Positions 1 to 64,000 of a stretch of DNA of 64,000 nt are shown piece after piece (position 1 is the first letter of the stretch; the number at the start of each line of letters is the position of its first letter). The notes below the pieces were generated by a model. The model searched no databases and was not told the origin of the DNA. It saw nothing but the letters and a program-made list of their open reading frames with translations. Origin of the DNA: Bacteroidota bacterium. Lineage in GTDB: Bacteria; Bacteroidota; Bacteroidia; Bacteroidales; PUMT01. The position numbers were made by a program, and so were the translations under genes. Location of the stretch: assembly GCA_003554865.1 (NCBI GenBank), contig PWHJ01000001.1:14046-78045 (forward strand), read 5' to 3'.

Positions 1-59
1 AAACAAAAAACCTTATATTTTTTATTAATATTGTAGCCAAATAAGGAAAATCAAAAACA

Positions 60-605
60 GTGTGCATACCCGGTAAAATAAGAAAAAAAGCTGGACGCTT
101 TGTCTTAAGGAAAAAACAGAAGCGTTTAAGACGAAAAAGAAAAGTCTGCAATTTTAAATATGCCAAATCTGCAGGTATTATTTTTCATTGCGATAACAGT
201 CAAATGTTTGAAGCGGTACACAACTTTGTTAAACAATGTACCGATCAAGGAAAGGAGGTGTATGCCATCGGTTATGTTCCCGAGAAAAAGGTGCCCGATA
301 ATTACCTTCTGAGAAAAAGTCTACGCTTTTTCTCCCTGGAAGATCTCAACTGGTATAAAAAACCAACCCCCTCTTTTGTCGAGGATTTTATAAATACTCA
401 GTTTGATCTGCTTATCGATCTTAGTATGAGCTATTCTTTCCCTGTTGAATATATCAGGGCTCTTTCAATAGCCAGGTTTAAGACCGGCAAACAATTTGAA
501 GAGAATGACCATCTGGATATGTCAATAGTTATAAAAGAGAACCGGGATATAGATTATCTTGTTCAACATATTGTTCATTACTTAAATATTATAAAAACCA
601 ATTGA
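60..605 (+). CDS. Conserved Bacteroidota hypothetical protein (DUF6913-like)
   Basis: 181-aa ORF, GTG start; LNWY..P and FDLLIDL motifs; directly upstream of dapA as commonly seen in Bacteroidota. Confidence 0.65.
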   Translation: MCIPGKIRKKAGRFVLRKKQKRLRRKRKVCNFKYAKSAGIIFHCDNSQMFEAVHNFVKQCTDQGKEVYAIGYVPEKKVPDNYLLRKSLRFFSLEDLNWYKKPTPSFVEDFINTQFDLLIDLSMSYSFPVEYIRALSIARFKTGKQFEENDHLDMSIVIKENRDIDYLVQHIVHYLNIIKTN

Positions 606-610
606 CACTT

Positions 611-1522
611 ATGGCTCAATCCAAATTTGAGGGCACGGGAGTTGCCGTGGTTACCCCTTTTCGCAATGATGATAGCGTGGATTTCAAATCCATGAGAAAG
701 CTGATAGAACATCTGGTTGAAGGGAAGGCCGAATATATTGTGGTGCTCGGTACAACCGGCGAATCAGCTACTCTTTCTAAAGATGAAAAAATCGCACTGA
801 TCAGTTTTGTTGTTGAAGAGGTTGGTGGACGGGTGCCTGTTGTCATGGGTGCCGGCGGAAACAACACTCAGGAGGTGGTCGGTTTTTTGAAGCAGGTATG
901 TGATGATATTCCCATTGACGGGGTCCTGTCGGTTTCACCCTATTATAACAAGCCTTCACAGGAGGGGATTTTCTGTCATTACAAGGAAGTGGCCGCAGCC
1001 TGTGATCTTCCCGTTATAATGTACAATGTGCCGGGTCGCACGGGTGTAAATATGAACTCATCAACAACCCTCCGCCTTGCGCGGGAGGTGAAAAATATTG
1101 CCGGAATAAAGGAGGCTTCGGGAAACTTCAATCAGATCAATCATATTTTAAAGGATAAGCCCTCCGGTTTCATTGTACTCTCCGGTGACGACCCCCTTGC
1201 CGTTCCCATGGTTTCCCTCGGCGCCTCGGGTGTTATTTCGGTATCGGCAAACAGTTATCCTCTTGAGTTTTCACAGATGATAAGACATGCTTTGGCAGGG
1301 AAGTTCAAGAAAGCACAGGTGATTCAAAACGCACTGCTGGATATTATGGATGCTCATTTTGTGGAAGGGAACCCTGCCGGAGTAAAGGCAAGTCTGAGTG
1401 TGAAAAATTTAATTGACTACAACCTGCGGCTTCCGCTAACTCCGGTTTCGAAAGCCACCTATGAAAAGATCGGCCAACTTGTAAAGGAATTTGACAATAA
1501 TAAAGAAAGCCTGCCCCTGTAA
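611..1522 (+). CDS. dapA: 4-hydroxy-tetrahydrodipicolinate synthase
   Basis: GTTGES, PYYNKPSQEG, YNVPGRTG and GIKEASG (Schiff-base Lys) motifs; ATG at 611 preferred over TTG at 602. Confidence 0.95.
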   Translation: MAQSKFEGTGVAVVTPFRNDDSVDFKSMRKLIEHLVEGKAEYIVVLGTTGESATLSKDEKIALISFVVEEVGGRVPVVMGAGGNNTQEVVGFLKQVCDDIPIDGVLSVSPYYNKPSQEGIFCHYKEVAAACDLPVIMYNVPGRTGVNMNSSTTLRLAREVKNIAGIKEASGNFNQINHILKDKPSGFIVLSGDDPLAVPMVSLGASGVISVSANSYPLEFSQMIRHALAGKFKKAQVIQNALLDIMDAHFVEGNPAGVKASLSVKNLIDYNLRLPLTPVSKATYEKIGQLVKEFDNNKESLPL

Positions 1523-1545
1523 TTAAGAGGCAGGCTTTCCCTTTT
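1505..1545. terminator. Intrinsic terminator hairpin between convergent dapA and S9 peptidase
   Basis: GAAAGCCTGCC (1505-1515) pairs perfectly with GGCAGGCTTTC (1529-1539), followed by CCTTTT. Confidence 0.7.
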
Positions 1546-1557
1546 CAGGGACTCATT

Positions 1558-3591
1558 CTAGTCGGGGTTCAGATATCTGTCCAGCCAGTTGTGAAGCTCA
1601 TCATACCAGAAGAGTGAATTTTGCGGTGAGAGGATCCAGTGGTTTTCGTCGGGGTAGTAAACAAGCCTTGCATCCAGTCCCATTCTCTTGTAAATCCCGT
1701 ATACCAGCAGTCCGTGTCCCACAGGCACCCTGAAGTCCTTTTCCCCGTGAATGACAAGCATCGGTGTTTCAAAATTTTCGGCAAACATTGCCGGGTTGGC
1801 AGCCTGCAGAGTGTCAAAGTCTTCCCAGGGCGATCCCCCGTACTGGTGAGGCCGGTACCAGGTGTAGTCTGCTGAAAACTGCATATGTATATTATATACC
1901 CCGGCATGGTTTACAAGACAGGCATACCTGTCTGTGTGCCCTGCTATCCAGCTCACCATATATCCTCCGTAGCTTCCGCCGGTTGCAGCCATCCGCTCTT
2001 CGTCAATATACTCCCTCTCGAGCATATAATCGGTCGCTTTCATTATATCCCTGAAGGGCTTGTCTGCATGCGATCCGTGGATGGATTTTGCAAACTCCTG
2101 ACCGAAGCTTGTTGAGCCGTGGAAATTTGGCATGGCAACTACGTAGCCGGGTTCTGCAAAAAGGTGTGAATTCCACCTGAAATGCCATTGGTCGCCGAAG
2201 ATACTGTGGGGGCCCCCGTGTATCATCAAAACAAGCGGGTATTTTTTGTCAGGGTCAAAATCGGGCGGATAAACAATGTACATCTGAATATCTTCATCAT
2301 TGGCCCCTTTGTATGTAACATTTTCAATTTTGCCCAGATTAAGATCTCTCAATATATGTTCATTTACATCGGTAAGCTGTCTGAGGTTACTTCCGTTCGA
2401 CTGAATCGAGTAAATGTCGGCGGGCTTGTCAAGATTGTCGTGGGTAAAGATCAGCCTGCCGCCGCCAACCGGTTTGACATTGTTGTTATTCCCGTCGCCA
2501 TATATTTTCGTGTGGTTACCTCCATCTGACGGTACGGAAAAAAGAGCTTTTTTTGCAAGGTGCTGGGCATGGAAAAAGACTGTGTTGCCGTCTGGCGACC
2601 ACTGCCACTGTTCACAGGAGAGGTCAATGCCGGAGGTTATATTCTCCCGTGTCTGATCCCTTCTGTCATATACCACAAGCTCCACCCTGTCTGCATAAAA
2701 ATGGGCTATGCTTTGTTTTCCGTAAAGTATTTTGTTGCCGCACGGACTGTAAACCGGGTTGAGGTCATCAGCCGGGTTCTCTTCGGTTATATTTTCCATA
2801 TCTCCGCTTCCGTCTGTACTCAGGAGAAAAATATCGTAGTCCAGCTTTTCAAAAGGCGGTGGTGTGCTGTTCATTGAAACCGCTATCTGATCTCCCTCAG
2901 GGGAGATGTCGTATGATACCCCGCCCATCATTTCAAAATAATTTGAGGTTTCAGGCATAAGATCGGTAACCTCACCGCTTTCAATCTCAACTGAAAAAAG
3001 TCGCGGATAAAAGCCGTCTGTCAGCCACCTGTCCCAGAACCTGTACATTACTTTTTCAGTTACCTTGGCCGTTACCTTGCTTTCTTCCTGCTCTTTGATT
3101 ATTTTTTCAAGTTTTTCAAAGTCCCCGTTGTAATCAGGATGAATATTTGCGGCAAAAGCTATCTTGTCTCCGCCGGGGAACCATTTGGGTTCAAAAACGC
3201 CGACCGGCAGGTCGGTCACCTTTTTTGGCTCACCCCAGCTCTCATCCATAATGTAGATTTGTCCTGGCTTCCCTTCCCTGCGGCTTACAAACCCTATCCG
3301 TTCACCTTCGGGGCACCAGAAAGGGGATGATTCATTGCCTTCATATGTAAGCTGCTTTTTTTCTCCTGTTTCATTGTCCAGAAGATAAATGTGGGTTGAA
3401 GACAGGTTTTTTTCAATGTCATAGGTTGTTAAGCTGAAAAGTGTATGGCTGCCGTCGGGTGAAACGGCCGGCGAGCCAATACGGTCCATATTCCACATAT
3501 CTTCGGCAGTGAAGTTCCGCTTTTCCCCGGCGGGCGAATGTACAGATGCCGCCAGGAACATAGTCAGAATTACAAAAATTAACTTTTTCAT
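1558..3591 (-). CDS. Secreted S9 family peptidase (dipeptidyl/acylaminoacyl peptidase, DPP5-like)
   Basis: Signal peptide; beta-propeller repeats; IHGGPH, GGSYGG nucleophile, D.RV and DENH catalytic motifs. Confidence 0.9.
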   Translation of the reverse strand: MKKLIFVILTMFLAASVHSPAGEKRNFTAEDMWNMDRIGSPAVSPDGSHTLFSLTTYDIEKNLSSTHIYLLDNETGEKKQLTYEGNESSPFWCPEGERIGFVSRREGKPGQIYIMDESWGEPKKVTDLPVGVFEPKWFPGGDKIAFAANIHPDYNGDFEKLEKIIKEQEESKVTAKVTEKVMYRFWDRWLTDGFYPRLFSVEIESGEVTDLMPETSNYFEMMGGVSYDISPEGDQIAVSMNSTPPPFEKLDYDIFLLSTDGSGDMENITEENPADDLNPVYSPCGNKILYGKQSIAHFYADRVELVVYDRRDQTRENITSGIDLSCEQWQWSPDGNTVFFHAQHLAKKALFSVPSDGGNHTKIYGDGNNNNVKPVGGGRLIFTHDNLDKPADIYSIQSNGSNLRQLTDVNEHILRDLNLGKIENVTYKGANDEDIQMYIVYPPDFDPDKKYPLVLMIHGGPHSIFGDQWHFRWNSHLFAEPGYVVAMPNFHGSTSFGQEFAKSIHGSHADKPFRDIMKATDYMLEREYIDEERMAATGGSYGGYMVSWIAGHTDRYACLVNHAGVYNIHMQFSADYTWYRPHQYGGSPWEDFDTLQAANPAMFAENFETPMLVIHGEKDFRVPVGHGLLVYGIYKRMGLDARLVYYPDENHWILSPQNSLFWYDELHNWLDRYLNPD

Positions 3592-3690
3592 TTTTACCGG
3601 ATTTTAATTGTTTGACTTAATTGTTTTTTTTTTTTATGCATCCGAAACAAAAGTTGATTCTATATTGAGCACAGAGTGCTTTCAACGGTA

Positions 3691-6447
3691 TCAGTTGCCG
3701 GTGTATGGCACCCCATCAATTATCCACCCGGCCGGCTCCTTGCCCTTGAGGTGATAGTCGAAATATTCCCTCATTCTTATGGTATAATCAAGCTTGTTTG
3801 GGTACTTCCTGGGATGGTGCGGTTCGTCACGGTACTGTAGGAATATTATATCCTTTCCTGCGCGCCTCATTGCAAGGTAGAGCTCGATCGACTGCTCCCA
3901 GGGCACGGCTTCGTCAACATCCCCGTGCATTATAAGAAGAGGGGTGTTGATCTCGTCGGCATAGAAAAGAGGTGAGTTTTCAATGTAGAGATCCCTGTCC
4001 TCGAAAATCGATCCCCCTATTCTGCTCTGGCCTGTCTCATACTGGAACTGCCTGGCCAGTCCGCTGCCCCACCTGATCCCTCCGTAGGCGCTTGTCATAT
4101 TTGAAACTGGGGCACCTGCAATGGCTGCCGCAAAAATATCGGTCTGTGTTACCACGAAAGCTGTCATGTAACCGCTCCAGGAATGCCCGTGCAGTCCAAT
4201 GGCATCCGGATCGGCAACACCCTTGTCAATGAGCTTTTGAACTCCGGGAACAAGGCTTTTGACAGCTGACATTCCTGGTCTGCCCTCAATAAAATGTATA
4301 TCGGGCAAAAAGACCACATAGTCATTGCTTGCATAGTACGCAAAACAAGGCCTGTGGTTTATAACCGTTTCATTGAACTCATGCACTCTTTGGGAGAACT
4401 CATTGTAGTAATATACAAAGACCGGATATTTTTTTCCCGGGTCATAGTTATCGGGTTTTATTACAGCACCCTGCAGGGGAATTCCGTCTGCGCTCATCCA
4501 CGAAATCAGCTCGGCCGTCCCCCAGGCAAACTGCTCAAGTTGTTCTCCAAGATCAGATATCTTTACCGGGTTTCGAAAATTTCTGCCGGCAACCCAAAGA
4601 TCGGGAAATTCATCATATGTTTCCCTTGTGAAAAGGACGGTGCTCCCGTCTCCCGAGGCCTCCCGCAGGCGAAGGTTTTTCTCCTTGCAGTACAACTTGC
4701 TGACCCCTTTTCTGTTTGTGCGGGCTGTATATATGGCGCGAACCTTCGTCTTTTCGTTGAACCCTTCAATGAAAAGCTCCTGGCGCCTTCCCAGCACAGG
4801 CTCTCCTTCAATGTTTCTGATCCGGAAAATTGTTTGGGATTCGCGTCCTTTTCCGTCCGTTATATTTTCGGCTTCCCCGTTCAGCAGGTTTATCCGCCAT
4901 ATATCGTATTTGTCGTAAAGAAGCACCGATTCGTTATCGTCAACCCATCCGGCGGTACGGTAACTGGAAGGCTCGGCAGGCCTGTCCATATCCTCGTCAT
5001 AAAAAGGTACTTCCAGGTTTTCGGTAAGATTCATGAATATCTCTTTTTCAGCATCATAAACGTGCCAGTTCCTTTCACTGAAAAACAGAGTAAACCTTCC
5101 GCATGGGGAAAGTGTGGCAATATCCTGGTTTTCCCTGTCCAAAAGCTTCTTTTCGCCATTGTTAAGGTTAAAAAGGTAAACATCGCGGAAGCGTCCTTCC
5201 CATGTTATTCTTTTCATGTATGGCACGTTGCTGGTTCCAAGTGCATACATACCGTTCTTTGAGGGCCGGATGTCGGGGATCTCCTCATCTGCAAGCACAA
5301 CAAGCTTTTCTTGCTCAGTATGGAAAACAGAGAGCAGGTTTTGACTGCGGATACTGTTCCAGGAAGATTTTTCATGAGTTTTGATAAGGGGGTCCTCACC
5401 ATGCCACACATCTATATCTGCTTGTTTTTCAAGAGAGTCGAGAACGGATTTGTAAACCGGCTCTTCCCTGACCTGGGAGAACCTTTGTGGCCTGAAACCC
5501 ATAAACAGGCGCTCTCCGTCGTACGACCAGGTAATATCATTGTCAAAGGGGAGGAAGAGGCCTTCGGGGGCTGATTCGTTACAGGCTGTTTTCTGGGGCC
5601 CTTCCATATCTTTTTCCCATATGAAAAGCTTTGCATTTTCAGTTTCATCTTTTTCATCCCTGTCCCTGCGCATGAAGGCGAGTGTGGATTTTTTTTCCAG
5701 CCAGGCAAAATCCCCGAATTCAGGATTGCCGGTTGTATCTATTGGTTGCGGTTGACGGCTGATATCTGAAAGAGAAAGGTAATATAGCCCGTTGTTTGTT
5801 TTTGCCGTATCATTGATCGAGTAGACCACAACAGAGGAAAGGCTGTCAACTGTATATGATTCCACAAACGGTATTTCAGTACTTCTGCCTGTTGAAAGGT
5901 TCTTAACCTGTAGCTCTGTACCTGCCTGCTTCATTTTCTCCTGTTCGCTCTCATCCAGGGATGAATCGGTTTTGCGGTGGTGATGTATAATAAGGTGATC
6001 TCCTTTGGTTGTGAAATTTGAACTTCTTACATCATCGAAAGAAGAGATCTGGCCGGTTTCCGTTTCGATAAGAGCTGCAGAGTTGTTGGGGCTTTGTCCG
6101 CCCCCCTGCGTTTCATCAAAAGGGGGAACAACAGTGAAAAGGGCCCAATTGCCGTTAGCTGAAAAAGAAGGGCGCCGGCCCCGTTCAATGAGGTATTCAT
6201 TACTTTTGTCGGAGGAAACAACAATTCCGTAGCCGTCACCCCGGTCGGGCGAGGCACCGTACGCCGCCCAGTGTCCGTTTTCAGAGATCACAGGGTTGCT
6301 CATGTGCATGAAGTTCATAACATCTTCGAGTGTCATTGCCCTTTTTTGGGCAAAAACACTTCCCGTGGCAGCCGTTATAAAGACCGCAATGGTTATTACC
6401 GGCATTATTTCCGGTATTTTCAGAATTTTTTTTGCAAGCTTTTGCAT
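3691..6447 (-). CDS. Secreted S9 (prolyl oligopeptidase family) peptidase, long form
   Basis: Signal peptide; GHSWSGY nucleophile, HGD.D.AV and DEPHH motifs; QSRIG motif typical of Bacteroidota S9 proteins. Confidence 0.9.
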   Translation of the reverse strand: MQKLAKKILKIPEIMPVITIAVFITAATGSVFAQKRAMTLEDVMNFMHMSNPVISENGHWAAYGASPDRGDGYGIVVSSDKSNEYLIERGRRPSFSANGNWALFTVVPPFDETQGGGQSPNNSAALIETETGQISSFDDVRSSNFTTKGDHLIIHHHRKTDSSLDESEQEKMKQAGTELQVKNLSTGRSTEIPFVESYTVDSLSSVVVYSINDTAKTNNGLYYLSLSDISRQPQPIDTTGNPEFGDFAWLEKKSTLAFMRRDRDEKDETENAKLFIWEKDMEGPQKTACNESAPEGLFLPFDNDITWSYDGERLFMGFRPQRFSQVREEPVYKSVLDSLEKQADIDVWHGEDPLIKTHEKSSWNSIRSQNLLSVFHTEQEKLVVLADEEIPDIRPSKNGMYALGTSNVPYMKRITWEGRFRDVYLFNLNNGEKKLLDRENQDIATLSPCGRFTLFFSERNWHVYDAEKEIFMNLTENLEVPFYDEDMDRPAEPSSYRTAGWVDDNESVLLYDKYDIWRINLLNGEAENITDGKGRESQTIFRIRNIEGEPVLGRRQELFIEGFNEKTKVRAIYTARTNRKGVSKLYCKEKNLRLREASGDGSTVLFTRETYDEFPDLWVAGRNFRNPVKISDLGEQLEQFAWGTAELISWMSADGIPLQGAVIKPDNYDPGKKYPVFVYYYNEFSQRVHEFNETVINHRPCFAYYASNDYVVFLPDIHFIEGRPGMSAVKSLVPGVQKLIDKGVADPDAIGLHGHSWSGYMTAFVVTQTDIFAAAIAGAPVSNMTSAYGGIRWGSGLARQFQYETGQSRIGGSIFEDRDLYIENSPLFYADEINTPLLIMHGDVDEAVPWEQSIELYLAMRRAGKDIIFLQYRDEPHHPRKYPNKLDYTIRMREYFDYHLKGKEPAGWIIDGVPYTGN

Positions 6448-6545
6448 TTGGGACAGTTTGTTGGTTATTAATTATTTATAAAAAATGAATTATAGATATA
6501 TATATAACAATGTTAAAAAAAATGCCATATTGCAGCTTTCTCTTT

Positions 6546-7319
6546 TTATTTTTCACATCGACTGCCATATAGTATTCTTCCGGGATATTCAATGGAGGTA
6601 AGAAAAAGCCCCTTTGCAGGAGCCGAAGCTTTTGCAAGCGAGCGATCCTTTTTTTCAATTATGCTGCAAAAATCTTCAACGCTCATTTTTTCCCGTCCAA
6701 CCTCAATCATTGTTCCCACTAAGGCCCTTACCATATTTCGAAGGAAGCGGTTCGCCCGGATGGTAAACACAAGGCAGTCTCCCTCTTGTTCCCACCTGGC
6801 AACCATAATACGGCAATTGGTTGTTTTGGTCCCCGAATGAAGTTTGCTGAAACTAGTAAAGTCTGTGTAGTTTTTCATCAGGGCGGCGGCACTGTTCATT
6901 TTCTCCATGTCCATATCACCGTAGATGTACCATGAAAGATCATATATAAAAGGGTTCTTCTCCCTTGCTATTTTGTATTTATATGTTCTTGAAATTGCAT
7001 CAAAACGCGAGTGAGCCCGGGGGTGTACCTGAAAGATTTTTTTTATAGCTATGTCGCGGGGAAGGATGCGGTTGAGCCTGAACACAAGGTTTTTGTCCCT
7101 GTCAAGCCCTTTAAGCGAACAGTCGAAATGGGCAATGAACTGTTCCGCATGTACTCCGGCATCGGTGCGTCCTGCTCCGGTTATATCCGGTTTCTCCCGC
7201 AGAAGTGCCGAAAGTGCGTTCCCGAGCAGCTCCTGAACAGTAGAGGCATTGGGCTGAACCTGCCAGCCGTGGTAGTTGGTCCCTTTAAAGCTGAGTTCTA
7301 TGAAGTAGCGGTATGGCAA
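6546..7319 (-). CDS. truA: tRNA pseudouridine(38-40) synthase
   Basis: GWQVQPN, GAGRTDAGVHA and ANRFLRNMVR motifs; probable TTG start at 7319 downstream of a TATTTTTG promoter element (7333-7340, minus). Confidence 0.95.
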   Translation of the reverse strand: MPYRYFIELSFKGTNYHGWQVQPNASTVQELLGNALSALLREKPDITGAGRTDAGVHAEQFIAHFDCSLKGLDRDKNLVFRLNRILPRDIAIKKIFQVHPRAHSRFDAISRTYKYKIAREKNPFIYDLSWYIYGDMDMEKMNSAAALMKNYTDFTSFSKLHSGTKTTNCRIMVARWEQEGDCLVFTIRANRFLRNMVRALVGTMIEVGREKMSVEDFCSIIEKKDRSLAKASAPAKGLFLTSIEYPGRILYGSRCEK

Positions 7320-7530
7320 GTTGTTTTTTGGGCAAAAATAGAAAATAATTAACATTATATGATGCTCACCGGGTTAAACCTGTGTAATTAAACCTGCTGA
7401 AAAACCAATTAAATGTTATAAAACACTACCGCCGGTTTTTAATGTATTGCCGGGGTGAAAAAAATCTCTGGAACAGTGTTTTATTATATTTTATCATATA
7501 TCTATAACCATTAACTTTAATATAAAAGAT

Positions 7531-7572
7531 TGACACTTGTCATAAATTTTTGATTTACATTTAATAATTTTG
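7531..7572 (+). promoter_or_regulatory. Putative V-ATPase operon promoter (TAATTTTG -7 element) with upstream palindrome TGACACTTGTCA
   Basis: TAATTTTG at 7565-7572 matches Bacteroidota TAnnTTTG; TGACA-N2-TGTCA palindrome at 7531-7542. Confidence 0.5.
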
Positions 7573-7653
7573 CGTGTTATACAACTCTTAACCTTTTTGA
7601 AAGGAATCTGTTAATCAAGTTATTATAAAGAAAATAAACCTAAACTGGTAGAG

Positions 7654-8271
7654 ATGAAGAAAAAATTGCAGGAACTGACAGAGAAAATATATTCCGAAGG
7701 TGTAGAAAAAGCTAATCAGGAGGCGGAGGAGATAAAAAAGAATGCAAAGAAGGAGGCCGACGAGATGATAAAAAACGCTAAAAAGGAGTCGGCTCGCATA
7801 ATCGAGAAGGCTGAGCAGGAATCTGCCGAAATGAAAAAGAATGTTGAATCTGAGATTGAGTTGTCCTCAAAACAGGTTATTAGCGCAATTAAGCAGAAAA
7901 TAGCCTCACTGATCACTGCTAAGGCTGTTGAGGAACCGGTGGAGAAAGCTTTTTCCGACGAGGAGTTTATAAAGAAGATAATTGAAACTCTTGTAAACAA
8001 CTGGGAGCCGGGAAAAGATGCTTCAATTGACCTTTCTGTTATTCTGCCGGAAAAACAGGAAAAGGAGATGAAAGAATATTTTGAGAAAAAGCAGAAAAAA
8101 TTACTTAATGCAGGTCTTGAACTTAAGTTCGATGATACAATAGATGCAGGTTTGAAGATCGGGCCAAAAGACGGCAGTTACCAGATCAGTTTTACCGATA
8201 AGGATTTTGAGAACCTCTTCAAGGCTTACTTGCGTCCGAGGACAATCGAATTACTATATGGAGGTAAATAA
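7654..8271 (+). CDS. V/A-type ATP synthase subunit E
   Basis: Coiled-coil N-terminus (LTEKIYSEGVEKA), C-terminal YLRP; first gene of the V-ATPase operon. Confidence 0.9.
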   Translation: MKKKLQELTEKIYSEGVEKANQEAEEIKKNAKKEADEMIKNAKKESARIIEKAEQESAEMKKNVESEIELSSKQVISAIKQKIASLITAKAVEEPVEKAFSDEEFIKKIIETLVNNWEPGKDASIDLSVILPEKQEKEMKEYFEKKQKKLLNAGLELKFDDTIDAGLKIGPKDGSYQISFTDKDFENLFKAYLRPRTIELLYGGK

Positions 8272-9125
8272 TGTTTAAACGCAATTATTACTATCTGGTA
8301 GCAGGCTTGCCCGATATTGTTCTCGACCAGAAGAAAGTTTCATTACCGATAGGCGAGTTTAAGGATGAGCTTCGCTACCATTTGCATCCCGATGATTATT
8401 CTTTGTTGGAGCTGTTTTTTATGCCTCATGACCACTCCAACCTGCTTGGGCTTTTGCGTAAGAACCTTGAGGAGTTTGATGAGCTGGGGAAGTACCCGCG
8501 TGATGTTCTGGAGGCTGAAATAAAGGAGCCGGGTGAGACAGAAAATTATATTCAGCGCATAATTGAAGCCTACAAAAACGAAGAGCCCCTAATTGCTGAA
8601 CGATCATGGGAGGATCAGATAACCTGGCTTTACTACGATTTTGTCCGCTCAAGCCGAAACGCTTTTGTAAGGGAGTGGTTTGAGTTCGAAATGAACGTAA
8701 ACAATATTGTTGCAGCCGTCAATGCCAGGAAGCACAATTTTTCAAGGGAGAATATACTTATAGGTGACAATGAGATAGCGCAGGCGGTTAAAAAAAGTAC
8801 CCTTAAGGATTTTGGTATTTCGGCAGAGTTCCAGTGGATGGACAGGCTTATGAATATCCAGGAAAATGAAAATCTGCTGGAGCGCGAGTATGATATGGAC
8901 ATGCTCAGATGGGATTTTATTAATGATATAAACACCTTCAACTATTTTTCAATTGAATTAATATTGGGGTATGTTGTTAAGCTCCAGATGGTTGAAAGGT
9001 GGCTGAAGCTTGATGAGGACAGGGGCAGAGAACTGTTCAGAAAGCTTCTTGAAGATCTTGAAAAGAGTTATGAATTTCCTAAAGAATTTATGATAAATGA
9101 AAGAAAAAGAGTTGACCAAAGGTAA
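8271..9125 (+). CDS. DUF2764 family protein (putative V-ATPase subunit C)
   Basis: YYYLVAGLPD N-terminus; position between E and A as in Bacteroidota/Chlamydia V-ATPase operons. Confidence 0.8.
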   Translation: MFKRNYYYLVAGLPDIVLDQKKVSLPIGEFKDELRYHLHPDDYSLLELFFMPHDHSNLLGLLRKNLEEFDELGKYPRDVLEAEIKEPGETENYIQRIIEAYKNEEPLIAERSWEDQITWLYYDFVRSSRNAFVREWFEFEMNVNNIVAAVNARKHNFSRENILIGDNEIAQAVKKSTLKDFGISAEFQWMDRLMNIQENENLLEREYDMDMLRWDFINDINTFNYFSIELILGYVVKLQMVERWLKLDEDRGRELFRKLLEDLEKSYEFPKEFMINERKRVDQR

Positions 9126-10893
9126 GGTAACAACCATTATTGCAAACCTGGTGGTTGTCGAAGCAGAAGGACCTGTTTCCCAGAATGAAATCTGTTATGT
9201 TGACAGAGCTGGTGTAAAGTTAATGGCCGAGGTTATTAAGGTTTACGGAAAACAGGCTTTTATACAGGTTTTTGAGGAAACACGCGGTGTGAAGGTAGGC
9301 AGTGAAGTGGAATTTTCGGGAGGTATGCTTGAAGTTACTCTCGGACCGGGTGTTTTGTCAAGGAATTACGACGGACTCCAGCATGACCTTGATAAGATGA
9401 AGGGAGTGTTTTTGCAGAGCGGCGATTATACCGCCCCACTGGATTATGAGAAAGAATGGGATTTCAAGCCCCTTGCCAGTGAGGGTGACAAAGTCTCGGC
9501 AGGCGACTGGCTCGGGGAGGTAACCGAAAACACGATGCCTCATCGTATAATGGTGCCTTTTAAATTCACCGGTTCCTACAAGGTGAAGAGTGTTGTTAAG
9601 GAAGGCAAATATAAAGTTAATGATACCGTTGCCGTGCTGCTTGACTCAAAAGAGAGGGAAGTTCCCGTTACCATGATGCAGAAGTGGCCGGTTAAGGTTC
9701 CGATAACCAATTATACTGAAAAACCGAGGCCTTTTAAGCTGCTGGAGACAGGTATACGTACAATCGATACATTGAACCCCATGGTTGAGGGAGGTACCGG
9801 TTTTATTCCCGGGCCTTTCGGCAGCGGCAAAACGGTGCTTCAGCATGCCATATCCAAGGAGGCCGAAGCTGATATTGTTGTTATTGCAGCCTGCGGTGAA
9901 AGGGCTAACGAGGTTGTGGAGATCTTTGTCGAATTTCCTGAGCTGGAAGACCCCCGTACAGGGCGCAAGCTGATGGAGAGAACAACCATTATTGCCAACA
10001 CGTCAAATATGCCTGTTGCAGCGAGGGAGGCTTCAGTTTACACGGCAATGACCATAGCAGAGTATTACCGTGCAATGGGACTGAAGGTTCTGCTTCTGGC
10101 CGATTCTACTTCACGTTGGGCTCAGGCACTCAGGGAGATGTCGAACCGGATGGAGGAGCTGCCCGGTCCGGATGCCTATCCGATGGATTTGCCGGCAATT
10201 ATATCCAATTTCTACTCACGTGCAGGTTATGTGTACCTTAAAAACGGTGAAACAGGATCCATCACCTTTATAGGAACTGTTTCACCTGCGGGAGGTAACC
10301 TCAAGGAGCCCGTAACGGAGTCGACAAAAAAGACGGCACGCTGCTTTTACGCGCTCTCACAGCAAAGGGCCGACAGCAAGCGTTACCCAGCGATTGACCC
10401 TATCGACAGTTACTCAAAGTATATTGAGTATCCTGAGCTTCAGGACTATTTAAATAATAATATCAGCGAAGACTGGGTTGACAAGGTGATGGAAATTAAA
10501 AACTACCTGATAAGGGGCAAAGAGGCGGCCGAGCAGATCAATATCCTGGGTGACGACGGAGTTCCTGTCGATTATCATATTACATTCTGGAAAAGCGAGG
10601 TAATTGACTTTGTGGTTCTGCAGCAGGACGCTTTTGATGAGATTGACAAGTCATGCCCCATGAACAGGCAGAAATATATGCTCGACAAGGTCCTGGATAT
10701 TTATCATACCGATTTCAAATTTGAATCTTTTGAAGAGGTAAACCCATATTTTAAAAAGATAATCAATGAGTTCAAACAGATGAACTTCTCCGGGTTTGAA
10801 TCGGACGAGTTCAAAAGGCATGAGAAGGAGCTTGAGAAAATAGTGAAAGAAAGAAAAGTTGAGAAGGAAGAAGCTGTTGAGGAGAAAGAATGA
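9097..10893 (+). CDS. atpA: V/A-type ATP synthase subunit A
   Basis: Walker A GPFGSGKT; CGERANE, NTSNMPVAAREAS and DSTSRWAQALRE motifs. Confidence 0.97.
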   Translation: MKEKELTKGKVTTIIANLVVVEAEGPVSQNEICYVDRAGVKLMAEVIKVYGKQAFIQVFEETRGVKVGSEVEFSGGMLEVTLGPGVLSRNYDGLQHDLDKMKGVFLQSGDYTAPLDYEKEWDFKPLASEGDKVSAGDWLGEVTENTMPHRIMVPFKFTGSYKVKSVVKEGKYKVNDTVAVLLDSKEREVPVTMMQKWPVKVPITNYTEKPRPFKLLETGIRTIDTLNPMVEGGTGFIPGPFGSGKTVLQHAISKEAEADIVVIAACGERANEVVEIFVEFPELEDPRTGRKLMERTTIIANTSNMPVAAREASVYTAMTIAEYYRAMGLKVLLLADSTSRWAQALREMSNRMEELPGPDAYPMDLPAIISNFYSRAGYVYLKNGETGSITFIGTVSPAGGNLKEPVTESTKKTARCFYALSQQRADSKRYPAIDPIDSYSKYIEYPELQDYLNNNISEDWVDKVMEIKNYLIRGKEAAEQINILGDDGVPVDYHITFWKSEVIDFVVLQQDAFDEIDKSCPMNRQKYMLDKVLDIYHTDFKFESFEEVNPYFKKIINEFKQMNFSGFESDEFKRHEKELEKIVKERKVEKEEAVEEKE

Positions 10894-10950
10894 TAAGCAA
10901 GGCAGCTTTAAGAAGAGACGGAAATTTTAATCAATCAAGAAAATTAACCG

Positions 10951-12279
10951 ATGGAAACAAAAGCATTTCAGAAGGTATACACAAAAATAACCCAGATAAC
11001 CAAGGCAACATGTTCATTGAATGCTGAAGGCGTTGGTTATGGTGAGCTGGCTTCGGTCAGCGGACGCCTTGCACAGGTTGTAAAAATTGAAGGCGAAAAT
11101 ATTACCCTTCAGGTTTTCGGTGGTACAGAGGGTGTTCCCACAAATGCCGAAGTTGTTTTTTACGGCAGGCCACCTACTATAAAAGTTGGAGAAGAGCTGT
11201 CAGGAAGGTTTTTTAATGCTTTTGGTGAGCCGATCGACGGCGGGCCCGAAGTAGAAGGAGAGGAACGCGAAATAGGCGGGCCGTCGGTGAACCCTGTTCG
11301 CCGGAAGCAGCCTTCGGAGCTGATCGCAACCGGTATAGCCGGGATAGACCTTAACAACACCCTTGTAACGGGTCAGAAAATCCCCTTTTTTGCCGACCCG
11401 GACCAGCCTTACAACCAGGTAATGGCTATGGTTGCACTGCGTGCAAAAGCCGACAAGATCATACTTGCCGGAATGGGCCTGACAAATGACGATTATCTCT
11501 ATTATAAAAATGTTTTCGACAATGCAGGTGCACTCGACAGGATAATCAGCTTTGTGAACACAACTGAAGGTCCGCCGGTAGAGCGCCTTCTGGTTCCGGA
11601 TATGGCCCTGGCGGCAGCCGAATATTTTGCTGTTGACAAGAATCAGAGCGTGCTTGTTCTGCTTACCGATATGACTCTTTATGCAGACGCTCTAAGTATC
11701 GTCTCGAACCGGATGGACCAGATACCTTCCAAGGACAGTATGCCCGGATCGCTTTATTCGGATCTGGCAAGGATCTATGAAAAAGCGGTTCAGTTCCCTG
11801 ATGGGGGATCTATCACCATTGTTGCCGTAACAACACTTTCCGGAGGCGATATTACACATGCCATACCCGATAATACAGGATATATAACCGAAGGGCAGCT
11901 GTTTTTGAGACACGATACCGATATCGGAAAGGTGATCGTTGATCCTTTCCGTAGCCTGTCAAGGCTCAAGCAGTTGGTGATCGGAAAGAAAACCCGCGAG
12001 GATCACCCGCAGGTTATGAATGCGGCCGTGAGACTAAATGCCGATGCCGTAAATGCCCGCACCAAGCTTGAAAACGGTTTTGATCTTACCGAATACGACG
12101 AGCGTACACTTGGATTTGCCAAGGAGTACTCAAGGGAGCTGCTTGCAATTGATGTTAATATTGATGTCGATTCAATGCTTGATACGGGATGGAAATTGTT
12201 TGCCAAATATTTCAATAAGCCGGAAGTTGGCATACGTGAGGAGATGATAGAAAAATACTGGCCGAAAGAAGAGGAATAA
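10951..12279 (+). CDS. atpB: V/A-type ATP synthase subunit B
   Basis: GQKIPFF, PGSLYSDLA.IYEKA, HAIPDNTGYITEGQ and SLSRL motifs. Confidence 0.97.
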   Translation: METKAFQKVYTKITQITKATCSLNAEGVGYGELASVSGRLAQVVKIEGENITLQVFGGTEGVPTNAEVVFYGRPPTIKVGEELSGRFFNAFGEPIDGGPEVEGEEREIGGPSVNPVRRKQPSELIATGIAGIDLNNTLVTGQKIPFFADPDQPYNQVMAMVALRAKADKIILAGMGLTNDDYLYYKNVFDNAGALDRIISFVNTTEGPPVERLLVPDMALAAAEYFAVDKNQSVLVLLTDMTLYADALSIVSNRMDQIPSKDSMPGSLYSDLARIYEKAVQFPDGGSITIVAVTTLSGGDITHAIPDNTGYITEGQLFLRHDTDIGKVIVDPFRSLSRLKQLVIGKKTREDHPQVMNAAVRLNADAVNARTKLENGFDLTEYDERTLGFAKEYSRELLAIDVNIDVDSMLDTGWKLFAKYFNKPEVGIREEMIEKYWPKEEE

Positions 12280-12324
12280 TACAGTGAGAAGGGAAAGGAA
12301 AATTGATAAATAAACGCTAAGACA

Positions 12325-12921
12325 ATGGCAATTAAATTCCAGTATAATAAAACCTCACTGCAGCGACTTGAGAAACAGTTAAGTATAAGGGTCAAGGCGC
12401 TTCCTACAATTAAGAACAAGGAGGCGGCTCTTCGCATGGAGGTTAAAAAGGCGAAGGACAAGGCTGAAGAGCTTGACAGGAAGGTCGGGGAGAAGATGAA
12501 GGAGTATGAGCATATGATGCGCCTGTGGTGTGAGTTTGATCCCGGTATTGTCAGCATTAAAAAGGTCGAGTCCTCAGCCAAAAAAATAGCCGGTGTTTTA
12601 ACACCCGTTCTTGAGGGTATTGAATTTGAAATTAAGGATTTCAGCCTGTTCAATAAACCCGATTGGTTCCTTGACGGCATAGAGATCCTTAAAGAGCTTT
12701 CAAAACTGGTGATGGAGCGTGATTTTTTCATACGAAAAATGAAAATACTTGTTTATGCAAGGAAAAAGACCACGCAAAAGGTGAACTTATATGAAAAAGT
12801 TCAGATCCCGGCTTATGAAGATGCTATAAGAAAAGTGAAACGTTTTCTGGAGGATGAAGAAAACCTTTCAAAATCCGCCCAGAAAATTGTTAAAAAACGT
12901 CAGCAGGAGGTAGCACTATGA
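12325..12921 (+). CDS. atpD: V/A-type ATP synthase subunit D
   Basis: ALPTIKNKE and KTTQKVNLYEKVQIP motifs; operon position. Confidence 0.93.
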   Translation: MAIKFQYNKTSLQRLEKQLSIRVKALPTIKNKEAALRMEVKKAKDKAEELDRKVGEKMKEYEHMMRLWCEFDPGIVSIKKVESSAKKIAGVLTPVLEGIEFEIKDFSLFNKPDWFLDGIEILKELSKLVMERDFFIRKMKILVYARKKTTQKVNLYEKVQIPAYEDAIRKVKRFLEDEENLSKSAQKIVKKRQQEVAL

Positions 12922-14744
12922 TAACTCCCATGAAAAAATATTCATTCCTTGTATACCATCAGGAATATGAGGAGTTTCTTGAAAAGCTCAAGGAAATCGG
13001 TGTGCTTCATGTTATAGAGAAAAAAACGGAATTGCCCGAAGATATAAGAGAGCAATATCAGTATATTGACCAGGTTGAAAAATGCATAAAGTTCCTGAAA
13101 AAACGGGAGATTGAGCCTGAAGAGGGCTCCAGTGAGCAAAACGGGGAGGAGTTGTTCAATGAAATAACCTCTTTGCAGCAGGAAGAGGAACAAAAGAAAC
13201 ATTCTCTTAAAGCTTTGCAGAAGGAGATCAATGAGCTCTGGAACTGGGGGGACTTTTCTCTTGATGTAATTGAAAAGCTTGAGGCGAACGGTTTAAATGT
13301 GCGTTTTTTTATAGCACCCTCAAGACAATTTGATCCTAAATGGCATCATGAATATACTCTTGAAGAAATAAGCGCCGAGGCAGGCAATATTTATTTTGTG
13401 GTAATACAAAAGGAAGATGAACAGATAGATATTGAAGCCGAAGAGGTTAAAAAACCCAAAAAAACTCTTTCGCAGCTTATTGAATCCAAAAAGGAGATTG
13501 AACAAAGCATTGAGCAAACAGGGAAGCGTTTTGACCAGCTTGCAAAAACCGCTGTTCCCGCTCTGGAAAGATACAAGACCTCCCTTATTGAAAATCTCGA
13601 AGACAGGAAAACAAAATTCAACACCTCGAGCGAGGCGGAGGACAAGCTCAGGGTAATTGAAGGGTGGGTTCCCGAAGAAAAGGAGGAGGAAATAAATAAG
13701 TACCTGGATGAAACGGGTGCGGTTTATATTGTATCCACTCCTTCTGGGGAGGAGGTAAAAAAAGTTCCGATCCAGCTTAAAAACAAAAAATTTCCGGAGA
13801 AATTTGAGGTGCTCAGCGAGCTTTATTCACTCCCCAAGTATACCGAGCTGGATATGACTCCGTTTTTCGCCCCCTTTTATGCGCTGTTTTTCGGTTTCTG
13901 TCTTGGTGATGCAGGTTATGGCATACTTATGGCCATAGCGGCCCAGGTGGGGAGGATGAAAATGAAAAAGGAGATGAAAAAGGTTATGGGCCTTGTTTTT
14001 TATCTTGGAATTGCCACCCTGTTTTTCGGATTGCTTACAGGTACGGTGTTCGGGGTGGACCTTTATGCATATGATCTCCCTTTTTATGCATCTGTGAATG
14101 AATATATAGAAGCCCACGGATATGAGGATGTCAACTATGTCCTGTTTTACCTTTCACTTATATTGGGAGGTATACAGATACTTTTCGGTATGGTGCTAAA
14201 GGCTGTAAACGAGATAATGCAGTTTGGGTGGAAGTTTGCAGTAGGTACGTTAGGCTGGATTATTCTGGTGGTTGGAATGGTTGCAATATACGCTGTTAAT
14301 GAGTTTGCCGCGGTACCAATGGAAACTCTCACACCTGCAATCTACACTGTTCTGATAGTCGCAGGACTTATGATACTTTTCCTGAACAACCTGAACAGGA
14401 ATGTGATGGTAAACTTCGGTCTGGGCCTGTGGAACACTTATCAAACTGTAACGGGCTTAATAGGAGACCTTCTCTCGTATATTCGTCTTTTTGCACTTGG
14501 TGTATCGAGTGCGATACTCGGCTATGTGTTTAATAGCCTTGCCGTTGCAATGAGCGGCAGCATCCCGGTTTTGAGCATACTCATCATGGTTGTCATACTT
14601 GTTATAGGACACAGTATAAACCTGTTTATGTCTGGACTGGGTGCGTTTGTTCACCCCTTACGCCTCACTTTCGTAGAATTTTACAGAAATGCTGGATTTG
14701 CAGGAGGCGGAAAGCCATATAACCCTTACAGAAAATTAATTTAA
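12918..14744 (+). CDS. atpI: V/A-type ATP synthase subunit I (a)
   Basis: Soluble N-terminus then TM domain with GDAGYG, SYIRLFALG (essential Arg) and HPLRLTFVEF. Confidence 0.95.
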   Translation: MITPMKKYSFLVYHQEYEEFLEKLKEIGVLHVIEKKTELPEDIREQYQYIDQVEKCIKFLKKREIEPEEGSSEQNGEELFNEITSLQQEEEQKKHSLKALQKEINELWNWGDFSLDVIEKLEANGLNVRFFIAPSRQFDPKWHHEYTLEEISAEAGNIYFVVIQKEDEQIDIEAEEVKKPKKTLSQLIESKKEIEQSIEQTGKRFDQLAKTAVPALERYKTSLIENLEDRKTKFNTSSEAEDKLRVIEGWVPEEKEEEINKYLDETGAVYIVSTPSGEEVKKVPIQLKNKKFPEKFEVLSELYSLPKYTELDMTPFFAPFYALFFGFCLGDAGYGILMAIAAQVGRMKMKKEMKKVMGLVFYLGIATLFFGLLTGTVFGVDLYAYDLPFYASVNEYIEAHGYEDVNYVLFYLSLILGGIQILFGMVLKAVNEIMQFGWKFAVGTLGWIILVVGMVAIYAVNEFAAVPMETLTPAIYTVLIVAGLMILFLNNLNRNVMVNFGLGLWNTYQTVTGLIGDLLSYIRLFALGVSSAILGYVFNSLAVAMSGSIPVLSILIMVVILVIGHSINLFMSGLGAFVHPLRLTFVEFYRNAGFAGGGKPYNPYRKLI

Positions 14745-14749
14745 ATTAA

Positions 14750-15226
<477 letters not shown>

Positions 15227-15251
15227 AAAATATCAGCCGGAAATAGATTTT

Positions 15252-15300
15252 AAAGCCTGCGGTTCTCGCCTCACCGGAGAAAGTTGCAGGCTTTCTTTAT
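15252..15300 (+). terminator. Intrinsic terminator after V-ATPase operon
   Basis: AAAGCCTGC (15252-15260) pairs with GCAGGCTTT (15286-15294), followed by CTTTAT. Confidence 0.6.
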
Positions 15301-15336
15301 TAAATATGGATGAGCATGAACAATCCTTAATAGGCA

Positions 15337-18273
15337 ATGAGACAAAAGAGTCTGTTAGCGGGTTTTAATTCTTTGCCGGAGTCGTTACGCAGCAGTTTTG
15401 ATTTCACTCATGTTAAACGGCTTATTTATGCAACTGATGCGTCGGTTTACAGGGAAGTACCGATGGCTGTCTGTACACCCCGTAACGTTGAAGATGTAGC
15501 TGAACTTGTCAGGTTTGCCTCTGCAGCTGGTTTGCCGGTAATCCCACGCGGGGCGGGGACATCCCTTGCGGGTCAGGTTGTGGGAAACGGGATTGTGGCT
15601 GATATTTCAAGGTATATGAACTCAATACTTGAGGTAAACAGCCGCGAAAAATGGGCAAGGGTGCAGCCCGGTGTTGTACTGGATGATCTTAACCGCCATT
15701 TAAGTCAATACGGACTTTTTTTTGGTCCGGAAACATCATCGGCCAACCGCTGTGTTATAGGAGGTATGGCAGGCAACAATGCCTGTGGCTCCCGTTCGCT
15801 TGTTTACGGAACCACCAGGGATCATGTTATAAGCCTGAAAGCTGTGCTCAGTGACGGCAGCCGGGTTGAATTCCGTCCCCTTACCGCCCCGGAGTTTGAA
15901 CAAAAATGTAACCTTGATTCGCTTGAAGGTGAAATATACAGGCAAACCAGAGATATGCTCTCAAGCCCTTCTGTCAGGGATGAGATCAGGAAAGAATACC
16001 CCGATCCCTCAATTAAAAGGAGAAATTCCGGTTATGCGCTTGACTTGCTGATTGATTCGCAGCCTTTTTTAGAAGGGGGAGAGAAATTTAATTTTTCCCG
16101 CATCATTTGCGGATCAGAGGGGACCTTGGCTTTTGTGACCGAAATAAAGATTAACCTGGTTTCCCTTCCTCCGCCTGAAAAAGTGGTGATGTGCATTCAC
16201 CTGAAGAGTATAGAGGAGGCGTTTTATGCGAACCTTGTTGCCCTCAGATTCAGACCCGATGCAGTTGAAATGATGGATGAGATAATACTCTCATGTACTG
16301 CCGGCAATATTGAACAGAAAAAGAACAGGTTTTTTATCAAAGGAGATCCTTCTGCACTGCTTATTGTGGAATTTACCGCGTCAACGCGCAAGGAGCTTAA
16401 GGAGAAAACAGCCTCTCTTGAAAAACAGATGCGCAGCGAAGGGTATGGTTACCATTTTCCCCTGGTTTTCGGCGAGGATATTAAAAGGGTCTGGAATCTT
16501 AGAAAAGCCGCTCTCGGGTTATTGTCTAACCTGCCCGGAGATTCACGGCCGGTCTCCGTTATAGAGGATACCGCGGTTGACGTTAATAAGCTGCCCGGCT
16601 ATGTTTCAGAGTTTCGCAATATTCTTTCCTCTTATGGTAAAAGGTGTGTGTTTTATGCCCATATAGGCTCGGGTGAGCTGCATCTGCGACCTGTTCTTAA
16701 CCTCAAGGACAGTGAAGATGTTTCAGTATTCAGAAAGCTGGCAAGAGATGTTGCCTTGCTGGTAAAAAAATACGGGGGGTCGTTAAGTGGTGAGCACGGG
16801 GACGGCAGGTTGCGGGGAGAGTTTCTTCCACTTGTACTGGGAAAAAATAACTATGAGCTGCTTTGCAGGGTAAAGCGGTGCTGGGACCCGGAAAATGTGT
16901 TCAACCCCGGAAAAATAACAGGCACTGTACCGATGGATACAAACCTGCGTTATCAGCCGGGATGGTCACACAAAGAGCCTGCTACAGTTTTTGACTTTAC
17001 CTCTACTGCAGGCATTCTTCGTGCGGCCGAGAAATGCAGTGGTTCGGGCGACTGCAGGAAATCGCCCGGTGCTAAAGGAGTTATGTGCCCCAGTTACATG
17101 GCCACCGGTGATGAATATAGCACTGCAAGGGCAAGGGCAAATATACTAAGGGAGTATTTAACAAATTCGGATAAAAAAAACAGGTTTGATCACATTGAGA
17201 TACTGGAGGTCTTGGATTTTTGTCTCATGTGTAAGGGGTGCAAAACTGAATGCCCCGGCAGTGTGGATATTGCAAAATTAAAAAGCGAATTCCTTCAGCA
17301 TTATTACGATGCCAACGGGATTCCTTTGCGGGTGAGAATGATTGCAAATATTGTTTTTTTCAACCGCCTGGGCTCGCTTTGGCCGGGGGGCTACAATTTT
17401 TTTCTGAAGAACCCTCTTTTTTCTTATCTTCTGAAAAAGATGGCTGGTTTCGCCCCTCAAAGAAACTTTCCCTCACTTCATGAGACCACCCTGAGAAATT
17501 GGGCACACTCAAACCCTTTTGAGCTTACTCCCGCGGAGCCGAAAGGTAGTGTCATACTTTTTACCGATGAGTTCACCGATTATAATGATACCCTTCTGGG
17601 CATTTCAGCTGTCAGGTTGCTTGTTCGTCTTGGATACACTGTACGGTTAGTATCCCATCTTCAAAGCGGCAGAGTGCTTATATCCAAAGGATTGCTCAGA
17701 AAGGCCCGCAAAAAGGCTCGTTTCAATATTATGGCTTTAAATAAAGCTTCAGGTGGAAAATTACCTGTTGTCGGTATAGAGCCTTCGGCAATTCTGACCC
17801 TGCGTGACGAGTATCCTGAGCTGGCAGGGGAGGAGCTTGAAGAAAGTGCCCTGAGGCTTGCAAATTCTTCATTTATGATAGAGGAGTTTATAAATATGGA
17901 AATGGAAAAAGGGAAGATAACCAAAGAAGAGTTTACAAGTAAGCCTGCAAAAATATACCTGCATGGGCACTGCCAGCAAAAAGCGGTGTCATCAACAGCA
18001 CCTTCCCTCAAGATATTATCTTTTCCTGAAAATTTCAGTGCACAGGAGATCCCCTCCGGCTGTTGCGGGATGGGCGGAGCTTTTGGCTATGAAAAAGAGC
18101 ATTACGAGCTTTCTTTTAAAATTGGGGAGTTGGTACTTTTTCCGGAGATACGTTCCCTTCCCGAAGATGCTGTAATAGCTGCCCCGGGTACAAGCTGCAG
18201 GAGCCATATATTTGACGGAACTTCACGAAAAGCTTTGCACCCGGCGGAAATCCTGCACAGGGCGCTTTTGTGA
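15337..18273 (+). CDS. FAD-binding and Fe-S-binding oxidoreductase (GlcD/YdiJ-like 2-hydroxyacid dehydrogenase with CCG domains)
   Basis: PRGAGTSLAGQ FAD motif, GSEGTL, GEHGDG, CxxxGxC and CxxCxxCxxxCP clusters, HGHCQQ and CCGMGG CCG motifs. Confidence 0.88.
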   Translation: MRQKSLLAGFNSLPESLRSSFDFTHVKRLIYATDASVYREVPMAVCTPRNVEDVAELVRFASAAGLPVIPRGAGTSLAGQVVGNGIVADISRYMNSILEVNSREKWARVQPGVVLDDLNRHLSQYGLFFGPETSSANRCVIGGMAGNNACGSRSLVYGTTRDHVISLKAVLSDGSRVEFRPLTAPEFEQKCNLDSLEGEIYRQTRDMLSSPSVRDEIRKEYPDPSIKRRNSGYALDLLIDSQPFLEGGEKFNFSRIICGSEGTLAFVTEIKINLVSLPPPEKVVMCIHLKSIEEAFYANLVALRFRPDAVEMMDEIILSCTAGNIEQKKNRFFIKGDPSALLIVEFTASTRKELKEKTASLEKQMRSEGYGYHFPLVFGEDIKRVWNLRKAALGLLSNLPGDSRPVSVIEDTAVDVNKLPGYVSEFRNILSSYGKRCVFYAHIGSGELHLRPVLNLKDSEDVSVFRKLARDVALLVKKYGGSLSGEHGDGRLRGEFLPLVLGKNNYELLCRVKRCWDPENVFNPGKITGTVPMDTNLRYQPGWSHKEPATVFDFTSTAGILRAAEKCSGSGDCRKSPGAKGVMCPSYMATGDEYSTARARANILREYLTNSDKKNRFDHIEILEVLDFCLMCKGCKTECPGSVDIAKLKSEFLQHYYDANGIPLRVRMIANIVFFNRLGSLWPGGYNFFLKNPLFSYLLKKMAGFAPQRNFPSLHETTLRNWAHSNPFELTPAEPKGSVILFTDEFTDYNDTLLGISAVRLLVRLGYTVRLVSHLQSGRVLISKGLLRKARKKARFNIMALNKASGGKLPVVGIEPSAILTLRDEYPELAGEELEESALRLANSSFMIEEFINMEMEKGKITKEEFTSKPAKIYLHGHCQQKAVSSTAPSLKILSFPENFSAQEIPSGCCGMGGAFGYEKEHYELSFKIGELVLFPEIRSLPEDAVIAAPGTSCRSHIFDGTSRKALHPAEILHRALL

Positions 18274-18325
18274 CCTTCGGCAAAACCGGGATTCAGGGTT
18301 AGAGTTGCCCGGATTACTAAAATCA

Positions 18326-18356
18326 TTTGCTTTTGAGCGGGTAAATATTAGATTTG
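18326..18356 (+). promoter_or_regulatory. Bacteroidota sigmaA promoter for the SSS / CoA-transferase / OFOR operon
   Basis: TTTG (18326-18329), 19-nt spacer, TAGATTTG (18349-18356): canonical -33/-7 arrangement. Confidence 0.65.
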
Positions 18357-18385
18357 CAAAAGTTATATAATATACTGATAAAAAA

Positions 18386-19852
18386 ATGAACATTTATCTT
18401 ACTGTTATACTTGGTTATTTTCTGTTTGTAATTCTTATTTCTCTTTTTACCAGAAAGCTTGCAAGCCGTTCTTCGGTCGATTTTCTGATTGCAGGGCGAA
18501 ATCTGGGGATTATTGCCTGCGCCGTTGTTGTTGCTTCCGAATGGCTGGGGGGTATGAGTACTATAGGTGTCAGTGAGAATGCATTCAATTCGGGAACAAT
18601 GCAGCCGATCCTCTACAATATTTCCACCGCCCTAGGGATGATAATTATCGGGTTTACCGTTGCACGCAAATACAGGGAAAAAAACGTGCATACAGTGAGT
18701 GAGATGCTTGAGCATCTTTTCGGCAGACGAACCAAAAGTGTCTCAGCTGTGGCATTTTTGCTTGCATATCTGACACTCTCGTATGTGCAGCTGCAAACGT
18801 GCGCATCAGTTATTGCCCCCCTTTTCGATATTAGCTGGCTGTATGCAGTTCTTATTTCAGCCGCTATTATAACAATTTATACATATGTGGGGGGGATGCA
18901 TGCACTGGCCATTACCGGAATTATTCATGTTGTTGCCATGTTTACCGGAATCGGTATTGCGCTGATTATAGGCCTTGACAAAATAAACGGATTTGAATCC
19001 CTTTCTCAAAATCTTGTGGAGCTTGGCTCTCCCGCAAACTGGTACAACCCTTTCAGCGGCGACTTTTCCTATGCCGTCAGTCTGGTTGTAGGGGGAGTGC
19101 TTGGAGGTATGGCCGGACAGGCAAGTATACAACCAATATTTGCTGCAAAGAGTGCCTCCACGGCCAAACGCTCCGCCATTTTATCAAGTCTCATTATTGC
19201 TCCCTTTGGTATTATGGTTGCCATTTTGGGGCTTATCGCAAGCACCGGTATGTTTTTCCCCGTTGAAGGCCCGCAGAGCCCTCTGTGGAACGAACTGACA
19301 GAATCGATCAATGCCAAGATGGTGCTTCCGGCACTTATGACAACACCGGAGTTTATTCATCCGGTTTTGGGCGGACTGGCACTGGCCGGTACACTTGCTG
19401 CCATATTGTCGACCGTTGGGCCTGTGAACTTTGCAGTAGTAACGATAGCAACCAAGGATATTTACCATGGCCTGATCAACAAGTCGGCCGTTGACCAAAA
19501 AGTTGTGTCAACCGCACGCAGGCTTGTTATTCTGGTCAATCTGGTAGTTGTTCCCCTTGCTATTCTGGTACAAAGGGAAGTACTAGATGCGGCGTATATT
19601 TCTTATGCCATAAGGGCGATAGGGGCCATAGTTATAATGCTGGGCATCTATTTAAGAAGCTGGATATCCTCCGATGCTGTTCGCTTTGCCTTTGCCGTTG
19701 GCACAATTGCCATACTTATAAGCATTATAGGAAAAGAGGCCGGCTGGTTTGCAGTAGAAGACACCTATGTGGGTGTGGGCTCGGCCGTTATACTTATTAT
19801 ACTGGGCAACATATGGTCGCGTCTTAAAAAGAGGAATACCCAAATAGAGTGA
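18386..19852 (+). CDS. Sodium:solute symporter (SSS) family transporter
   Basis: About 13 TM helices; DFLIAGRNLG, YTYVGG and LAAILST motifs. Confidence 0.9.
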   Translation: MNIYLTVILGYFLFVILISLFTRKLASRSSVDFLIAGRNLGIIACAVVVASEWLGGMSTIGVSENAFNSGTMQPILYNISTALGMIIIGFTVARKYREKNVHTVSEMLEHLFGRRTKSVSAVAFLLAYLTLSYVQLQTCASVIAPLFDISWLYAVLISAAIITIYTYVGGMHALAITGIIHVVAMFTGIGIALIIGLDKINGFESLSQNLVELGSPANWYNPFSGDFSYAVSLVVGGVLGGMAGQASIQPIFAAKSASTAKRSAILSSLIIAPFGIMVAILGLIASTGMFFPVEGPQSPLWNELTESINAKMVLPALMTTPEFIHPVLGGLALAGTLAAILSTVGPVNFAVVTIATKDIYHGLINKSAVDQKVVSTARRLVILVNLVVVPLAILVQREVLDAAYISYAIRAIGAIVIMLGIYLRSWISSDAVRFAFAVGTIAILISIIGKEAGWFAVEDTYVGVGSAVILIILGNIWSRLKKRNTQIE

Positions 19853-19881
19853 TCCTAATTGTAAAGGTTAACTGATTTATT

Positions 19882-21099
19882 ATGGATAAAAAAACTGACC
19901 TTCCCCTTGAGGGGATTACCGTTCTGGAGCTTGCAAACGTGCTTGCAGGTCCCAGTGTCGGCATGTTTATGGCCGAACTGGGAGCACAGGTGCTGAAGGT
20001 TGAAAATGTGAAAAGCTCCGGTGATGTTACACGGCACTGGAAACTTTCAACCGAAGATCCAAAAACCGATATTTCAGCCTATTTCTCATGTGTTAACTGG
20101 GGCAAGAAGTCCCTTGCCCTTGACCTGTCAACAGATGAAGGCCTGGAAATTATTTACGACATCGCCCGCAAATCTGATGTGGTCCTTGTGAGCTACAAGC
20201 CCGGTGATGCCGAAAAGCTGAAAGTTGATTATCCAGGGCTCAAAGAGATTAACCCGGATATAATATTTGCACATGTCACCGGGTATGGTCTTATGACCAG
20301 GAGAGCGGGCTATGATGCAATTATACAGGCTGAAAGCGGGTTCACCTACATGAACGGTGAGCCCGAAGGGAATCCGGTTAAAATGCCTGTTGCCCTGATG
20401 GATGTACTTGCCGCGCATCAGTTAAAGGAGGCCATACTGCTTGCACTTTGGTCACGTGAGCGTCATGGGGGTGGTCAATATATTGAATCCTCACTTTACA
20501 AGTCTGGTGTTGCCTCCCTTGCAAACCAGGCTACCAACTGGCTGGTTGGGGAAGCTATACCAAAGCGAATGGGCTCGGACCATCCCAATATAGTACCTTA
20601 CGGGACAATATTCAGGACTGCCGACGACAAAGAGATAGTGCTGGCAGTTGGCACTGACAAGCAGTTCAGGGAGTTGTGCAAACTTTTAGGTAAACCGGAA
20701 CTGGCAGATGACAAGCGTTTTGAAAAGAATCAGGAGAGGGTTAAAAACAGCGGCCTGATAAAGTCGTTGCTGCAGGAACTAATTGGCAAATACACTCGTG
20801 AGGATATTCTTGAAAAAATGAGTGAAAAAGCTGTTCCGGCAGGCGGAGTTTACAACATGAAGGAGGTTTTTGAAACCGCCCACGCACAGGAGATGCTTTT
20901 TGAGGAGCCTTTGAATTCGGGAACTATCAAAGGGGTCCGCTCAGTCTCATTCACCTGCGATAATATTGCAAGCATGGAGAAGCTGTCGCGGCCTCCCCGT
21001 TACGGAGAACACACAAGAGATATATTGTCGGGTTTACTGGGGCTTGAAGATGACAGAATTGAAGGTCTTATTAATAAAGGAGTGATATATGCAAAATAA
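19882..21099 (+). CDS. Class III CoA-transferase (CaiB/BaiF family)
   Basis: PLEGITVLEL..VLAGP, N.GKKSLALDL, GYDAIIQAESG, catalytic Asp in PVALMD, PP.YGEHT C-terminus. Confidence 0.93.
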   Translation: MDKKTDLPLEGITVLELANVLAGPSVGMFMAELGAQVLKVENVKSSGDVTRHWKLSTEDPKTDISAYFSCVNWGKKSLALDLSTDEGLEIIYDIARKSDVVLVSYKPGDAEKLKVDYPGLKEINPDIIFAHVTGYGLMTRRAGYDAIIQAESGFTYMNGEPEGNPVKMPVALMDVLAAHQLKEAILLALWSRERHGGGQYIESSLYKSGVASLANQATNWLVGEAIPKRMGSDHPNIVPYGTIFRTADDKEIVLAVGTDKQFRELCKLLGKPELADDKRFEKNQERVKNSGLIKSLLQELIGKYTREDILEKMSEKAVPAGGVYNMKEVFETAHAQEMLFEEPLNSGTIKGVRSVSFTCDNIASMEKLSRPPRYGEHTRDILSGLLGLEDDRIEGLINKGVIYAK

Positions 21100-22216
21100 C
21101 AGTGTTGAAAAAAAAGTGTTAATTGAAGGGTCGCTTCTTATAACAGAGTCTATGGCCCGTGCCGGAGCCGATTCATTTATAGGTTATCCTATAACCCCGG
21201 CTAATCTTTTGTATCTGTACGGAAGCCGCAGAATGCCTCTTATGCTGCCTGCTCCGGATGAAATTACCACCCTTCAGTGGATGTCAGGACTGGCAGCTAC
21301 AGGAAGGATCCCGGTAACCGCCACATCATTCCCCGGCTTTGCGCTTATGGTGGAGTCAATTAATATGGCTTTTATGATGGAGCTGCCGATGGTGATAGTT
21401 TTGGTGCAGCGCCTGGGTCCTGCGACCGGTACTGCTACATGCGGTTCACAGGGTGATATTTCGCTTCTGAGGGGAATGATATCGGGAGGCCATCAGCTGC
21501 CGGTTTTGTGCACTTCTTCATTTGAGGATTGCTGGAGCTTACCTGCCAGGGCGGTATCACTTGCCGCAGAGCTTAGAACTCCGGTGGTGCTCCTTACTTC
21601 CAAGGAAGAGGTAATGACACAAAAGAGCTTTGATATGAGCCTGCTTGAAGAGATCACCCCTGTTAAGCTGAAATCATATGAGGGTGAAGAGACATATCGA
21701 CCCTATATGGTTAAAGAAGGTGAACTGTCACCTCCATTTTTGCCGGTTGCTAACGGAAAATGGCAGGTAAGGCTGAACGCTTCAACACATGATACCAACG
21801 GAATCCTTCAGCATTCCAATGAAGAGGCAATGGCCAATACAAGGCGCCTTGATGCAAAAGCCAGGGAAAAACTGAAGGATTACACATATTACCAGCTTGA
21901 TGAGCAGGAGGGTGCCCGCACTATTGTTGTTTCATACGGAATAACCGCATTGGCTGCAAGGGATGTGGTTTATAGTATGAGAGAAAAAGGCAAAAAGGTT
22001 TCACTGCTTGTTGTAAAAACTATCCTGCCTGTTCCCGCTGTTTACGCTGATATAATGGCCAATTACCATAAGGTGATTGTAGCAGAGGAAAATATAAATG
22101 CACAGCTTGTTGATCTTATATACGGGGTGCAAAGACCCGAAAATGTAGTGCCGGTCGGATCAATCGGCAAAATGATAACCCCGGGTGAAATTTTAAAAGA
22201 GGAGGACTGCTTATGA
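21089..22216 (+). CDS. 2-oxoacid:ferredoxin oxidoreductase alpha subunit (divergent)
   Basis: GYPITP, DEI, TATS(F)PG and QR.GP.TG motifs; overlaps the CoA-transferase stop. Confidence 0.88.
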   Translation: MQNNSVEKKVLIEGSLLITESMARAGADSFIGYPITPANLLYLYGSRRMPLMLPAPDEITTLQWMSGLAATGRIPVTATSFPGFALMVESINMAFMMELPMVIVLVQRLGPATGTATCGSQGDISLLRGMISGGHQLPVLCTSSFEDCWSLPARAVSLAAELRTPVVLLTSKEEVMTQKSFDMSLLEEITPVKLKSYEGEETYRPYMVKEGELSPPFLPVANGKWQVRLNASTHDTNGILQHSNEEAMANTRRLDAKAREKLKDYTYYQLDEQEGARTIVVSYGITALAARDVVYSMREKGKKVSLLVVKTILPVPAVYADIMANYHKVIVAEENINAQLVDLIYGVQRPENVVPVGSIGKMITPGEILKEEDCL

Positions 22217-23478
22217 ACGGTATTTTGAAAACCACTGCATTGCCTTACTGCAAGGGGTGCGGACATGACCTTATTGCCAAAAAGAGTGCTGCAGCGCTTG
22301 AAAAGCTTCAGTTTACTCCCCTTGATGTAGTTGTGGTAACAGACATAGGGTGTCACGGGATAATAGACAAATGCCTTAATACTCATACTGTCCACGGTTT
22401 GCACGGAAGGTCAGTTGCACTTGGTGCCGGCATAACTTTCGGACTGGACAATCCGGAAAAAAAAGTGCTGGTCTTTATAGGTGACGGCGGATCCACCATA
22501 GGGTTGCAGCACATAATGGAGGCTGCGCGTTTGAATCTGAACATGACCGTCGTTGTCCATAACAATATGCTATACGGTATGACAGGCGGGCAAACCAGCG
22601 GTTTAACCCCTCAGGGTTTTTGCACCACAACATCGGCTGACGGGAACCCCTTTTCCGGTTATGATATTTGTGAGCTTACCTCAACGGCTGGTGCTTCATA
22701 TTCAGCACGCATAATGGGAGTTGGCGACATAACCCCCAGTCTGGCCGAAGCTTTTGCCGTTAAAGGCTTTTCCCTTGTCGAGATTATGGAGATTTGTCCC
22801 AGCTACGGGGTGAAGCTCAACCCCCGCCGCAAGCTTTCGGAAATAGTGGAAAGCTCGGGAAGGAAAATTGGGGTTTGGAGAAATGAAAAGAAAAGTTTTA
22901 TCATGCAGCAGGGTAAAAAGAAAAACGACCTGTTGGCCTCAGTAGAGGAGGTAAAAAATGATTTTCCAGCCACTCTGGAAAAAGATATTTCCCTTGTTAT
23001 AAGCGGTTCCGCCGGAGAAGGTGTGCAATCGGCCGCAACCCTTCTTGCCCGTGCCGCGATGCGTTCCGGCTGTCATGTTACACAAAAGGGAAGCTATCCT
23101 GTAACCGTAGGCGTGGGATTTTCCACAGCCGAGGTAAATCTTTCCCCTGCTCCTATTAATTTTCACGGGATAGATGTTCCCGATGTAGCCGTTGTGACTT
23201 CCGGTGATGGTTTGACCCACAGCAAAAAACGCATTGAAGGTATGAAGAAAGGTGTGCTTTTCATCGATGAAAGTCTTGATACCCCCGAAACCGGAGCTGA
23301 GGTGGTAAGACATGATTTCAGGTCTGTCGGCGCCCGCTCGGCAAGCCTTTATGCACTTTTGTTCTTTGCTAACCATACAGGTTTAATCGATTACGAAGCA
23401 ATTTTCAGAACAATCCAGGAGAGCGGTCTCAAAGAAAAAGTCCCTGTTGAAAAGCTCAGGGAAAAATTGTTGCAGTAG
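22213..23478 (+). CDS. 2-oxoacid:ferredoxin oxidoreductase beta (TPP-binding) subunit fused to gamma domain
   Basis: CKGCGH, DIGC, HGR and GDG...NNMLYGMTGGQ TPP motif; C-terminal half starts with gamma-type GSAGEGV. Confidence 0.88.
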   Translation: MNGILKTTALPYCKGCGHDLIAKKSAAALEKLQFTPLDVVVVTDIGCHGIIDKCLNTHTVHGLHGRSVALGAGITFGLDNPEKKVLVFIGDGGSTIGLQHIMEAARLNLNMTVVVHNNMLYGMTGGQTSGLTPQGFCTTTSADGNPFSGYDICELTSTAGASYSARIMGVGDITPSLAEAFAVKGFSLVEIMEICPSYGVKLNPRRKLSEIVESSGRKIGVWRNEKKSFIMQQGKKKNDLLASVEEVKNDFPATLEKDISLVISGSAGEGVQSAATLLARAAMRSGCHVTQKGSYPVTVGVGFSTAEVNLSPAPINFHGIDVPDVAVVTSGDGLTHSKKRIEGMKKGVLFIDESLDTPETGAEVVRHDFRSVGARSASLYALLFFANHTGLIDYEAIFRTIQESGLKEKVPVEKLREKLLQ

Positions 23479-23574
23479 GGGTATTAAAATCCTCTTCTAT
23501 AAACCTCTTCACACTTTTATAAATATAGCCGTCATTATTATGACTGTATAATCTAATTGCATTAAATTTAATAT

Positions 23575-23976
23575 ATGTCCTTTTTTCGGTGTAAAAAAAA
23601 TAGCAAATCCTCTGCCAGGGAGTTTAAGCGTGCAAAAAAGGCAATGAAGGTGGCCGGGAAAAGATTACGCAGGGCTGACAGGTATATGAAAAACGGCAAG
23701 AGGCAGCAATTTTTTGAGCAAATGCTTAAAGCGCAATGGGGGTACCTCGGCGACAGGTTTTCTATTTCTTATGCAAAGCTTGACAGGCAAAAAGTAAAGG
23801 AAGAGATGCAGAAAAATAATATTCCCGAAAAGGATATAAAGGCTGTTTTTGAAATAATAAGTATCTGCGAGTTTGCCAGAGAAGCCCCGTCAACAGTACA
23901 TGCCGATATGCGAAAAATACTCGATCAGACCCTGAACCTCATTAATACTACAGAAGAGAAGTTGAGCCAAAGCTAA
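23575..23976 (+). CDS. Small basic protein resembling the isolated C-terminal domain of BatD
   Basis: A.KRL..A, F..M.KA.WGYL.D.F.I and CEFAR.AP pattern recalls BatD C-termini; no signal peptide or TM segment. Confidence 0.6.
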   Translation: MSFFRCKKNSKSSAREFKRAKKAMKVAGKRLRRADRYMKNGKRQQFFEQMLKAQWGYLGDRFSISYAKLDRQKVKEEMQKNNIPEKDIKAVFEIISICEFAREAPSTVHADMRKILDQTLNLINTTEEKLSQS

Positions 23977-23985
23977 AGAGGATTA

Positions 23986-24018
23986 CGGTATATATTGGAA
24001 TGAGATCAACATATACCG
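23986..24018. terminator. Hairpin between convergent genes (possible terminator)
   Basis: CGGTATAT (23986-23993) pairs with ATATACCG (24011-24018); long loop and no clear U-tract. Confidence 0.35.
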
Positions 24019-24032
24019 CAGCAGCCTCATCA

Positions 24033-27000
24033 TTACACATCTGCACCTACTTTGCCGTGACAGTGCTTGTATTTTTTGCCGCTTCCGCACGGGCAGGGCT
24101 CGTTTCTTCCTACTTTCTTTTCAGCCTTGACAGGTTGTGTTTTTTCTTTTTCCTTTGAAGATGTGAACACGTCGCTTTTCCGGCTTGTCTCCATCCGGCT
24201 CAGGTCGAGACGCCTGCGCTGCTCGGCCTCTTTTATCTGGTCGGGGTCCTTTACCGGTATATGTGCTTTCATAAGAGTGCCCACAATTTCTTTGTTGAGC
24301 CTCTCCAGCATTGACTTGAAAAGCTGGAATGATTCGTACTTGTAAATCAGCAGCGGATCTTTCTGCTCATATGTTGCAGTCTGAACAGATTGTTTGAGAT
24401 CGTCCATTTCCCTCAAATGCTCCTTCCACTGCTCATCAATTGTGAGCAGTATTACCAGTTTCTGATAGGACCTGACAAGATGCTTCCCTTCCGTCTCATA
24501 GGCATTATGGAGGTTGGTTATAACCTTGAATACCTTTGAACCGTCAGAAATGGGGACGACTATGTTTTCGTACTGGTGGCGGCTTTTTTCGTATACGTCC
24601 TTAATGACAGGGTAGGCCTGTGATGCGATCAACCCGGATTTTCTGTGATATGTATCGTTAATAACCTCCCTCATTTTTGCAATTATATCATCGCGCGAGA
24701 GGTCCTGGAACTCTTGTTCAGTTACCGGCGATTCTATGGAGAAGTAACGCAGAAGCTCCATATTGAAACCTTCGAAGTCTATATCCTCATGATACTGGTT
24801 TACTATGAGCTCGCTTACATCATACATCATATTTGCTATGTCCACATCAAGCCTTTCTCCCATTAGCGCGTTCTTTCTTCTGGAGTAGATAGCCTCACGC
24901 TGGGAGTTCATAACATCATCGTATTCAAGCAACCTTTTCCGGATACCGAAATTATTTTCCTCAACTTTTTTCTGGGCGCGCTCAATTGAGCGGGTTATCA
25001 TGCGGTGCTGGATTACCTCACCTTCCTTGACACCCATTTTGCTCATCATCCCGGCAATACGCCCCGAACCGAAAAGTCGCATCAGATCATCTTCGAGAGA
25101 AACGAAAAACTGGGAGCTTCCAGGATCGCCTTGTCTGCCGGCACGTCCGCGTAACTGTCTGTCAATTCTCCTGGATTCGTGTCTTTCGGTACCAACAATT
25201 GCAAGTCCGCCTGCCTCACGAACCTCGGGAGTGAGTTTGATGTCAGTTCCCCGGCCTGCCATGTTGGTGGCAATGGTAACGGTACGGGGCTTGCCCGCTT
25301 CCGCAACTATTTCGGCCTCTTTCTGGTGCAGCTTGGCGTTCAGAACATTGTGCTTGATCCCCCTGATCTTGAGCATTCTGCTCAGCAGCTCCGATATTTC
25401 AACCGAAGTTGTACCCACAAGTACGGGGCGGTTTTTGCTTACAAGATCAACTATCTCCTCTATTACCGCATTATATTTTTCCCGCTTGGTTTTATATACC
25501 AGGTCTTCATAATCTTCCCTTATTACCGGCTCGTTGGTTGGTATAACCGTTACTTCAAGCTTGTATATATTCCAGAATTCCCCTGCCTCGGTTTCGGCCG
25601 TTCCCGTCATACCGGCCAGCTTGTCATACATTCTGAAATAATTCTGCAGGGTTATGGAAGCAAAAGTCTGTGTGGCTGCTTCCACCTTTACACGCTCCTT
25701 TGCTTCAATGGCCTGATGAAGTCCGTCAGAATAGCGCCGGCCCTCCATAATCCTGCCGGTCTGCACATCTACGATCTTCACCTTATTGTCCATTACCACA
25801 TATTCGGTATCTTTTTCAAAAAGGGTGTATGCCTTGAGAAGCTGGTTGATGGTATGGGCGCGCTCGGATTTTATAGCGTAATCGCGCAGCAGGGTATCCT
25901 TTTTTTCTTGTTTTTCATTGCCGGAGAGATTCGATTTTTCAATTTCGGCAACTTCGGAGCCTATATCGGGAAGTATGAAAAAATCAGGATCTTCGGATTT
26001 TTGGGTAAGCATGTCAATACCCTTGTCGGTCAGCTCAATGGAATTAATCTTTTCATCAATTACAAAATAGAGCTCATCGGTTACCTTCCACATGTGCTTG
26101 CCTTTCTCCTGCATGTAGAAGTTTTCGGTTTTCTGCATCAGAGCTTTGTTACCCCCTTCACTTAGCAGCTTTAAAAGACTTTTATTCTTTGGGAGTCCCT
26201 TGTAAGCCTGCAGAAGGTAAAAACCTGCATTTTCCTGGTCATTTTCTGCAAGAGCCTTCCTTGCCTTGATAATTATATCGTTTACAAGCTTGCGTTGTGC
26301 GTTTACCACCGATTCAACCCTGGGTTTCATCTCCTCGAAAAGCTGATTCTCACCCTTGGCCACGGGTCCCGAAATTATAAGAGGTGTTCTTGCATCGTCA
26401 ATCAGTACCGAGTCAATCTCGTCAATTATTGCATAATTATGTCCCCTTTGAACAAGGTCTTCCGGATTTATGGCCATGTTGTCGCGAAGGTAGTCGAAAC
26501 CGAACTCATTGTTGGTGCCATATGTGACATCGGCCTGATAGGCGTTTCTGCGCTCCCTGGAGTTGGGTTTGTGCCTGTCAATGCAGTCCACTTTTAATCC
26601 GTGGAATTCAAATAAAGGACCCATCCATTCGGAGTCACGGCGTGCAAGATAATCGTTTACAGTTATAATGTTAACTCCCCTGCCGGTTAATGCATTCAGG
26701 AAAATTGGCAGGGTTGCTGCAAGGGTCTTGCCTTCACCTGTTGCCATTTCTGCTATTTTCCCCTCGTGCAGAACAATGCCCCCGATAAGCTGGACATCGT
26801 AATGAACCATATCCCAGGTTATCTCATTTCCCCCGGCCATCCAACGGTTCTTGTAAGCTGCCTTGTCTCCTTTGATTGTTACATTATCCTTTACGGCTGC
26901 AAGGTTACGGTCAAAATCGTTGGCCGTTACGGTAACTTCCTCATTTTCCTTTAAACGGCGTGCCGTATCACGTACTATTGCAAAAGCTTCCGGAAGTATT

Positions 27001-27323
27001 TCCATTAAAACATGGGAGAGCTTTTCGGTTATATCTTTGTCGATCTTATCAATCTGCGAGTAGAGCTTTTCTTTCTCTTCCAGGTTGATAGTATCATCTT
27101 CAGCGCTTTCCTTCAGTGAAGCCTTCTTGTTTTCCTCTTCTGCGACCGATTCTCTGACCTTCTGCTTGAGTTTTGAGGAATGTTCCCGCAGCTGGTCGTT
27201 TGTAAGTTTTTTAATATCCTCCTCTTTTTCCTTAATACTGAGGAAAACGGGCTCCAATTTCTTTATGTCCCGGGACGATTTATCGCCTAAAAATTTTTTT
27301 AAAAGATTGGTTACAAATTCCAT
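24033..27323 (-). CDS. secA: Preprotein translocase subunit SecA
   Basis: [38 protein letters not shown] and C-terminal [19 protein letters not shown]; long Bacteroidota form. Confidence 0.98.
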
Positions 27324-27571
27324 TTTATATATCGTATTTTTTTAATGTCCAAGTTATAAGGTTGCAAATTTAAATTTTTTAAGGCAATTTATCCTTAAGC
27401 CCCTGTTTAAATTTGTTACATCCCGTTTAAAACAAATACCTTATTTAACGGTTTATTATATTGGGATGTGCTTATTTTTTTAACGCAAAGTTTATGACCG
27501 TATTACATTTTAATCAGAAGCATTGCATTTTATGAGCACTTTAATTACATTTATCAAAAAATTTAGCCAGC

Positions 27572-27757
27572 ATGATCAACTATATCGTTTTACAAAAGGT
27601 TGCCCAGCTGCCACGCCATGTTCCGCGAATAAGTGACGAGCCCCTGGATGTTTTCGGATCAACAGAAAATATTATAGTATATGTTGTAATACCTGTATTG
27701 ATAATTATACTTTATATTGTATGGAGGAGAAGAAAGCGCAGGGAAAAAAACAAATAG
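27572..27757 (+). CDS. Small single-pass membrane protein
   Basis: 61 aa; one hydrophobic helix (IIVYVVIPVLIIILYIVW) followed by basic RRRKRREK; AT-rich upstream region. Confidence 0.65.
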   Translation: MINYIVLQKVAQLPRHVPRISDEPLDVFGSTENIIVYVVIPVLIIILYIVWRRRKRREKNK

Positions 27758-27762
27758 CAGGC

Positions 27763-29529
27763 TTATTCAAAATCAAGGTTTAATTGTTGTTTAAGCTTTT
27801 CAAGGTTTGGGTTTTTTCCTGCCATGTGCTTGTACTTATCCTCTGGTAAATACAATTTATTTTCTTCTTCAGATTCTGATATGCTGTATGTAAGGTTGAT
27901 CTGATAATTTCCGAGCTCTTTCTTTAAAAAGTCCAGCAACCGCCCTTTGATATTGTTAAGTATCTCTGCCTGAAGAGGATTGCTTATTTCGAACTCAATA
28001 TAACCGGTTTTTTTTAAAAACGGGTTATTGGCATTCAGGGTGTTGTACAGGCGCGGATACTCTTCTTTTATACCTGAGGCAAACTTTTTCCATGCTGAAA
28101 CCAATTCCTCATGGCTGAAATCATTGGATGCTTCAGCGGCACACCCTGGTTGTACTGCATCTTCAGAGGTTTCTTGTGCATTGTCGGTTTCATCCTGATT
28201 GACTGTTATACTTTTTGAGTTATGCATCACTTCCTTTATTGAGATCGTGGAAAGCTCCGTCTTAACCGGTGCCTCGTGCTTCCGTGGGGGATGGGCGGCT
28301 TGTGAAGGGGAAACATTTTGAGGAGTCTGGTTTGCTTGTGGATCTGAATTACCTTTATCCTGGCGGGTGCTGGAGTTATTATTTTGAGTTTTTTTGTCGC
28401 TACTCAGGTTTGCTGTCTCATCTTTTTTTTTTTCTTCACTGGTGATATTACTCAGTTGAATTAATGCCAGCTCTACATGCAGTCTTTGGTTGCGGGCAGA
28501 CCTGAATCCCATACTGCACTGGTTGGTTATTTCGATACCCCGGAAAAGGAATTCTTCAGGGCATTCTTGCGATTGCTTTTTGTAATTATCCCGTATACCC
28601 GCACCCACTTCAAGCAAATCAAGGGTTCCCGGATCCTTGCAGACAAGAAGGTCCCGGAAATGACTGCTTAGTCCGCTTATAAAATTGTGCCCGTCAAATC
28701 CTTTTTCCAGAATCTCGTTGAATAACAGGAAAGACTTTACCATATTGCCTTCAAGCAGTGCGGATGTCATATCAAAATAGTACTCGTAATCAAGCACATT
28801 GAGATTTTCAATTACATTGCGGTATGTTATGGTGCCTTCAGAAAAACTGACTATCTGATCAAATATAGAAAGTGCATCCCTCATGGAGCCGTCTGCTTTG
28901 TTTGCAATAATGTTCAGTCCGTCTGCTTCGGCCGAAACATTTTCCATTTTTGCAATATCCTGCAGCTGAGCTACAATGTCATCCACCTTTATGCGGCTGA
29001 AATCGAAGATCTGACAACGGGAGAGAACGGTTGGAATTATTTTCTGTTTTTCAGTTGTGGCAAGTATGAATACCGCATGAGCAGGAGGCTCCTCGAGGGT
29101 TTTCAGGAAAGCGTTAAATGCATGGCCGGAGAGCATATGTACTTCATCAATAATATACACGCTGTACTTACCGACCTGCGGCGGCACTCTTACCTGCTCG
29201 GTAAGGATCCGTATATCTTCAACAGAGTTGTTGGAGGCGGCATCAAGCTCGTGAATATTGAAAGATCTTGAGGAGTCAAATGACCTGCAGGACTCGCATT
29301 CGTTGCAGGCCTCGGCATTTTCTGAAAGTTGCATGCAATTGATCGTTTTTGCAAAAATCCTCGCGCACGTGGTTTTGCCTATACCACGTGGACCACAAAA
29401 AAGATATGCATGGGACAGCTTGCCGTTTTTTATGGCATTGGCCAATGTGGCGGTAATGGATTGTTGTCCGACAACTGACCGGAAAGTGTCGGGCCGGTAC
29501 TTTCTTGCTGATACAATAAAGTTATCCAT
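27763..29529 (-). CDS. dnaX: DNA polymerase III subunit gamma/tau
   Basis: SARKYRP, GPRGIGKTT, CxxCxxC zinc motif, DEVHML, SRC; ATG at 29529 follows a TATATTTG element; internal A11 tract. Confidence 0.97.
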   Translation of the reverse strand: MDNFIVSARKYRPDTFRSVVGQQSITATLANAIKNGKLSHAYLFCGPRGIGKTTCARIFAKTINCMQLSENAEACNECESCRSFDSSRSFNIHELDAASNNSVEDIRILTEQVRVPPQVGKYSVYIIDEVHMLSGHAFNAFLKTLEEPPAHAVFILATTEKQKIIPTVLSRCQIFDFSRIKVDDIVAQLQDIAKMENVSAEADGLNIIANKADGSMRDALSIFDQIVSFSEGTITYRNVIENLNVLDYEYYFDMTSALLEGNMVKSFLLFNEILEKGFDGHNFISGLSSHFRDLLVCKDPGTLDLLEVGAGIRDNYKKQSQECPEEFLFRGIEITNQCSMGFRSARNQRLHVELALIQLSNITSEEKKKDETANLSSDKKTQNNNSSTRQDKGNSDPQANQTPQNVSPSQAAHPPRKHEAPVKTELSTISIKEVMHNSKSITVNQDETDNAQETSEDAVQPGCAAEASNDFSHEELVSAWKKFASGIKEEYPRLYNTLNANNPFLKKTGYIEFEISNPLQAEILNNIKGRLLDFLKKELGNYQINLTYSISESEEENKLYLPEDKYKHMAGKNPNLEKLKQQLNLDFE

Positions 29530-29582
29530 AAATAAAAAATATTTTCCCGGCAAATATACTTATTTTTAAAACCGCTGTGAAA

Positions 29583-30002
29583 TCAAAAACGCTCCATATT
29601 TGAGAAAAAATAAGCACATTCACGTTTTGCGCTTTCAATGGAGTCAGAGCCGTGAATGGCATTTTGAAGCTTCGATTTGCCGAACATGTGGCGTATAGTC
29701 TCCTTTGAAGCTTTTCCCGGATCTGTGCTTCCTATTAGTTTCCTGAAATCGCTGACCGCATTTTCCTTTTCAAGTACAATGGCTGCAACCGGACCGGATG
29801 AGATGTAGGTGACGAGGTTTTCAAAAAAAAACTTCCCCTGGTGAACGGCATAGAATTGGGATGCCTGTGCATATGAAAGTTTTACTGTCTTTAGAGCCGA
29901 TATTCTGAACCCGGCGCCAGCAATCCTTGAGAGAACAGGACCTGTCAAATTTTGTTCGAATGCAAGGGGCTTGATCATTGCAAAGGTGTATTCGGCTTCC
30001 AT
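29583..30002 (-). CDS. ndk: Nucleoside-diphosphate kinase
   Basis: TFAMIKP, FY.VH, SGP and NAIHGSDS catalytic His motifs. Confidence 0.95.
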   Translation of the reverse strand: MEAEYTFAMIKPLAFEQNLTGPVLSRIAGAGFRISALKTVKLSYAQASQFYAVHQGKFFFENLVTYISSGPVAAIVLEKENAVSDFRKLIGSTDPGKASKETIRHMFGKSKLQNAIHGSDSIESAKRECAYFFSNMERF

Positions 30003-30119
30003 GATATTTAGACGTTTCAGTTAGTTTTTCCTGCTTTGAATTATTTAAACTATTTATATCTTTGAGATCAAATTTTTTCTCTGTTTTTATTATAAAAATA
30101 AAAAAATTAACTGACAGAT

Positions 30120-31127
30120 TTGGACTATTCGAGGGAAGATATAAAAAAAAGGATTTCCCCAAACAGCAGGGTTTTGATCGTAACTCACAAGAATCCCGAC
30201 GGTGATGCTATGGGTGCTTCACTGGGGATGTACAATTTTCTTAAAAATATGGGGTGTACTGTCAATGTTGTTACACCCAACGAGTATCCCCGTTTTTTAA
30301 AATGGCTGCCCGGTAATGCTCAGGTAACTGTTTTTAATAGTGAGAAAACAAAAGCCAAAAATCTAATATCTAAAGCAGACACAGTCTTTTGCCTCGATTT
30401 CAATTCTCCCGGCAGGGCGGGGGAGGTCAATTTTTCCCTTACCGCCTCAAAAGCCTTCAAAATACTGATTGACCATCATCCCGATCCTGAACCTTTTGTG
30501 GATTATACTTTGTCGGATGTAACGGTAAGCTCAACGGCGGAACTTGTTTTCAGATTCATCGAATGGCTGGACTGCAGGGAGTTAATTGACCATGCTGTGG
30601 CTGAATCTTTGTTTACGGGCATAATGACAGATACGGGTTGCTTCAGCTATAATTCATCGCAGCCGGAAACTTACCGTGTTCTCTCGGAGCTGATGAAGAT
30701 GGGTGTGGACAAGGACAAGGTATATGACAGGGTATATGATAATTTTTCCGAGGAGAGAATGAGACTGCTGGGTTATTGCCTTGACAAAAAAATGGTTGTG
30801 CTTCCGCGTTATTCTACAGCTTATATTAGTTTGACAAAAAAGGAGAAGGAAAAGTATAACTTTGCCATAGGCGACTCCGAGGGGTTTGTCAATTACCCCC
30901 TTTCCATAAAAGATATAAGTTTTGCCGCATTATTTATGGAGAATGATAATGGGGTAAAGCTTTCTTTCCGTTCAAAGGGTGATTTTTCTGTCAATGATTT
31001 TTCAAGAAGGCATTTTGACGGCGGGGGGCACAAAAATGCGGCCGGAGGAGAATCGGAGCTTTCCATGGAAGATACTGTAAAAAAGTTTTGCTCTCTTTTG
31101 CCAAAATATTTTGGAGAGGATGATTAA
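30120..31127 (+). CDS. nrnA: DHH family bifunctional oligoribonuclease/PAP phosphatase
   Basis: H.NPDGDA.G, IDHH, TDTG, SFRS and GGGH.NAAG motifs. Confidence 0.9.
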   Translation: MDYSREDIKKRISPNSRVLIVTHKNPDGDAMGASLGMYNFLKNMGCTVNVVTPNEYPRFLKWLPGNAQVTVFNSEKTKAKNLISKADTVFCLDFNSPGRAGEVNFSLTASKAFKILIDHHPDPEPFVDYTLSDVTVSSTAELVFRFIEWLDCRELIDHAVAESLFTGIMTDTGCFSYNSSQPETYRVLSELMKMGVDKDKVYDRVYDNFSEERMRLLGYCLDKKMVVLPRYSTAYISLTKKEKEKYNFAIGDSEGFVNYPLSIKDISFAALFMENDNGVKLSFRSKGDFSVNDFSRRHFDGGGHKNAAGGESELSMEDTVKKFCSLLPKYFGEDD

Positions 31128-31141
31128 AATTTAATAGTAAT

Positions 31142-31666
31142 ATGAGCAGCTATTTTAAATATTCTTTTACCCTCTTGCTTGCCTTTTTTTTGATCTCTTG
31201 CGGGGAGCAGGAGCCGGAACGGGAAAGGCCCCGGGAAGTGGACGGTGATGAACTTCTCAAAGCCAACCGCCAGCTAGTGGCAAGGGAAAGGGATAAGATC
31301 GAATCATATGTTGGCCGCCGGGGTTGGGGTATGGAGAAAACCGGCAGCGGGTTGTGGTATGAGGTATACGAAAAAGGCAGCGGTGAAGGGGTGGAACAAG
31401 GCATGAATGTTAAAATCGACTACAAGGTAAGCCTTCTTGACGGTACGGTTTGTTACAGCTCCCGGGAGGATGGATACAAAACCTTCAGGGTAGGCCATTC
31501 TGATATTGAAGCCGGACTTGAAGAAGGGGTGCTTATGCTGGCAGAGGGAGACAAGGCCCGTTTTGTTCTGCCCTCCTATCTTGCCCACGGCCTGATCGGC
31601 GATCAGAAAAAGATTCCTCCGCGTGCGGTAATTGTTTATGAACTTGAAGTTTTAAGTGTTGACTGA
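31142..31666 (+). CDS. FKBP-type peptidyl-prolyl isomerase lipoprotein (GldI-like)
   Basis: Lipobox LISC; SGLWY, GLEEGV and AHG..GD..KIPP FKBP motifs. Confidence 0.85.
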   Translation: MSSYFKYSFTLLLAFFLISCGEQEPERERPREVDGDELLKANRQLVARERDKIESYVGRRGWGMEKTGSGLWYEVYEKGSGEGVEQGMNVKIDYKVSLLDGTVCYSSREDGYKTFRVGHSDIEAGLEEGVLMLAEGDKARFVLPSYLAHGLIGDQKKIPPRAVIVYELEVLSVD

Positions 31667-31711
31667 TCTTATATTTTGCCCGATATGTTTTTCATTTTTT
31701 TTCAGCCTTAT

Positions 31712-32587
31712 ATGACCAGTCGCATTACAGCTTTATCTGTGGTACTGTTAATGCTGATAATTACCTCTTGTGGGCAAAAAAGTGAATTTCCCGGATTTTC
31801 GGTTACGGATACCGGCATTCATTACAGGCTGAACAGGATCGGGGAGGAGGGGGATAAAGCAAAACCGGGCGACTATATTACAGTTGAGGTTACATACAAA
31901 ACCACGGGTGATTCGGTTTTTTTTAATGGCGTAAGGAAATTCAGGCTCTCCACCCCCTCCTTTCCCGGATCGGTGGAGGAGTGTTTTATGATGCTTTCAG
32001 AGGGTGACAATTGCGATTTTATTATTTCCGCATCAGATTTTTTCAAAAGGACCCTGGAAACGGAATTGCCGGGGTTTTTGGATGAAGAGGACAAAATGGT
32101 TATAAATGCCGAAATGATAAATATACAAAGTGAAGATGAGTACCATGAAGAAAGGAATGCTTTACTTGATCACCTGAAAAGATACGATATTGATGCAGAT
32201 ATTGCTGATTTTGAAAGGATTGATGTGAGGGAGGGAATGGGAACTGATTCTGAAATGTCAGCCATTCTTTTTTACAGGCTCCGTGAAGGCTCGGGCAATA
32301 AGATCAGTGAAGGCGATACGGTTGTATTTCATTATACAGGAAAATTTTTGGACGGTACGGTATTTGATTCTACAAAAGAGAGGGAAGAGCCTTTTGAATT
32401 TATTTACGGTCATGAAGGCCAGCTTATCAAAGGTCTGGAAAAAGTTATGCCTGAAATGCGCCGTGGAGGCAAGTCCCTGGCTATTTTGCCGCCGCAGCTG
32501 GCATTCGGGGAAAAAGGGTCTTCTACCGGAATAATTCCCCCGTCTGCTTCGTTATTGTTTGAAATAGAAATATTGAGCGTAAAATAA
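31712..32587 (+). CDS. Two-domain FKBP-type PPIase lipoprotein
   Basis: Probable ATG at 31712; lipobox ITSC; C-terminal YTGKFLDGTVFDS and AFG..G...IPP. Confidence 0.85.
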   Translation: MTSRITALSVVLLMLIITSCGQKSEFPGFSVTDTGIHYRLNRIGEEGDKAKPGDYITVEVTYKTTGDSVFFNGVRKFRLSTPSFPGSVEECFMMLSEGDNCDFIISASDFFKRTLETELPGFLDEEDKMVINAEMINIQSEDEYHEERNALLDHLKRYDIDADIADFERIDVREGMGTDSEMSAILFYRLREGSGNKISEGDTVVFHYTGKFLDGTVFDSTKEREEPFEFIYGHEGQLIKGLEKVMPEMRRGGKSLAILPPQLAFGEKGSSTGIIPPSASLLFEIEILSVK

Positions 32588-32636
32588 CGTTAAAAAATAA
32601 AAGAATTATTAATCAGTAAGTGAAAAAAATAAAATT

Positions 32637-33554
32637 ATGAGGGGTAAAAGTTTATTGAGGGTTGCATTGGTTCTGCCTCTGCTTATGTTTGGGGTTCTTT
32701 CGTGTAGCCATGACGACGATGAAAAGCTGAGAGAAAGAGAACAGCGCCTTCTTGAGCAGTATCTTAATGATAATAATATTACACAGGAGCCGAGAGAAAG
32801 CGGCTTGTATTATCTGGAGCGGGAAGAAGGTGACGGACCGGCCCCCCAGGAGGGCAACTATATTATAATGGAATACAGGGTGAGGCTTATTACCGGCCGG
32901 GTTATTGAAACAACCGATGAAGAAGAGGCAAAGGAAAATGATCTTTACAATCCCGATATGGTTTACGGTTCTTATAAGTTCAATATAAGCAACACCCCGC
33001 TTGAAGGGGTAAGGGAAGGTTTGTCTCTTATGAAAGAGGGCGGGGAGGCAAGGCTTATAATTCCTTCTGAGCTGGCCTATGGTGCACAGGGGACGGGTAA
33101 TGTTCCACCTTTTTCAACGCTGATATTTGACATTAAGCTGAAGGAGGTTATTGACGATCCTGAAAGGCATGAAAGAAGGCTTATAAGCGAATATGTGGAA
33201 GAGAACAATATTACCGAAGATCCCGATGATTCGGGGCTTTACTACATTGAAAAAGAGGAGGGACTTGGAGATAGCCCTAAAAGGGGATTTACGGCAATTG
33301 TCCATTATACCGGCTGGTTTATTGACGGGAGACAATACAATACAACAAAAGGCGGACAGCCTTTTGAATTCAACGTAGGAGACCAGGAGGTAACTCCCGG
33401 CTTTGAGGAAGGTATTAAACAAATGAAACCGGGCGGCAAGGCCAAGTTCATAGTGCCATCCTGGATAGGATACGGTTCAGATGGAACACCTGACGGCAGA
33501 ATACCTCCCTATATGACTCTGATTTATGAAGTGGAGCTGATTGAGGCTTATTGA
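32637..33554 (+). CDS. Two-domain FKBP-type PPIase lipoprotein
   Basis: Lipobox VLSC; duplicated NNIT..P..SGLYY.E.EEG.G..P repeat with two FKBP domains. Confidence 0.88.
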   Translation: MRGKSLLRVALVLPLLMFGVLSCSHDDDEKLREREQRLLEQYLNDNNITQEPRESGLYYLEREEGDGPAPQEGNYIIMEYRVRLITGRVIETTDEEEAKENDLYNPDMVYGSYKFNISNTPLEGVREGLSLMKEGGEARLIIPSELAYGAQGTGNVPPFSTLIFDIKLKEVIDDPERHERRLISEYVEENNITEDPDDSGLYYIEKEEGLGDSPKRGFTAIVHYTGWFIDGRQYNTTKGGQPFEFNVGDQEVTPGFEEGIKQMKPGGKAKFIVPSWIGYGSDGTPDGRIPPYMTLIYEVELIEAY

Positions 33555-33618
33555 TAAAAACCTGGCTGAAGCGGTTTAGGCAGCCGGGCACCTGAAAAAT
33601 ATGGTTTAATTTTAAAAG

Positions 33619-33650
33619 GCCGGTCTTGTTAATGATACATGACCGGCTCT
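33619..33650. terminator. Hairpin between convergent FKBP and methyltransferase genes
   Basis: GCCGGTC (33619-33625) pairs with GACCGGC (33641-33647), with A-rich and T-rich flanks. Confidence 0.5.
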
Positions 33651-34352
33651 TTATTTTCTGTGGATCAGAAAAATCGCGGGTCTTTTATTCAGATCGGGCA
33701 CATCTTTTTTCCAGCGGTCAATTGTTTGGGTTTTAATATATTCACTCTCCAGTGTTATGTCACATCCTATGCAAAGATATGTACCGCTGCTGCACTGGCT
33801 TAACAGGTCTTCAATCAGCTGCATATTCCTGTATGGTGTTTCCATGAATATTTGTGTCTGATTCAGGGTTTTTGACCTTTTTTCAAGATTTAAAATTGAT
33901 TGCCTTCTTTCCTTTTTTTTTATTGGAAGATAACCGTTAAAGGCAAAATTCTGCCCGTTCAGTCCGGATGCCATAAGAGCAAGTATAACTGAGGATGGGC
34001 CGGTCAGTGGTATTACACGAATACCTTTGTTGTGTGCGGGCAGAACAATCTGGGAGCCGGGATCTGCTACACAGGGAACTCCCGCCTCGGAGATAAGTCC
34101 CATATCATTGCCCTCTATCGCGGGAGTTAAGTAATTTTTTATTTCATTTTCTGGTGTGTGCTTGTTGAGCGGATAAAATGTCAGGCGGTTTACCCGAACG
34201 CCGGCTTTGACAAGAAAACGCCTTGCCGTCCTTTCATTTTCAACAATAAAATGGGATATGCCAGCAAGCAGGTTTAATGTTTTGTCCGGGACTGTATCCT
34301 TTGGATTAAGACCGCCCAGTGTATTGGGTATAAGATATATGCTTCCCTTCAT
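33651..34352 (-). CDS. RsmI-like tetrapyrrole-methylase family SAM-dependent methyltransferase
   Basis: YLIP..LG, SEAG.P.VADPG, GPSS..LALMASG..GQ.F.F.GYLP and ETPYRN. Confidence 0.88.
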   Translation of the reverse strand: MKGSIYLIPNTLGGLNPKDTVPDKTLNLLAGISHFIVENERTARRFLVKAGVRVNRLTFYPLNKHTPENEIKNYLTPAIEGNDMGLISEAGVPCVADPGSQIVLPAHNKGIRVIPLTGPSSVILALMASGLNGQNFAFNGYLPIKKKERRQSILNLEKRSKTLNQTQIFMETPYRNMQLIEDLLSQCSSGTYLCIGCDITLESEYIKTQTIDRWKKDVPDLNKRPAIFLIHRK

Positions 34353-34486
34353 ATGTAATGCTTTTTGATCCCGGCAAAGTTATTGAATCTTTTCAGCTTT
34401 TCAATCCAACAGCCTGTGCCCGCTCAAAACTTTTGCCGTTTTTTAAGATTATGGTAAATTTGGATTTAACTTAAAAGATCAGAACT

Positions 34487-35254
34487 TTGAAAGTAACTTT
34501 TTTGGGCACAGGCACTTCGCAGGGAGTACCCGTTATAGCATGTACCTGCAGTGCCTGCAGATCTCAGGATGTAAGGGATAAGAGATTGCGTACTTCTGTT
34601 ATGGTTGAAATTGCGGGTTTGACTTTAGTTGTGGATTCCGGTCCCGATTTCAGGCAACAAATGCTAAGGGAGAATGTAAAAAAGCTGGATGCGATACTTT
34701 ATACACATGAGCACAAAGACCATATTGCCGGACTTGATGATGTCAGGGCATTTAATTTTGTGTTTCAAAAACCGGTAGACCTGTATCTTGAAGAGCGTGT
34801 GGGTGGAGCAATAAGAAGGGAGTTTCCCTATGTATTTGATGAATACAAATATCCCGGAGTGCCGGAGATCAACTTGCATACAATTGAAAATAAACCTTTT
34901 GAAATTAAAGGAGTGAAAGTAATACCCGTGCGTGCCTATCATTACAGACTTCCGGTTTTTGGTTTCCGGATAGGGGATTTCACCTATATAACCGATGCAA
35001 ATTATATACCCGGGGAGGAAAAGAAAAAAATTGCAGGTTCACGATATATAACACTAAACGCACTTCGCAGGGAAAAGCATGTTTCACACTTTACACTTTC
35101 CGAAGCGCTTGATATTTTTAAGGAATTCAGACCGGAAAGAGGTTATATTACCCATGTTAGTCATCAGATGGGACTCTACAGTGATATCCAGCGAGAGCTT
35201 CCCTCCGGGGTAATGCTTGCTTACGATGGTCTTCAAGTTATGTGCTGCTGTTGA
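34487..35254 (+). CDS. PhnP-like MBL-fold metallo-hydrolase (phosphodiesterase)
   Basis: LGTGTSQGVP..CxCxxC, HEHKDH, YITD, SHF and AYDG motifs. Confidence 0.88.
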   Translation: MKVTFLGTGTSQGVPVIACTCSACRSQDVRDKRLRTSVMVEIAGLTLVVDSGPDFRQQMLRENVKKLDAILYTHEHKDHIAGLDDVRAFNFVFQKPVDLYLEERVGGAIRREFPYVFDEYKYPGVPEINLHTIENKPFEIKGVKVIPVRAYHYRLPVFGFRIGDFTYITDANYIPGEEKKKIAGSRYITLNALRREKHVSHFTLSEALDIFKEFRPERGYITHVSHQMGLYSDIQRELPSGVMLAYDGLQVMCCC

Positions 35255-35258
35255 AATA

Positions 35259-35272
35259 ATGATATATATCAT
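35259..35272. promoter_or_regulatory. Perfect 14-bp palindrome upstream of pta (candidate regulator site)
   Basis: ATGATATATATCAT, ending 77 bp upstream of the pta start. Confidence 0.35.
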
Positions 35273-35349
35273 AAGAAGTCTGACTAAAAAAAAACAATTT
35301 TACGTTTTTACAAAAAAAAAATATACTAATACTTAAACCCCTAATATAT

Positions 35350-36351
35350 ATGGATTTACTTGAAAATATCAAAAAAAGTGCCATCCGGCATTCAAAACGT
35401 ATTGTATTGCCGGAATCGCTTGAAGAACGAACACTTAAGGCCGCCGATATATTACTTAAGGAAAATATTGCTAAGATCATTCTTACTGGTGATCCTGCAA
35501 AAATTCAGGAGGAAGCCAAAAAGCACGGCCTTTCAGAAATATCCCGCGCAGAAATTGTCAATCCCCCGGATCATCCCAATAAGGAGAAATATATTGACAT
35601 GATGGTTGAGATTCGCAAGAAGAAGGGACTGACGCGTGAAGAGGCGGAAAAGCTTATAGAGAATCCCCTGTACTTGGCTACCCTGATGATAAAGGCGGGT
35701 GATGCTGACGGGGAAGTTGCCGGCGCCATGAATTCAACCGGTGATGTACTTCGTCCGGCATTCCAGTATGTAAAGACGATGCCAGGAATAAGCGTGGTTT
35801 CGGGTGCCTTTATAATGATTTTGAAGGATAAGGAGTTTGGTGAAGAAGGTTTGATGATATTTGCCGATTGTGCAGTTCATCCCGATCCGACAGAAAGGGA
35901 GCTTGCCGAAATTGCAGTTGCAACGGCACGCACAACAAAAGCCATTGCTGGTTTTGAGCCTAAGGTAGCTATGCTGAGCTTTTCGACCAAAGGAAGTGCA
36001 AAGCACGAGATGGTTGACAAAGTGGTGAACGCCACAAATATCGCCCGTGAAATGGAGCCGGAGCTGAAAATTGACGGTGAATTGCAGGCTGATGCTGCAA
36101 TTGTTGAAAAAATTGGTCAAAGTAAGGCACCTGACAGTAAAATTGCAGGCAATGCCAATGTATTGGTTTTCCCGAATCTTGAATCAGGCAATATTGCCTA
36201 CAAGCTTGTACAGCGCCTGGCTCATGCGGAAGCTGTCGGACCTGTACTTCAGGGTATGGCGGCCCCGATCAACGATCTCTCCAGAGGCTGTTCAGTGAGC
36301 GATATTGTAAATTTGGTTGCCATTACGGCAAATCAGGCAGCAAGCAGATAA
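35350..36351 (+). CDS. pta: Phosphate acetyltransferase
   Basis: RIVLPE, FADCAV, AMLSFSTKGSA, DGELQADAA and GP.LQG..PINDLSRGC. Confidence 0.96.
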   Translation: MDLLENIKKSAIRHSKRIVLPESLEERTLKAADILLKENIAKIILTGDPAKIQEEAKKHGLSEISRAEIVNPPDHPNKEKYIDMMVEIRKKKGLTREEAEKLIENPLYLATLMIKAGDADGEVAGAMNSTGDVLRPAFQYVKTMPGISVVSGAFIMILKDKEFGEEGLMIFADCAVHPDPTERELAEIAVATARTTKAIAGFEPKVAMLSFSTKGSAKHEMVDKVVNATNIAREMEPELKIDGELQADAAIVEKIGQSKAPDSKIAGNANVLVFPNLESGNIAYKLVQRLAHAEAVGPVLQGMAAPINDLSRGCSVSDIVNLVAITANQAASR

Positions 36352-36412
36352 AACGAAAAAATTAATTTTTTAATTAAATATAAATAAAACTGGCATATAA
36401 AAATTAAGTACA

Positions 36413-37621
36413 ATGAAAATATTGGTTTTGAACTGCGGAAGTTCTTCTATAAAATATCAGCTTTTCAACATGGAGACAAAGGATGTGCTTGCAAAAGGAA
36501 TTGTTGAAAAGATCGGGCTGGAGAGTTCTTTTATAAAGCTTGAAAAGAACGGTGAGGACAAATTCCCCTTTGAGGGTGAAATAAAAGATCACCAGGTAGG
36601 CATAGAGCATATTCTTGAAATTCTTACCGGTAAGGATAACGGTTGCCTGGAAAGCCTGAACGATATAGATGCCGTGGGCCACAGAGTTGCCCATGGAGGT
36701 GAAAAGTTCAGTGACAGTGCATTCATAAATGAAAATGTATACAGTGAAATTGAAAAGTGTTGCGAGCTTGCGCCATTGCACAATCCCGCAAACCTGAAAG
36801 GGGTAGATGCAATGAAAAACCTGATTCCCGGTATAAGGCAGGTGGCTGTGTTCGATACATCCTTCCACCAGACAATGCCCGATTACGCCTATATGTACGG
36901 CATCCCTTATTCGCTTTATACCAGATACGGGATCCGTCGATATGGTTTTCACGGTACAAGTCATCGCTACGTGGCCAATAAAGCGTGTGAGCATCTTGGC
37001 AAGGATATTGAGAAGATGAAGATAATTACCTGTCATTTGGGTAACGGAGCTTCTCTTGCTGCCATTGACAAGGGCAAGTCAGTGGATACCTCAATGGGAT
37101 TTACCCCGGTGGAAGGTCTGGTTATGGGAACGCGTACCGGTGACCTGGATCTTGGTGCGCTTCTTTTCATTATGGACAAGGAAAATTATGACCTGAAAGA
37201 GGCTAATAACCTTATTAATAAGCAGTCGGGCATGCTTGGGGTCACCGAAATATCATCTGATATGCGCGAGATTGAGATTGAAGCTGAAAAAGGTAACAAG
37301 CGTGCTGAAGTGGGGCTTAAAATGTATGATTACCGGGTGAAAAAATATATCGGGGCTTACGCTGCTGCCATGAATGGTGTGGATATGATAATATTCACCG
37401 GCGGTATAGGTGAAAATGCTACCACTACACGCAAAGGGGTGTGCCGGGGTCTTGAATACCTTGGCTTTGAATTGGATGAAGAAAAAAATGACGGATTGAG
37501 GGGAAAAACAGCCGTGATCAGCAAACACAGTTCAAAGGGAACAATTATGGTTGTCCCCACCAACGAAGAGCTTGTCATTGCAGAGGACACCCGGCGGATT
37601 ATATCGGAAATGGATAAATAA
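36413..37621 (+). CDS. ackA: Acetate kinase
   Basis: VLNCGSSSIK, GHRVAHGG, APLHNP, YGFHGTSH, TGGIGEN and PTNEEL. Confidence 0.97.
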   Translation: MKILVLNCGSSSIKYQLFNMETKDVLAKGIVEKIGLESSFIKLEKNGEDKFPFEGEIKDHQVGIEHILEILTGKDNGCLESLNDIDAVGHRVAHGGEKFSDSAFINENVYSEIEKCCELAPLHNPANLKGVDAMKNLIPGIRQVAVFDTSFHQTMPDYAYMYGIPYSLYTRYGIRRYGFHGTSHRYVANKACEHLGKDIEKMKIITCHLGNGASLAAIDKGKSVDTSMGFTPVEGLVMGTRTGDLDLGALLFIMDKENYDLKEANNLINKQSGMLGVTEISSDMREIEIEAEKGNKRAEVGLKMYDYRVKKYIGAYAAAMNGVDMIIFTGGIGENATTTRKGVCRGLEYLGFELDEEKNDGLRGKTAVISKHSSKGTIMVVPTNEELVIAEDTRRIISEMDK

Positions 37622-37704
37622 AGCCTTGTACATGAGGAGATTGTATATAACGTTATTGCGGGTAAGCCGGCAGTTGATTCAGGCGGCTTATCAACTGTGA
37701 CTTT

Positions 37705-37744
37705 AAAATTACCAAAGGGCGTTGCCTTTTGGTAATTTTTTTTT
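37705..37744 (+). terminator. Intrinsic terminator after ackA
   Basis: AAAATTACCAAAGGGC-GTT-GCCTTTTGGTAATTTT hairpin running into a long T tract. Confidence 0.75.
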
Positions 37745-37804
37745 GTATTTTTCAAAAACAGCCGGAGAAATAATATGTTTATTGTTTAATTTAAATAAAA
37801 ACAG

Positions 37805-38710
37805 ATGCAAATTAAGAAACTTGAAGAATTATTCGACATTTTAAGGGGCCGTGAAAAGAAAAGGCTGACCGTTGCATGGGCTGTTGATGCACATACTGTA
37901 GAAGCCGTTAACAAGGCGGTTGAGCTGGGGCTTGTGTATGCAACCCTGGTTGGTGATGAAAACACCATCCGCGAAGTATGCAGGGAACAGAATATTGACC
38001 CGGACAAGTTTGAGCTTATAAATGTTGAAAACGATATGAAAGCCGCCGCCGCTGCAGTAAAGCTTATAAATGAGGGCAAAGGCAATATGCTTATGAAGGG
38101 CAATTTGAGCACCGACAAGTATATGAAGGCAATACTGAATAAAGAGAACGGGCTTATGGATCAGGGTGCCGTTTTGAGTCACGTTACTGTTATGGAAATT
38201 CCTTCTTACCATAAATTGCTCGTCGCCGGGGATGCGGCTATTATACCTCTGCCAGAGCTGAAACAAAAGGTTGCCATAACCAATTATCTTATAAATACAG
38301 CACGGGCAATTGGAATAGAAAAACCCAAGGTGGCCCTTCTGGCTGCAACTGAACAACCTTCACCAAATATGCCTGCCTGTACCGATGCGGCCATAATATC
38401 GAAGATGGCCGAGCGCGGACAAATAAAAAATGCCGTGGTTGATGGTCCGCTTGCCCTTGACCCGGCAGTTGACAAAGAATCGGCTGCAATTAAAGGCATC
38501 AAAAGCGAAGTGGCTGGTGATGCCGACTGCATATTGTTTCCCAATATAGAATCGGGTAACATTTTTTACAAGGCAAATGCAAAGCTTGCCGGAGGAGAGC
38601 AGGGTGCAATAGTGGCGGGAGCAAGAGTTCCCGTGGTATTGTCATCGCGGGGGGATACATCCAGGACCAAGCTTTATTCAATAGCGCTTGCTGCAATAAC
38701 GGCAAAATAA
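37805..38710 (+). CDS. ptb: Phosphate butyryltransferase (branched-chain phosphotransacylase)
   Basis: LMKG...T, LSHV, DGPLALD.A, PNIESGNI.YK and GA..P.VL.SR.D. Confidence 0.9.
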   Translation: MQIKKLEELFDILRGREKKRLTVAWAVDAHTVEAVNKAVELGLVYATLVGDENTIREVCREQNIDPDKFELINVENDMKAAAAAVKLINEGKGNMLMKGNLSTDKYMKAILNKENGLMDQGAVLSHVTVMEIPSYHKLLVAGDAAIIPLPELKQKVAITNYLINTARAIGIEKPKVALLAATEQPSPNMPACTDAAIISKMAERGQIKNAVVDGPLALDPAVDKESAAIKGIKSEVAGDADCILFPNIESGNIFYKANAKLAGGEQGAIVAGARVPVVLSSRGDTSRTKLYSIALAAITAK

Positions 38711-38835
38711 ATTGCCGGGATAGCTGTACACGGGGAGGCAGGCGGAAGAGACCTTCCCCTTCTTACGGCTGCCATTAACCATCAGATACAAGCGGCTTAG
38801 TAATATTAATAATTGATATAAACAAAGATTTAAAA

Positions 38836-39912
38836 ATGGATGATTTATTGATTTTGACCGTAAACCCCGGTTCAACCTCCACAAAAGTGGCCGTTTTCAA
38901 CAACAACAAGTCAGTTTTTTTAAAAAACATCAAACATTCCGGAGAAGAATTAAAACCTTTTAAAAAGATCACAGACCAGTATGAGTTCAGAATGGAAAAA
39001 ATTCTGGGTGAGCTTGAAAATGCCAACATTAAAATTGATGATATTTCTGCCGTTGTTGGGAGGGGTGGACTGGTCAAGCCCATTGAATCGGGCGTTTATG
39101 AGGTAAACGAGAAAATGCTCGAAGATCTCAGGGAAGGAGTTCTTGGTCAGCATGCCAGTAACCTGGGTGGTATAATTGCACACGAGATAGCTTCCCGCAC
39201 AAAGGGTTCAAGAGCATTTATAGCCGACCCGGTGGTGGTTGACGAGATGCAAGATGTAGCAAGGGTTGCCGGTCACCCCAGGTTTAAACGTATCAGCATT
39301 TTTCATGCCCTTAACCAGAAAGCTGTTGCCAGGTCGCACTCGGCATCATTTGAGAAAAAATATGAAGAGCTGAACCTTATTGTTGTTCACCTCGGCGGGG
39401 GAGTCTCGGTAGGAGCCCACTGCAGGGGCCGCGTAATCGATGTCAACAATGCCCTCGACGGAGAGGGGCCTTTCTCTCCAGAGAGGTCAGGAACTCTTCC
39501 GGCAGGGGAACTTGTTAAAACCTGCTTCAGCGGCGAATTTACAATGGAGGAGGTAAAAAGTATGATTACCGGTAATGGAGGCTACATGGCATATTTTAAT
39601 ACCAATGATGCCCATGAAATTGAAGTTAGGGCCAAAAAAGGGGATAAGGAAGCTGCTCTAATCCAGGATGCATTGGCATATCAGGTAGCAAAGGAGATAG
39701 GTTCTATGGCAACGGTATTGAAAGGAAAGGTGGATGCAATTATTTTGACCGGGGGGATGGCCTACAATAACATTTTGGTTTCCTGTGTACGTGAAATGGT
39801 TTCTTTTATCGCGCCAGTGGCGGTCTACCCCGGTGAAGATGAAATGAAGTCCCTTGCCATGAACGGGTATATGGCTTTAAACGGAGCGGTTGACATAAAA
39901 AAATATGAATAG
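38836..39912 (+). CDS. buk: Butyrate kinase
   Basis: NPGSTSTK, GRGG, HASNLG, FHALNQKA, GEGPFSPERSG and YPGEDE. Confidence 0.96.
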   Translation: MDDLLILTVNPGSTSTKVAVFNNNKSVFLKNIKHSGEELKPFKKITDQYEFRMEKILGELENANIKIDDISAVVGRGGLVKPIESGVYEVNEKMLEDLREGVLGQHASNLGGIIAHEIASRTKGSRAFIADPVVVDEMQDVARVAGHPRFKRISIFHALNQKAVARSHSASFEKKYEELNLIVVHLGGGVSVGAHCRGRVIDVNNALDGEGPFSPERSGTLPAGELVKTCFSGEFTMEEVKSMITGNGGYMAYFNTNDAHEIEVRAKKGDKEAALIQDALAYQVAKEIGSMATVLKGKVDAIILTGGMAYNNILVSCVREMVSFIAPVAVYPGEDEMKSLAMNGYMALNGAVDIKKYE

Positions 39913-39970
39913 TAAAGCCAGTTGATACATATTTTTTTTAATTTAATGACAAATTATAGCTTTGCTGAAT

Positions 39971-40546
39971 ATGGTAAAATTATCGGTTAAAATTTCTCTT
40001 ATTCTTACCCTGGCGTTAATATTTGCCCAATATTCAAAGGCTGGTGATAACGGTGACCGTCAGGGCAACTTTTATTACGGCGGGTATCTGGGGATACGCA
40101 TGGGGGAGATAAACCATTATGATATATCTCCCACGGCCGGGTATTTTATTACTCCCAGGATCAGCATTGCTGCGGCGGGCAAATACCAGTTTTACAGGGA
40201 CAAGCGTTTGTTCTCGCGCTTTGATTCACATATATACGGATTTGGGGTGACGGCAGATTACTTTATAATTGAGGATCTCAATAAAGTGCTTCCCTTCCGT
40301 GTGCATGGAGGGCTTTTTCTGCAGGCTGAAACTGAATTTTTGCACCTTGAAAGGGAGCATTTCGGCCCTGATGCAGGAGAAAACATGGAGGGTCGTTTCT
40401 GGCACCCCATTTTTCTAGGAGGAGCCGGACTTCGTTATGAGGGGGATGAGGGTCATTTTTTTAATTTCTTGTTCCTGTTTGAATTGAGCCACAGTGACGT
40501 TTCACTTTATCACACCCCTGCCTTCCGCATAGGTTTTTTCTTCTGA
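39971..40546 (+). CDS. Putative outer-membrane beta-barrel protein
   Basis: Signal peptide, alternating aromatic/Gly strands, C-terminal Phe; ATG at 39971 preferred because TTG at 39962 lies inside a TAGCTTTG promoter element. Confidence 0.6.
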   Translation: MVKLSVKISLILTLALIFAQYSKAGDNGDRQGNFYYGGYLGIRMGEINHYDISPTAGYFITPRISIAAAGKYQFYRDKRLFSRFDSHIYGFGVTADYFIIEDLNKVLPFRVHGGLFLQAETEFLHLEREHFGPDAGENMEGRFWHPIFLGGAGLRYEGDEGHFFNFLFLFELSHSDVSLYHTPAFRIGFFF

Positions 40547-40614
40547 CAACCCTGCCGGGAAAACCTGGCAGGAGAAGAGGTAACCTGGGGTGGATGGCAC
40601 ACCCATACAAACAC

Positions 40615-40648
40615 AAAAAAAGCTATGAATAAAATTCAAAGCTTTTTT
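40615..40648. terminator. Bidirectional terminator downstream of the cold-shock gene
   Basis: AAAAAAAGCT-ATGAAT-AAA-ATTCA-AAGCTTTTTT imperfect hairpin with A and T flanks. Confidence 0.6.
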
Positions 40649-40678
40649 AAATAAATGGATAAAATAAAGCTTTATCCT

Positions 40679-40879
40679 TTATTCCGCAATTTTAACTTCG
40701 GTTGCCTGAGGACCTCTTTTGCCTTCAACAATTTCAAATGTCACCTCCTGTCCTTCTTCAAGCGACCTGAAGCCGTCCTGCTCAATTCCAGTATAGTGAA
40801 CAAATATATCGTTCCCCTCTTCCGAATGAATGAATCCGTAACCTTTGGCTGAATCAAACCATTTAACTTTGCCTTTCAT
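40679..40879 (-). CDS. Cold-shock protein (CspA family)
   Basis: GKVKWF, KGYGFI (RNP1), DIFVHY (RNP2) and GPQA; TATATTTG element at 40950-40957 (minus). Confidence 0.95.
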
Positions 40880-40969
40880 GCTAATTATATATTAAAAAAT
40901 TAAAAAAAAAATGTATCATTACAAAGTAAAGATATTTTTTTTATCCATGCAAATATAATTTACAAACTT

Positions 40970-41854
40970 TCAGTTATTTTTTTTAGCTGCAACAGTTTCT
41001 ATGTCACAGAGTTTTATTTTTTCCCTGTCTCTCATGTTGTAATTGTCCCCGGGGTACAGGATTTTATATCCTATTCCGTTGTCTTCGCCGGTTATGCTTT
41101 CATGGGTGGTAATTGCCACATTTCCGGCCCCTTTCACTTCAAAAGTGTCCCCGCTGACTATGATGGCGGTTGATTCGGAAATACCTATGCCCAGTAGCCG
41201 GGGATATTTCAGGACTATTTCCTGAATGTCACCCCATCTGTTTCTTGTATCAATATGCTGGTCTATTGCAGTGTTTTTTAAAAAGCCTAATCCTTTGCGG
41301 TGTTTTTCATTATCGGAGATCATTATAGTGTTACCCGACACATCTCCTCTTGCAAGGAAAGAGCCCTGTATGCTTGCCCCGGCAGACGAGCCCCCAATAA
41401 CTCCGCCACGTTTAAGCAGTTCATAGAGGCTTATGTGTGTTTGCGTTTTGTAATATGCATCAACCAGTCGCCATTGACGGCCGCCTTCAAACCAAACCCC
41501 GGAAGCGCTGTCAATTTTACTGTAAAATTCTTTTTTATTTGCTTCCTCCGGATCGGTTGTGTGCAGTACAGTAACATTTGAAAACCCGATATCCTCCCAT
41601 TTTTCCTTTGCCAACAAAGTGTCTATCCTGTCCGGTGAGCCCGCGGTTGGTATAACAACTATATTTGCTTCAAACCCTCCCGCCAGAGAGGCAAACTTTT
41701 CATGTATAACGGTTGGGATCCTGCCTCCGCCCGCAATTACAAGGCTTCCCTTTTCGGGTCCTATAACGGGAGAATCTGAACGGTTTCCGCATGAATGAAA
41801 CAGTAAAACTATCACTGAAATTAACAGGCAGGTTGCACGCTTTGTAGTTAACAT
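40970..41854 (-). CDS. Cyanophycinase-like peptidase S51, lipoprotein
   Basis: Lipobox FHSC; IAGGG, IPTA, GGRQWRL, GGSSAGA nucleophile, IDQH..R.R and GI.E.TA. Confidence 0.85.
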   Translation of the reverse strand: MLTTKRATCLLISVIVLLFHSCGNRSDSPVIGPEKGSLVIAGGGRIPTVIHEKFASLAGGFEANIVVIPTAGSPDRIDTLLAKEKWEDIGFSNVTVLHTTDPEEANKKEFYSKIDSASGVWFEGGRQWRLVDAYYKTQTHISLYELLKRGGVIGGSSAGASIQGSFLARGDVSGNTIMISDNEKHRKGLGFLKNTAIDQHIDTRNRWGDIQEIVLKYPRLLGIGISESTAIIVSGDTFEVKGAGNVAITTHESITGEDNGIGYKILYPGDNYNMRDREKIKLCDIETVAAKKNN

Positions 41855-41895
41855 AGTCTTTAGTTTTATACTTGATTATAAGGTGACCTGGTATG

Positions 41896-42174
41896 CTATA
41901 AGATGCTGAATCCTTCACTGTTTTCCAATTCAGCTTCCTCGGTGTTGATATTCTCAACCAATGCTGCGGAGGGTCCTTTGCTGCATTTGGAAACGAACTC
42001 CTGCAGATTGCTTTCTTCGCCTTCTCCTTCAATGTAAACCGACCCATCGGGCATGTTTTTTACAAAACCGCTTATGCCAAGCTTGCGGGCATTGTTTTGT
42101 GCAAAAAAGCGAAAACCTACTCCCTGTACAATACCGTAAACATTTATTTTTAATCGTTTCATGGATGTATTCAA
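41896..42174 (-). CDS. acyP: Acylphosphatase
   Basis: G.VQGVGFR and GFVKN..DGSV signatures; start may be 42162. Confidence 0.93.
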   Translation of the reverse strand: MNTSMKRLKINVYGIVQGVGFRFFAQNNARKLGISGFVKNMPDGSVYIEGEGEESNLQEFVSKCSKGPSAALVENINTEEAELENSEGFSIL

Positions 42175-42331
42175 TTTAATCTTTTATTTTAACGCAGTTT
42201 TTCAATAGCCAAAATAAATAATTTTATTGAAAATATAATTTATTTTTTAACAAGCGTTTTTCTTAAAACCAACACCTGTTATATTTGCATAAAATGGGGA
42301 AATATCATCTAAAGCAATTATTCTGCCGGTA

Positions 42332-45300
42332 ATGAGTCAGAGTTTTTACACCACGGGCATAGATGCCGGTTCCACAACGGTTAAAGTTGCCGTTATTGAC
42401 GGTGAGGGTAAACTTTTATTCAAGGGATACAGGCGTCACAATTCACGCATAAGGGAGACGCTTGCTTCTCTTTTGAGCGAGGCTTCCGGTTCCCTTGCCG
42501 GAGATCATGAGGTTTCTCTCAATATGACCGGCTCGGCGGGTATGGGACTGGCAGAGAATATGAAAATGCCTTTTATTCAGGAAGTGGTTGCCTCAGCCTT
42601 ATATGTTGAGAAGTTTTACCCCGGCACCTCTGTGCTTATGGATCTCGGGGGGGAGGATTCGAAAATGATTTTTTTTTCCCCTTTCAGGGGTCCCGATATC
42701 AGGATGAACGGCAACTGTGCAGGTGGCACCGGCTCTTTCATTGATCAGATGGCTTCGCTTCTTAATATGTCGGTTCGGGAAATGGATGAGCTTGCAGGCA
42801 AGTCTTCAACAGTTTACCCCATAGCTTCAAGGTGCGGGGTTTTTGCCAAAACAGATGTACAGAACCTTATCAGCAGACGCATACCCGTTGAGGATATAGC
42901 TGCATCAGTTTTCCATGCTGTAGCACTTCAGGCAATTACTACCCTTTCAAGGGGCAAAAAGCCCGTTTCCCCTTTTTTGCTTGTTGGCGGACCGGTTACT
43001 TTTATTAAGTCCCTTCCCCCTGTTTTTGCTTCAGTTCTCAATGAGGATCCTGCTAATATGGAGGTTCCCCCTGATTCAGAGTTTGTTCCTGCAATTGGTG
43101 CCGCTTACGGGGCCGCGGGAAAAAACAGAGTGAAGCTTTCGGATATAACAGAAAGGCTCAAAAAGCCTTTTGCTCCCTCCGCCAGTAAAAGCGGCGGATT
43201 AAAGCCCCTGTTTAAGGACAGCACCTTAATACCTGAATGGAAAAAAGAGAATTCAACCCTTCCTTTTAAAAGATACGATTTTAACCGTAGCAGCCACACT
43301 GATGCCTTTTTGGGAATTGATTCAGGCTCGTCAACAACAAAAATCACCGTAATTACAGGCAATGATGAGCTGTTGTTTGATTTTTACAGTAATAACCGCG
43401 GCCGGCCGCTTGATACAGTCTCGGAGGGACTGGAGAGTTTTTGGGAGCTTATGGAGGAAAAAGGTGTTGATGTAAATATAAGGGCAAGTGCAGTGACCGG
43501 ATATGGGGAGGAGCTTATAAAAGCCGGTCTTGACCTGGATTTCGGGATTGTAGAGACCATTGCACATTATATGGCAGCAAAAAACCTGGATGAAAATGTT
43601 TCTTTTGTGCTCGATATTGGCGGACAGGATATGAAAGCCGTTTTCATAGAAAACGGATCAATAAGTAAAATGGAGATCAATGAAGCCTGTTCCTCGGGGT
43701 GCGGCACATTTATCGAGGGCTTTGCGGAATCCCTGGGATACAGTGTTTCCGATTTTGCCGATATGGCCTGTTATTCCGCCTCTCCTTCTGAGCTTGGAAC
43801 AAGATGCACAGTTTTCATGAATTCGCGGGTTAAGCAGGCTTTCAGGGACGGGGCTGGGGCGGATGATATATCGGCCGGACTGGCTTATTCGGTTGTACAG
43901 AATTGTCTTTTTAAGGTACTGAATATTAGCAATATGGACGACCTGGGTGATAATGTGGTTGCCCAGGGCGGGGCTTTTCGCAATCCCGCGATATTGAGGG
44001 CACTTCAACAACTTACCGGCAAGAGTGTTTCCTGTTCAACTCATCCCGAACTTATGGGGGCCTTTGGTGCAGCTTTGTACGCCAAGCAACGAAGCGGCGG
44101 GGTCGGGGAAAAAGACCGCAACGCGAGATTGAAGGGGAGGGTGAGTTGTGAGTCGGAAAAGAGGGTTACTTGCAAAGGTTGTACAAATCATTGTGTTGTT
44201 ACTGAATTTCTCTTCTCCAACGGCAATAAATATTTCTCCGGCAACAAATGTGAAAAAGTTTTTCAAAACAAAGGGAATGAGGCAAAGCAGGGGGTTAACC
44301 ATTATGAATATATGTACCGTACCCTTTTCAAAAAAGTTAACCAGCCTGTATCCCCCAAGGGTCTGAGGATAGGTATTCCAAGAGCGCTTAACATGTATGA
44401 GAATTTTCCATTCTGGAATACCCTTTTTAACGGTTGTGGCATTAGTGTTGAGCTTTCCGCTCACTCAAATTATGATATGTACAAAAAGGGGGCCGGAACT
44501 GTTATGTCTGACAATATTTGCATGCCCGCCAAAATGACTCACGGCCATATTATTGATCTTATAGAAAAAGGAGTTGACAGGATTTTCTTCCCCATTACAG
44601 TTTATGAGAAAAGTGAGTTTCGGGAGGCCGACAACACTTTTAACTGCCCGGTAGTTACAGGCTATGCAGAGGTGCTGAAAAGCTCGCTGAACCCTTTAAA
44701 AAATTATGGCATACCCCTTGATCATCCTGTTGTAGGGTTCAGGTACAGGGATTTGCTCAAAAAATCCTGCAGACAGTATATGAAGTCCCTTGGGGTAAAG
44801 GATAAAACTTTCAAAAAAGCTTTTGAAAATGCTTTACGTGTGAGTGAATCAGTTAAGCACGGGTTGCGTTACCGCGGCAAACAAATTCTTGAAAATGCCC
44901 TCTCATCTGGCAGACTTGTTATTGTACTGGCCGGCAGACCTTATCATTCCGATCCTTTTATTCAGCACAAGGTGGCTGAAATGTTCACATCCATGGATGT
45001 TGACGTGGTAAGTGAGGATCACTTTGCGGACAGTGACATGGGGACTTTTTCGGCTCTTTCGGGAGTTTGCCAGTGGGCTTATCCCAACAGGATAATATCT
45101 GCAGCCTCCCAGGTTGGCCGGTTGCCCAACAATGTACAACTGGTGCAGCTTAACAGTTTTGGCTGCGGACCGGACAGCTTTCTGATGGAAAAAATTTCCC
45201 ACATTTTGTCAACTAAAGGAAAAAATCACACGGTACTAAAGATAGACGATATTACAAGTCCCGGCTCCCTCAGGCTCAGGGTTCGTTCCCTTGTGGAATC

Positions 45301-46600
45301 AATAAGGCTTAATGTTGAACAAATCAACAAATCCTGTGCATCTTTTCCTTCCAATAAAACTTTTACAGAGGATGACCGTGACAGGACCATTCTTGCACCC
45401 TGGTTCTCAGATTTTTACTCCCCTTTTATTCCCTCTCTTGCAAAGGTAGCCGGTTACCGTTTTGAAAACCTGCCTCCATCAGACCGCAGATCCGCCGAAC
45501 TGGGCCTCACTTATGCCAACAATGAAATTTGTTATCCTGCCACTCTTGTTGTCGGCGATATAATCAAGGGTTTGCAGTCTGGGAAATACGAAAGGAATAA
45601 GGTGGCGGTGGGGATAACCCAGACCGGCGGTCAGTGCCGGGCAACCAGCTACATCAATCTTATCAAAAAAGCATTGAGCCATTCCGGATACTCCGATGTA
45701 CCCGTAATTTCTGTGACAGGAGCTTATGGAGCCATAAACGAGCAGCCCGGGTTTTCGATCAACTGGAAAAAGATGGCAAGGATCACTCTTTCCACGTTGC
45801 TTTATGCCGATGCGCTTTCCTCGATGTATTATTCATCCGTTACACGCGAAAAAGAAAAAGGAACTTCGCTAGGGCTTGTAAACCAATATATAGAAGCTGC
45901 AAAACCTCTGGCAGAAAACTCCGACTGCAGGGGATTGAGGGAACTTCTGGAGGAGGCGGTTTCCCGTTTCAACAATATACCCCTTGGAGATTTTGAACCC
46001 CCGCGCATCGGGGTAGTGGGAGAGATATATGTGAAATACAACTCCTTCGGAAATTACAATATAGTAAAATGGCTTATAGAAAACGGGGTGGAGGTTGTTG
46101 TACCTCCGCTGCTGGACTTTATGATACAGGGATTTGTTAACCGCAAGGTAAATATTTCAAAAAATCTTTCAAGGGGGTTATATTTTGATCCTCTTACGGA
46201 ACTTATGGAGTGGCAGGCAAACAGGATGATAAGGGCAAATGAGAAAATTATGCAAAAATACAGATTTTACCGCCCTCTCTACCCTATATGGGATGAGGCA
46301 GAAAAAGCTTCGGAAATTCTTGATCTGGCCAACCAGTACGGGGAAGGCTGGCTTATTCCGGCAGAGATTGCGGGATTTGCCAGGGAAGGTGTTAATCATG
46401 TAGTATGTATGCAGCCGTTTGGTTGCATTGCCAATCACATAATAGCAAAAGGTGTTGAAAAAAGAATAAAGGATTTGTATCCTTCAATGGATATTCTTTA
46501 CCTGGATTTTGATGCCGGAACCACAGAGGTGAATGTTATGAACAGGCTCCATTTTCTCATGCGAAGCGCAAGAGCACAAAATACCTGCTGCGATGGTTAA
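42332..46600 (+). CDS. Fused double CoA-activase (ASKHA ATPase) plus DUF2229/2-hydroxyacyl-CoA dehydratase-like protein; PlsA/PlsR (plasmalogen synthase) or Ger-like
   Basis: Two activase domains (GIDAGSTT...CAGGTG...RCGVFA and GIDSGSST...CSSGCG...RCTVF), CxxCxNxC linker, GIPRAL, C.PAK..HGH, SFGCG.D, ICYPA, GGQCRA and QPFGC; TATATTTG promoter at 42280-42287. Confidence 0.85.
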   Translation: MSQSFYTTGIDAGSTTVKVAVIDGEGKLLFKGYRRHNSRIRETLASLLSEASGSLAGDHEVSLNMTGSAGMGLAENMKMPFIQEVVASALYVEKFYPGTSVLMDLGGEDSKMIFFSPFRGPDIRMNGNCAGGTGSFIDQMASLLNMSVREMDELAGKSSTVYPIASRCGVFAKTDVQNLISRRIPVEDIAASVFHAVALQAITTLSRGKKPVSPFLLVGGPVTFIKSLPPVFASVLNEDPANMEVPPDSEFVPAIGAAYGAAGKNRVKLSDITERLKKPFAPSASKSGGLKPLFKDSTLIPEWKKENSTLPFKRYDFNRSSHTDAFLGIDSGSSTTKITVITGNDELLFDFYSNNRGRPLDTVSEGLESFWELMEEKGVDVNIRASAVTGYGEELIKAGLDLDFGIVETIAHYMAAKNLDENVSFVLDIGGQDMKAVFIENGSISKMEINEACSSGCGTFIEGFAESLGYSVSDFADMACYSASPSELGTRCTVFMNSRVKQAFRDGAGADDISAGLAYSVVQNCLFKVLNISNMDDLGDNVVAQGGAFRNPAILRALQQLTGKSVSCSTHPELMGAFGAALYAKQRSGGVGEKDRNARLKGRVSCESEKRVTCKGCTNHCVVTEFLFSNGNKYFSGNKCEKVFQNKGNEAKQGVNHYEYMYRTLFKKVNQPVSPKGLRIGIPRALNMYENFPFWNTLFNGCGISVELSAHSNYDMYKKGAGTVMSDNICMPAKMTHGHIIDLIEKGVDRIFFPITVYEKSEFREADNTFNCPVVTGYAEVLKSSLNPLKNYGIPLDHPVVGFRYRDLLKKSCRQYMKSLGVKDKTFKKAFENALRVSESVKHGLRYRGKQILENALSSGRLVIVLAGRPYHSDPFIQHKVAEMFTSMDVDVVSEDHFADSDMGTFSALSGVCQWAYPNRIISAASQVGRLPNNVQLVQLNSFGCGPDSFLMEKISHILSTKGKNHTVLKIDDITSPGSLRLRVRSLVESIRLNVEQINKSCASFPSNKTFTEDDRDRTILAPWFSDFYSPFIPSLAKVAGYRFENLPPSDRRSAELGLTYANNEICYPATLVVGDIIKGLQSGKYERNKVAVGITQTGGQCRATSYINLIKKALSHSGYSDVPVISVTGAYGAINEQPGFSINWKKMARITLSTLLYADALSSMYYSSVTREKEKGTSLGLVNQYIEAAKPLAENSDCRGLRELLEEAVSRFNNIPLGDFEPPRIGVVGEIYVKYNSFGNYNIVKWLIENGVEVVVPPLLDFMIQGFVNRKVNISKNLSRGLYFDPLTELMEWQANRMIRANEKIMQKYRFYRPLYPIWDEAEKASEILDLANQYGEGWLIPAEIAGFAREGVNHVVCMQPFGCIANHIIAKGVEKRIKDLYPSMDILYLDFDAGTTEVNVMNRLHFLMRSARAQNTCCDG

Positions 46601-46704
46601 AATAAAGGCTTTTTTTTGCCGGGGACTTGGGTGATCATAAAAAATAATTGATATTTGCAATATAATTTTTAATTAATTTGGCTAATAAACAAACAATCTA
46701 AAAG

Positions 46705-49233
46705 ATGAAATCAGTATTATTAAAGTTTTTCCTTTTCTTTCTTTTTTGTCCACTATTTTCACAAGCAGTTCAATCCCCCTTTGAATTTCTCGGTTATGAG
46801 CTGGGTGATAGACTTACTTACCATAATCGTGTAGTTGATTATTTTGAGCATGTAGCTTCAGTTTCTCCGAATGTGGAGCTTGAACATTACGGTGAAACAT
46901 GGGAAAAACGGCCTCTTGTGGCAGCCATAGTAACCTCTGCTGCGAATATGGAGAATCTTGAAGATATACGGCTTTCAAATCTTGCAAAGGCCGGATTTGT
47001 GGAGGATAAAGAAACAGGCCGGCAAATGCCTGTGGTATGGCTAAGTTACAATATTCACGGCAATGAAGCCTCGGCCACGGAAGCTGCACTTAAAACACTT
47101 TATTCTCTTGTATCAGATAAGTATCCAGAGGGAGAAAACTGGCTGGATCATTGTGTGGTAATAATTGACCCTTGCCTAAATCCCGACGGACGCGAAAAAT
47201 ATGCAATGCAGTACCATTCAAGAGCCGGGAACAGAATAAATCTTGATCCGAACTCCTGGCACCGGAGTCAGCCCTGGCCCGGAACCCGTGTTAACCATTA
47301 TCTTTATGATCTTAACCGCGACTGGCCATGGCAGACCCAGAAAGAGACCAGACGGCGGCTGAGCTTTTACAGGCAATGGATGCCACATATACATATTGAC
47401 TTTCATGAAATGGGCGCCGACAGGTATTATTTTTTCCCTCCCGCCGCCAAGCCTCAACACGAAGTTATTACCCAATGGCAAAGGGAGTTTCAGGAAATTT
47501 TCGGAAGCCGTCTTGCAGATAATTTCGACAGCCGCAACGAGCTTTATTGGACCGGTGAGTCGTTCGACCTGTTAAGTCCGTCATACGGTGATACATGGCC
47601 AACTTTCAACGGCGCCCTCGGATTTACATTCGAGCAGGGAGGCTCCGGCAGGGCCGGGCTTGCCGTTGAGCTTCAAACCGGTGATACCCTGACACTGGCC
47701 GACCGTATTGAAAACCAGTATAATGCCGGTATAACCACTGTTGAAACAGCTTTTGAGATGCGTGAACGCATCCTTGAAGAGTTCAATTCCTTTTTTGCAA
47801 GAGGAGAAAATGACCCTCCCGGTGAATATAAAAGTTACGTGATACGCTCTTCAAACAGCGACGGTACACTGGAGGCCCTTACATCTTTTCTTGACAGAAA
47901 CGGTATCGAATATGCCCATCCCGGCTCGGCCGGCAGAACATATACCGGCTTTTCCTATCTCGGGAATGAAGAAAGCCGTTTTGAGCTTGATGAGAATGAC
48001 GTTGTTGTAAGCGCTTATCAACCCCATTCTCATTTGGTGCAGGTTTTCTTTGAGCCCGAAACCATGCACACCGATACTATTTCATACGATATCACAGCAT
48101 GGGCATTACCCTATGCTTATAATGCAGAAGCTTATGCAGTAAATCAGAGGATCGGGGTTTCTGACAAGCCTGTTGAGTTTCCTTTTTCAGAAAATGAATA
48201 TTCCGGTGAAAGCCCTTATGCTTATATAGCTGAGTGGACTGATATGCGGAGTGTTTCTTTCCTTTCCGCTCTTCTTCAGGAGGAGATAAGGGTAAGGTAC
48301 GCAACCGAACCTTTCGCCGTCAACGGCAATGATTTTGACAGAGGGACAATTGTTATAACACGTGCGGATAACTCCCATATATCGGGTTTAGACTCCCTGG
48401 TGGTTGAGCTTTCAAACAGCTCCTCTGTTGAGCTGTTTACAACTTCCACCGGCATGTCAACAAAAGGGAAAGACCTTGGCTCAAGGAGCTTTTCCTATAT
48501 TGCCCCCCCCGATGTGATGCTTGTCGGCGGCAGCGGTACATCATCAGCTTCAGTAGGCGATTTATGGTACTATTTTGAGCAGGTGCTGGATTATCCCCTC
48601 ACTATTGTGGAACCCGACAATCTGCAGTCAGTCGGCCTTGACAGGTATGATATAGTTATTTTGCCTGCGGGTAATTATATCGGTGAGGGAGAAATGGAGA
48701 GATTGATCGATTTTGCAAGGGGAGGAGGAAGGCTTATTGCACTGGAAAGCGCTTTAAGACCTTTTGCAAACAGGAATGAGCTTGATTTTGGAGAAGCTGT
48801 TTCCAGATACAGAGATCAAAGGCAAAAGGAAGAGCAGGAATGGCCAGAGGATCCGCGGGATCTGCTTATAGGCTACAACGAGCTGCGCACTGAGGATTTA
48901 AAGGAGAGGACAAGCGGAAGCATTTACAGGGTGACCCTTGATGAGTCCAGTCCCCTGGCATACGGTATAGGGGAAAACTGGTTTGTTCAGAAAAGAAACA
49001 GCACAGTTTACCCGTATTTGCCAAGAGGATCATGGAATGTGGGTACACTCAGGGATAACAGTTATGTTTCAGGATATGTCGGGGAGAAGCTGAGAGAAGA
49101 GTTTCTGCATTCTCTTGTGATAGGAAACGAGAATCTGGGCAGAGGTGATATAATTTATATTACTGATTCGCCTCTTTTCAGGGGTTACTGGCACAGCGGC
49201 CGGATGCTGTTCGGGAATATGCTGTTTTTTTAA
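46705..49233 (+). CDS. Secreted M14 zinc carboxypeptidase with C-terminal GATase-like domain
   Basis: Signal peptide; HGNE, NPDG, DLNRD and DFHEM motifs. Confidence 0.88.
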   Translation: MKSVLLKFFLFFLFCPLFSQAVQSPFEFLGYELGDRLTYHNRVVDYFEHVASVSPNVELEHYGETWEKRPLVAAIVTSAANMENLEDIRLSNLAKAGFVEDKETGRQMPVVWLSYNIHGNEASATEAALKTLYSLVSDKYPEGENWLDHCVVIIDPCLNPDGREKYAMQYHSRAGNRINLDPNSWHRSQPWPGTRVNHYLYDLNRDWPWQTQKETRRRLSFYRQWMPHIHIDFHEMGADRYYFFPPAAKPQHEVITQWQREFQEIFGSRLADNFDSRNELYWTGESFDLLSPSYGDTWPTFNGALGFTFEQGGSGRAGLAVELQTGDTLTLADRIENQYNAGITTVETAFEMRERILEEFNSFFARGENDPPGEYKSYVIRSSNSDGTLEALTSFLDRNGIEYAHPGSAGRTYTGFSYLGNEESRFELDENDVVVSAYQPHSHLVQVFFEPETMHTDTISYDITAWALPYAYNAEAYAVNQRIGVSDKPVEFPFSENEYSGESPYAYIAEWTDMRSVSFLSALLQEEIRVRYATEPFAVNGNDFDRGTIVITRADNSHISGLDSLVVELSNSSSVELFTTSTGMSTKGKDLGSRSFSYIAPPDVMLVGGSGTSSASVGDLWYYFEQVLDYPLTIVEPDNLQSVGLDRYDIVILPAGNYIGEGEMERLIDFARGGGRLIALESALRPFANRNELDFGEAVSRYRDQRQKEEQEWPEDPRDLLIGYNELRTEDLKERTSGSIYRVTLDESSPLAYGIGENWFVQKRNSTVYPYLPRGSWNVGTLRDNSYVSGYVGEKLREEFLHSLVIGNENLGRGDIIYITDSPLFRGYWHSGRMLFGNMLFF

Positions 49234-49274
49234 TTTTTCAGCTTTTTTATCAGTTTGTTACTATTTCAATACAA

Positions 49275-49880
49275 ATGGAATTAATTTTTTTATCCAGCCC
49301 CATGCTGATCGATTACGTTATAATTCCGTTATTGATCATGCTTGCGCGTATTGCGGATGTCAGCATCGGTACTCTCCGCATCATAATGTTGTCTAAAAAT
49401 AAAAAGGTTATCCCTCCTATTCTGGGTTTTTTTGAAGTGCTCATATGGATAGTTGCCATTTCAAGAATAATGCAGGATCTTGACAATTATGTGACCTATG
49501 TGGCTTATGCTGGTGGCTTTGCCATAGGAAACTATATAGGGATCAAAATAGAGGAGAAACTGGCAATGGGGGTCATGATCGTAAGGGTTGTAACCTCAAA
49601 GCCTGGCTGTGAGCTCATTGCACGACTGCGGGCAGCAAATTACGGGGTAACCACTGTTGATGCAAGGGGGGGCAGGGAGGATGTCAACATTATTTATACT
49701 ATTATTCACCGTTCGGAGCTGAAAAGAGTTGTTGAAATAATTAAAAAATACAATCCAAAAGCATTTTATTCTGTTGAGGATGTGAGATTCGTTAATGAGA
49801 GCACCTTTCCCTCGCGGCTTTCAATGCTTGGCAAAACACCTGACGGGTTAAAGTTTAAAAGGTGGAGGAAAGAAAAGTAA
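49275..49880 (+). CDS. UPF0316 / DUF2179 membrane protein
   Basis: ARI.DVS.GTLR, GFFEV.IW, YA.GFA.G.Y.G..IEEKLA.G and PKAF. Confidence 0.85.
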   Translation: MELIFLSSPMLIDYVIIPLLIMLARIADVSIGTLRIIMLSKNKKVIPPILGFFEVLIWIVAISRIMQDLDNYVTYVAYAGGFAIGNYIGIKIEEKLAMGVMIVRVVTSKPGCELIARLRAANYGVTTVDARGGREDVNIIYTIIHRSELKRVVEIIKKYNPKAFYSVEDVRFVNESTFPSRLSMLGKTPDGLKFKRWRKEK

Positions 49881-49907
49881 GGGATAAAAAATGCATATCC
49901 ATCAGAA

Positions 49908-51110
49908 TTATATGTTCAGTTTCTTTTTAACCTGCGCCATGGCTTGATCCAGGTCAGCAATTAAATGCTCAGCCTCTTCTATGCCTGCGGAAAGTCTGAC
50001 CTGGCCTTCAGCAATACCTGCAGCCTCTCTTTCTGTACGGGAAAGTGCGGCGTGGCTCATGGAAGGAGAGTGCTGGATCAGTGAGTCAACACAACCCAGG
50101 GATGTGGCAAGGCTTATAAGTTCAACACTGTTTATAAGTGCTTTACCTGCTTCAAACCCACCTTTAACGTTAAAGCTCATCATCCCGCCGAAATCTTTCA
50201 TTTGTATTTTTGCAAGCTCATGTTGAGGGTGAGATTCACATCCTGGGTATAAAACTTTTTCCACCATCTCATGTTCTTCCAGAAAATCAGCGATTTTACG
50301 GGCATTTGCACAGTGGATTTCCATCCTTGCACCCAGTGTTTTAATACCTTTGGAGATTTCAGAAGCATCCATGGGAGAGATAACGCCACCAATCCATTCC
50401 ATATATGGTTTTCTGATATTGTCAATTAACTTTTTCGAACCTGCAATGATGCCGCCAAGAACATCGCCATGCCCGTTAAGATATTTTGTGGCACTATGTA
50501 AAACAATGTCGGCACCAAGCTCCAAAGGCCTTTGCAGGTAAGGAGTTGCGTAGGTGCTGTCAACAAACAGCAGTGCCCCCCTTGTATGGGCAATTTCAGC
50601 CACTGCCTTGATATCTGTTATTCTCAAAACAGGGTTACATGGAGTTTCAATGTAAACCACTTTTGTGTTTGATTTCATGGCCTTTTTAACGGATTCTGTT
50701 TCAGCAGTGTTTACCATGGTTACTTCAATACTGTATTTTGGCAGGATATCTCTCACAAAACCGTAGGTACAACCGTAAATGATATCACCCGCAACAAGGT
50801 GGTCTCCCTTCTTCAGATTTGCAAAAAGCGCCGTTGTTATGGCCGACATACCTGAAGCAGCGGCAAGTGAAGCTTCAGCGTTTTCAAGTGCGGCAACCTT
50901 TTTCTGAAGTGCATCCACGGTCGGATTACCAAACCGGCCGTATGCATAACCCTCTTCTTCACCGTACCCAAGTCTGATAGCTCTTTCCACATTTTCAATA
51001 ACAAATGTTGATGTACGATAGACCGGTGCTATATGAGCACCGGTTTCCGGACAATGCTGGCTTCCGGCATGGATAGCTCTTGCGTTAAATGATAATTTTT
51101 TTTTATCCAT
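49908..51110 (-). CDS. megL: Methionine gamma-lyase (Cys/Met metabolism PLP enzyme)
   Basis: YGR.GNPT, SGMSA, YGCT (Cys typical of MGL), ETP.NP and HSATKYLNGHGD. Confidence 0.8.
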   Translation of the reverse strand: MDKKKLSFNARAIHAGSQHCPETGAHIAPVYRTSTFVIENVERAIRLGYGEEEGYAYGRFGNPTVDALQKKVAALENAEASLAAASGMSAITTALFANLKKGDHLVAGDIIYGCTYGFVRDILPKYSIEVTMVNTAETESVKKAMKSNTKVVYIETPCNPVLRITDIKAVAEIAHTRGALLFVDSTYATPYLQRPLELGADIVLHSATKYLNGHGDVLGGIIAGSKKLIDNIRKPYMEWIGGVISPMDASEISKGIKTLGARMEIHCANARKIADFLEEHEMVEKVLYPGCESHPQHELAKIQMKDFGGMMSFNVKGGFEAGKALINSVELISLATSLGCVDSLIQHSPSMSHAALSRTEREAAGIAEGQVRLSAGIEEAEHLIADLDQAMAQVKKKLNI

Positions 51111-51133
51111 AAAAAAATTAAGCGGTATATCAG

Positions 51134-52039
51134 TCAGTTTTTCTTTTTACGTGAAAAAATGCCGAGCGGATCTACAAAAGTTTTAACCAACCTTCTTTTC
51201 TTTTTGGGATCCGAGGGAATCATTGTCATTACAGGTATATCAGAGCGGTTGATGATCTCGTGTGCAAACGTTCCGATGTAATATTCGCGGAAGCTGGCTT
51301 CCTGGTGGGTCATTACCATAATAAGGTCTGCATTTATCTCACTTGCGTAATCCAATATTACCTGGTAATCGGGTTTGCCGCTTTTTTCAAAAAGTTTGAT
51401 ATTGCAAGGCACCCCGTTTTCCTGTATCATTTCCCGTGCCTTTTTCATTTTAGCATAAATGCGGCTCTGGGATTTTGCTATCCCCCCTGTCAGAACAGAG
51501 ACCATCCATATAGCCGAGTTGTAGTAGAGTCCGAATGAGACTGCATTGAAAACTTTTTCCCTTGTCTTTTTTGTAAGATCAAGCGGGAGTACAATGTTTT
51601 TTACTCCCAGGTTGTGCTCTTTTCCCTTTACTGTTATCACCGGACAGCTTGAGCGGCTTATAACCTGATTGGTATTGGCTCCTATGTATCTTTGAAGCTT
51701 TGCGTCGGCATCATTTTTTCCCATTATGATGAACCGCGCATTGAGCTCTTGCGCCTTTTCAAGTATTTTTTGGGAAACCTTGCCTGTTTCTATTATTACA
51801 GAAACCTTCAGTCCGGATCTCGACATTGTATCTTCTGCCAGGTGGTCAAGTCTTTCCCCTGCCAGCCGCCGCAATTTCTCAAGCCTTCCCTCTCTTCTGA
51901 CAAGGGCTGATATTATGCCTGTTTCAATTATAAAAATTATTACAATTTCCGTCTTCATAAACCTGGCCACACTGATGGTCTGATCAAGGGCAATAAGCGA
52001 CTGGTTGCGAAAATCAACGGGGACAAGAATTTTATTCAT
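51134..52039 (-). CDS. Universal stress protein, tandem Usp domains
   Basis: KILVPVDF, IIMG, IGANT..V...CPVITV; second domain ending IGTFA...PV. Confidence 0.88.
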   Translation of the reverse strand: MNKILVPVDFRNQSLIALDQTISVARFMKTEIVIIFIIETGIISALVRREGRLEKLRRLAGERLDHLAEDTMSRSGLKVSVIIETGKVSQKILEKAQELNARFIIMGKNDADAKLQRYIGANTNQVISRSSCPVITVKGKEHNLGVKNIVLPLDLTKKTREKVFNAVSFGLYYNSAIWMVSVLTGGIAKSQSRIYAKMKKAREMIQENGVPCNIKLFEKSGKPDYQVILDYASEINADLIMVMTHQEASFREYYIGTFAHEIINRSDIPVMTMIPSDPKKKRRLVKTFVDPLGIFSRKKKN

Positions 52040-52271
52040 TTAGGGATGCGTTGTTGAAAAACAATTGACATTATGCAAAAATAGCATTATTTTTTTCTCT
52101 TCAAACTTTTGGGATTTACATTTACCGTTCCCCGGCATTCGAAATTACAATTATGAAGGCATTAATTTCATTGATTTTCGGTAATCTGGCTTAAGCTGTG
52201 GTCCTGCAGCAAACCTACACTTTTAAGCCAGTCTCACGGTTAATCAATGCAAGGTAATAGCCGACTGTGTT

Positions 52272-53603
52272 TTACCCTCTTGCGAGCAACTGTTTTAATG
52301 CTTTATTGACCTTTTCAAAAGGGAATGTATCTACAATTCCGTTCATTCTTTCTGCAACTTTATCATTGCAAAGATTCCCGATGCTTCCCTGGTGTGTGTG
52401 GCGGATTTGCCGTGAAGGGGCGAATTTCCCCTCTCTTATTTGTGAGGCCACGGATCGGTAGGCATCGCGAAAAGCAGCTCCCTTTAACACCTGTTTGTTT
52501 ACCTCCTCTACACTGAAAAACAACTCATTGTTTTCAAGCTTGTAAATATCTTTTTCAGGTTTTATATTTTGAAGCATTTTTATAGAGATCTCCATGCATG
52601 AGTTGAGCTTTTCAAATGCCGGCAGAAGTGTTTCCTTGATAACCTGAAAATCCCGGTGGTATCCGCTAATCAGGTTATTGGCCACTAAGCTGCATTCATT
52701 GGGTATTGCCTGCAGCTGGTTGCATTTGGCTCTGATTATTTCCAGTGCATCCGGGTTCTTTTTGTGAGGCATTATGCTTGAGCCGGTTGTAAGCTCCTCA
52801 GGAAATGACACTATATTATTGCTTATATAAAAGCAAATGTCGTTTGACATGCGTACAAGGGTTGATGCAACATTTGAAAGGGCAAATGCTGCAGAGCGTT
52901 CCGTTTTTACCCTTCCGGATTGTGCGTTCAGCACATTATAATTCAGGTCATCAAACCCTAAAAGGCGGGTTGTCATTTCCCTGTCAAGGGGAAAAGAAGA
53001 ACCGTAGCCTGCACCGGAGCCCAGTGGATTGAGGTTTGCAAGAGTGAATGCGTACCTTAATGCAAACATGTCTTCTGTTAAACTCTCCGCATATGAGCCC
53101 ATAAGGAGTCCCAGTGAAGAAGGCATAGCCGGCTGTGTGTGGGTATAGCCGGGAATAATGAAATCTTTGTGCTTCTCGCTTAAATTGGTTAAAAGCCTGA
53201 AAAGATCAACTGTTTTATTTACAGTCTCCTCTATTTTTGCTCTTATAAAAAGTTTAATATCAAGGGCAACCTGATCGTTCCGCGATCTTCCCGTATGAAT
53301 TTTTTTGCCTGTATCGCCAAGCCTTCGGGTTAATAAAATTTCAATTTGGGAATGCACATCTTCAACATCCGTTTCAATTTCAAAACTTCCTTTTTCAATA
53401 GTCTCATATATTGAAAGCAGCTCCCTTTTCAGTGAATCATGTTCATCTGCTGAGAGCAGGTTGATTTTGTGCAGCATTTTTATGTGGGCCAGCGAACCTG
53501 CCACATCAAAAGGGGCAAGCAGCAGGTCCATTTCCCTGTCGCTACCGGCAGTGAACTCTCCTGTTTGGGAGTCGGAGGCGCAACCCTTTTCCCATAGCTT
53601 CAT
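52272..53603 (-). CDS. argH: Argininosuccinate lyase (Bacteroidota short type)
   Basis: MKLW.KG start at 53603 (alternative in-frame ATG at 53639); EDVHSQ, HTGRSRNDQV, PGYTH.Q.A and TGSSIMPHKKNPD. Confidence 0.95.
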   Translation of the reverse strand: MKLWEKGCASDSQTGEFTAGSDREMDLLLAPFDVAGSLAHIKMLHKINLLSADEHDSLKRELLSIYETIEKGSFEIETDVEDVHSQIEILLTRRLGDTGKKIHTGRSRNDQVALDIKLFIRAKIEETVNKTVDLFRLLTNLSEKHKDFIIPGYTHTQPAMPSSLGLLMGSYAESLTEDMFALRYAFTLANLNPLGSGAGYGSSFPLDREMTTRLLGFDDLNYNVLNAQSGRVKTERSAAFALSNVASTLVRMSNDICFYISNNIVSFPEELTTGSSIMPHKKNPDALEIIRAKCNQLQAIPNECSLVANNLISGYHRDFQVIKETLLPAFEKLNSCMEISIKMLQNIKPEKDIYKLENNELFFSVEEVNKQVLKGAAFRDAYRSVASQIREGKFAPSRQIRHTHQGSIGNLCNDKVAERMNGIVDTFPFEKVNKALKQLLARG

Positions 53604-53779
53604 CTTATTTTGTCTGTCCCAGTCTGATGCGGGTTTCATCTTTTATAAAGTGTGTTTAATTATGTGTTTAGCAGTATTTTATAATTATGCTTTAGGATAT
53701 TCAGTGTTTCAATTCCGATGGAACCCGCATGGTTTGTTCATCTTATTTTGTCTGTCCCAGTCTGATGCGGGTTTCATCT
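53599..53779. repeat. 43-bp exact direct repeat (53599-53641 and 53737-53779) with an internal 14-nt inverted copy
   Basis: TTCATCTTATTTTGTCTGTCCCAGTCTGATGCGGGTTTCATCT occurs twice, 138 bp apart; GATGGAACCCGCAT (53717-53730) is a 13/14 reverse complement of part of it. Confidence 0.9.
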
Positions 53780-53785
53780 GTATAT

Positions 53786-55054
53786 TTATTTTTTTGCAGC
53801 ATTTTTACAATTGTTTTCCCCGTTCATTTCCCTTCTTCGGGTGATGGCACTGTGGGCCATGAGCCTTATTGCGTTGATTCTTATAAAGCCTTCACTGTCT
53901 TTCTGGTCAAACCCCCCTTCAATGTCCATGCTGGAGAGTTTTTCATTGTAAAGTGAGCTTGGAGAGGTTCTTCCCCTGATCATAACATTACCTTTGTACA
54001 GGGAAAGATATACTTTTCCATCTATAAGTTCCTGGCTTTTGCCGATGGATGCCATTAAAAACTCCATTTCCGGACTAAACCAGAAACCATTATAAACCAG
54101 TTCGGCGAACTGAGGGGAAAGCATATCTCTGAGTCTCATCACCTCCTTGTCCATTGCTATGCCTTCAATATCCAGATGTGCAAAGTGGAGAATGGTGCCT
54201 CCCGGGGTTTCGTAAACACCCCTTGATTTTATTCCCACATAACGGTTCTCAACCATATCAAGCATGCCTATGCCGTTTTTACGGCCAAGATCATTGAGGT
54301 AAACAAACAGATCCAGGGGGTCTGTTTTTACTGTATTGTCGGTTGGGTTGAAAATTTTAACCGGAATCCCGTCTTTAAAGTGGATCTCAATATTTGTTTC
54401 ACGGTCGGGAGCATTCTGGGGCGGTGTTATTTTTGAGAGCATTCTGCTTTCAGAAGGGTATGACGGATCTTCAAGAATACCCGCTTCATGACTTATATGC
54501 ATCAGGTTGTCATCTTCGCTGAAAGGTTTTTCGGTTGAAGCTTTAACGTGTATACCGTGCTTTTTTGCATACCTGAGCATATCGGGTCTTCCCTTGAATT
54601 CATCCAGAAACTGCTGTTGTTTCCAGGGGGCAAAAACTTTTATTGACGGATCAAGTGCATAATATGCCAGTTCAAACCTCACCTGGTCGTTGCCTTTTCC
54701 TGTTGCCCCGTGAGAAACATATTTAGCGTTCTCAACTGAGGCAATCTCGATCTGGCGTTTGGCGATCACCGGTCTGGAGAGGGCCGACCCCAGCAGGTAC
54801 CTGCTTTCGTAAACGGCGTTTGCCTGTATTGCAGGGAATATATAACCGGTTACAAATTCATGTTTAAGATCTTCAACATAAACTTTTGAAGCTCCTATTG
54901 CAAGGGCTTTTTCCCTTGCACCATCCAGGTCTTCATCCTGTCCTACATCTGCTATATAAGCAATAACCTCAAAATTTTGTTCAATTAACCATTTTAAAAT
55001 TATGGAAGTATCCAGTCCACCACTATAAGCCAATACAATCTTCTCTTTCTGCAT
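53786..55054 (-). CDS. argG: Argininosuccinate synthase
   Basis: [24 protein letters not shown] and ENRYVG.KSRG.YETPG. Confidence 0.97.
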
Positions 55055-55121
55055 TTGTAATAAATTCAGTTTAAATCAGTGAATAATTCAATTTGTTTAA
55101 GGTATAAAAATGAACGGTGAT

Positions 55122-55604
55122 TCAGTTTTCAAGCCTGCCTGCAAGATCGGGCTCCATTTCTGCAAGTGCGTTGACAATATCTCTCCTTGTGGCTCCTTCG
55201 GAAGGGATTACCAGTATAGTATCATCACCTGCTATTGTACCCAGTATTTCGTGTCTGTTTTGTTTGTCAATAAACAGTGCTATGCCGCTTGCATAACCCG
55301 GCAATGTTTTTATAACGCCAAAATTGCTAGAAAAGCCTATTGAAATAAAACCGCTTAAAAGAGTGCTGTTTTCGCTGCCGGATATTTCAAGTTCGGGATC
55401 TTTTTGGGAAAGCACATATATGTACCCCCTTCTGGCGTCAGGTATGCGGGCGGCCCCCAGGCGTTTCAAATCTCTCGACAATGTTGCCTGTGTTATGGAA
55501 AAGCCTTCACGGTTTAATTTTAAAAGCAATTCATCCTGATTTACTATCCTCTCGCGTGCAATAAGCTTTTTTATGGCTAGCAGCCGCTCTTTCTTTTGGT
55601 TCAT
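55122..55604 (-). CDS. argR: Arginine repressor
   Basis: Q..L, TQATLSRDL, KT.PG.A and GTIAGDDT. Confidence 0.95.
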   Translation of the reverse strand: MNQKKERLLAIKKLIARERIVNQDELLLKLNREGFSITQATLSRDLKRLGAARIPDARRGYIYVLSQKDPELEISGSENSTLLSGFISIGFSSNFGVIKTLPGYASGIALFIDKQNRHEILGTIAGDDTILVIPSEGATRRDIVNALAEMEPDLAGRLEN

Positions 55605-55638
55605 AAGACAATGAGTTTTATGTTATCCGAAAAACCAC

Positions 55639-55677
55639 AGTGCATAATTATACATATAGAGCGCAAATTTATGCAAA
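55639..55677. promoter_or_regulatory. Tandem ARG boxes overlapping the argR-argG-argH promoter
   Basis: TGCATAATTATACA (55641-55654) and CGCAAATTTATGCA (55662-55675) start 21 bp apart; the second contains TAAATTTG on the minus strand. Confidence 0.75.
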
Positions 55678-55770
55678 TTTTTTTAATAAAAAAATTATGG
55701 TTATTAAAATAATTATTGCTATGTTGACATGCAATAAACCAGTTATTGTCTTATACAAAAAACTTTTAAA

Positions 55771-57897
55771 ATGAGAAGATCACATTTTATTTTCCTTTTG
55801 GCATTCATTATGATGCAGGTTTTTAGCTATGCGCAGTATACCCCCTGGTATTACTGGACCCTTTTACCTAAGGATCAGATGGATGAGATAGTAGGGGAAG
55901 CCTCCGGTGAAACAGCCTACAGTACCATTATGGAAACAGGCGGTTACACAAGAAACAGGAAGCCCGAAGAGTACCGTACCACATTCCGTGAATCGGAATA
56001 TATATACGAGCAATTGAAATGGTACGGGGTTCCCGGGGCAAATATAGCAAGGATGCCGGCCAGAACTGACTCTACCTGGAACGGCATCAGGGGAGATTTA
56101 TGGGAGGTTTCGCCGGAACGCCGCAAATGGATATCATACACTGACAATGTTTTCCAGTTAACTCAGGGGAGCAACTGTGCTGATGTGGTGGCAGAACTGG
56201 TATGGGTTGGCAGCGGTTCTTCGGAGGAGGTAAGGGAGGCCTCTGTTGACGGCAAAATTGCAGTAGGGCACGGCCATGTTACCTCAATTCACAATAATGC
56301 CGTAAGTGAAGGTGCTGTTGGGGTTGTGGCCATAAGCACATCTAGGAACTATATTGATCCCCTGCAGATACCGGAAGGCAGAGTAAGAGATTTTACCTGC
56401 CCCGAAACGGATGAGGAGATTGAGGCAAAATTTGCTTTTCAGATGAACATTCGTGAAGGTCGGCATCTGAGGGACAGGCTGAAAAGAGGAGAGAAAATTG
56501 TTGCACATGCAGAGGTTGAGACAAGCTATGAGCCAAATGAGCTGCAAAATGTAGAGGCCCATATACCCGGGAAAAATCCCGATGAGACGGCAGTAATATT
56601 TTCCGCACACATTTTCGAGGGCCTTGTAAAACAGGGAGCCAATGATAACAAATCAGGAGGTGCCGCCATACTGGAAGTTGCAAGGGTGCTGAACACTCTC
56701 ATTGAGGAAGGCAGGCTTCCAAGGCCCGAACGGACCATCAAGTTCTGGTGGGGACCGGAGTTTGCCGGCTCAAGGCCCTGGGTAGCTGAAAACTTTGAGG
56801 ATATAAAAGACGCCTACTCCAATATCAATATGGATATGGTTGGCGAATGGCTCAGTCTTCATAATGCCTACTTCTGCCTTATGAGAACTACCTTCGGAAA
56901 TTCACACTATATAAACGATGTTCTCGAAAATTACTACAGGTTTGTTGGGGAAGGCAACAGGGAAAGAATACAAAACAGAAGGGATTTTGACAAGGTGCCT
57001 CACAGGATAGTAGCCCCCTTTGGAGCAGAAGAGCCCTTTCACTACAGTATAGAAACTCACTACGGTGCATCCGATCATGTTGTGTTCAACGATTTCGGAG
57101 TTCAGATCCCCGGTGTTATGATGATTGCCTGGCCCGATCTGTGGTATCATACATCCGGAGATTTGGTTGACAAGGCTGATCCCACACAACTTAAGAGAGT
57201 TGTTGCCATAGGTGCGGCTGCTGCATATACAATTGCAAATGCAGATGATGATATGGCACACAAAATTGCGGGGGAGATCTCCAGCAATGCTACACGTCGT
57301 CTCGGACACCAGCTTGTTATTGCAATGGAGAAGATCAATAACTCATCTGCCGGTGATCTTGAGGAAAATTACAAAAAGGCGGTATCACTTCTGGAGGCTC
57401 ACGTAGCAAATGAAAAAGCCACACTGGAGTCGGTCTATGAACTTGCTTCCGAAAGAGATGCAATAAGTGATCATGTGGAAAACCTGAAGGAAACAACCGG
57501 GGGTATAGGTGAGGCTCATTTGCGTGCCCTGGAATCCCAAATGGTTTCAAAAGCAGTGAGTCTGGGAACAGAACCTGTTAAAATAAGCCTGAGCCAACTG
57601 GAAGAAGAAGCAGACGCTGTTGTTCCCGAACTTGTTCCTGAAGCTGTAAAGATGGGCCCCAACAGATTGCAGGAATATATGTCGGAAGTGCCTGAGGAGA
57701 AGATGGAAGAGTATCCCGTAAAAACCAGGATAAATACCGGTGAGGTGGCCAGACTGGTTAACGGGGAAAATTCGGTTTACATGATCAAAAAAATGATAGA
57801 TGCCCAGCAGGAAGGGACATCAGAGCTTCGCGATATTTTCAATTACATTGAAAGGCTTCGCCTGGCAGGTGTTGTTGAATTTATGCAAACCGATTAA
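55771..57897 (+). CDS. Secreted M28 family aminopeptidase (PA domain, DUF4910-like)
   Basis: Signal peptide; SAH, GANDN.SG, GPE, NMDMVG, SDH and YHTS.D. Confidence 0.82.
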   Translation: MRRSHFIFLLAFIMMQVFSYAQYTPWYYWTLLPKDQMDEIVGEASGETAYSTIMETGGYTRNRKPEEYRTTFRESEYIYEQLKWYGVPGANIARMPARTDSTWNGIRGDLWEVSPERRKWISYTDNVFQLTQGSNCADVVAELVWVGSGSSEEVREASVDGKIAVGHGHVTSIHNNAVSEGAVGVVAISTSRNYIDPLQIPEGRVRDFTCPETDEEIEAKFAFQMNIREGRHLRDRLKRGEKIVAHAEVETSYEPNELQNVEAHIPGKNPDETAVIFSAHIFEGLVKQGANDNKSGGAAILEVARVLNTLIEEGRLPRPERTIKFWWGPEFAGSRPWVAENFEDIKDAYSNINMDMVGEWLSLHNAYFCLMRTTFGNSHYINDVLENYYRFVGEGNRERIQNRRDFDKVPHRIVAPFGAEEPFHYSIETHYGASDHVVFNDFGVQIPGVMMIAWPDLWYHTSGDLVDKADPTQLKRVVAIGAAAAYTIANADDDMAHKIAGEISSNATRRLGHQLVIAMEKINNSSAGDLEENYKKAVSLLEAHVANEKATLESVYELASERDAISDHVENLKETTGGIGEAHLRALESQMVSKAVSLGTEPVKISLSQLEEEADAVVPELVPEAVKMGPNRLQEYMSEVPEEKMEEYPVKTRINTGEVARLVNGENSVYMIKKMIDAQQEGTSELRDIFNYIERLRLAGVVEFMQTD

Positions 57898-57929
57898 GTT
57901 TTTTGATAATTTAAGCTAACCGGTAAATT

Positions 57930-59156
57930 TCAGCAGTTCATCAGCAGCGAGCTGTCGCCGTAGCTTAAAAAACGGAACTCATTTTCGAGGGCGTACTGGT
58001 ATATCCTTTTCCAGTCGCCCCCGGTAAATGCAGCAATTAAAAGAAGAAGGGTGCTTTTTGGAAGGTGGAAATTGGTGATAAGTCCGCTTGCACTTTTGAA
58101 ACGGTACCCGGGCACTATAATGATGCGTGTTGTGGCGGTCACTTCTTTCAGACCATTTTTTTTTGCATATTTTTCAATATGCTTTAAAGCCTCCTGGTAG
58201 CTCATACTGCTTTTCATATTGTAACACTCCCACTGGCCGAGTGTGAGCTCTTCGGTGCTTTCGGCGGCGGATTCAGATAACTTCACCCCAAGCCAGTAGA
58301 GTGTTTCAAGTGTACGCAAAGAGGTGGTACCAACGGCAATGATCTTGCCGCTGTGTTTGCTGATGTTTGAGAGCACTTCGGTTTTTACCGAAAATCTCTC
58401 GGGGTGCATTTGATGGTCACTTATTTTGCCGGCTTTGACCGGCTGAAATGTTCCTGCCCCCACATGAAGAGTCACCTCTTGGGAGCAGGCCCCTTTTTCC
58501 CTTAGCTTCTCAAAGACGGCCCCGGTGAAATGAAGGCCTGCCGTGGGAGCTGCCACCGAACCTTCGTTTTTTGAGTAAACGGTTTGATATCTGACTTTGT
58601 CATCTTCTTCCGCCTTACGTTGAATATAGGGCGGGAGAGGGGTGACCCCTGTCTTTTCGATCACCTCCCCGAATGAGAGGTTCCCCTCCCAGCTGAAAAG
58701 TACTTTCTGACTATCAGCGTTTTTATCGATAAGTTCGGCATAAAGGCGGTGGGCCTTACCCCTGTGAGAAAAACTCTTTTCAAGTGCCCCTTTTTTCCAT
58801 TTTTTCAGGTTACCGCTCATACACCGCCAGGTGGTTTTTCCCTGAACTGAAAAGGCCGCTGAAAATTCCGGAGGATCTACAGGCTCCAGCAGGAATATTT
58901 CTATTCTTGCACCGGTCTCTTTTTCAAAAAAGAGCCTTGCCTGAATTACCCTTGTGTTGTTAAAAACCAGTAAGTTGTCGCGGGAAAGGTAAGAGGGCAG
59001 ATTGTAAAACCTGTCGTGGGAGATCTCCCCCTTTTTATAAATCAAAAGTTTGGATTTATCTCTCTCTTTCAGAGGATAGCGTGCTATGCGCTCCTCCGGA
59101 AGATGATAATTATAATCCTCTGGTTTTATATGTTCTGAATCCCGGCTCTCCTTCAT
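57930..59156 (-). CDS. queA: SAM:tRNA ribosyltransferase-isomerase
   Basis: PLPPYI, RYQTVY, GSVAAPTAGLHF, LHVGAGTF, NFHLPKSTLL and FLSYGD. Confidence 0.96.
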   Translation of the reverse strand: MKESRDSEHIKPEDYNYHLPEERIARYPLKERDKSKLLIYKKGEISHDRFYNLPSYLSRDNLLVFNNTRVIQARLFFEKETGARIEIFLLEPVDPPEFSAAFSVQGKTTWRCMSGNLKKWKKGALEKSFSHRGKAHRLYAELIDKNADSQKVLFSWEGNLSFGEVIEKTGVTPLPPYIQRKAEEDDKVRYQTVYSKNEGSVAAPTAGLHFTGAVFEKLREKGACSQEVTLHVGAGTFQPVKAGKISDHQMHPERFSVKTEVLSNISKHSGKIIAVGTTSLRTLETLYWLGVKLSESAAESTEELTLGQWECYNMKSSMSYQEALKHIEKYAKKNGLKEVTATTRIIIVPGYRFKSASGLITNFHLPKSTLLLLIAAFTGGDWKRIYQYALENEFRFLSYGDSSLLMNC

Positions 59157-59228
59157 ATTTCTCTTAGATTAAATCACGCAAAATTAGTTAATTTTGTATG
59201 TAATTATAATAAACAAAGGGCTAGAAAA

Positions 59229-60314
59229 ATGGAACTTAAGAAAGGTGACAGGGTTAAATTCCTTAATGACACCGGAGGCGGTGTTATTACCGGCTTCCGT
59301 GACAAAAAAACAGTTATGGTATTGATTGAGGAGGGATTTGAAGTGCCGGTGCCGGTGAAGGAAATAATATGTGAGACTCCGGCAGGGGAATACACCAATG
59401 AGGTCAACCCCGGGCAGTCCGGTTCTGAAGAGGATCTGGCCGGATGGACTGATGAGGGAGAAACTGAAGCGGAAACTGAAGAAGAAACTGACATTGATCC
59501 TGAAGAGCCTGCCGGCAGTGAACCCGAAACCAAAGATATTGAATGCAGCCTTTTTACAGGAGTGATAAAGAGTCATGACAAAGACAGGGAAGTTGATCTT
59601 TATCTTATAAATGACGGTAACTGGAGACTTTTTTATACTTTTCTCATAAAACAAGAGGAGGGCTACCTAAATACTAAGACCGGCATGCTGGAGGAGGAAA
59701 CAAAAATTTTCATCCGCTCCTTTACCCGTGAAGAGATAAATGAGTCACCAGCAATTAAAATACAGGCTATTTTTTACCGTAAAGGAATATATAACCCTTT
59801 ATCACCGGTTCAAAGGGAAATAAATCTTGATCCCGCAGAAATATATACTGCCGACAATTACACGGTAAATGATTATTTTGAGGAAAATGCATTTATCATT
59901 CCGGTTTATTCTGATTTTTATGAAAAGGCTGCAGCCGGGCTTTCACATGAAAAAATTAACAGATTGCTGGCCGAAAAAGAGGATATATCGGATACGACCG
60001 GTAAAAAGTCCACTAAAAAAACAGAGAGTGACCCGAAGGAGGTGGATCTTCACATAGAAGAACTTGTTGAAGACCACAGGGGAATGTCCAACTCAGAAAT
60101 ACTTGAAACGCAGATGGCACGCTTCACAGCAGAGCTGGAGGAGGCAGTCAGGTCCAACAAGCGCAGGATAGTCTTTATTCACGGTGTAGGCAACGGAAAG
60201 CTCAGGTTTAAGATAAGACATGAGCTGGACCGCAAATACCCCCGGCTGAAATATCAGGACGCCTCTTTCAGGGAATACGGGTATGGGGCAACAATGGTTA
60301 TTTTGAGAAAATAA
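59229..60314 (+). CDS. DUF2027 plus Smr/MutS2 C-terminal domain protein
   Basis: GD.V.FLN..GGG N-terminus; EVDLHI, IHGVGNGKL and QDASF.EYGYGAT. Confidence 0.88.
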   Translation: MELKKGDRVKFLNDTGGGVITGFRDKKTVMVLIEEGFEVPVPVKEIICETPAGEYTNEVNPGQSGSEEDLAGWTDEGETEAETEEETDIDPEEPAGSEPETKDIECSLFTGVIKSHDKDREVDLYLINDGNWRLFYTFLIKQEEGYLNTKTGMLEEETKIFIRSFTREEINESPAIKIQAIFYRKGIYNPLSPVQREINLDPAEIYTADNYTVNDYFEENAFIIPVYSDFYEKAAAGLSHEKINRLLAEKEDISDTTGKKSTKKTESDPKEVDLHIEELVEDHRGMSNSEILETQMARFTAELEEAVRSNKRRIVFIHGVGNGKLRFKIRHELDRKYPRLKYQDASFREYGYGATMVILRK

Positions 60315-60351
60315 CCGGCCCTGTAAATCCGTTCTCAGTTTTGCAACAGTA

Positions 60352-60732
60352 ACAGCAGGTCGTTCTATCGCCCCGGCTGGTTAACAACCGGGGAGGAAAG
60401 TCCGGGCAACAAAGGGCGCCATGCTTCCTAGCAGGAAGATACCCGTGAGGGTATGGTAAAGGGAGAAGAAAATAACCGCCCTGCTTTAGCAGGGTAAGGG
60501 TGAGAAGGTGGGGTAAGAGCCCACCGGTGCCGGTGGTGACACCGGCAGCCGTCCCACCCATGGGTTGTAAGGCCATGTATATCACAGGTTGCCGGCAAAG
60601 ACCGGCACACGGGACTGCCCGTCCCGGTTCTGTGAGGGGTAGGCCGCTTGTGCCTGCCGGTGACGGCAGGCCCAGATAAATGATAGAACCCCGCTTTGGC
60701 GGGCGACAGAACCCGGCTTACAGGCCTGCTGT
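60352..60732 (+). ncRNA. rnpB: RNase P RNA (type A)
   Basis: GAGGAAAGTCCGGGC near 60393, GGGTAAGAGCCCACC, AGATAAATGA and ACAGAACCCGGCTTAC universal motifs; terminal P1 helix ACAGCAGG / CCTGCTGT. Confidence 0.96.
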
Positions 60733-60749
60733 TTTTTTATTTAACCGCC

Positions 60750-62534
60750 ATGACAACAAAGCAAAAGCTTGAATCACTTCGCAGATTAATTAAAAAGTAT
60801 GGGTTTTCGGCGTACATCATTCCCAGCTCCGATCCCAACATGAGCTATGATATACCGGCCCGCTACAGGGCCATTGAATGGCTCACCGGTTTTACCGGCT
60901 CTGCAGGGATCCTGGTGGTGACGGGGAATTTTGCGGGGTTGTGGACAGATCCGCGATATTTCATACAGGCTGAAAAGCAGCTCCACGGCACCGGAGTGGA
61001 GCTTATGAAGCTCAATGATCCGCGAAGGCCGGCTTATATTGATTGGTTTGCTGGCAATACACCCAAGGGAGGTATTGTCGGTTTTGACGGTAATGTTGTT
61101 TCGGCCAGACTGGCAAAAATGATAAGGGAGGCACTGGGGGAAAAAGATATAGCCATTGATTACAGCAAAGACCTGATAGACCTGATTTGGAAAGACAGAC
61201 CTGCTCTTCCCCCGGATGCTGTATTTGAGTATGGTGAAAAATTCTCCGGTAAATCGCGAAAAAATAAACTGGATGAGGTAATGAAAGAGCTCAGGGAAGA
61301 GGAGATCGACTTTAACCTTCTTACCTCAGCCGACGATATTGCCTGGCTTTTCAATCTCAGGGGCAGCGACATGCAGCACAGTCCGCTTTTTGTTGCATAT
61401 GCCATAATTTCCAGGTTTAATGCATTGTTGTTTGCAGATGAGTTGAAGATCCCCGGAGGAGTTAAGGCTTCGTTAATGAAGGATGGTGTTTCCATATATA
61501 ATCCCTCTGAAATTGAAAAACACCTGAACAGGTTGCCAAAAGGCAGGCGTGTTTTGCTTACCCCTGCCAAAACCAATATATACCTTTATGATATTATCTC
61601 CTCCCACTGCCGGATAGTTGACGGGAGATCCATTCCGGCTCTTATGAAAACTTCCAAGAATGAGACCGAGATAAGTCATTTGCGCAATGTTATGATAAAA
61701 GAGGGTGTGGCTCTGGTCAGGTTCTTTATCTGGCTCGAGAGGAGCTGCCCGAAGAGATCCATAACCGAATATACCGCAGCGCGTCAACTGGAAATGATCC
61801 GCTCCAGGGAGGATACTTATACAGGCAACAGTTTTTCACCTATCGTTGCCTATGGGGCAAATGCTGCCCAGGCCCATTACACCCCCGGTGAGGAAACAGC
61901 AGCTGAATTGCGGGGCGGTGGACTGCTGCTGGTTGATTCCGGAGCGCAATATCTTGACGGTACCACCGATACAACCCGCACTGTAAGTCTCGGCACTCCA
62001 ACCCGGCAACAGAAACGGGATTTCACACTTGTCCTAAAGGGTCATATAGAGATTGCCACAACCGTTTTCCCGGAAGGGACCAGGGGATTTCACCTGGATG
62101 CCTTTGCCCGTAAGCATATGTGGCGTTACGGTATAAATTACGGTCACGGTACCGGCCACGGTGTCGGCTTCTTTTTAAATGTACATGAAGGTCCGCCTTC
62201 CATAAGCCCAAATTCAGCCAACGACACCTCCCTTCAGCCGGGGATGGTTCTTTCCAACGAACCGGGTATATACAGGGAGGATCAGCACGGAATCCGAACG
62301 GAAAACCTTGTGCTTGTGAAAAAGCATTCTGAAAGCCGGTGGGGTGTTTTTTTAACCTTTGAAACACTCACACTTTTCCCTGTTGAATTCTCTTTGATAG
62401 AGAGCTCAATGCTTTCACCATTTGAGAAAGAGTGGCTTAATAATTATCACAGCCGGGTTTATGAAAAACTTTCCCCGTTTCTTAACCTGAAGGAAAAAGA
62501 GTGGCTGAAAAACAAAACAGCAAAGATCCAATGA
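60750..62534 (+). CDS. Xaa-Pro aminopeptidase (aminopeptidase P, M24B)
   Basis: GFTGSAG, DSG.QY.DGTTD.TRT, HGTGHGVG.FL.VHEGP, SNEPG.Y and GIR.EN; ATG at 60750. Confidence 0.93.
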   Translation: MTTKQKLESLRRLIKKYGFSAYIIPSSDPNMSYDIPARYRAIEWLTGFTGSAGILVVTGNFAGLWTDPRYFIQAEKQLHGTGVELMKLNDPRRPAYIDWFAGNTPKGGIVGFDGNVVSARLAKMIREALGEKDIAIDYSKDLIDLIWKDRPALPPDAVFEYGEKFSGKSRKNKLDEVMKELREEEIDFNLLTSADDIAWLFNLRGSDMQHSPLFVAYAIISRFNALLFADELKIPGGVKASLMKDGVSIYNPSEIEKHLNRLPKGRRVLLTPAKTNIYLYDIISSHCRIVDGRSIPALMKTSKNETEISHLRNVMIKEGVALVRFFIWLERSCPKRSITEYTAARQLEMIRSREDTYTGNSFSPIVAYGANAAQAHYTPGEETAAELRGGGLLLVDSGAQYLDGTTDTTRTVSLGTPTRQQKRDFTLVLKGHIEIATTVFPEGTRGFHLDAFARKHMWRYGINYGHGTGHGVGFFLNVHEGPPSISPNSANDTSLQPGMVLSNEPGIYREDQHGIRTENLVLVKKHSESRWGVFLTFETLTLFPVEFSLIESSMLSPFEKEWLNNYHSRVYEKLSPFLNLKEKEWLKNKTAKIQ

Positions 62535-62636
62535 ATTGGCAACTCTCTTCGCCCTTCGCCAATTAAGCCTGTTTTCCTTGTTTATGGCAGGTATGTTTTA
62601 TTTTTACCCAATAAAACCTAATTTTACAGGTAAAAA

Positions 62637-63677
62637 ATGCATAAAAGAGGTTTTGCCAGCGATAACAACTCGGGTGTTCACCCGCGGATTTTAAAAGCCA
62701 TGGCAGATGTAAACCATGGGCATGTTGCCGCATACGGTAATGATAAGTACACAGCAGAAGCTATAGAAAGGATAAAGGGTTTTTTTGGAAAAGAGTCCCG
62801 GGTCTTTTTCGTTTTTAACGGTACTGGCGCCAATGTGCTTGGCCTTGAAGCACTCACAAAACCGTGGAATTCTGTAATATGTGCAGAGACATCCCATATC
62901 CATTCAGATGAGTGCGGAGCCCCTGAAAAATTCACAGGCTGCAAGCTGCTCACCTTGCCAACACCTGATGGTAAGCTAACAGTTGACCTCATCAAAAAGC
63001 ATATGCACGGATTCGGTTTTGAGCACCATTCTCAACCAGGTGTTATATCCATTACCCAGGCAACTGAAATGGGAACTCTTTATACCCCTGATGAGATAAG
63101 GGTTATAGCAGATTACGCCCATACTCACGGTTTGCACCTTCATGTTGACGGAGCGCGAATCTGCAATGCTGCAGCGGCACTGGACGTATCTTTCAGGGAA
63201 ATGATAAAAGAAACCGGTGTTGACCTGCTTTCTTTCGGGGGTACCAAGAATGGACTTATGTACGGGGAAGCTATAGTTTTTTTGAACCCTTCGCTGGCAG
63301 ATAATTTTAAATATGTCAGAAAGCAGGGGATGCAACTGGCTTCAAAAATGAGGTATATAGCCGCACAGTTCAATGAGATGCTGAAGAATAATTTGTGGCT
63401 TGAAAATGCACTCCATGCGAATAAAATGGCTTCATTGCTGGCAGAGCAGGTTTGTTCACTCTCCGGGGTAAGAATAACCCAAAAAGTTCAGATCAACGGT
63501 GTTTTTGCACAACTGCCTCCTGAAGTGATCCCCCCTCTTAAGGAAGAATACTTCTTTTATTTGTGGAATGAGGAAACTTATGAGGCCAGATGGATGACCT
63601 CATGGGATACCACCGAAGATGATATACTTGGATTCACCCGCCTGCTGAAAGAAATGACCGGTTCACCACAGGGGTGA
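62637..63677 (+). CDS. ltaE: Low-specificity L-threonine aldolase family PLP enzyme
   Basis: FASDN, GTGAN, HI..DECGA, HVDGAR, GGTKNG (PLP Lys) and SKMR. Confidence 0.88.
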   Translation: MHKRGFASDNNSGVHPRILKAMADVNHGHVAAYGNDKYTAEAIERIKGFFGKESRVFFVFNGTGANVLGLEALTKPWNSVICAETSHIHSDECGAPEKFTGCKLLTLPTPDGKLTVDLIKKHMHGFGFEHHSQPGVISITQATEMGTLYTPDEIRVIADYAHTHGLHLHVDGARICNAAAALDVSFREMIKETGVDLLSFGGTKNGLMYGEAIVFLNPSLADNFKYVRKQGMQLASKMRYIAAQFNEMLKNNLWLENALHANKMASLLAEQVCSLSGVRITQKVQINGVFAQLPPEVIPPLKEEYFFYLWNEETYEARWMTSWDTTEDDILGFTRLLKEMTGSPQG

Positions 63678-63702
63678 AAGAAATTTAAAGGATTTATCCT
63701 TA

Positions 63703-63999
63703 TTACTTGTCAAGCAGCCTGACTGCCAAATCCTTTTTGCCGTTTTTCAGAAGCTCACTTCTGATTTGGTTCCTGTACTCTTTTTTATACCAGAAAAAGA
63801 ACTTGTTCTGCACCGTTTTTTCATTCTTTGTACGCGGTACGTAGATCTTGTTTTCAGTAAAAGAATCAATACCTGTATGGTACATCACGGTTGAAAGTGT
63901 CATGGGTGTGGGGGTGAAATCCTGAACCTGCTGCGGACGGATATTCATCTTTTTTGCATCCAGTGCAAGGTGCGCCATATCAACACTGCTGCATCCGGG
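63703..63999 (-). CDS. YgiQ/UPF0313 radical SAM protein, C-terminal part (gene starts beyond the window)
   Basis: Open frame to the window edge reading PGCSSVDM...QVQDFTPTPMTLST.MY.TG. Confidence 0.85.
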   Translation of the reverse strand, partial: PGCSSVDMAHLALDAKKMNIRPQQVQDFTPTPMTLSTVMYHTGIDSFTENKIYVPRTKNEKTVQNKFFFWYKKEYRNQIRSELLKNGKKDLAVRLLDK

Positions 64000-64000
64000 A

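Follow-up and report, generated by a model that had tools for sequence, protein, structure and literature searches.

Several described systems come close to the one discussed here. Lysine fermentation in clostridia leads to butyrate and acetate, a different outcome from the route we propose, and the saccharopine/2-aminoadipate route employs AASS, ALDH7/P6C dehydrogenase, the 2-oxoadipate dehydrogenase complex, and GCDH. Thermococcales and clostridia combine 2-oxoacid:ferredoxin oxidoreductases (OFORs) with Ptb/Buk, an ADP-forming acyl-CoA synthetase, or a CoA-transferase, by which a 2-oxoacid is converted to an acyl-CoA and subsequently to the free acid and ATP. The best solved relatives of both OFOR chains treated below are the Magnetococcus marinus OGOR (MmOGOR; 6N2N/6N2O), the Sulfolobus tokodaii OFOR (5B46-5B48), and Helicobacter pylori OorDABC (8YS5). 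For characterised OFORs, PMC13768988 lists 2-oxoadipate only as a target of side activity (37% and 52% in A. pernix; its Table S1 may add substrates). Neither a dedicated 2-oxoadipate:ferredoxin oxidoreductase, nor the present gene set, nor lysine fermentation of the kind proposed here is reported among the matches listed, which comprise few subscription journals. Each part belongs to a familiar protein type, so the novelty would lie in specificity, chain layout, and pathway.

The locus lies on the forward strand of the window, the whole 64,000-nucleotide stretch of DNA that was analysed; its host is an anaerobic-type Bacteroidales bacterium. A sodium:solute symporter (SSS) gene (18386-19852; 488 aa; PF00474) is followed by a class III CoA-transferase gene (19882-21099; 405 aa; PF02515), an OFOR alpha chain gene (domains I-II; 21089-22216; 375 aa; PF01855 and PF17147), and an OFOR beta-gamma fusion gene (22213-23478; 421 aa; PF02775 and PF01558). 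An earlier note on this DNA had described four tightly coupled genes of these families, and both points hold: the 29-nt gap, the 11-nt overlap, and the ATGA overlap are confirmed on the sequence, and all families score above their Pfam cut-offs. The beta-gamma fusion as second OFOR chain is an addition to that gene list. The "canonical promoter" of the same note stands only as a promoter-like site, TTTG-N19-TAGATTTG (-33/-7; 18326-18356, forward strand, 29 nt upstream of the symporter's start codon), which we name after what we take to be the Bacteroidota promoter consensus. It is not of the sigma-70 type, as none is listed there, and the scan for sigma-70 promoters and terminators gave counts at chance level, with none at the start or end of the operon. 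The full pattern (genome-wide rate 0.0037 per 112 nt) recurs in 2 of the 18 upstream regions of relatives, these being the two closest (L016 and L017); 11 of the 18 have the -7 box by itself.

The four genes form a genuine operon, which is kept across its own family and in further lineages. The complete order is found in 13 of 18 own-family loci, the remaining five being interrupted by contig ends, and the beta-gamma gene occurs in 18 of the 19 other genomes of the family. Synteny extends to the metagenomes, where 72 symporter loci (a redundant set) include 44 with the symporter followed by transferase and OFOR, 4 with the transferase but no OFOR, 2 with the OFOR only, and 11 with neither. Across its own loci the OFOR is mostly found without the symporter, and its family is wide, spanning many phyla of anaerobes. 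A YdiJ-like flavoprotein gene, directly upstream in 10 of the 12 own-family loci having upstream DNA, was rejected as a fixed fifth member, since outside this family only three close metagenome loci have it next to the operon.

Superfamily domains I, II, III, and VI (as listed in PMC13768988) are all present in the OFOR and score over the Pfam cut-offs. The beta-gamma chain (PF02775 at 44-191, PF01558 at 267-366) carries the TPP-binding and proximal 4Fe-4S domain VI first and the CoA-binding domain III behind it, whereas two-subunit enzymes have domain III in front of alpha (PMC13768988); the ferredoxin domain V is absent, as in two-subunit single-cluster OFORs. The solved enzymes, at about 30% identity, share these four domains, the YPITP and TPP motifs, and the four cluster cysteines, but their GIGC, YGLTKGQ, and STGLPT read DIGC, YGMTGGQ, and xTGxAT here. 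Alongside the TPP motif (GDG...NN) and four proximal 4Fe-4S cysteines, the enzyme retains in its alpha chain YPITP, the catalytic Glu (Glu58), and Arg108; CoA- and ferredoxin-dependent oxidative decarboxylation is its likely activity. Conservation within the family is pronounced: Arg108 is kept in 121/121 alpha sequences and the YPITP Thr in 119/121, Ala116, Thr117, and Lys172 are family-wide (121/121), and C13, C16, C47, C195, GDGG, and N118 are invariant in the beta-gamma chain (40/40), of which D44, D52, M123, and G125 are family marks. The basic residue at MmOGOR beta Arg63, presumably the binder of the C5 carboxylate, is absent at the corresponding position (Leu in 77 and Ile in 52 of 131 sequences), and Lys172 is a candidate replacement.

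None of the named housekeeping NCBIfam families (KOR/OGOR, VOR, POR, IOR) scores over its cut-off, the best alpha scores being 221 (cut-off 483) and 210 (411) and the best beta score 145 (364). KOR-, VOR-, PFOR-, and IOR-type enzymes are also encoded in the source genome; with those of the KOR and VOR types the OFOR shares just 27-32% identity. In a tree with two outgroups only, the members of its family group together in a single clade (0.96), with the genome's KorB and VorB outside it. Judged by sequence, it appears to be a fifth, distinct family next to the housekeeping OFORs. Of the two outcomes named in the earlier note as refuting it, a lack of synteny elsewhere and an OFOR of housekeeping type, neither is borne out. 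Oxalate oxidoreductase was discarded as an identity for its far lower profile scores.

The neighbours of the OFOR converge on the pair 2-oxoadipate and glutaryl-CoA. Enzymes that make the former or use the latter lie within 7 kb in 30 of 117 OFOR loci outside the own family, against a chance expectation of about 3 (a rough ceiling; markers and thresholds were picked after inspection of the neighbours), and the other 87 loci carry no marker. Decarboxylating glutaryl-CoA dehydrogenase (GcdH) accounts for 18 loci, homoisocitrate dehydrogenase-like genes for 6, homoaconitase-like genes and P6C dehydrogenase for 4 each, and saccharopine dehydrogenase (SDH) and non-decarboxylating Acd for 2 each. 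The labels are well separated: GcdH matches 2EBA at E 6e-132 and human GCDH at 2e-122 (next family 2e-79), Acd scores 754 and 795 bits (cut-off 470), P6C dehydrogenase 788, 805, and 827 (730), and homoaconitase 883 (530). Marker-bearing loci are spread over distinct parts of the tree (Bacteroidales, Ignavibacteria, Desulfobacterales, Syntrophobacterales, Marinimicrobia, and Myxococcota). Because the markers so exceed expectation, conversion of 2-oxoadipate to glutaryl-CoA is the likely OFOR reaction, and we regard 2-oxoadipate as its substrate with good confidence.

The CoA-transferase (330 bits to PF02515) is closest in family and fold to human SUGCT, Agrobacterium CaiB Atu2127, and NF052585 (TM 0.86-0.87), at 34-39% identity. 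Succinate-glutarate CoA-transferase (NF052585) is the best of 7 NCBIfam families, albeit with 286 bits below the equivalog cut-off of 750; oxalate, carnitine, and mesaconate transferase identities were dismissed on far lower profile scores. Among solved structures it comes closest to 9ZAV, a complex with succinate (39%), and to human SUGCT (34%; TM 0.87 to the predicted model, pLDDT 84.9). SUGCT Asp212 aligns with Asp174, the predicted catalytic residue, and pocket residues Trp91 and Tyr102 with Trp53 and Tyr67, all three invariant in 16/16 sequences. Position 19 is Asn/Ser, with Arg in SUGCT and 4 distant rows, and Asn215 stands where SUGCT has His253. The motifs quoted earlier for a succinyl-CoA:glutarate type (GYD.I.QAESG and G..H..IVPY) both occur in the sequence. 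A glutaryl-CoA:succinate type is likely, and glutaryl-CoA itself is a probable substrate.

Taken together, we propose that lysine is fermented to glutarate with a yield of reduced ferredoxin and ATP, and that the symporter exports the glutarate (rough probability 0.45); the core route, leaving aside the symporter's role, is likely. Lysine would be converted via saccharopine to 2-aminoadipate semialdehyde by LKR (C102) and SDH (C215), the semialdehyde to 2-aminoadipate by a candidate tungsten aldehyde:ferredoxin oxidoreductase (AOR; C64), and 2-aminoadipate to 2-oxoadipate by a presumed aminotransferase. The OFOR would then yield glutaryl-CoA, CO2, and reduced ferredoxin, the transferase would exchange glutaryl-CoA and succinate for glutarate and succinyl-CoA, and succinyl-CoA synthetase (C219) would draw ATP from the latter. 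As no glutaryl-CoA dehydrogenase was found in the source genome, the thioester would be cashed in as ATP. We infer every substrate and direction along this route, next to genes, families, synteny, and presence or absence that are observed. The leg from 2-oxoadipate to glutarate, raised before as a fitting option, is now the best-supported reading by neighbourhoods, genome co-occurrence, and transferase best matches, each step being a computational prediction. Compared with the saccharopine route, intermediates are shared and LKR and SDH homologues are present, but NAD-linked steps would become ferredoxin-linked (tungsten AOR and OFOR) and, with no GCDH found, carbon would exit as glutarate. 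Unlike amino acid fermentation in Thermococcales and clostridia, the substrate would be a dicarboxylic C6 acid from lysine, served by a dedicated SSS carrier.

Co-occurrence across genomes, several of them MAGs that are 70-90% complete, fits this picture. As exits from glutaryl-CoA, GcdH and transferase largely alternate: of 39 OFOR genomes, 14 have just GcdH, 20 just the transferase, 3 have both, and 2 have neither. The 20 transferase-only genomes represent three lineages altogether, 17 of them a single family, and kin are not independent. GcdH is also absent from four symporter- and OFOR-bearing genomes having Ptb and/or Buk nearby, and Ptb/Buk pairs with the OFOR family at L087, L090, and L137. 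Against the reading, 47 of 61 GcdH-bearing Bacteroidales sampled lack the OFOR. A predicted alternation with 2-oxoglutarate dehydrogenase was rejected: SucA occurs in 23 of 24 OFOR-bearing Bacteroidales, and 20 of the 47 have neither. At the lysine entry, SDH and lysine aminotransferase (LAT) alternate in 24/24 genomes tested (SDH without LAT in 19, LAT over cut-off without SDH in 5), SDH being frequent in controls too (20/39). The source genome's LKR and SDH have the human AASS domains as best or near-best match (E 3e-42 and 2e-85). For the semialdehyde step, P6C dehydrogenase or AOR is present in 37 of the 39 OFOR genomes, AOR in 33/39 against 10/35 controls. P6C dehydrogenase is mostly absent from cassette genomes, with none over cut-off in the source genome, and on the strength of association the AOR may fill this step: a 720-aa AOR shares strand and cluster with P6C dehydrogenase (L259-L262), and is found near P5C-dehydrogenase-like genes as well.

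The least secure parts of the proposed pathway are what the symporter carries and in which direction. The protein scores 130.9 on PF00474 (cut-off 22.8), and falls under the cut-offs of the named subfamilies PutP (83 vs 516), PanF (72 vs 328), and ActP (56 vs 750); neither solved structures (distant relatives, best E 8.6e-18) nor Atlas neighbours (all PF00474) give a cargo clue. Loci link it to the CoA-transferase or Ptb/Buk, and in L214 and L223 it occurs with class I CoA-transferase/thiolase genes. These two loci, and those with the transferase but no OFOR, tie it to the acid-activation step and thereby indicate glutarate as cargo: it likely transports glutarate or some related C5-C6 acid, with the odds for glutarate itself even or slightly better. 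Import is the normal role of SSS proteins, and the same chemistry could be fed by import of 2-aminoadipate, 2-oxoadipate, or 2-hydroxyadipate, with glutarate leaving otherwise. In L091, L215, and L247 the symporter is followed at once by the OFOR, with no transferase, and an outside source would bypass the P6C dehydrogenase gap of cassette genomes. In the own family, the adjoining YdiJ-like flavoprotein might even supply 2-oxoadipate from a 2-hydroxyacid, but that link is confined to the family and its three close loci, and the promoter-like site separates the gene from the operon. We nonetheless rate precursor import as a serious but less likely alternative, as an importer would serve all OFOR loci, yet only 1 of 18 GcdH-adjacent ones (L170) has the symporter, which also accompanies the transferase without OFOR. 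The self-contained acid-import module of the earlier note has lost ground on similar points: the genome has its own lysine-to-semialdehyde genes, the OFOR usually lacks the symporter, and the symporter follows the acid/CoA-ester step.

The module could also run backward: imported glutarate would be activated to glutaryl-CoA, and reductive carboxylation of this to 2-oxoadipate would feed biosynthesis or dispose of electrons. Systems that take up and activate an acid usually pair a transporter with a CoA-transferase, OFORs are reversible, and homoisocitrate dehydrogenase-like, aconitase-like, and citrate-lyase-like genes are linked to the family or cassette in L133 and L236. CaiB and SUGCT run in the glutarate-activating direction, and CaiB is reversible and accepts succinyl- or acetyl-CoA (PMC7645780); here the proposed direction is toward free glutarate, coupled to the OFOR, in a genome with no detected biotin pathway. 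No biosynthetic use for the product was found in the source genome, because LysA is present (twice), and BioB over cut-off, BioD, and any homoisocitrate dehydrogenase-like gene beyond LeuB are absent, as is LysX over cut-off in 5/5 genomes; lysine synthesis via LysW/LysX and a biotin route via BioZ were discarded accordingly. LAT, a catabolic enzyme, replaces SDH in 5/5 SDH-less genomes tested. Reversal is very unlikely, and we hold to the catabolic direction with good confidence. Only a little less improbable is an OFOR for other or many 2-oxoacids, short aliphatic or hydrophobic, with glutaryl links limited to certain branches. The loss of the basic residue at Arg63, the 87 marker-free loci, the typical use of Ptb/Buk for branched and short acyl-CoAs, and the existence of broad archaeal OFORs (PMC13768988 Table 1) would fit. 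Against it, four housekeeping types already serve the genome, the operon's own tree branch includes GcdH- and SDH-adjacent members (L085, L167, L168, and L084), and six unrelated marker families reach one metabolite pair. Aldehyde-oxidising OFORs exist too, and oxidation of 2-aminoadipate semialdehyde to 2-aminoadipyl-CoA, from which the transferase would free 2-aminoadipate for export, would supply the missing P6C dehydrogenase step, with the invariant acidic D44 and D52 available to bind an amine. It is hardly to be expected in an enzyme that keeps Arg108 and the YPITP Thr, which we take to be the binders of the 2-oxoacid carboxylate, and that has as neighbour GcdH or Acd (20 loci) or even P6C dehydrogenase (4 loci); moreover, the AOR may cover the semialdehyde gap.

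If the preferred route to glutarate is true, a wide OFOR family of many anaerobic phyla would gain a substrate, and anaerobes would process 2-oxoadipate without the NAD/lipoate complex. It would provide an oxygen-free lysine route to glutarate and a glutarate source for syntrophs and sulfate reducers, making peptide-fermenting Bacteroidales natural glutarate producers. A Na+-coupled SSS glutarate carrier could itself conserve energy, and a reversible OFOR would offer C5-to-C6 carboxylation, a reaction that could attract attention in CO2 fixation and in glutarate/adipate-type chemistry. More tentatively, this may be a third lysine fermentation, marked by saccharopine/LAT entry, tungsten AOR, a dedicated 2-oxoadipate:ferredoxin oxidoreductase, ATP from transferase or Ptb/Buk, and Na+-coupled glutarate excretion. 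The locus L170 carries on one strand 3-hydroxyacyl-CoA dehydrogenase, thiolase, acyl-CoA dehydrogenase, and GcdH genes together with all four operon genes.

The four forward-strand genes encode an SSS symporter (window 18386-19852), a class III CoA-transferase (19882-21099), and the alpha (21089-22216) and beta-gamma (22213-23478) chains of a 2-oxoacid:ferredoxin oxidoreductase (OFOR). The 29-nt gap, 11-nt overlap, and ATGA overlap that an earlier note had described between them are all confirmed in the window sequence. Their Pfam families are SSS, class III CoA-transferase, OFOR alpha, and beta (TPP) plus gamma, the last gene carrying the beta and then the gamma domain in a single chain; in a profile search, none of the four proteins reached the NCBIfam cut-off of any named family. 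Their GC content (0.46-0.48) is near that of the flanks (0.44-0.47), in a genome of 3.2 Mb that is 96% complete and that the source organisms named for its close homologs place in Bacteroidales. The promoter, announced as canonical, holds as a promoter-like site at 18326-18356 but not as to type: the sigma-70 scan lists no site at this position, and the site is of the Bacteroidota type. That pattern occurs at 0.0037 per 112 nt across the genome, and of 18 regions upstream of the cassette in relatives, 2 show it in full. Behind the cassette, a 133-aa ORF (23575-23976, +) is without Pfam or NCBIfam match and missing from the relatives' loci; by eye it resembles the C-terminus of BatD proteins, and it is perhaps a remnant.

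The OFOR is probably not a housekeeping enzyme. The genome encodes SucA and, as named from layout and motifs, a KOR-type (contig C10), a VOR-type (C237), a single-chain PFOR-like (C102), and an IOR-like (C40) enzyme. The window OFOR, called dedicated in the earlier note, is 27-32% identical to the KOR- and VOR-type enzymes, and its family forms one clade apart from both (support 0.96) in a beta-domain tree that has only two outgroups and excludes 11 own-family loci and fragmentary rows. This family keeps the cluster cysteines, the TPP motif, YPITP, Glu58, and Arg108. Arg63 of MmOGOR, with a role in binding the C5 carboxylate, is replaced by Ile or Leu, the Leu-Pro of KorA by a small residue and Ala, and Lys172, present in 121 of 121 alpha chains, is missing from solved KorA relatives. 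These differences would fit a longer substrate pocket. In the accessible text of PMC13768988, OGOR, VOR, IOR, and OOR are given as OFOR family members, domain III precedes alpha in two-subunit OFORs, and 2-oxoadipate is mentioned solely for two Aeropyrum enzymes, as a side substrate.

The cassette is syntenic elsewhere. The beta-gamma gene is found in 18 of the 19 other genomes of the family, with all four genes in order at 13 of these 18 loci and the other five interrupted by contig ends; G010, the sole member of the family in which the OFOR is absent, has no transferase either. Even samples place the OFOR in 20/400 genomes of the order and 27/400 of the phylum, and the named loci among the best 80 of at least 599 span many phyla, distant members being mostly a bare alpha plus beta-gamma pair. 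Of 72 symporter loci from metagenomes, a redundant set, transferase and OFOR come next in 44, transferase and then a contig end in 5, transferase only in 4, OFOR only in 2, and neither in 11, while 6 stop after the symporter.

Clustering the neighbor genes of 135 OFOR loci brought out enzymes converging on 2-oxoadipate and glutaryl-CoA. No more than 7 kb from the OFOR, the 117 loci outside the family hold decarboxylating glutaryl-CoA dehydrogenase (GcdH) in 18 cases, many of them related Bacteroidales, homoisocitrate dehydrogenase-like proteins in 6, homoaconitase-like proteins and P6C dehydrogenase in 4 each, and saccharopine dehydrogenase (SDH) and the non-decarboxylating glutaryl-CoA dehydrogenase (Acd) in 2 each. 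At least one marker occurs in 30 loci and none in 87, against a crude chance ceiling of about 3, with markers and thresholds picked after the neighbors were seen. Labels, checked on one to three members each, were verified for GcdH and, over cut-off, for Acd, P6C dehydrogenase, and the homoaconitase of locus L065; for the homoisocitrate dehydrogenase-like proteins that family is the top match, with scores below its cut-off. Among single loci, OFOR, Acd, and glutaconyl-CoA-decarboxylase-type genes are consecutive in L157, with P6C dehydrogenase upstream; L153 combines aminotransferase, P6C dehydrogenase, OFOR, and GcdH; in L084 SDH follows the four-gene cassette; and in L170 GcdH and crotonyl-CoA-route genes precede it. 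In the order sample, where kin are not independent, GcdH is present in 14/20 OFOR genomes versus 47/380 others. Counting against the proposed pathway, most GcdH genomes are without this OFOR, and a predicted alternation of OFOR and SucA failed (SucA in 23/24 OFOR-bearing Bacteroidales; neither in 20/47 GcdH genomes). Among the papers listed by a literature search with poor coverage of subscription journals, none described an enzyme dedicated to 2-oxoadipate or a fermentation of lysine to glutarate.

In a Desulfobacterales symbiont record (L162:2318-15025), an OFOR of this family is grouped with genes for Acd and carboxyltransferase, and genes of the 2-hydroxyglutaryl-CoA dehydratase type are oriented divergently from this group. 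Homoisocitrate dehydrogenase-like, homoaconitase-like, and citrate-lyase-type genes (ATP-citrate-lyase-like in L133, CitF-like in L236) adjoin the OFOR family or the symporter-transferase pair in L133:8823-20321, L114, L236:11414-17408, and L065:5304-10856, possibly marking a homocitrate lyase route between glutaryl-CoA and 2-oxoglutarate plus acetyl-CoA, perhaps reductive.

As to direction, the genome encodes LKR and SDH homologs, two LysA over cut-off, and succinyl-CoA synthetase, and a genome search found no LysX, BioB, or BioD. SDH is present in 32/39 OFOR genomes versus 20/39 controls; among 24 genomes, lysine epsilon-aminotransferase (LAT) exceeds its cut-off in 5/5 without SDH and 0/19 with it; five other genomes that lack SDH, four of which are 70-75% complete, are outside this set. 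This genome has no P6C dehydrogenase, nor do 29/39 OFOR genomes, and tungsten aldehyde:ferredoxin oxidoreductase (AOR) occurs in 33/39 versus 10/35 controls; only 2/39, and G810 among five extra genomes, have neither. LKR/SDH, LysA, the missing LysX, BioB, and BioD, the SDH-LAT alternation, and AOR together favor lysine catabolism ending in glutarate: lysine would be broken down to 2-oxoadipate, the OFOR would form glutaryl-CoA, and the transferase would free glutarate. Among 17 AOR regions retrieved, the 720-aa AOR forms a cluster with P6C dehydrogenase in 4 and lies close to P5C-dehydrogenase-like genes in 4, which makes it at most a candidate for the semialdehyde step. Its subfamily (in this genome a 719-aa protein at contig C64:3678-5834; loci L259-L262) is widespread among these Bacteroidales, where its genes group with those for tungstate-binding protein and for P6C or P5C dehydrogenase, and it is a candidate amino-acid-semialdehyde:ferredoxin oxidoreductase. 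A second AOR-like gene lies next to a second succinyl-CoA-synthetase-like pair, below cut-off (C8:2393-6675).

GcdH was not found in this genome (best match 31%). Scoring two matches cut by contig ends as present and excluding those at 27-33%, GcdH only occurs in 14 of the 39 OFOR genomes, transferase only in 20 (17 from one family), both in 3, and neither in 2; in this and the other genome comparisons, absences are called from drafts. In four genomes of unstated completeness with Ptb and/or Buk near symporter and OFOR instead of the transferase, GcdH is likewise absent. This distribution suggests that glutaryl-CoA is either further oxidized or exchanged with the free acid. The likeness to succinyl-CoA:glutarate transferases seen in the earlier note survives as the best family match (succinate-glutarate), albeit far under the NCBIfam cut-off. 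The structures that the transferase model matches first are a CaiB-type protein with succinate bound and human SUGCT, whose Asp212, Trp91, and Tyr102 (PMC10871334) align with Asp174, Trp53, and Tyr67, whereas His253 and an Arg near the N-terminus are not conserved. Agrobacterium CaiB is described as reversible in PMC7645780. At 12-23 kb downstream, the forward strand of the window carries consecutive Pta-, Ack-, Ptb-, and Buk-like genes (35350-39909) and a gene for a 1422-aa fusion of CoA-activase and DUF2229 (42332-46597); the Ptb/Buk-like genes could be a second acyl-CoA exit.

The symporter's cargo is not readable from families, solved relatives, or Atlas neighbors. It keeps company with the transferase, with Ptb/Buk, or with genes for class I transferase and thiolase, and it is present at only 1/18 GcdH-adjacent OFOR loci; this pattern suggests the free diacid. 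This would mean uptake in GcdH-bearing genomes and, in GcdH-less ones, efflux, which is unusual for the SSS family; the main rival is import of a pathway precursor. Close symporter homologs also precede a nitrilase-family gene and a 518-527-aa protein without Pfam match (L214:1411-4682, L223:3051-9498, L224), followed by class I CoA-transferase subunits, class III aminotransferase, and thiolase, which is another uncharacterized catabolic cluster.

Upstream lies a YdiJ-like FAD/Fe-S oxidoreductase gene (978 aa; window 15337-18273, +; best NCBIfam match D-2-hydroxyglutarate dehydrogenase YdiJ, 625 versus a cut-off of 1350). Among 12 family loci with upstream DNA it directly precedes the cassette in 10, is one gene off in 1, and is missing in 1; outside the family it is not adjacent. 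Some relatives (L021) carry a 2-hydroxyacid dehydrogenase two genes further upstream, and a 2-hydroxyadipate link is possible. A V/A-type ATPase operon (7654-15226, +), labeled by eye, directly precedes the YdiJ-like gene.
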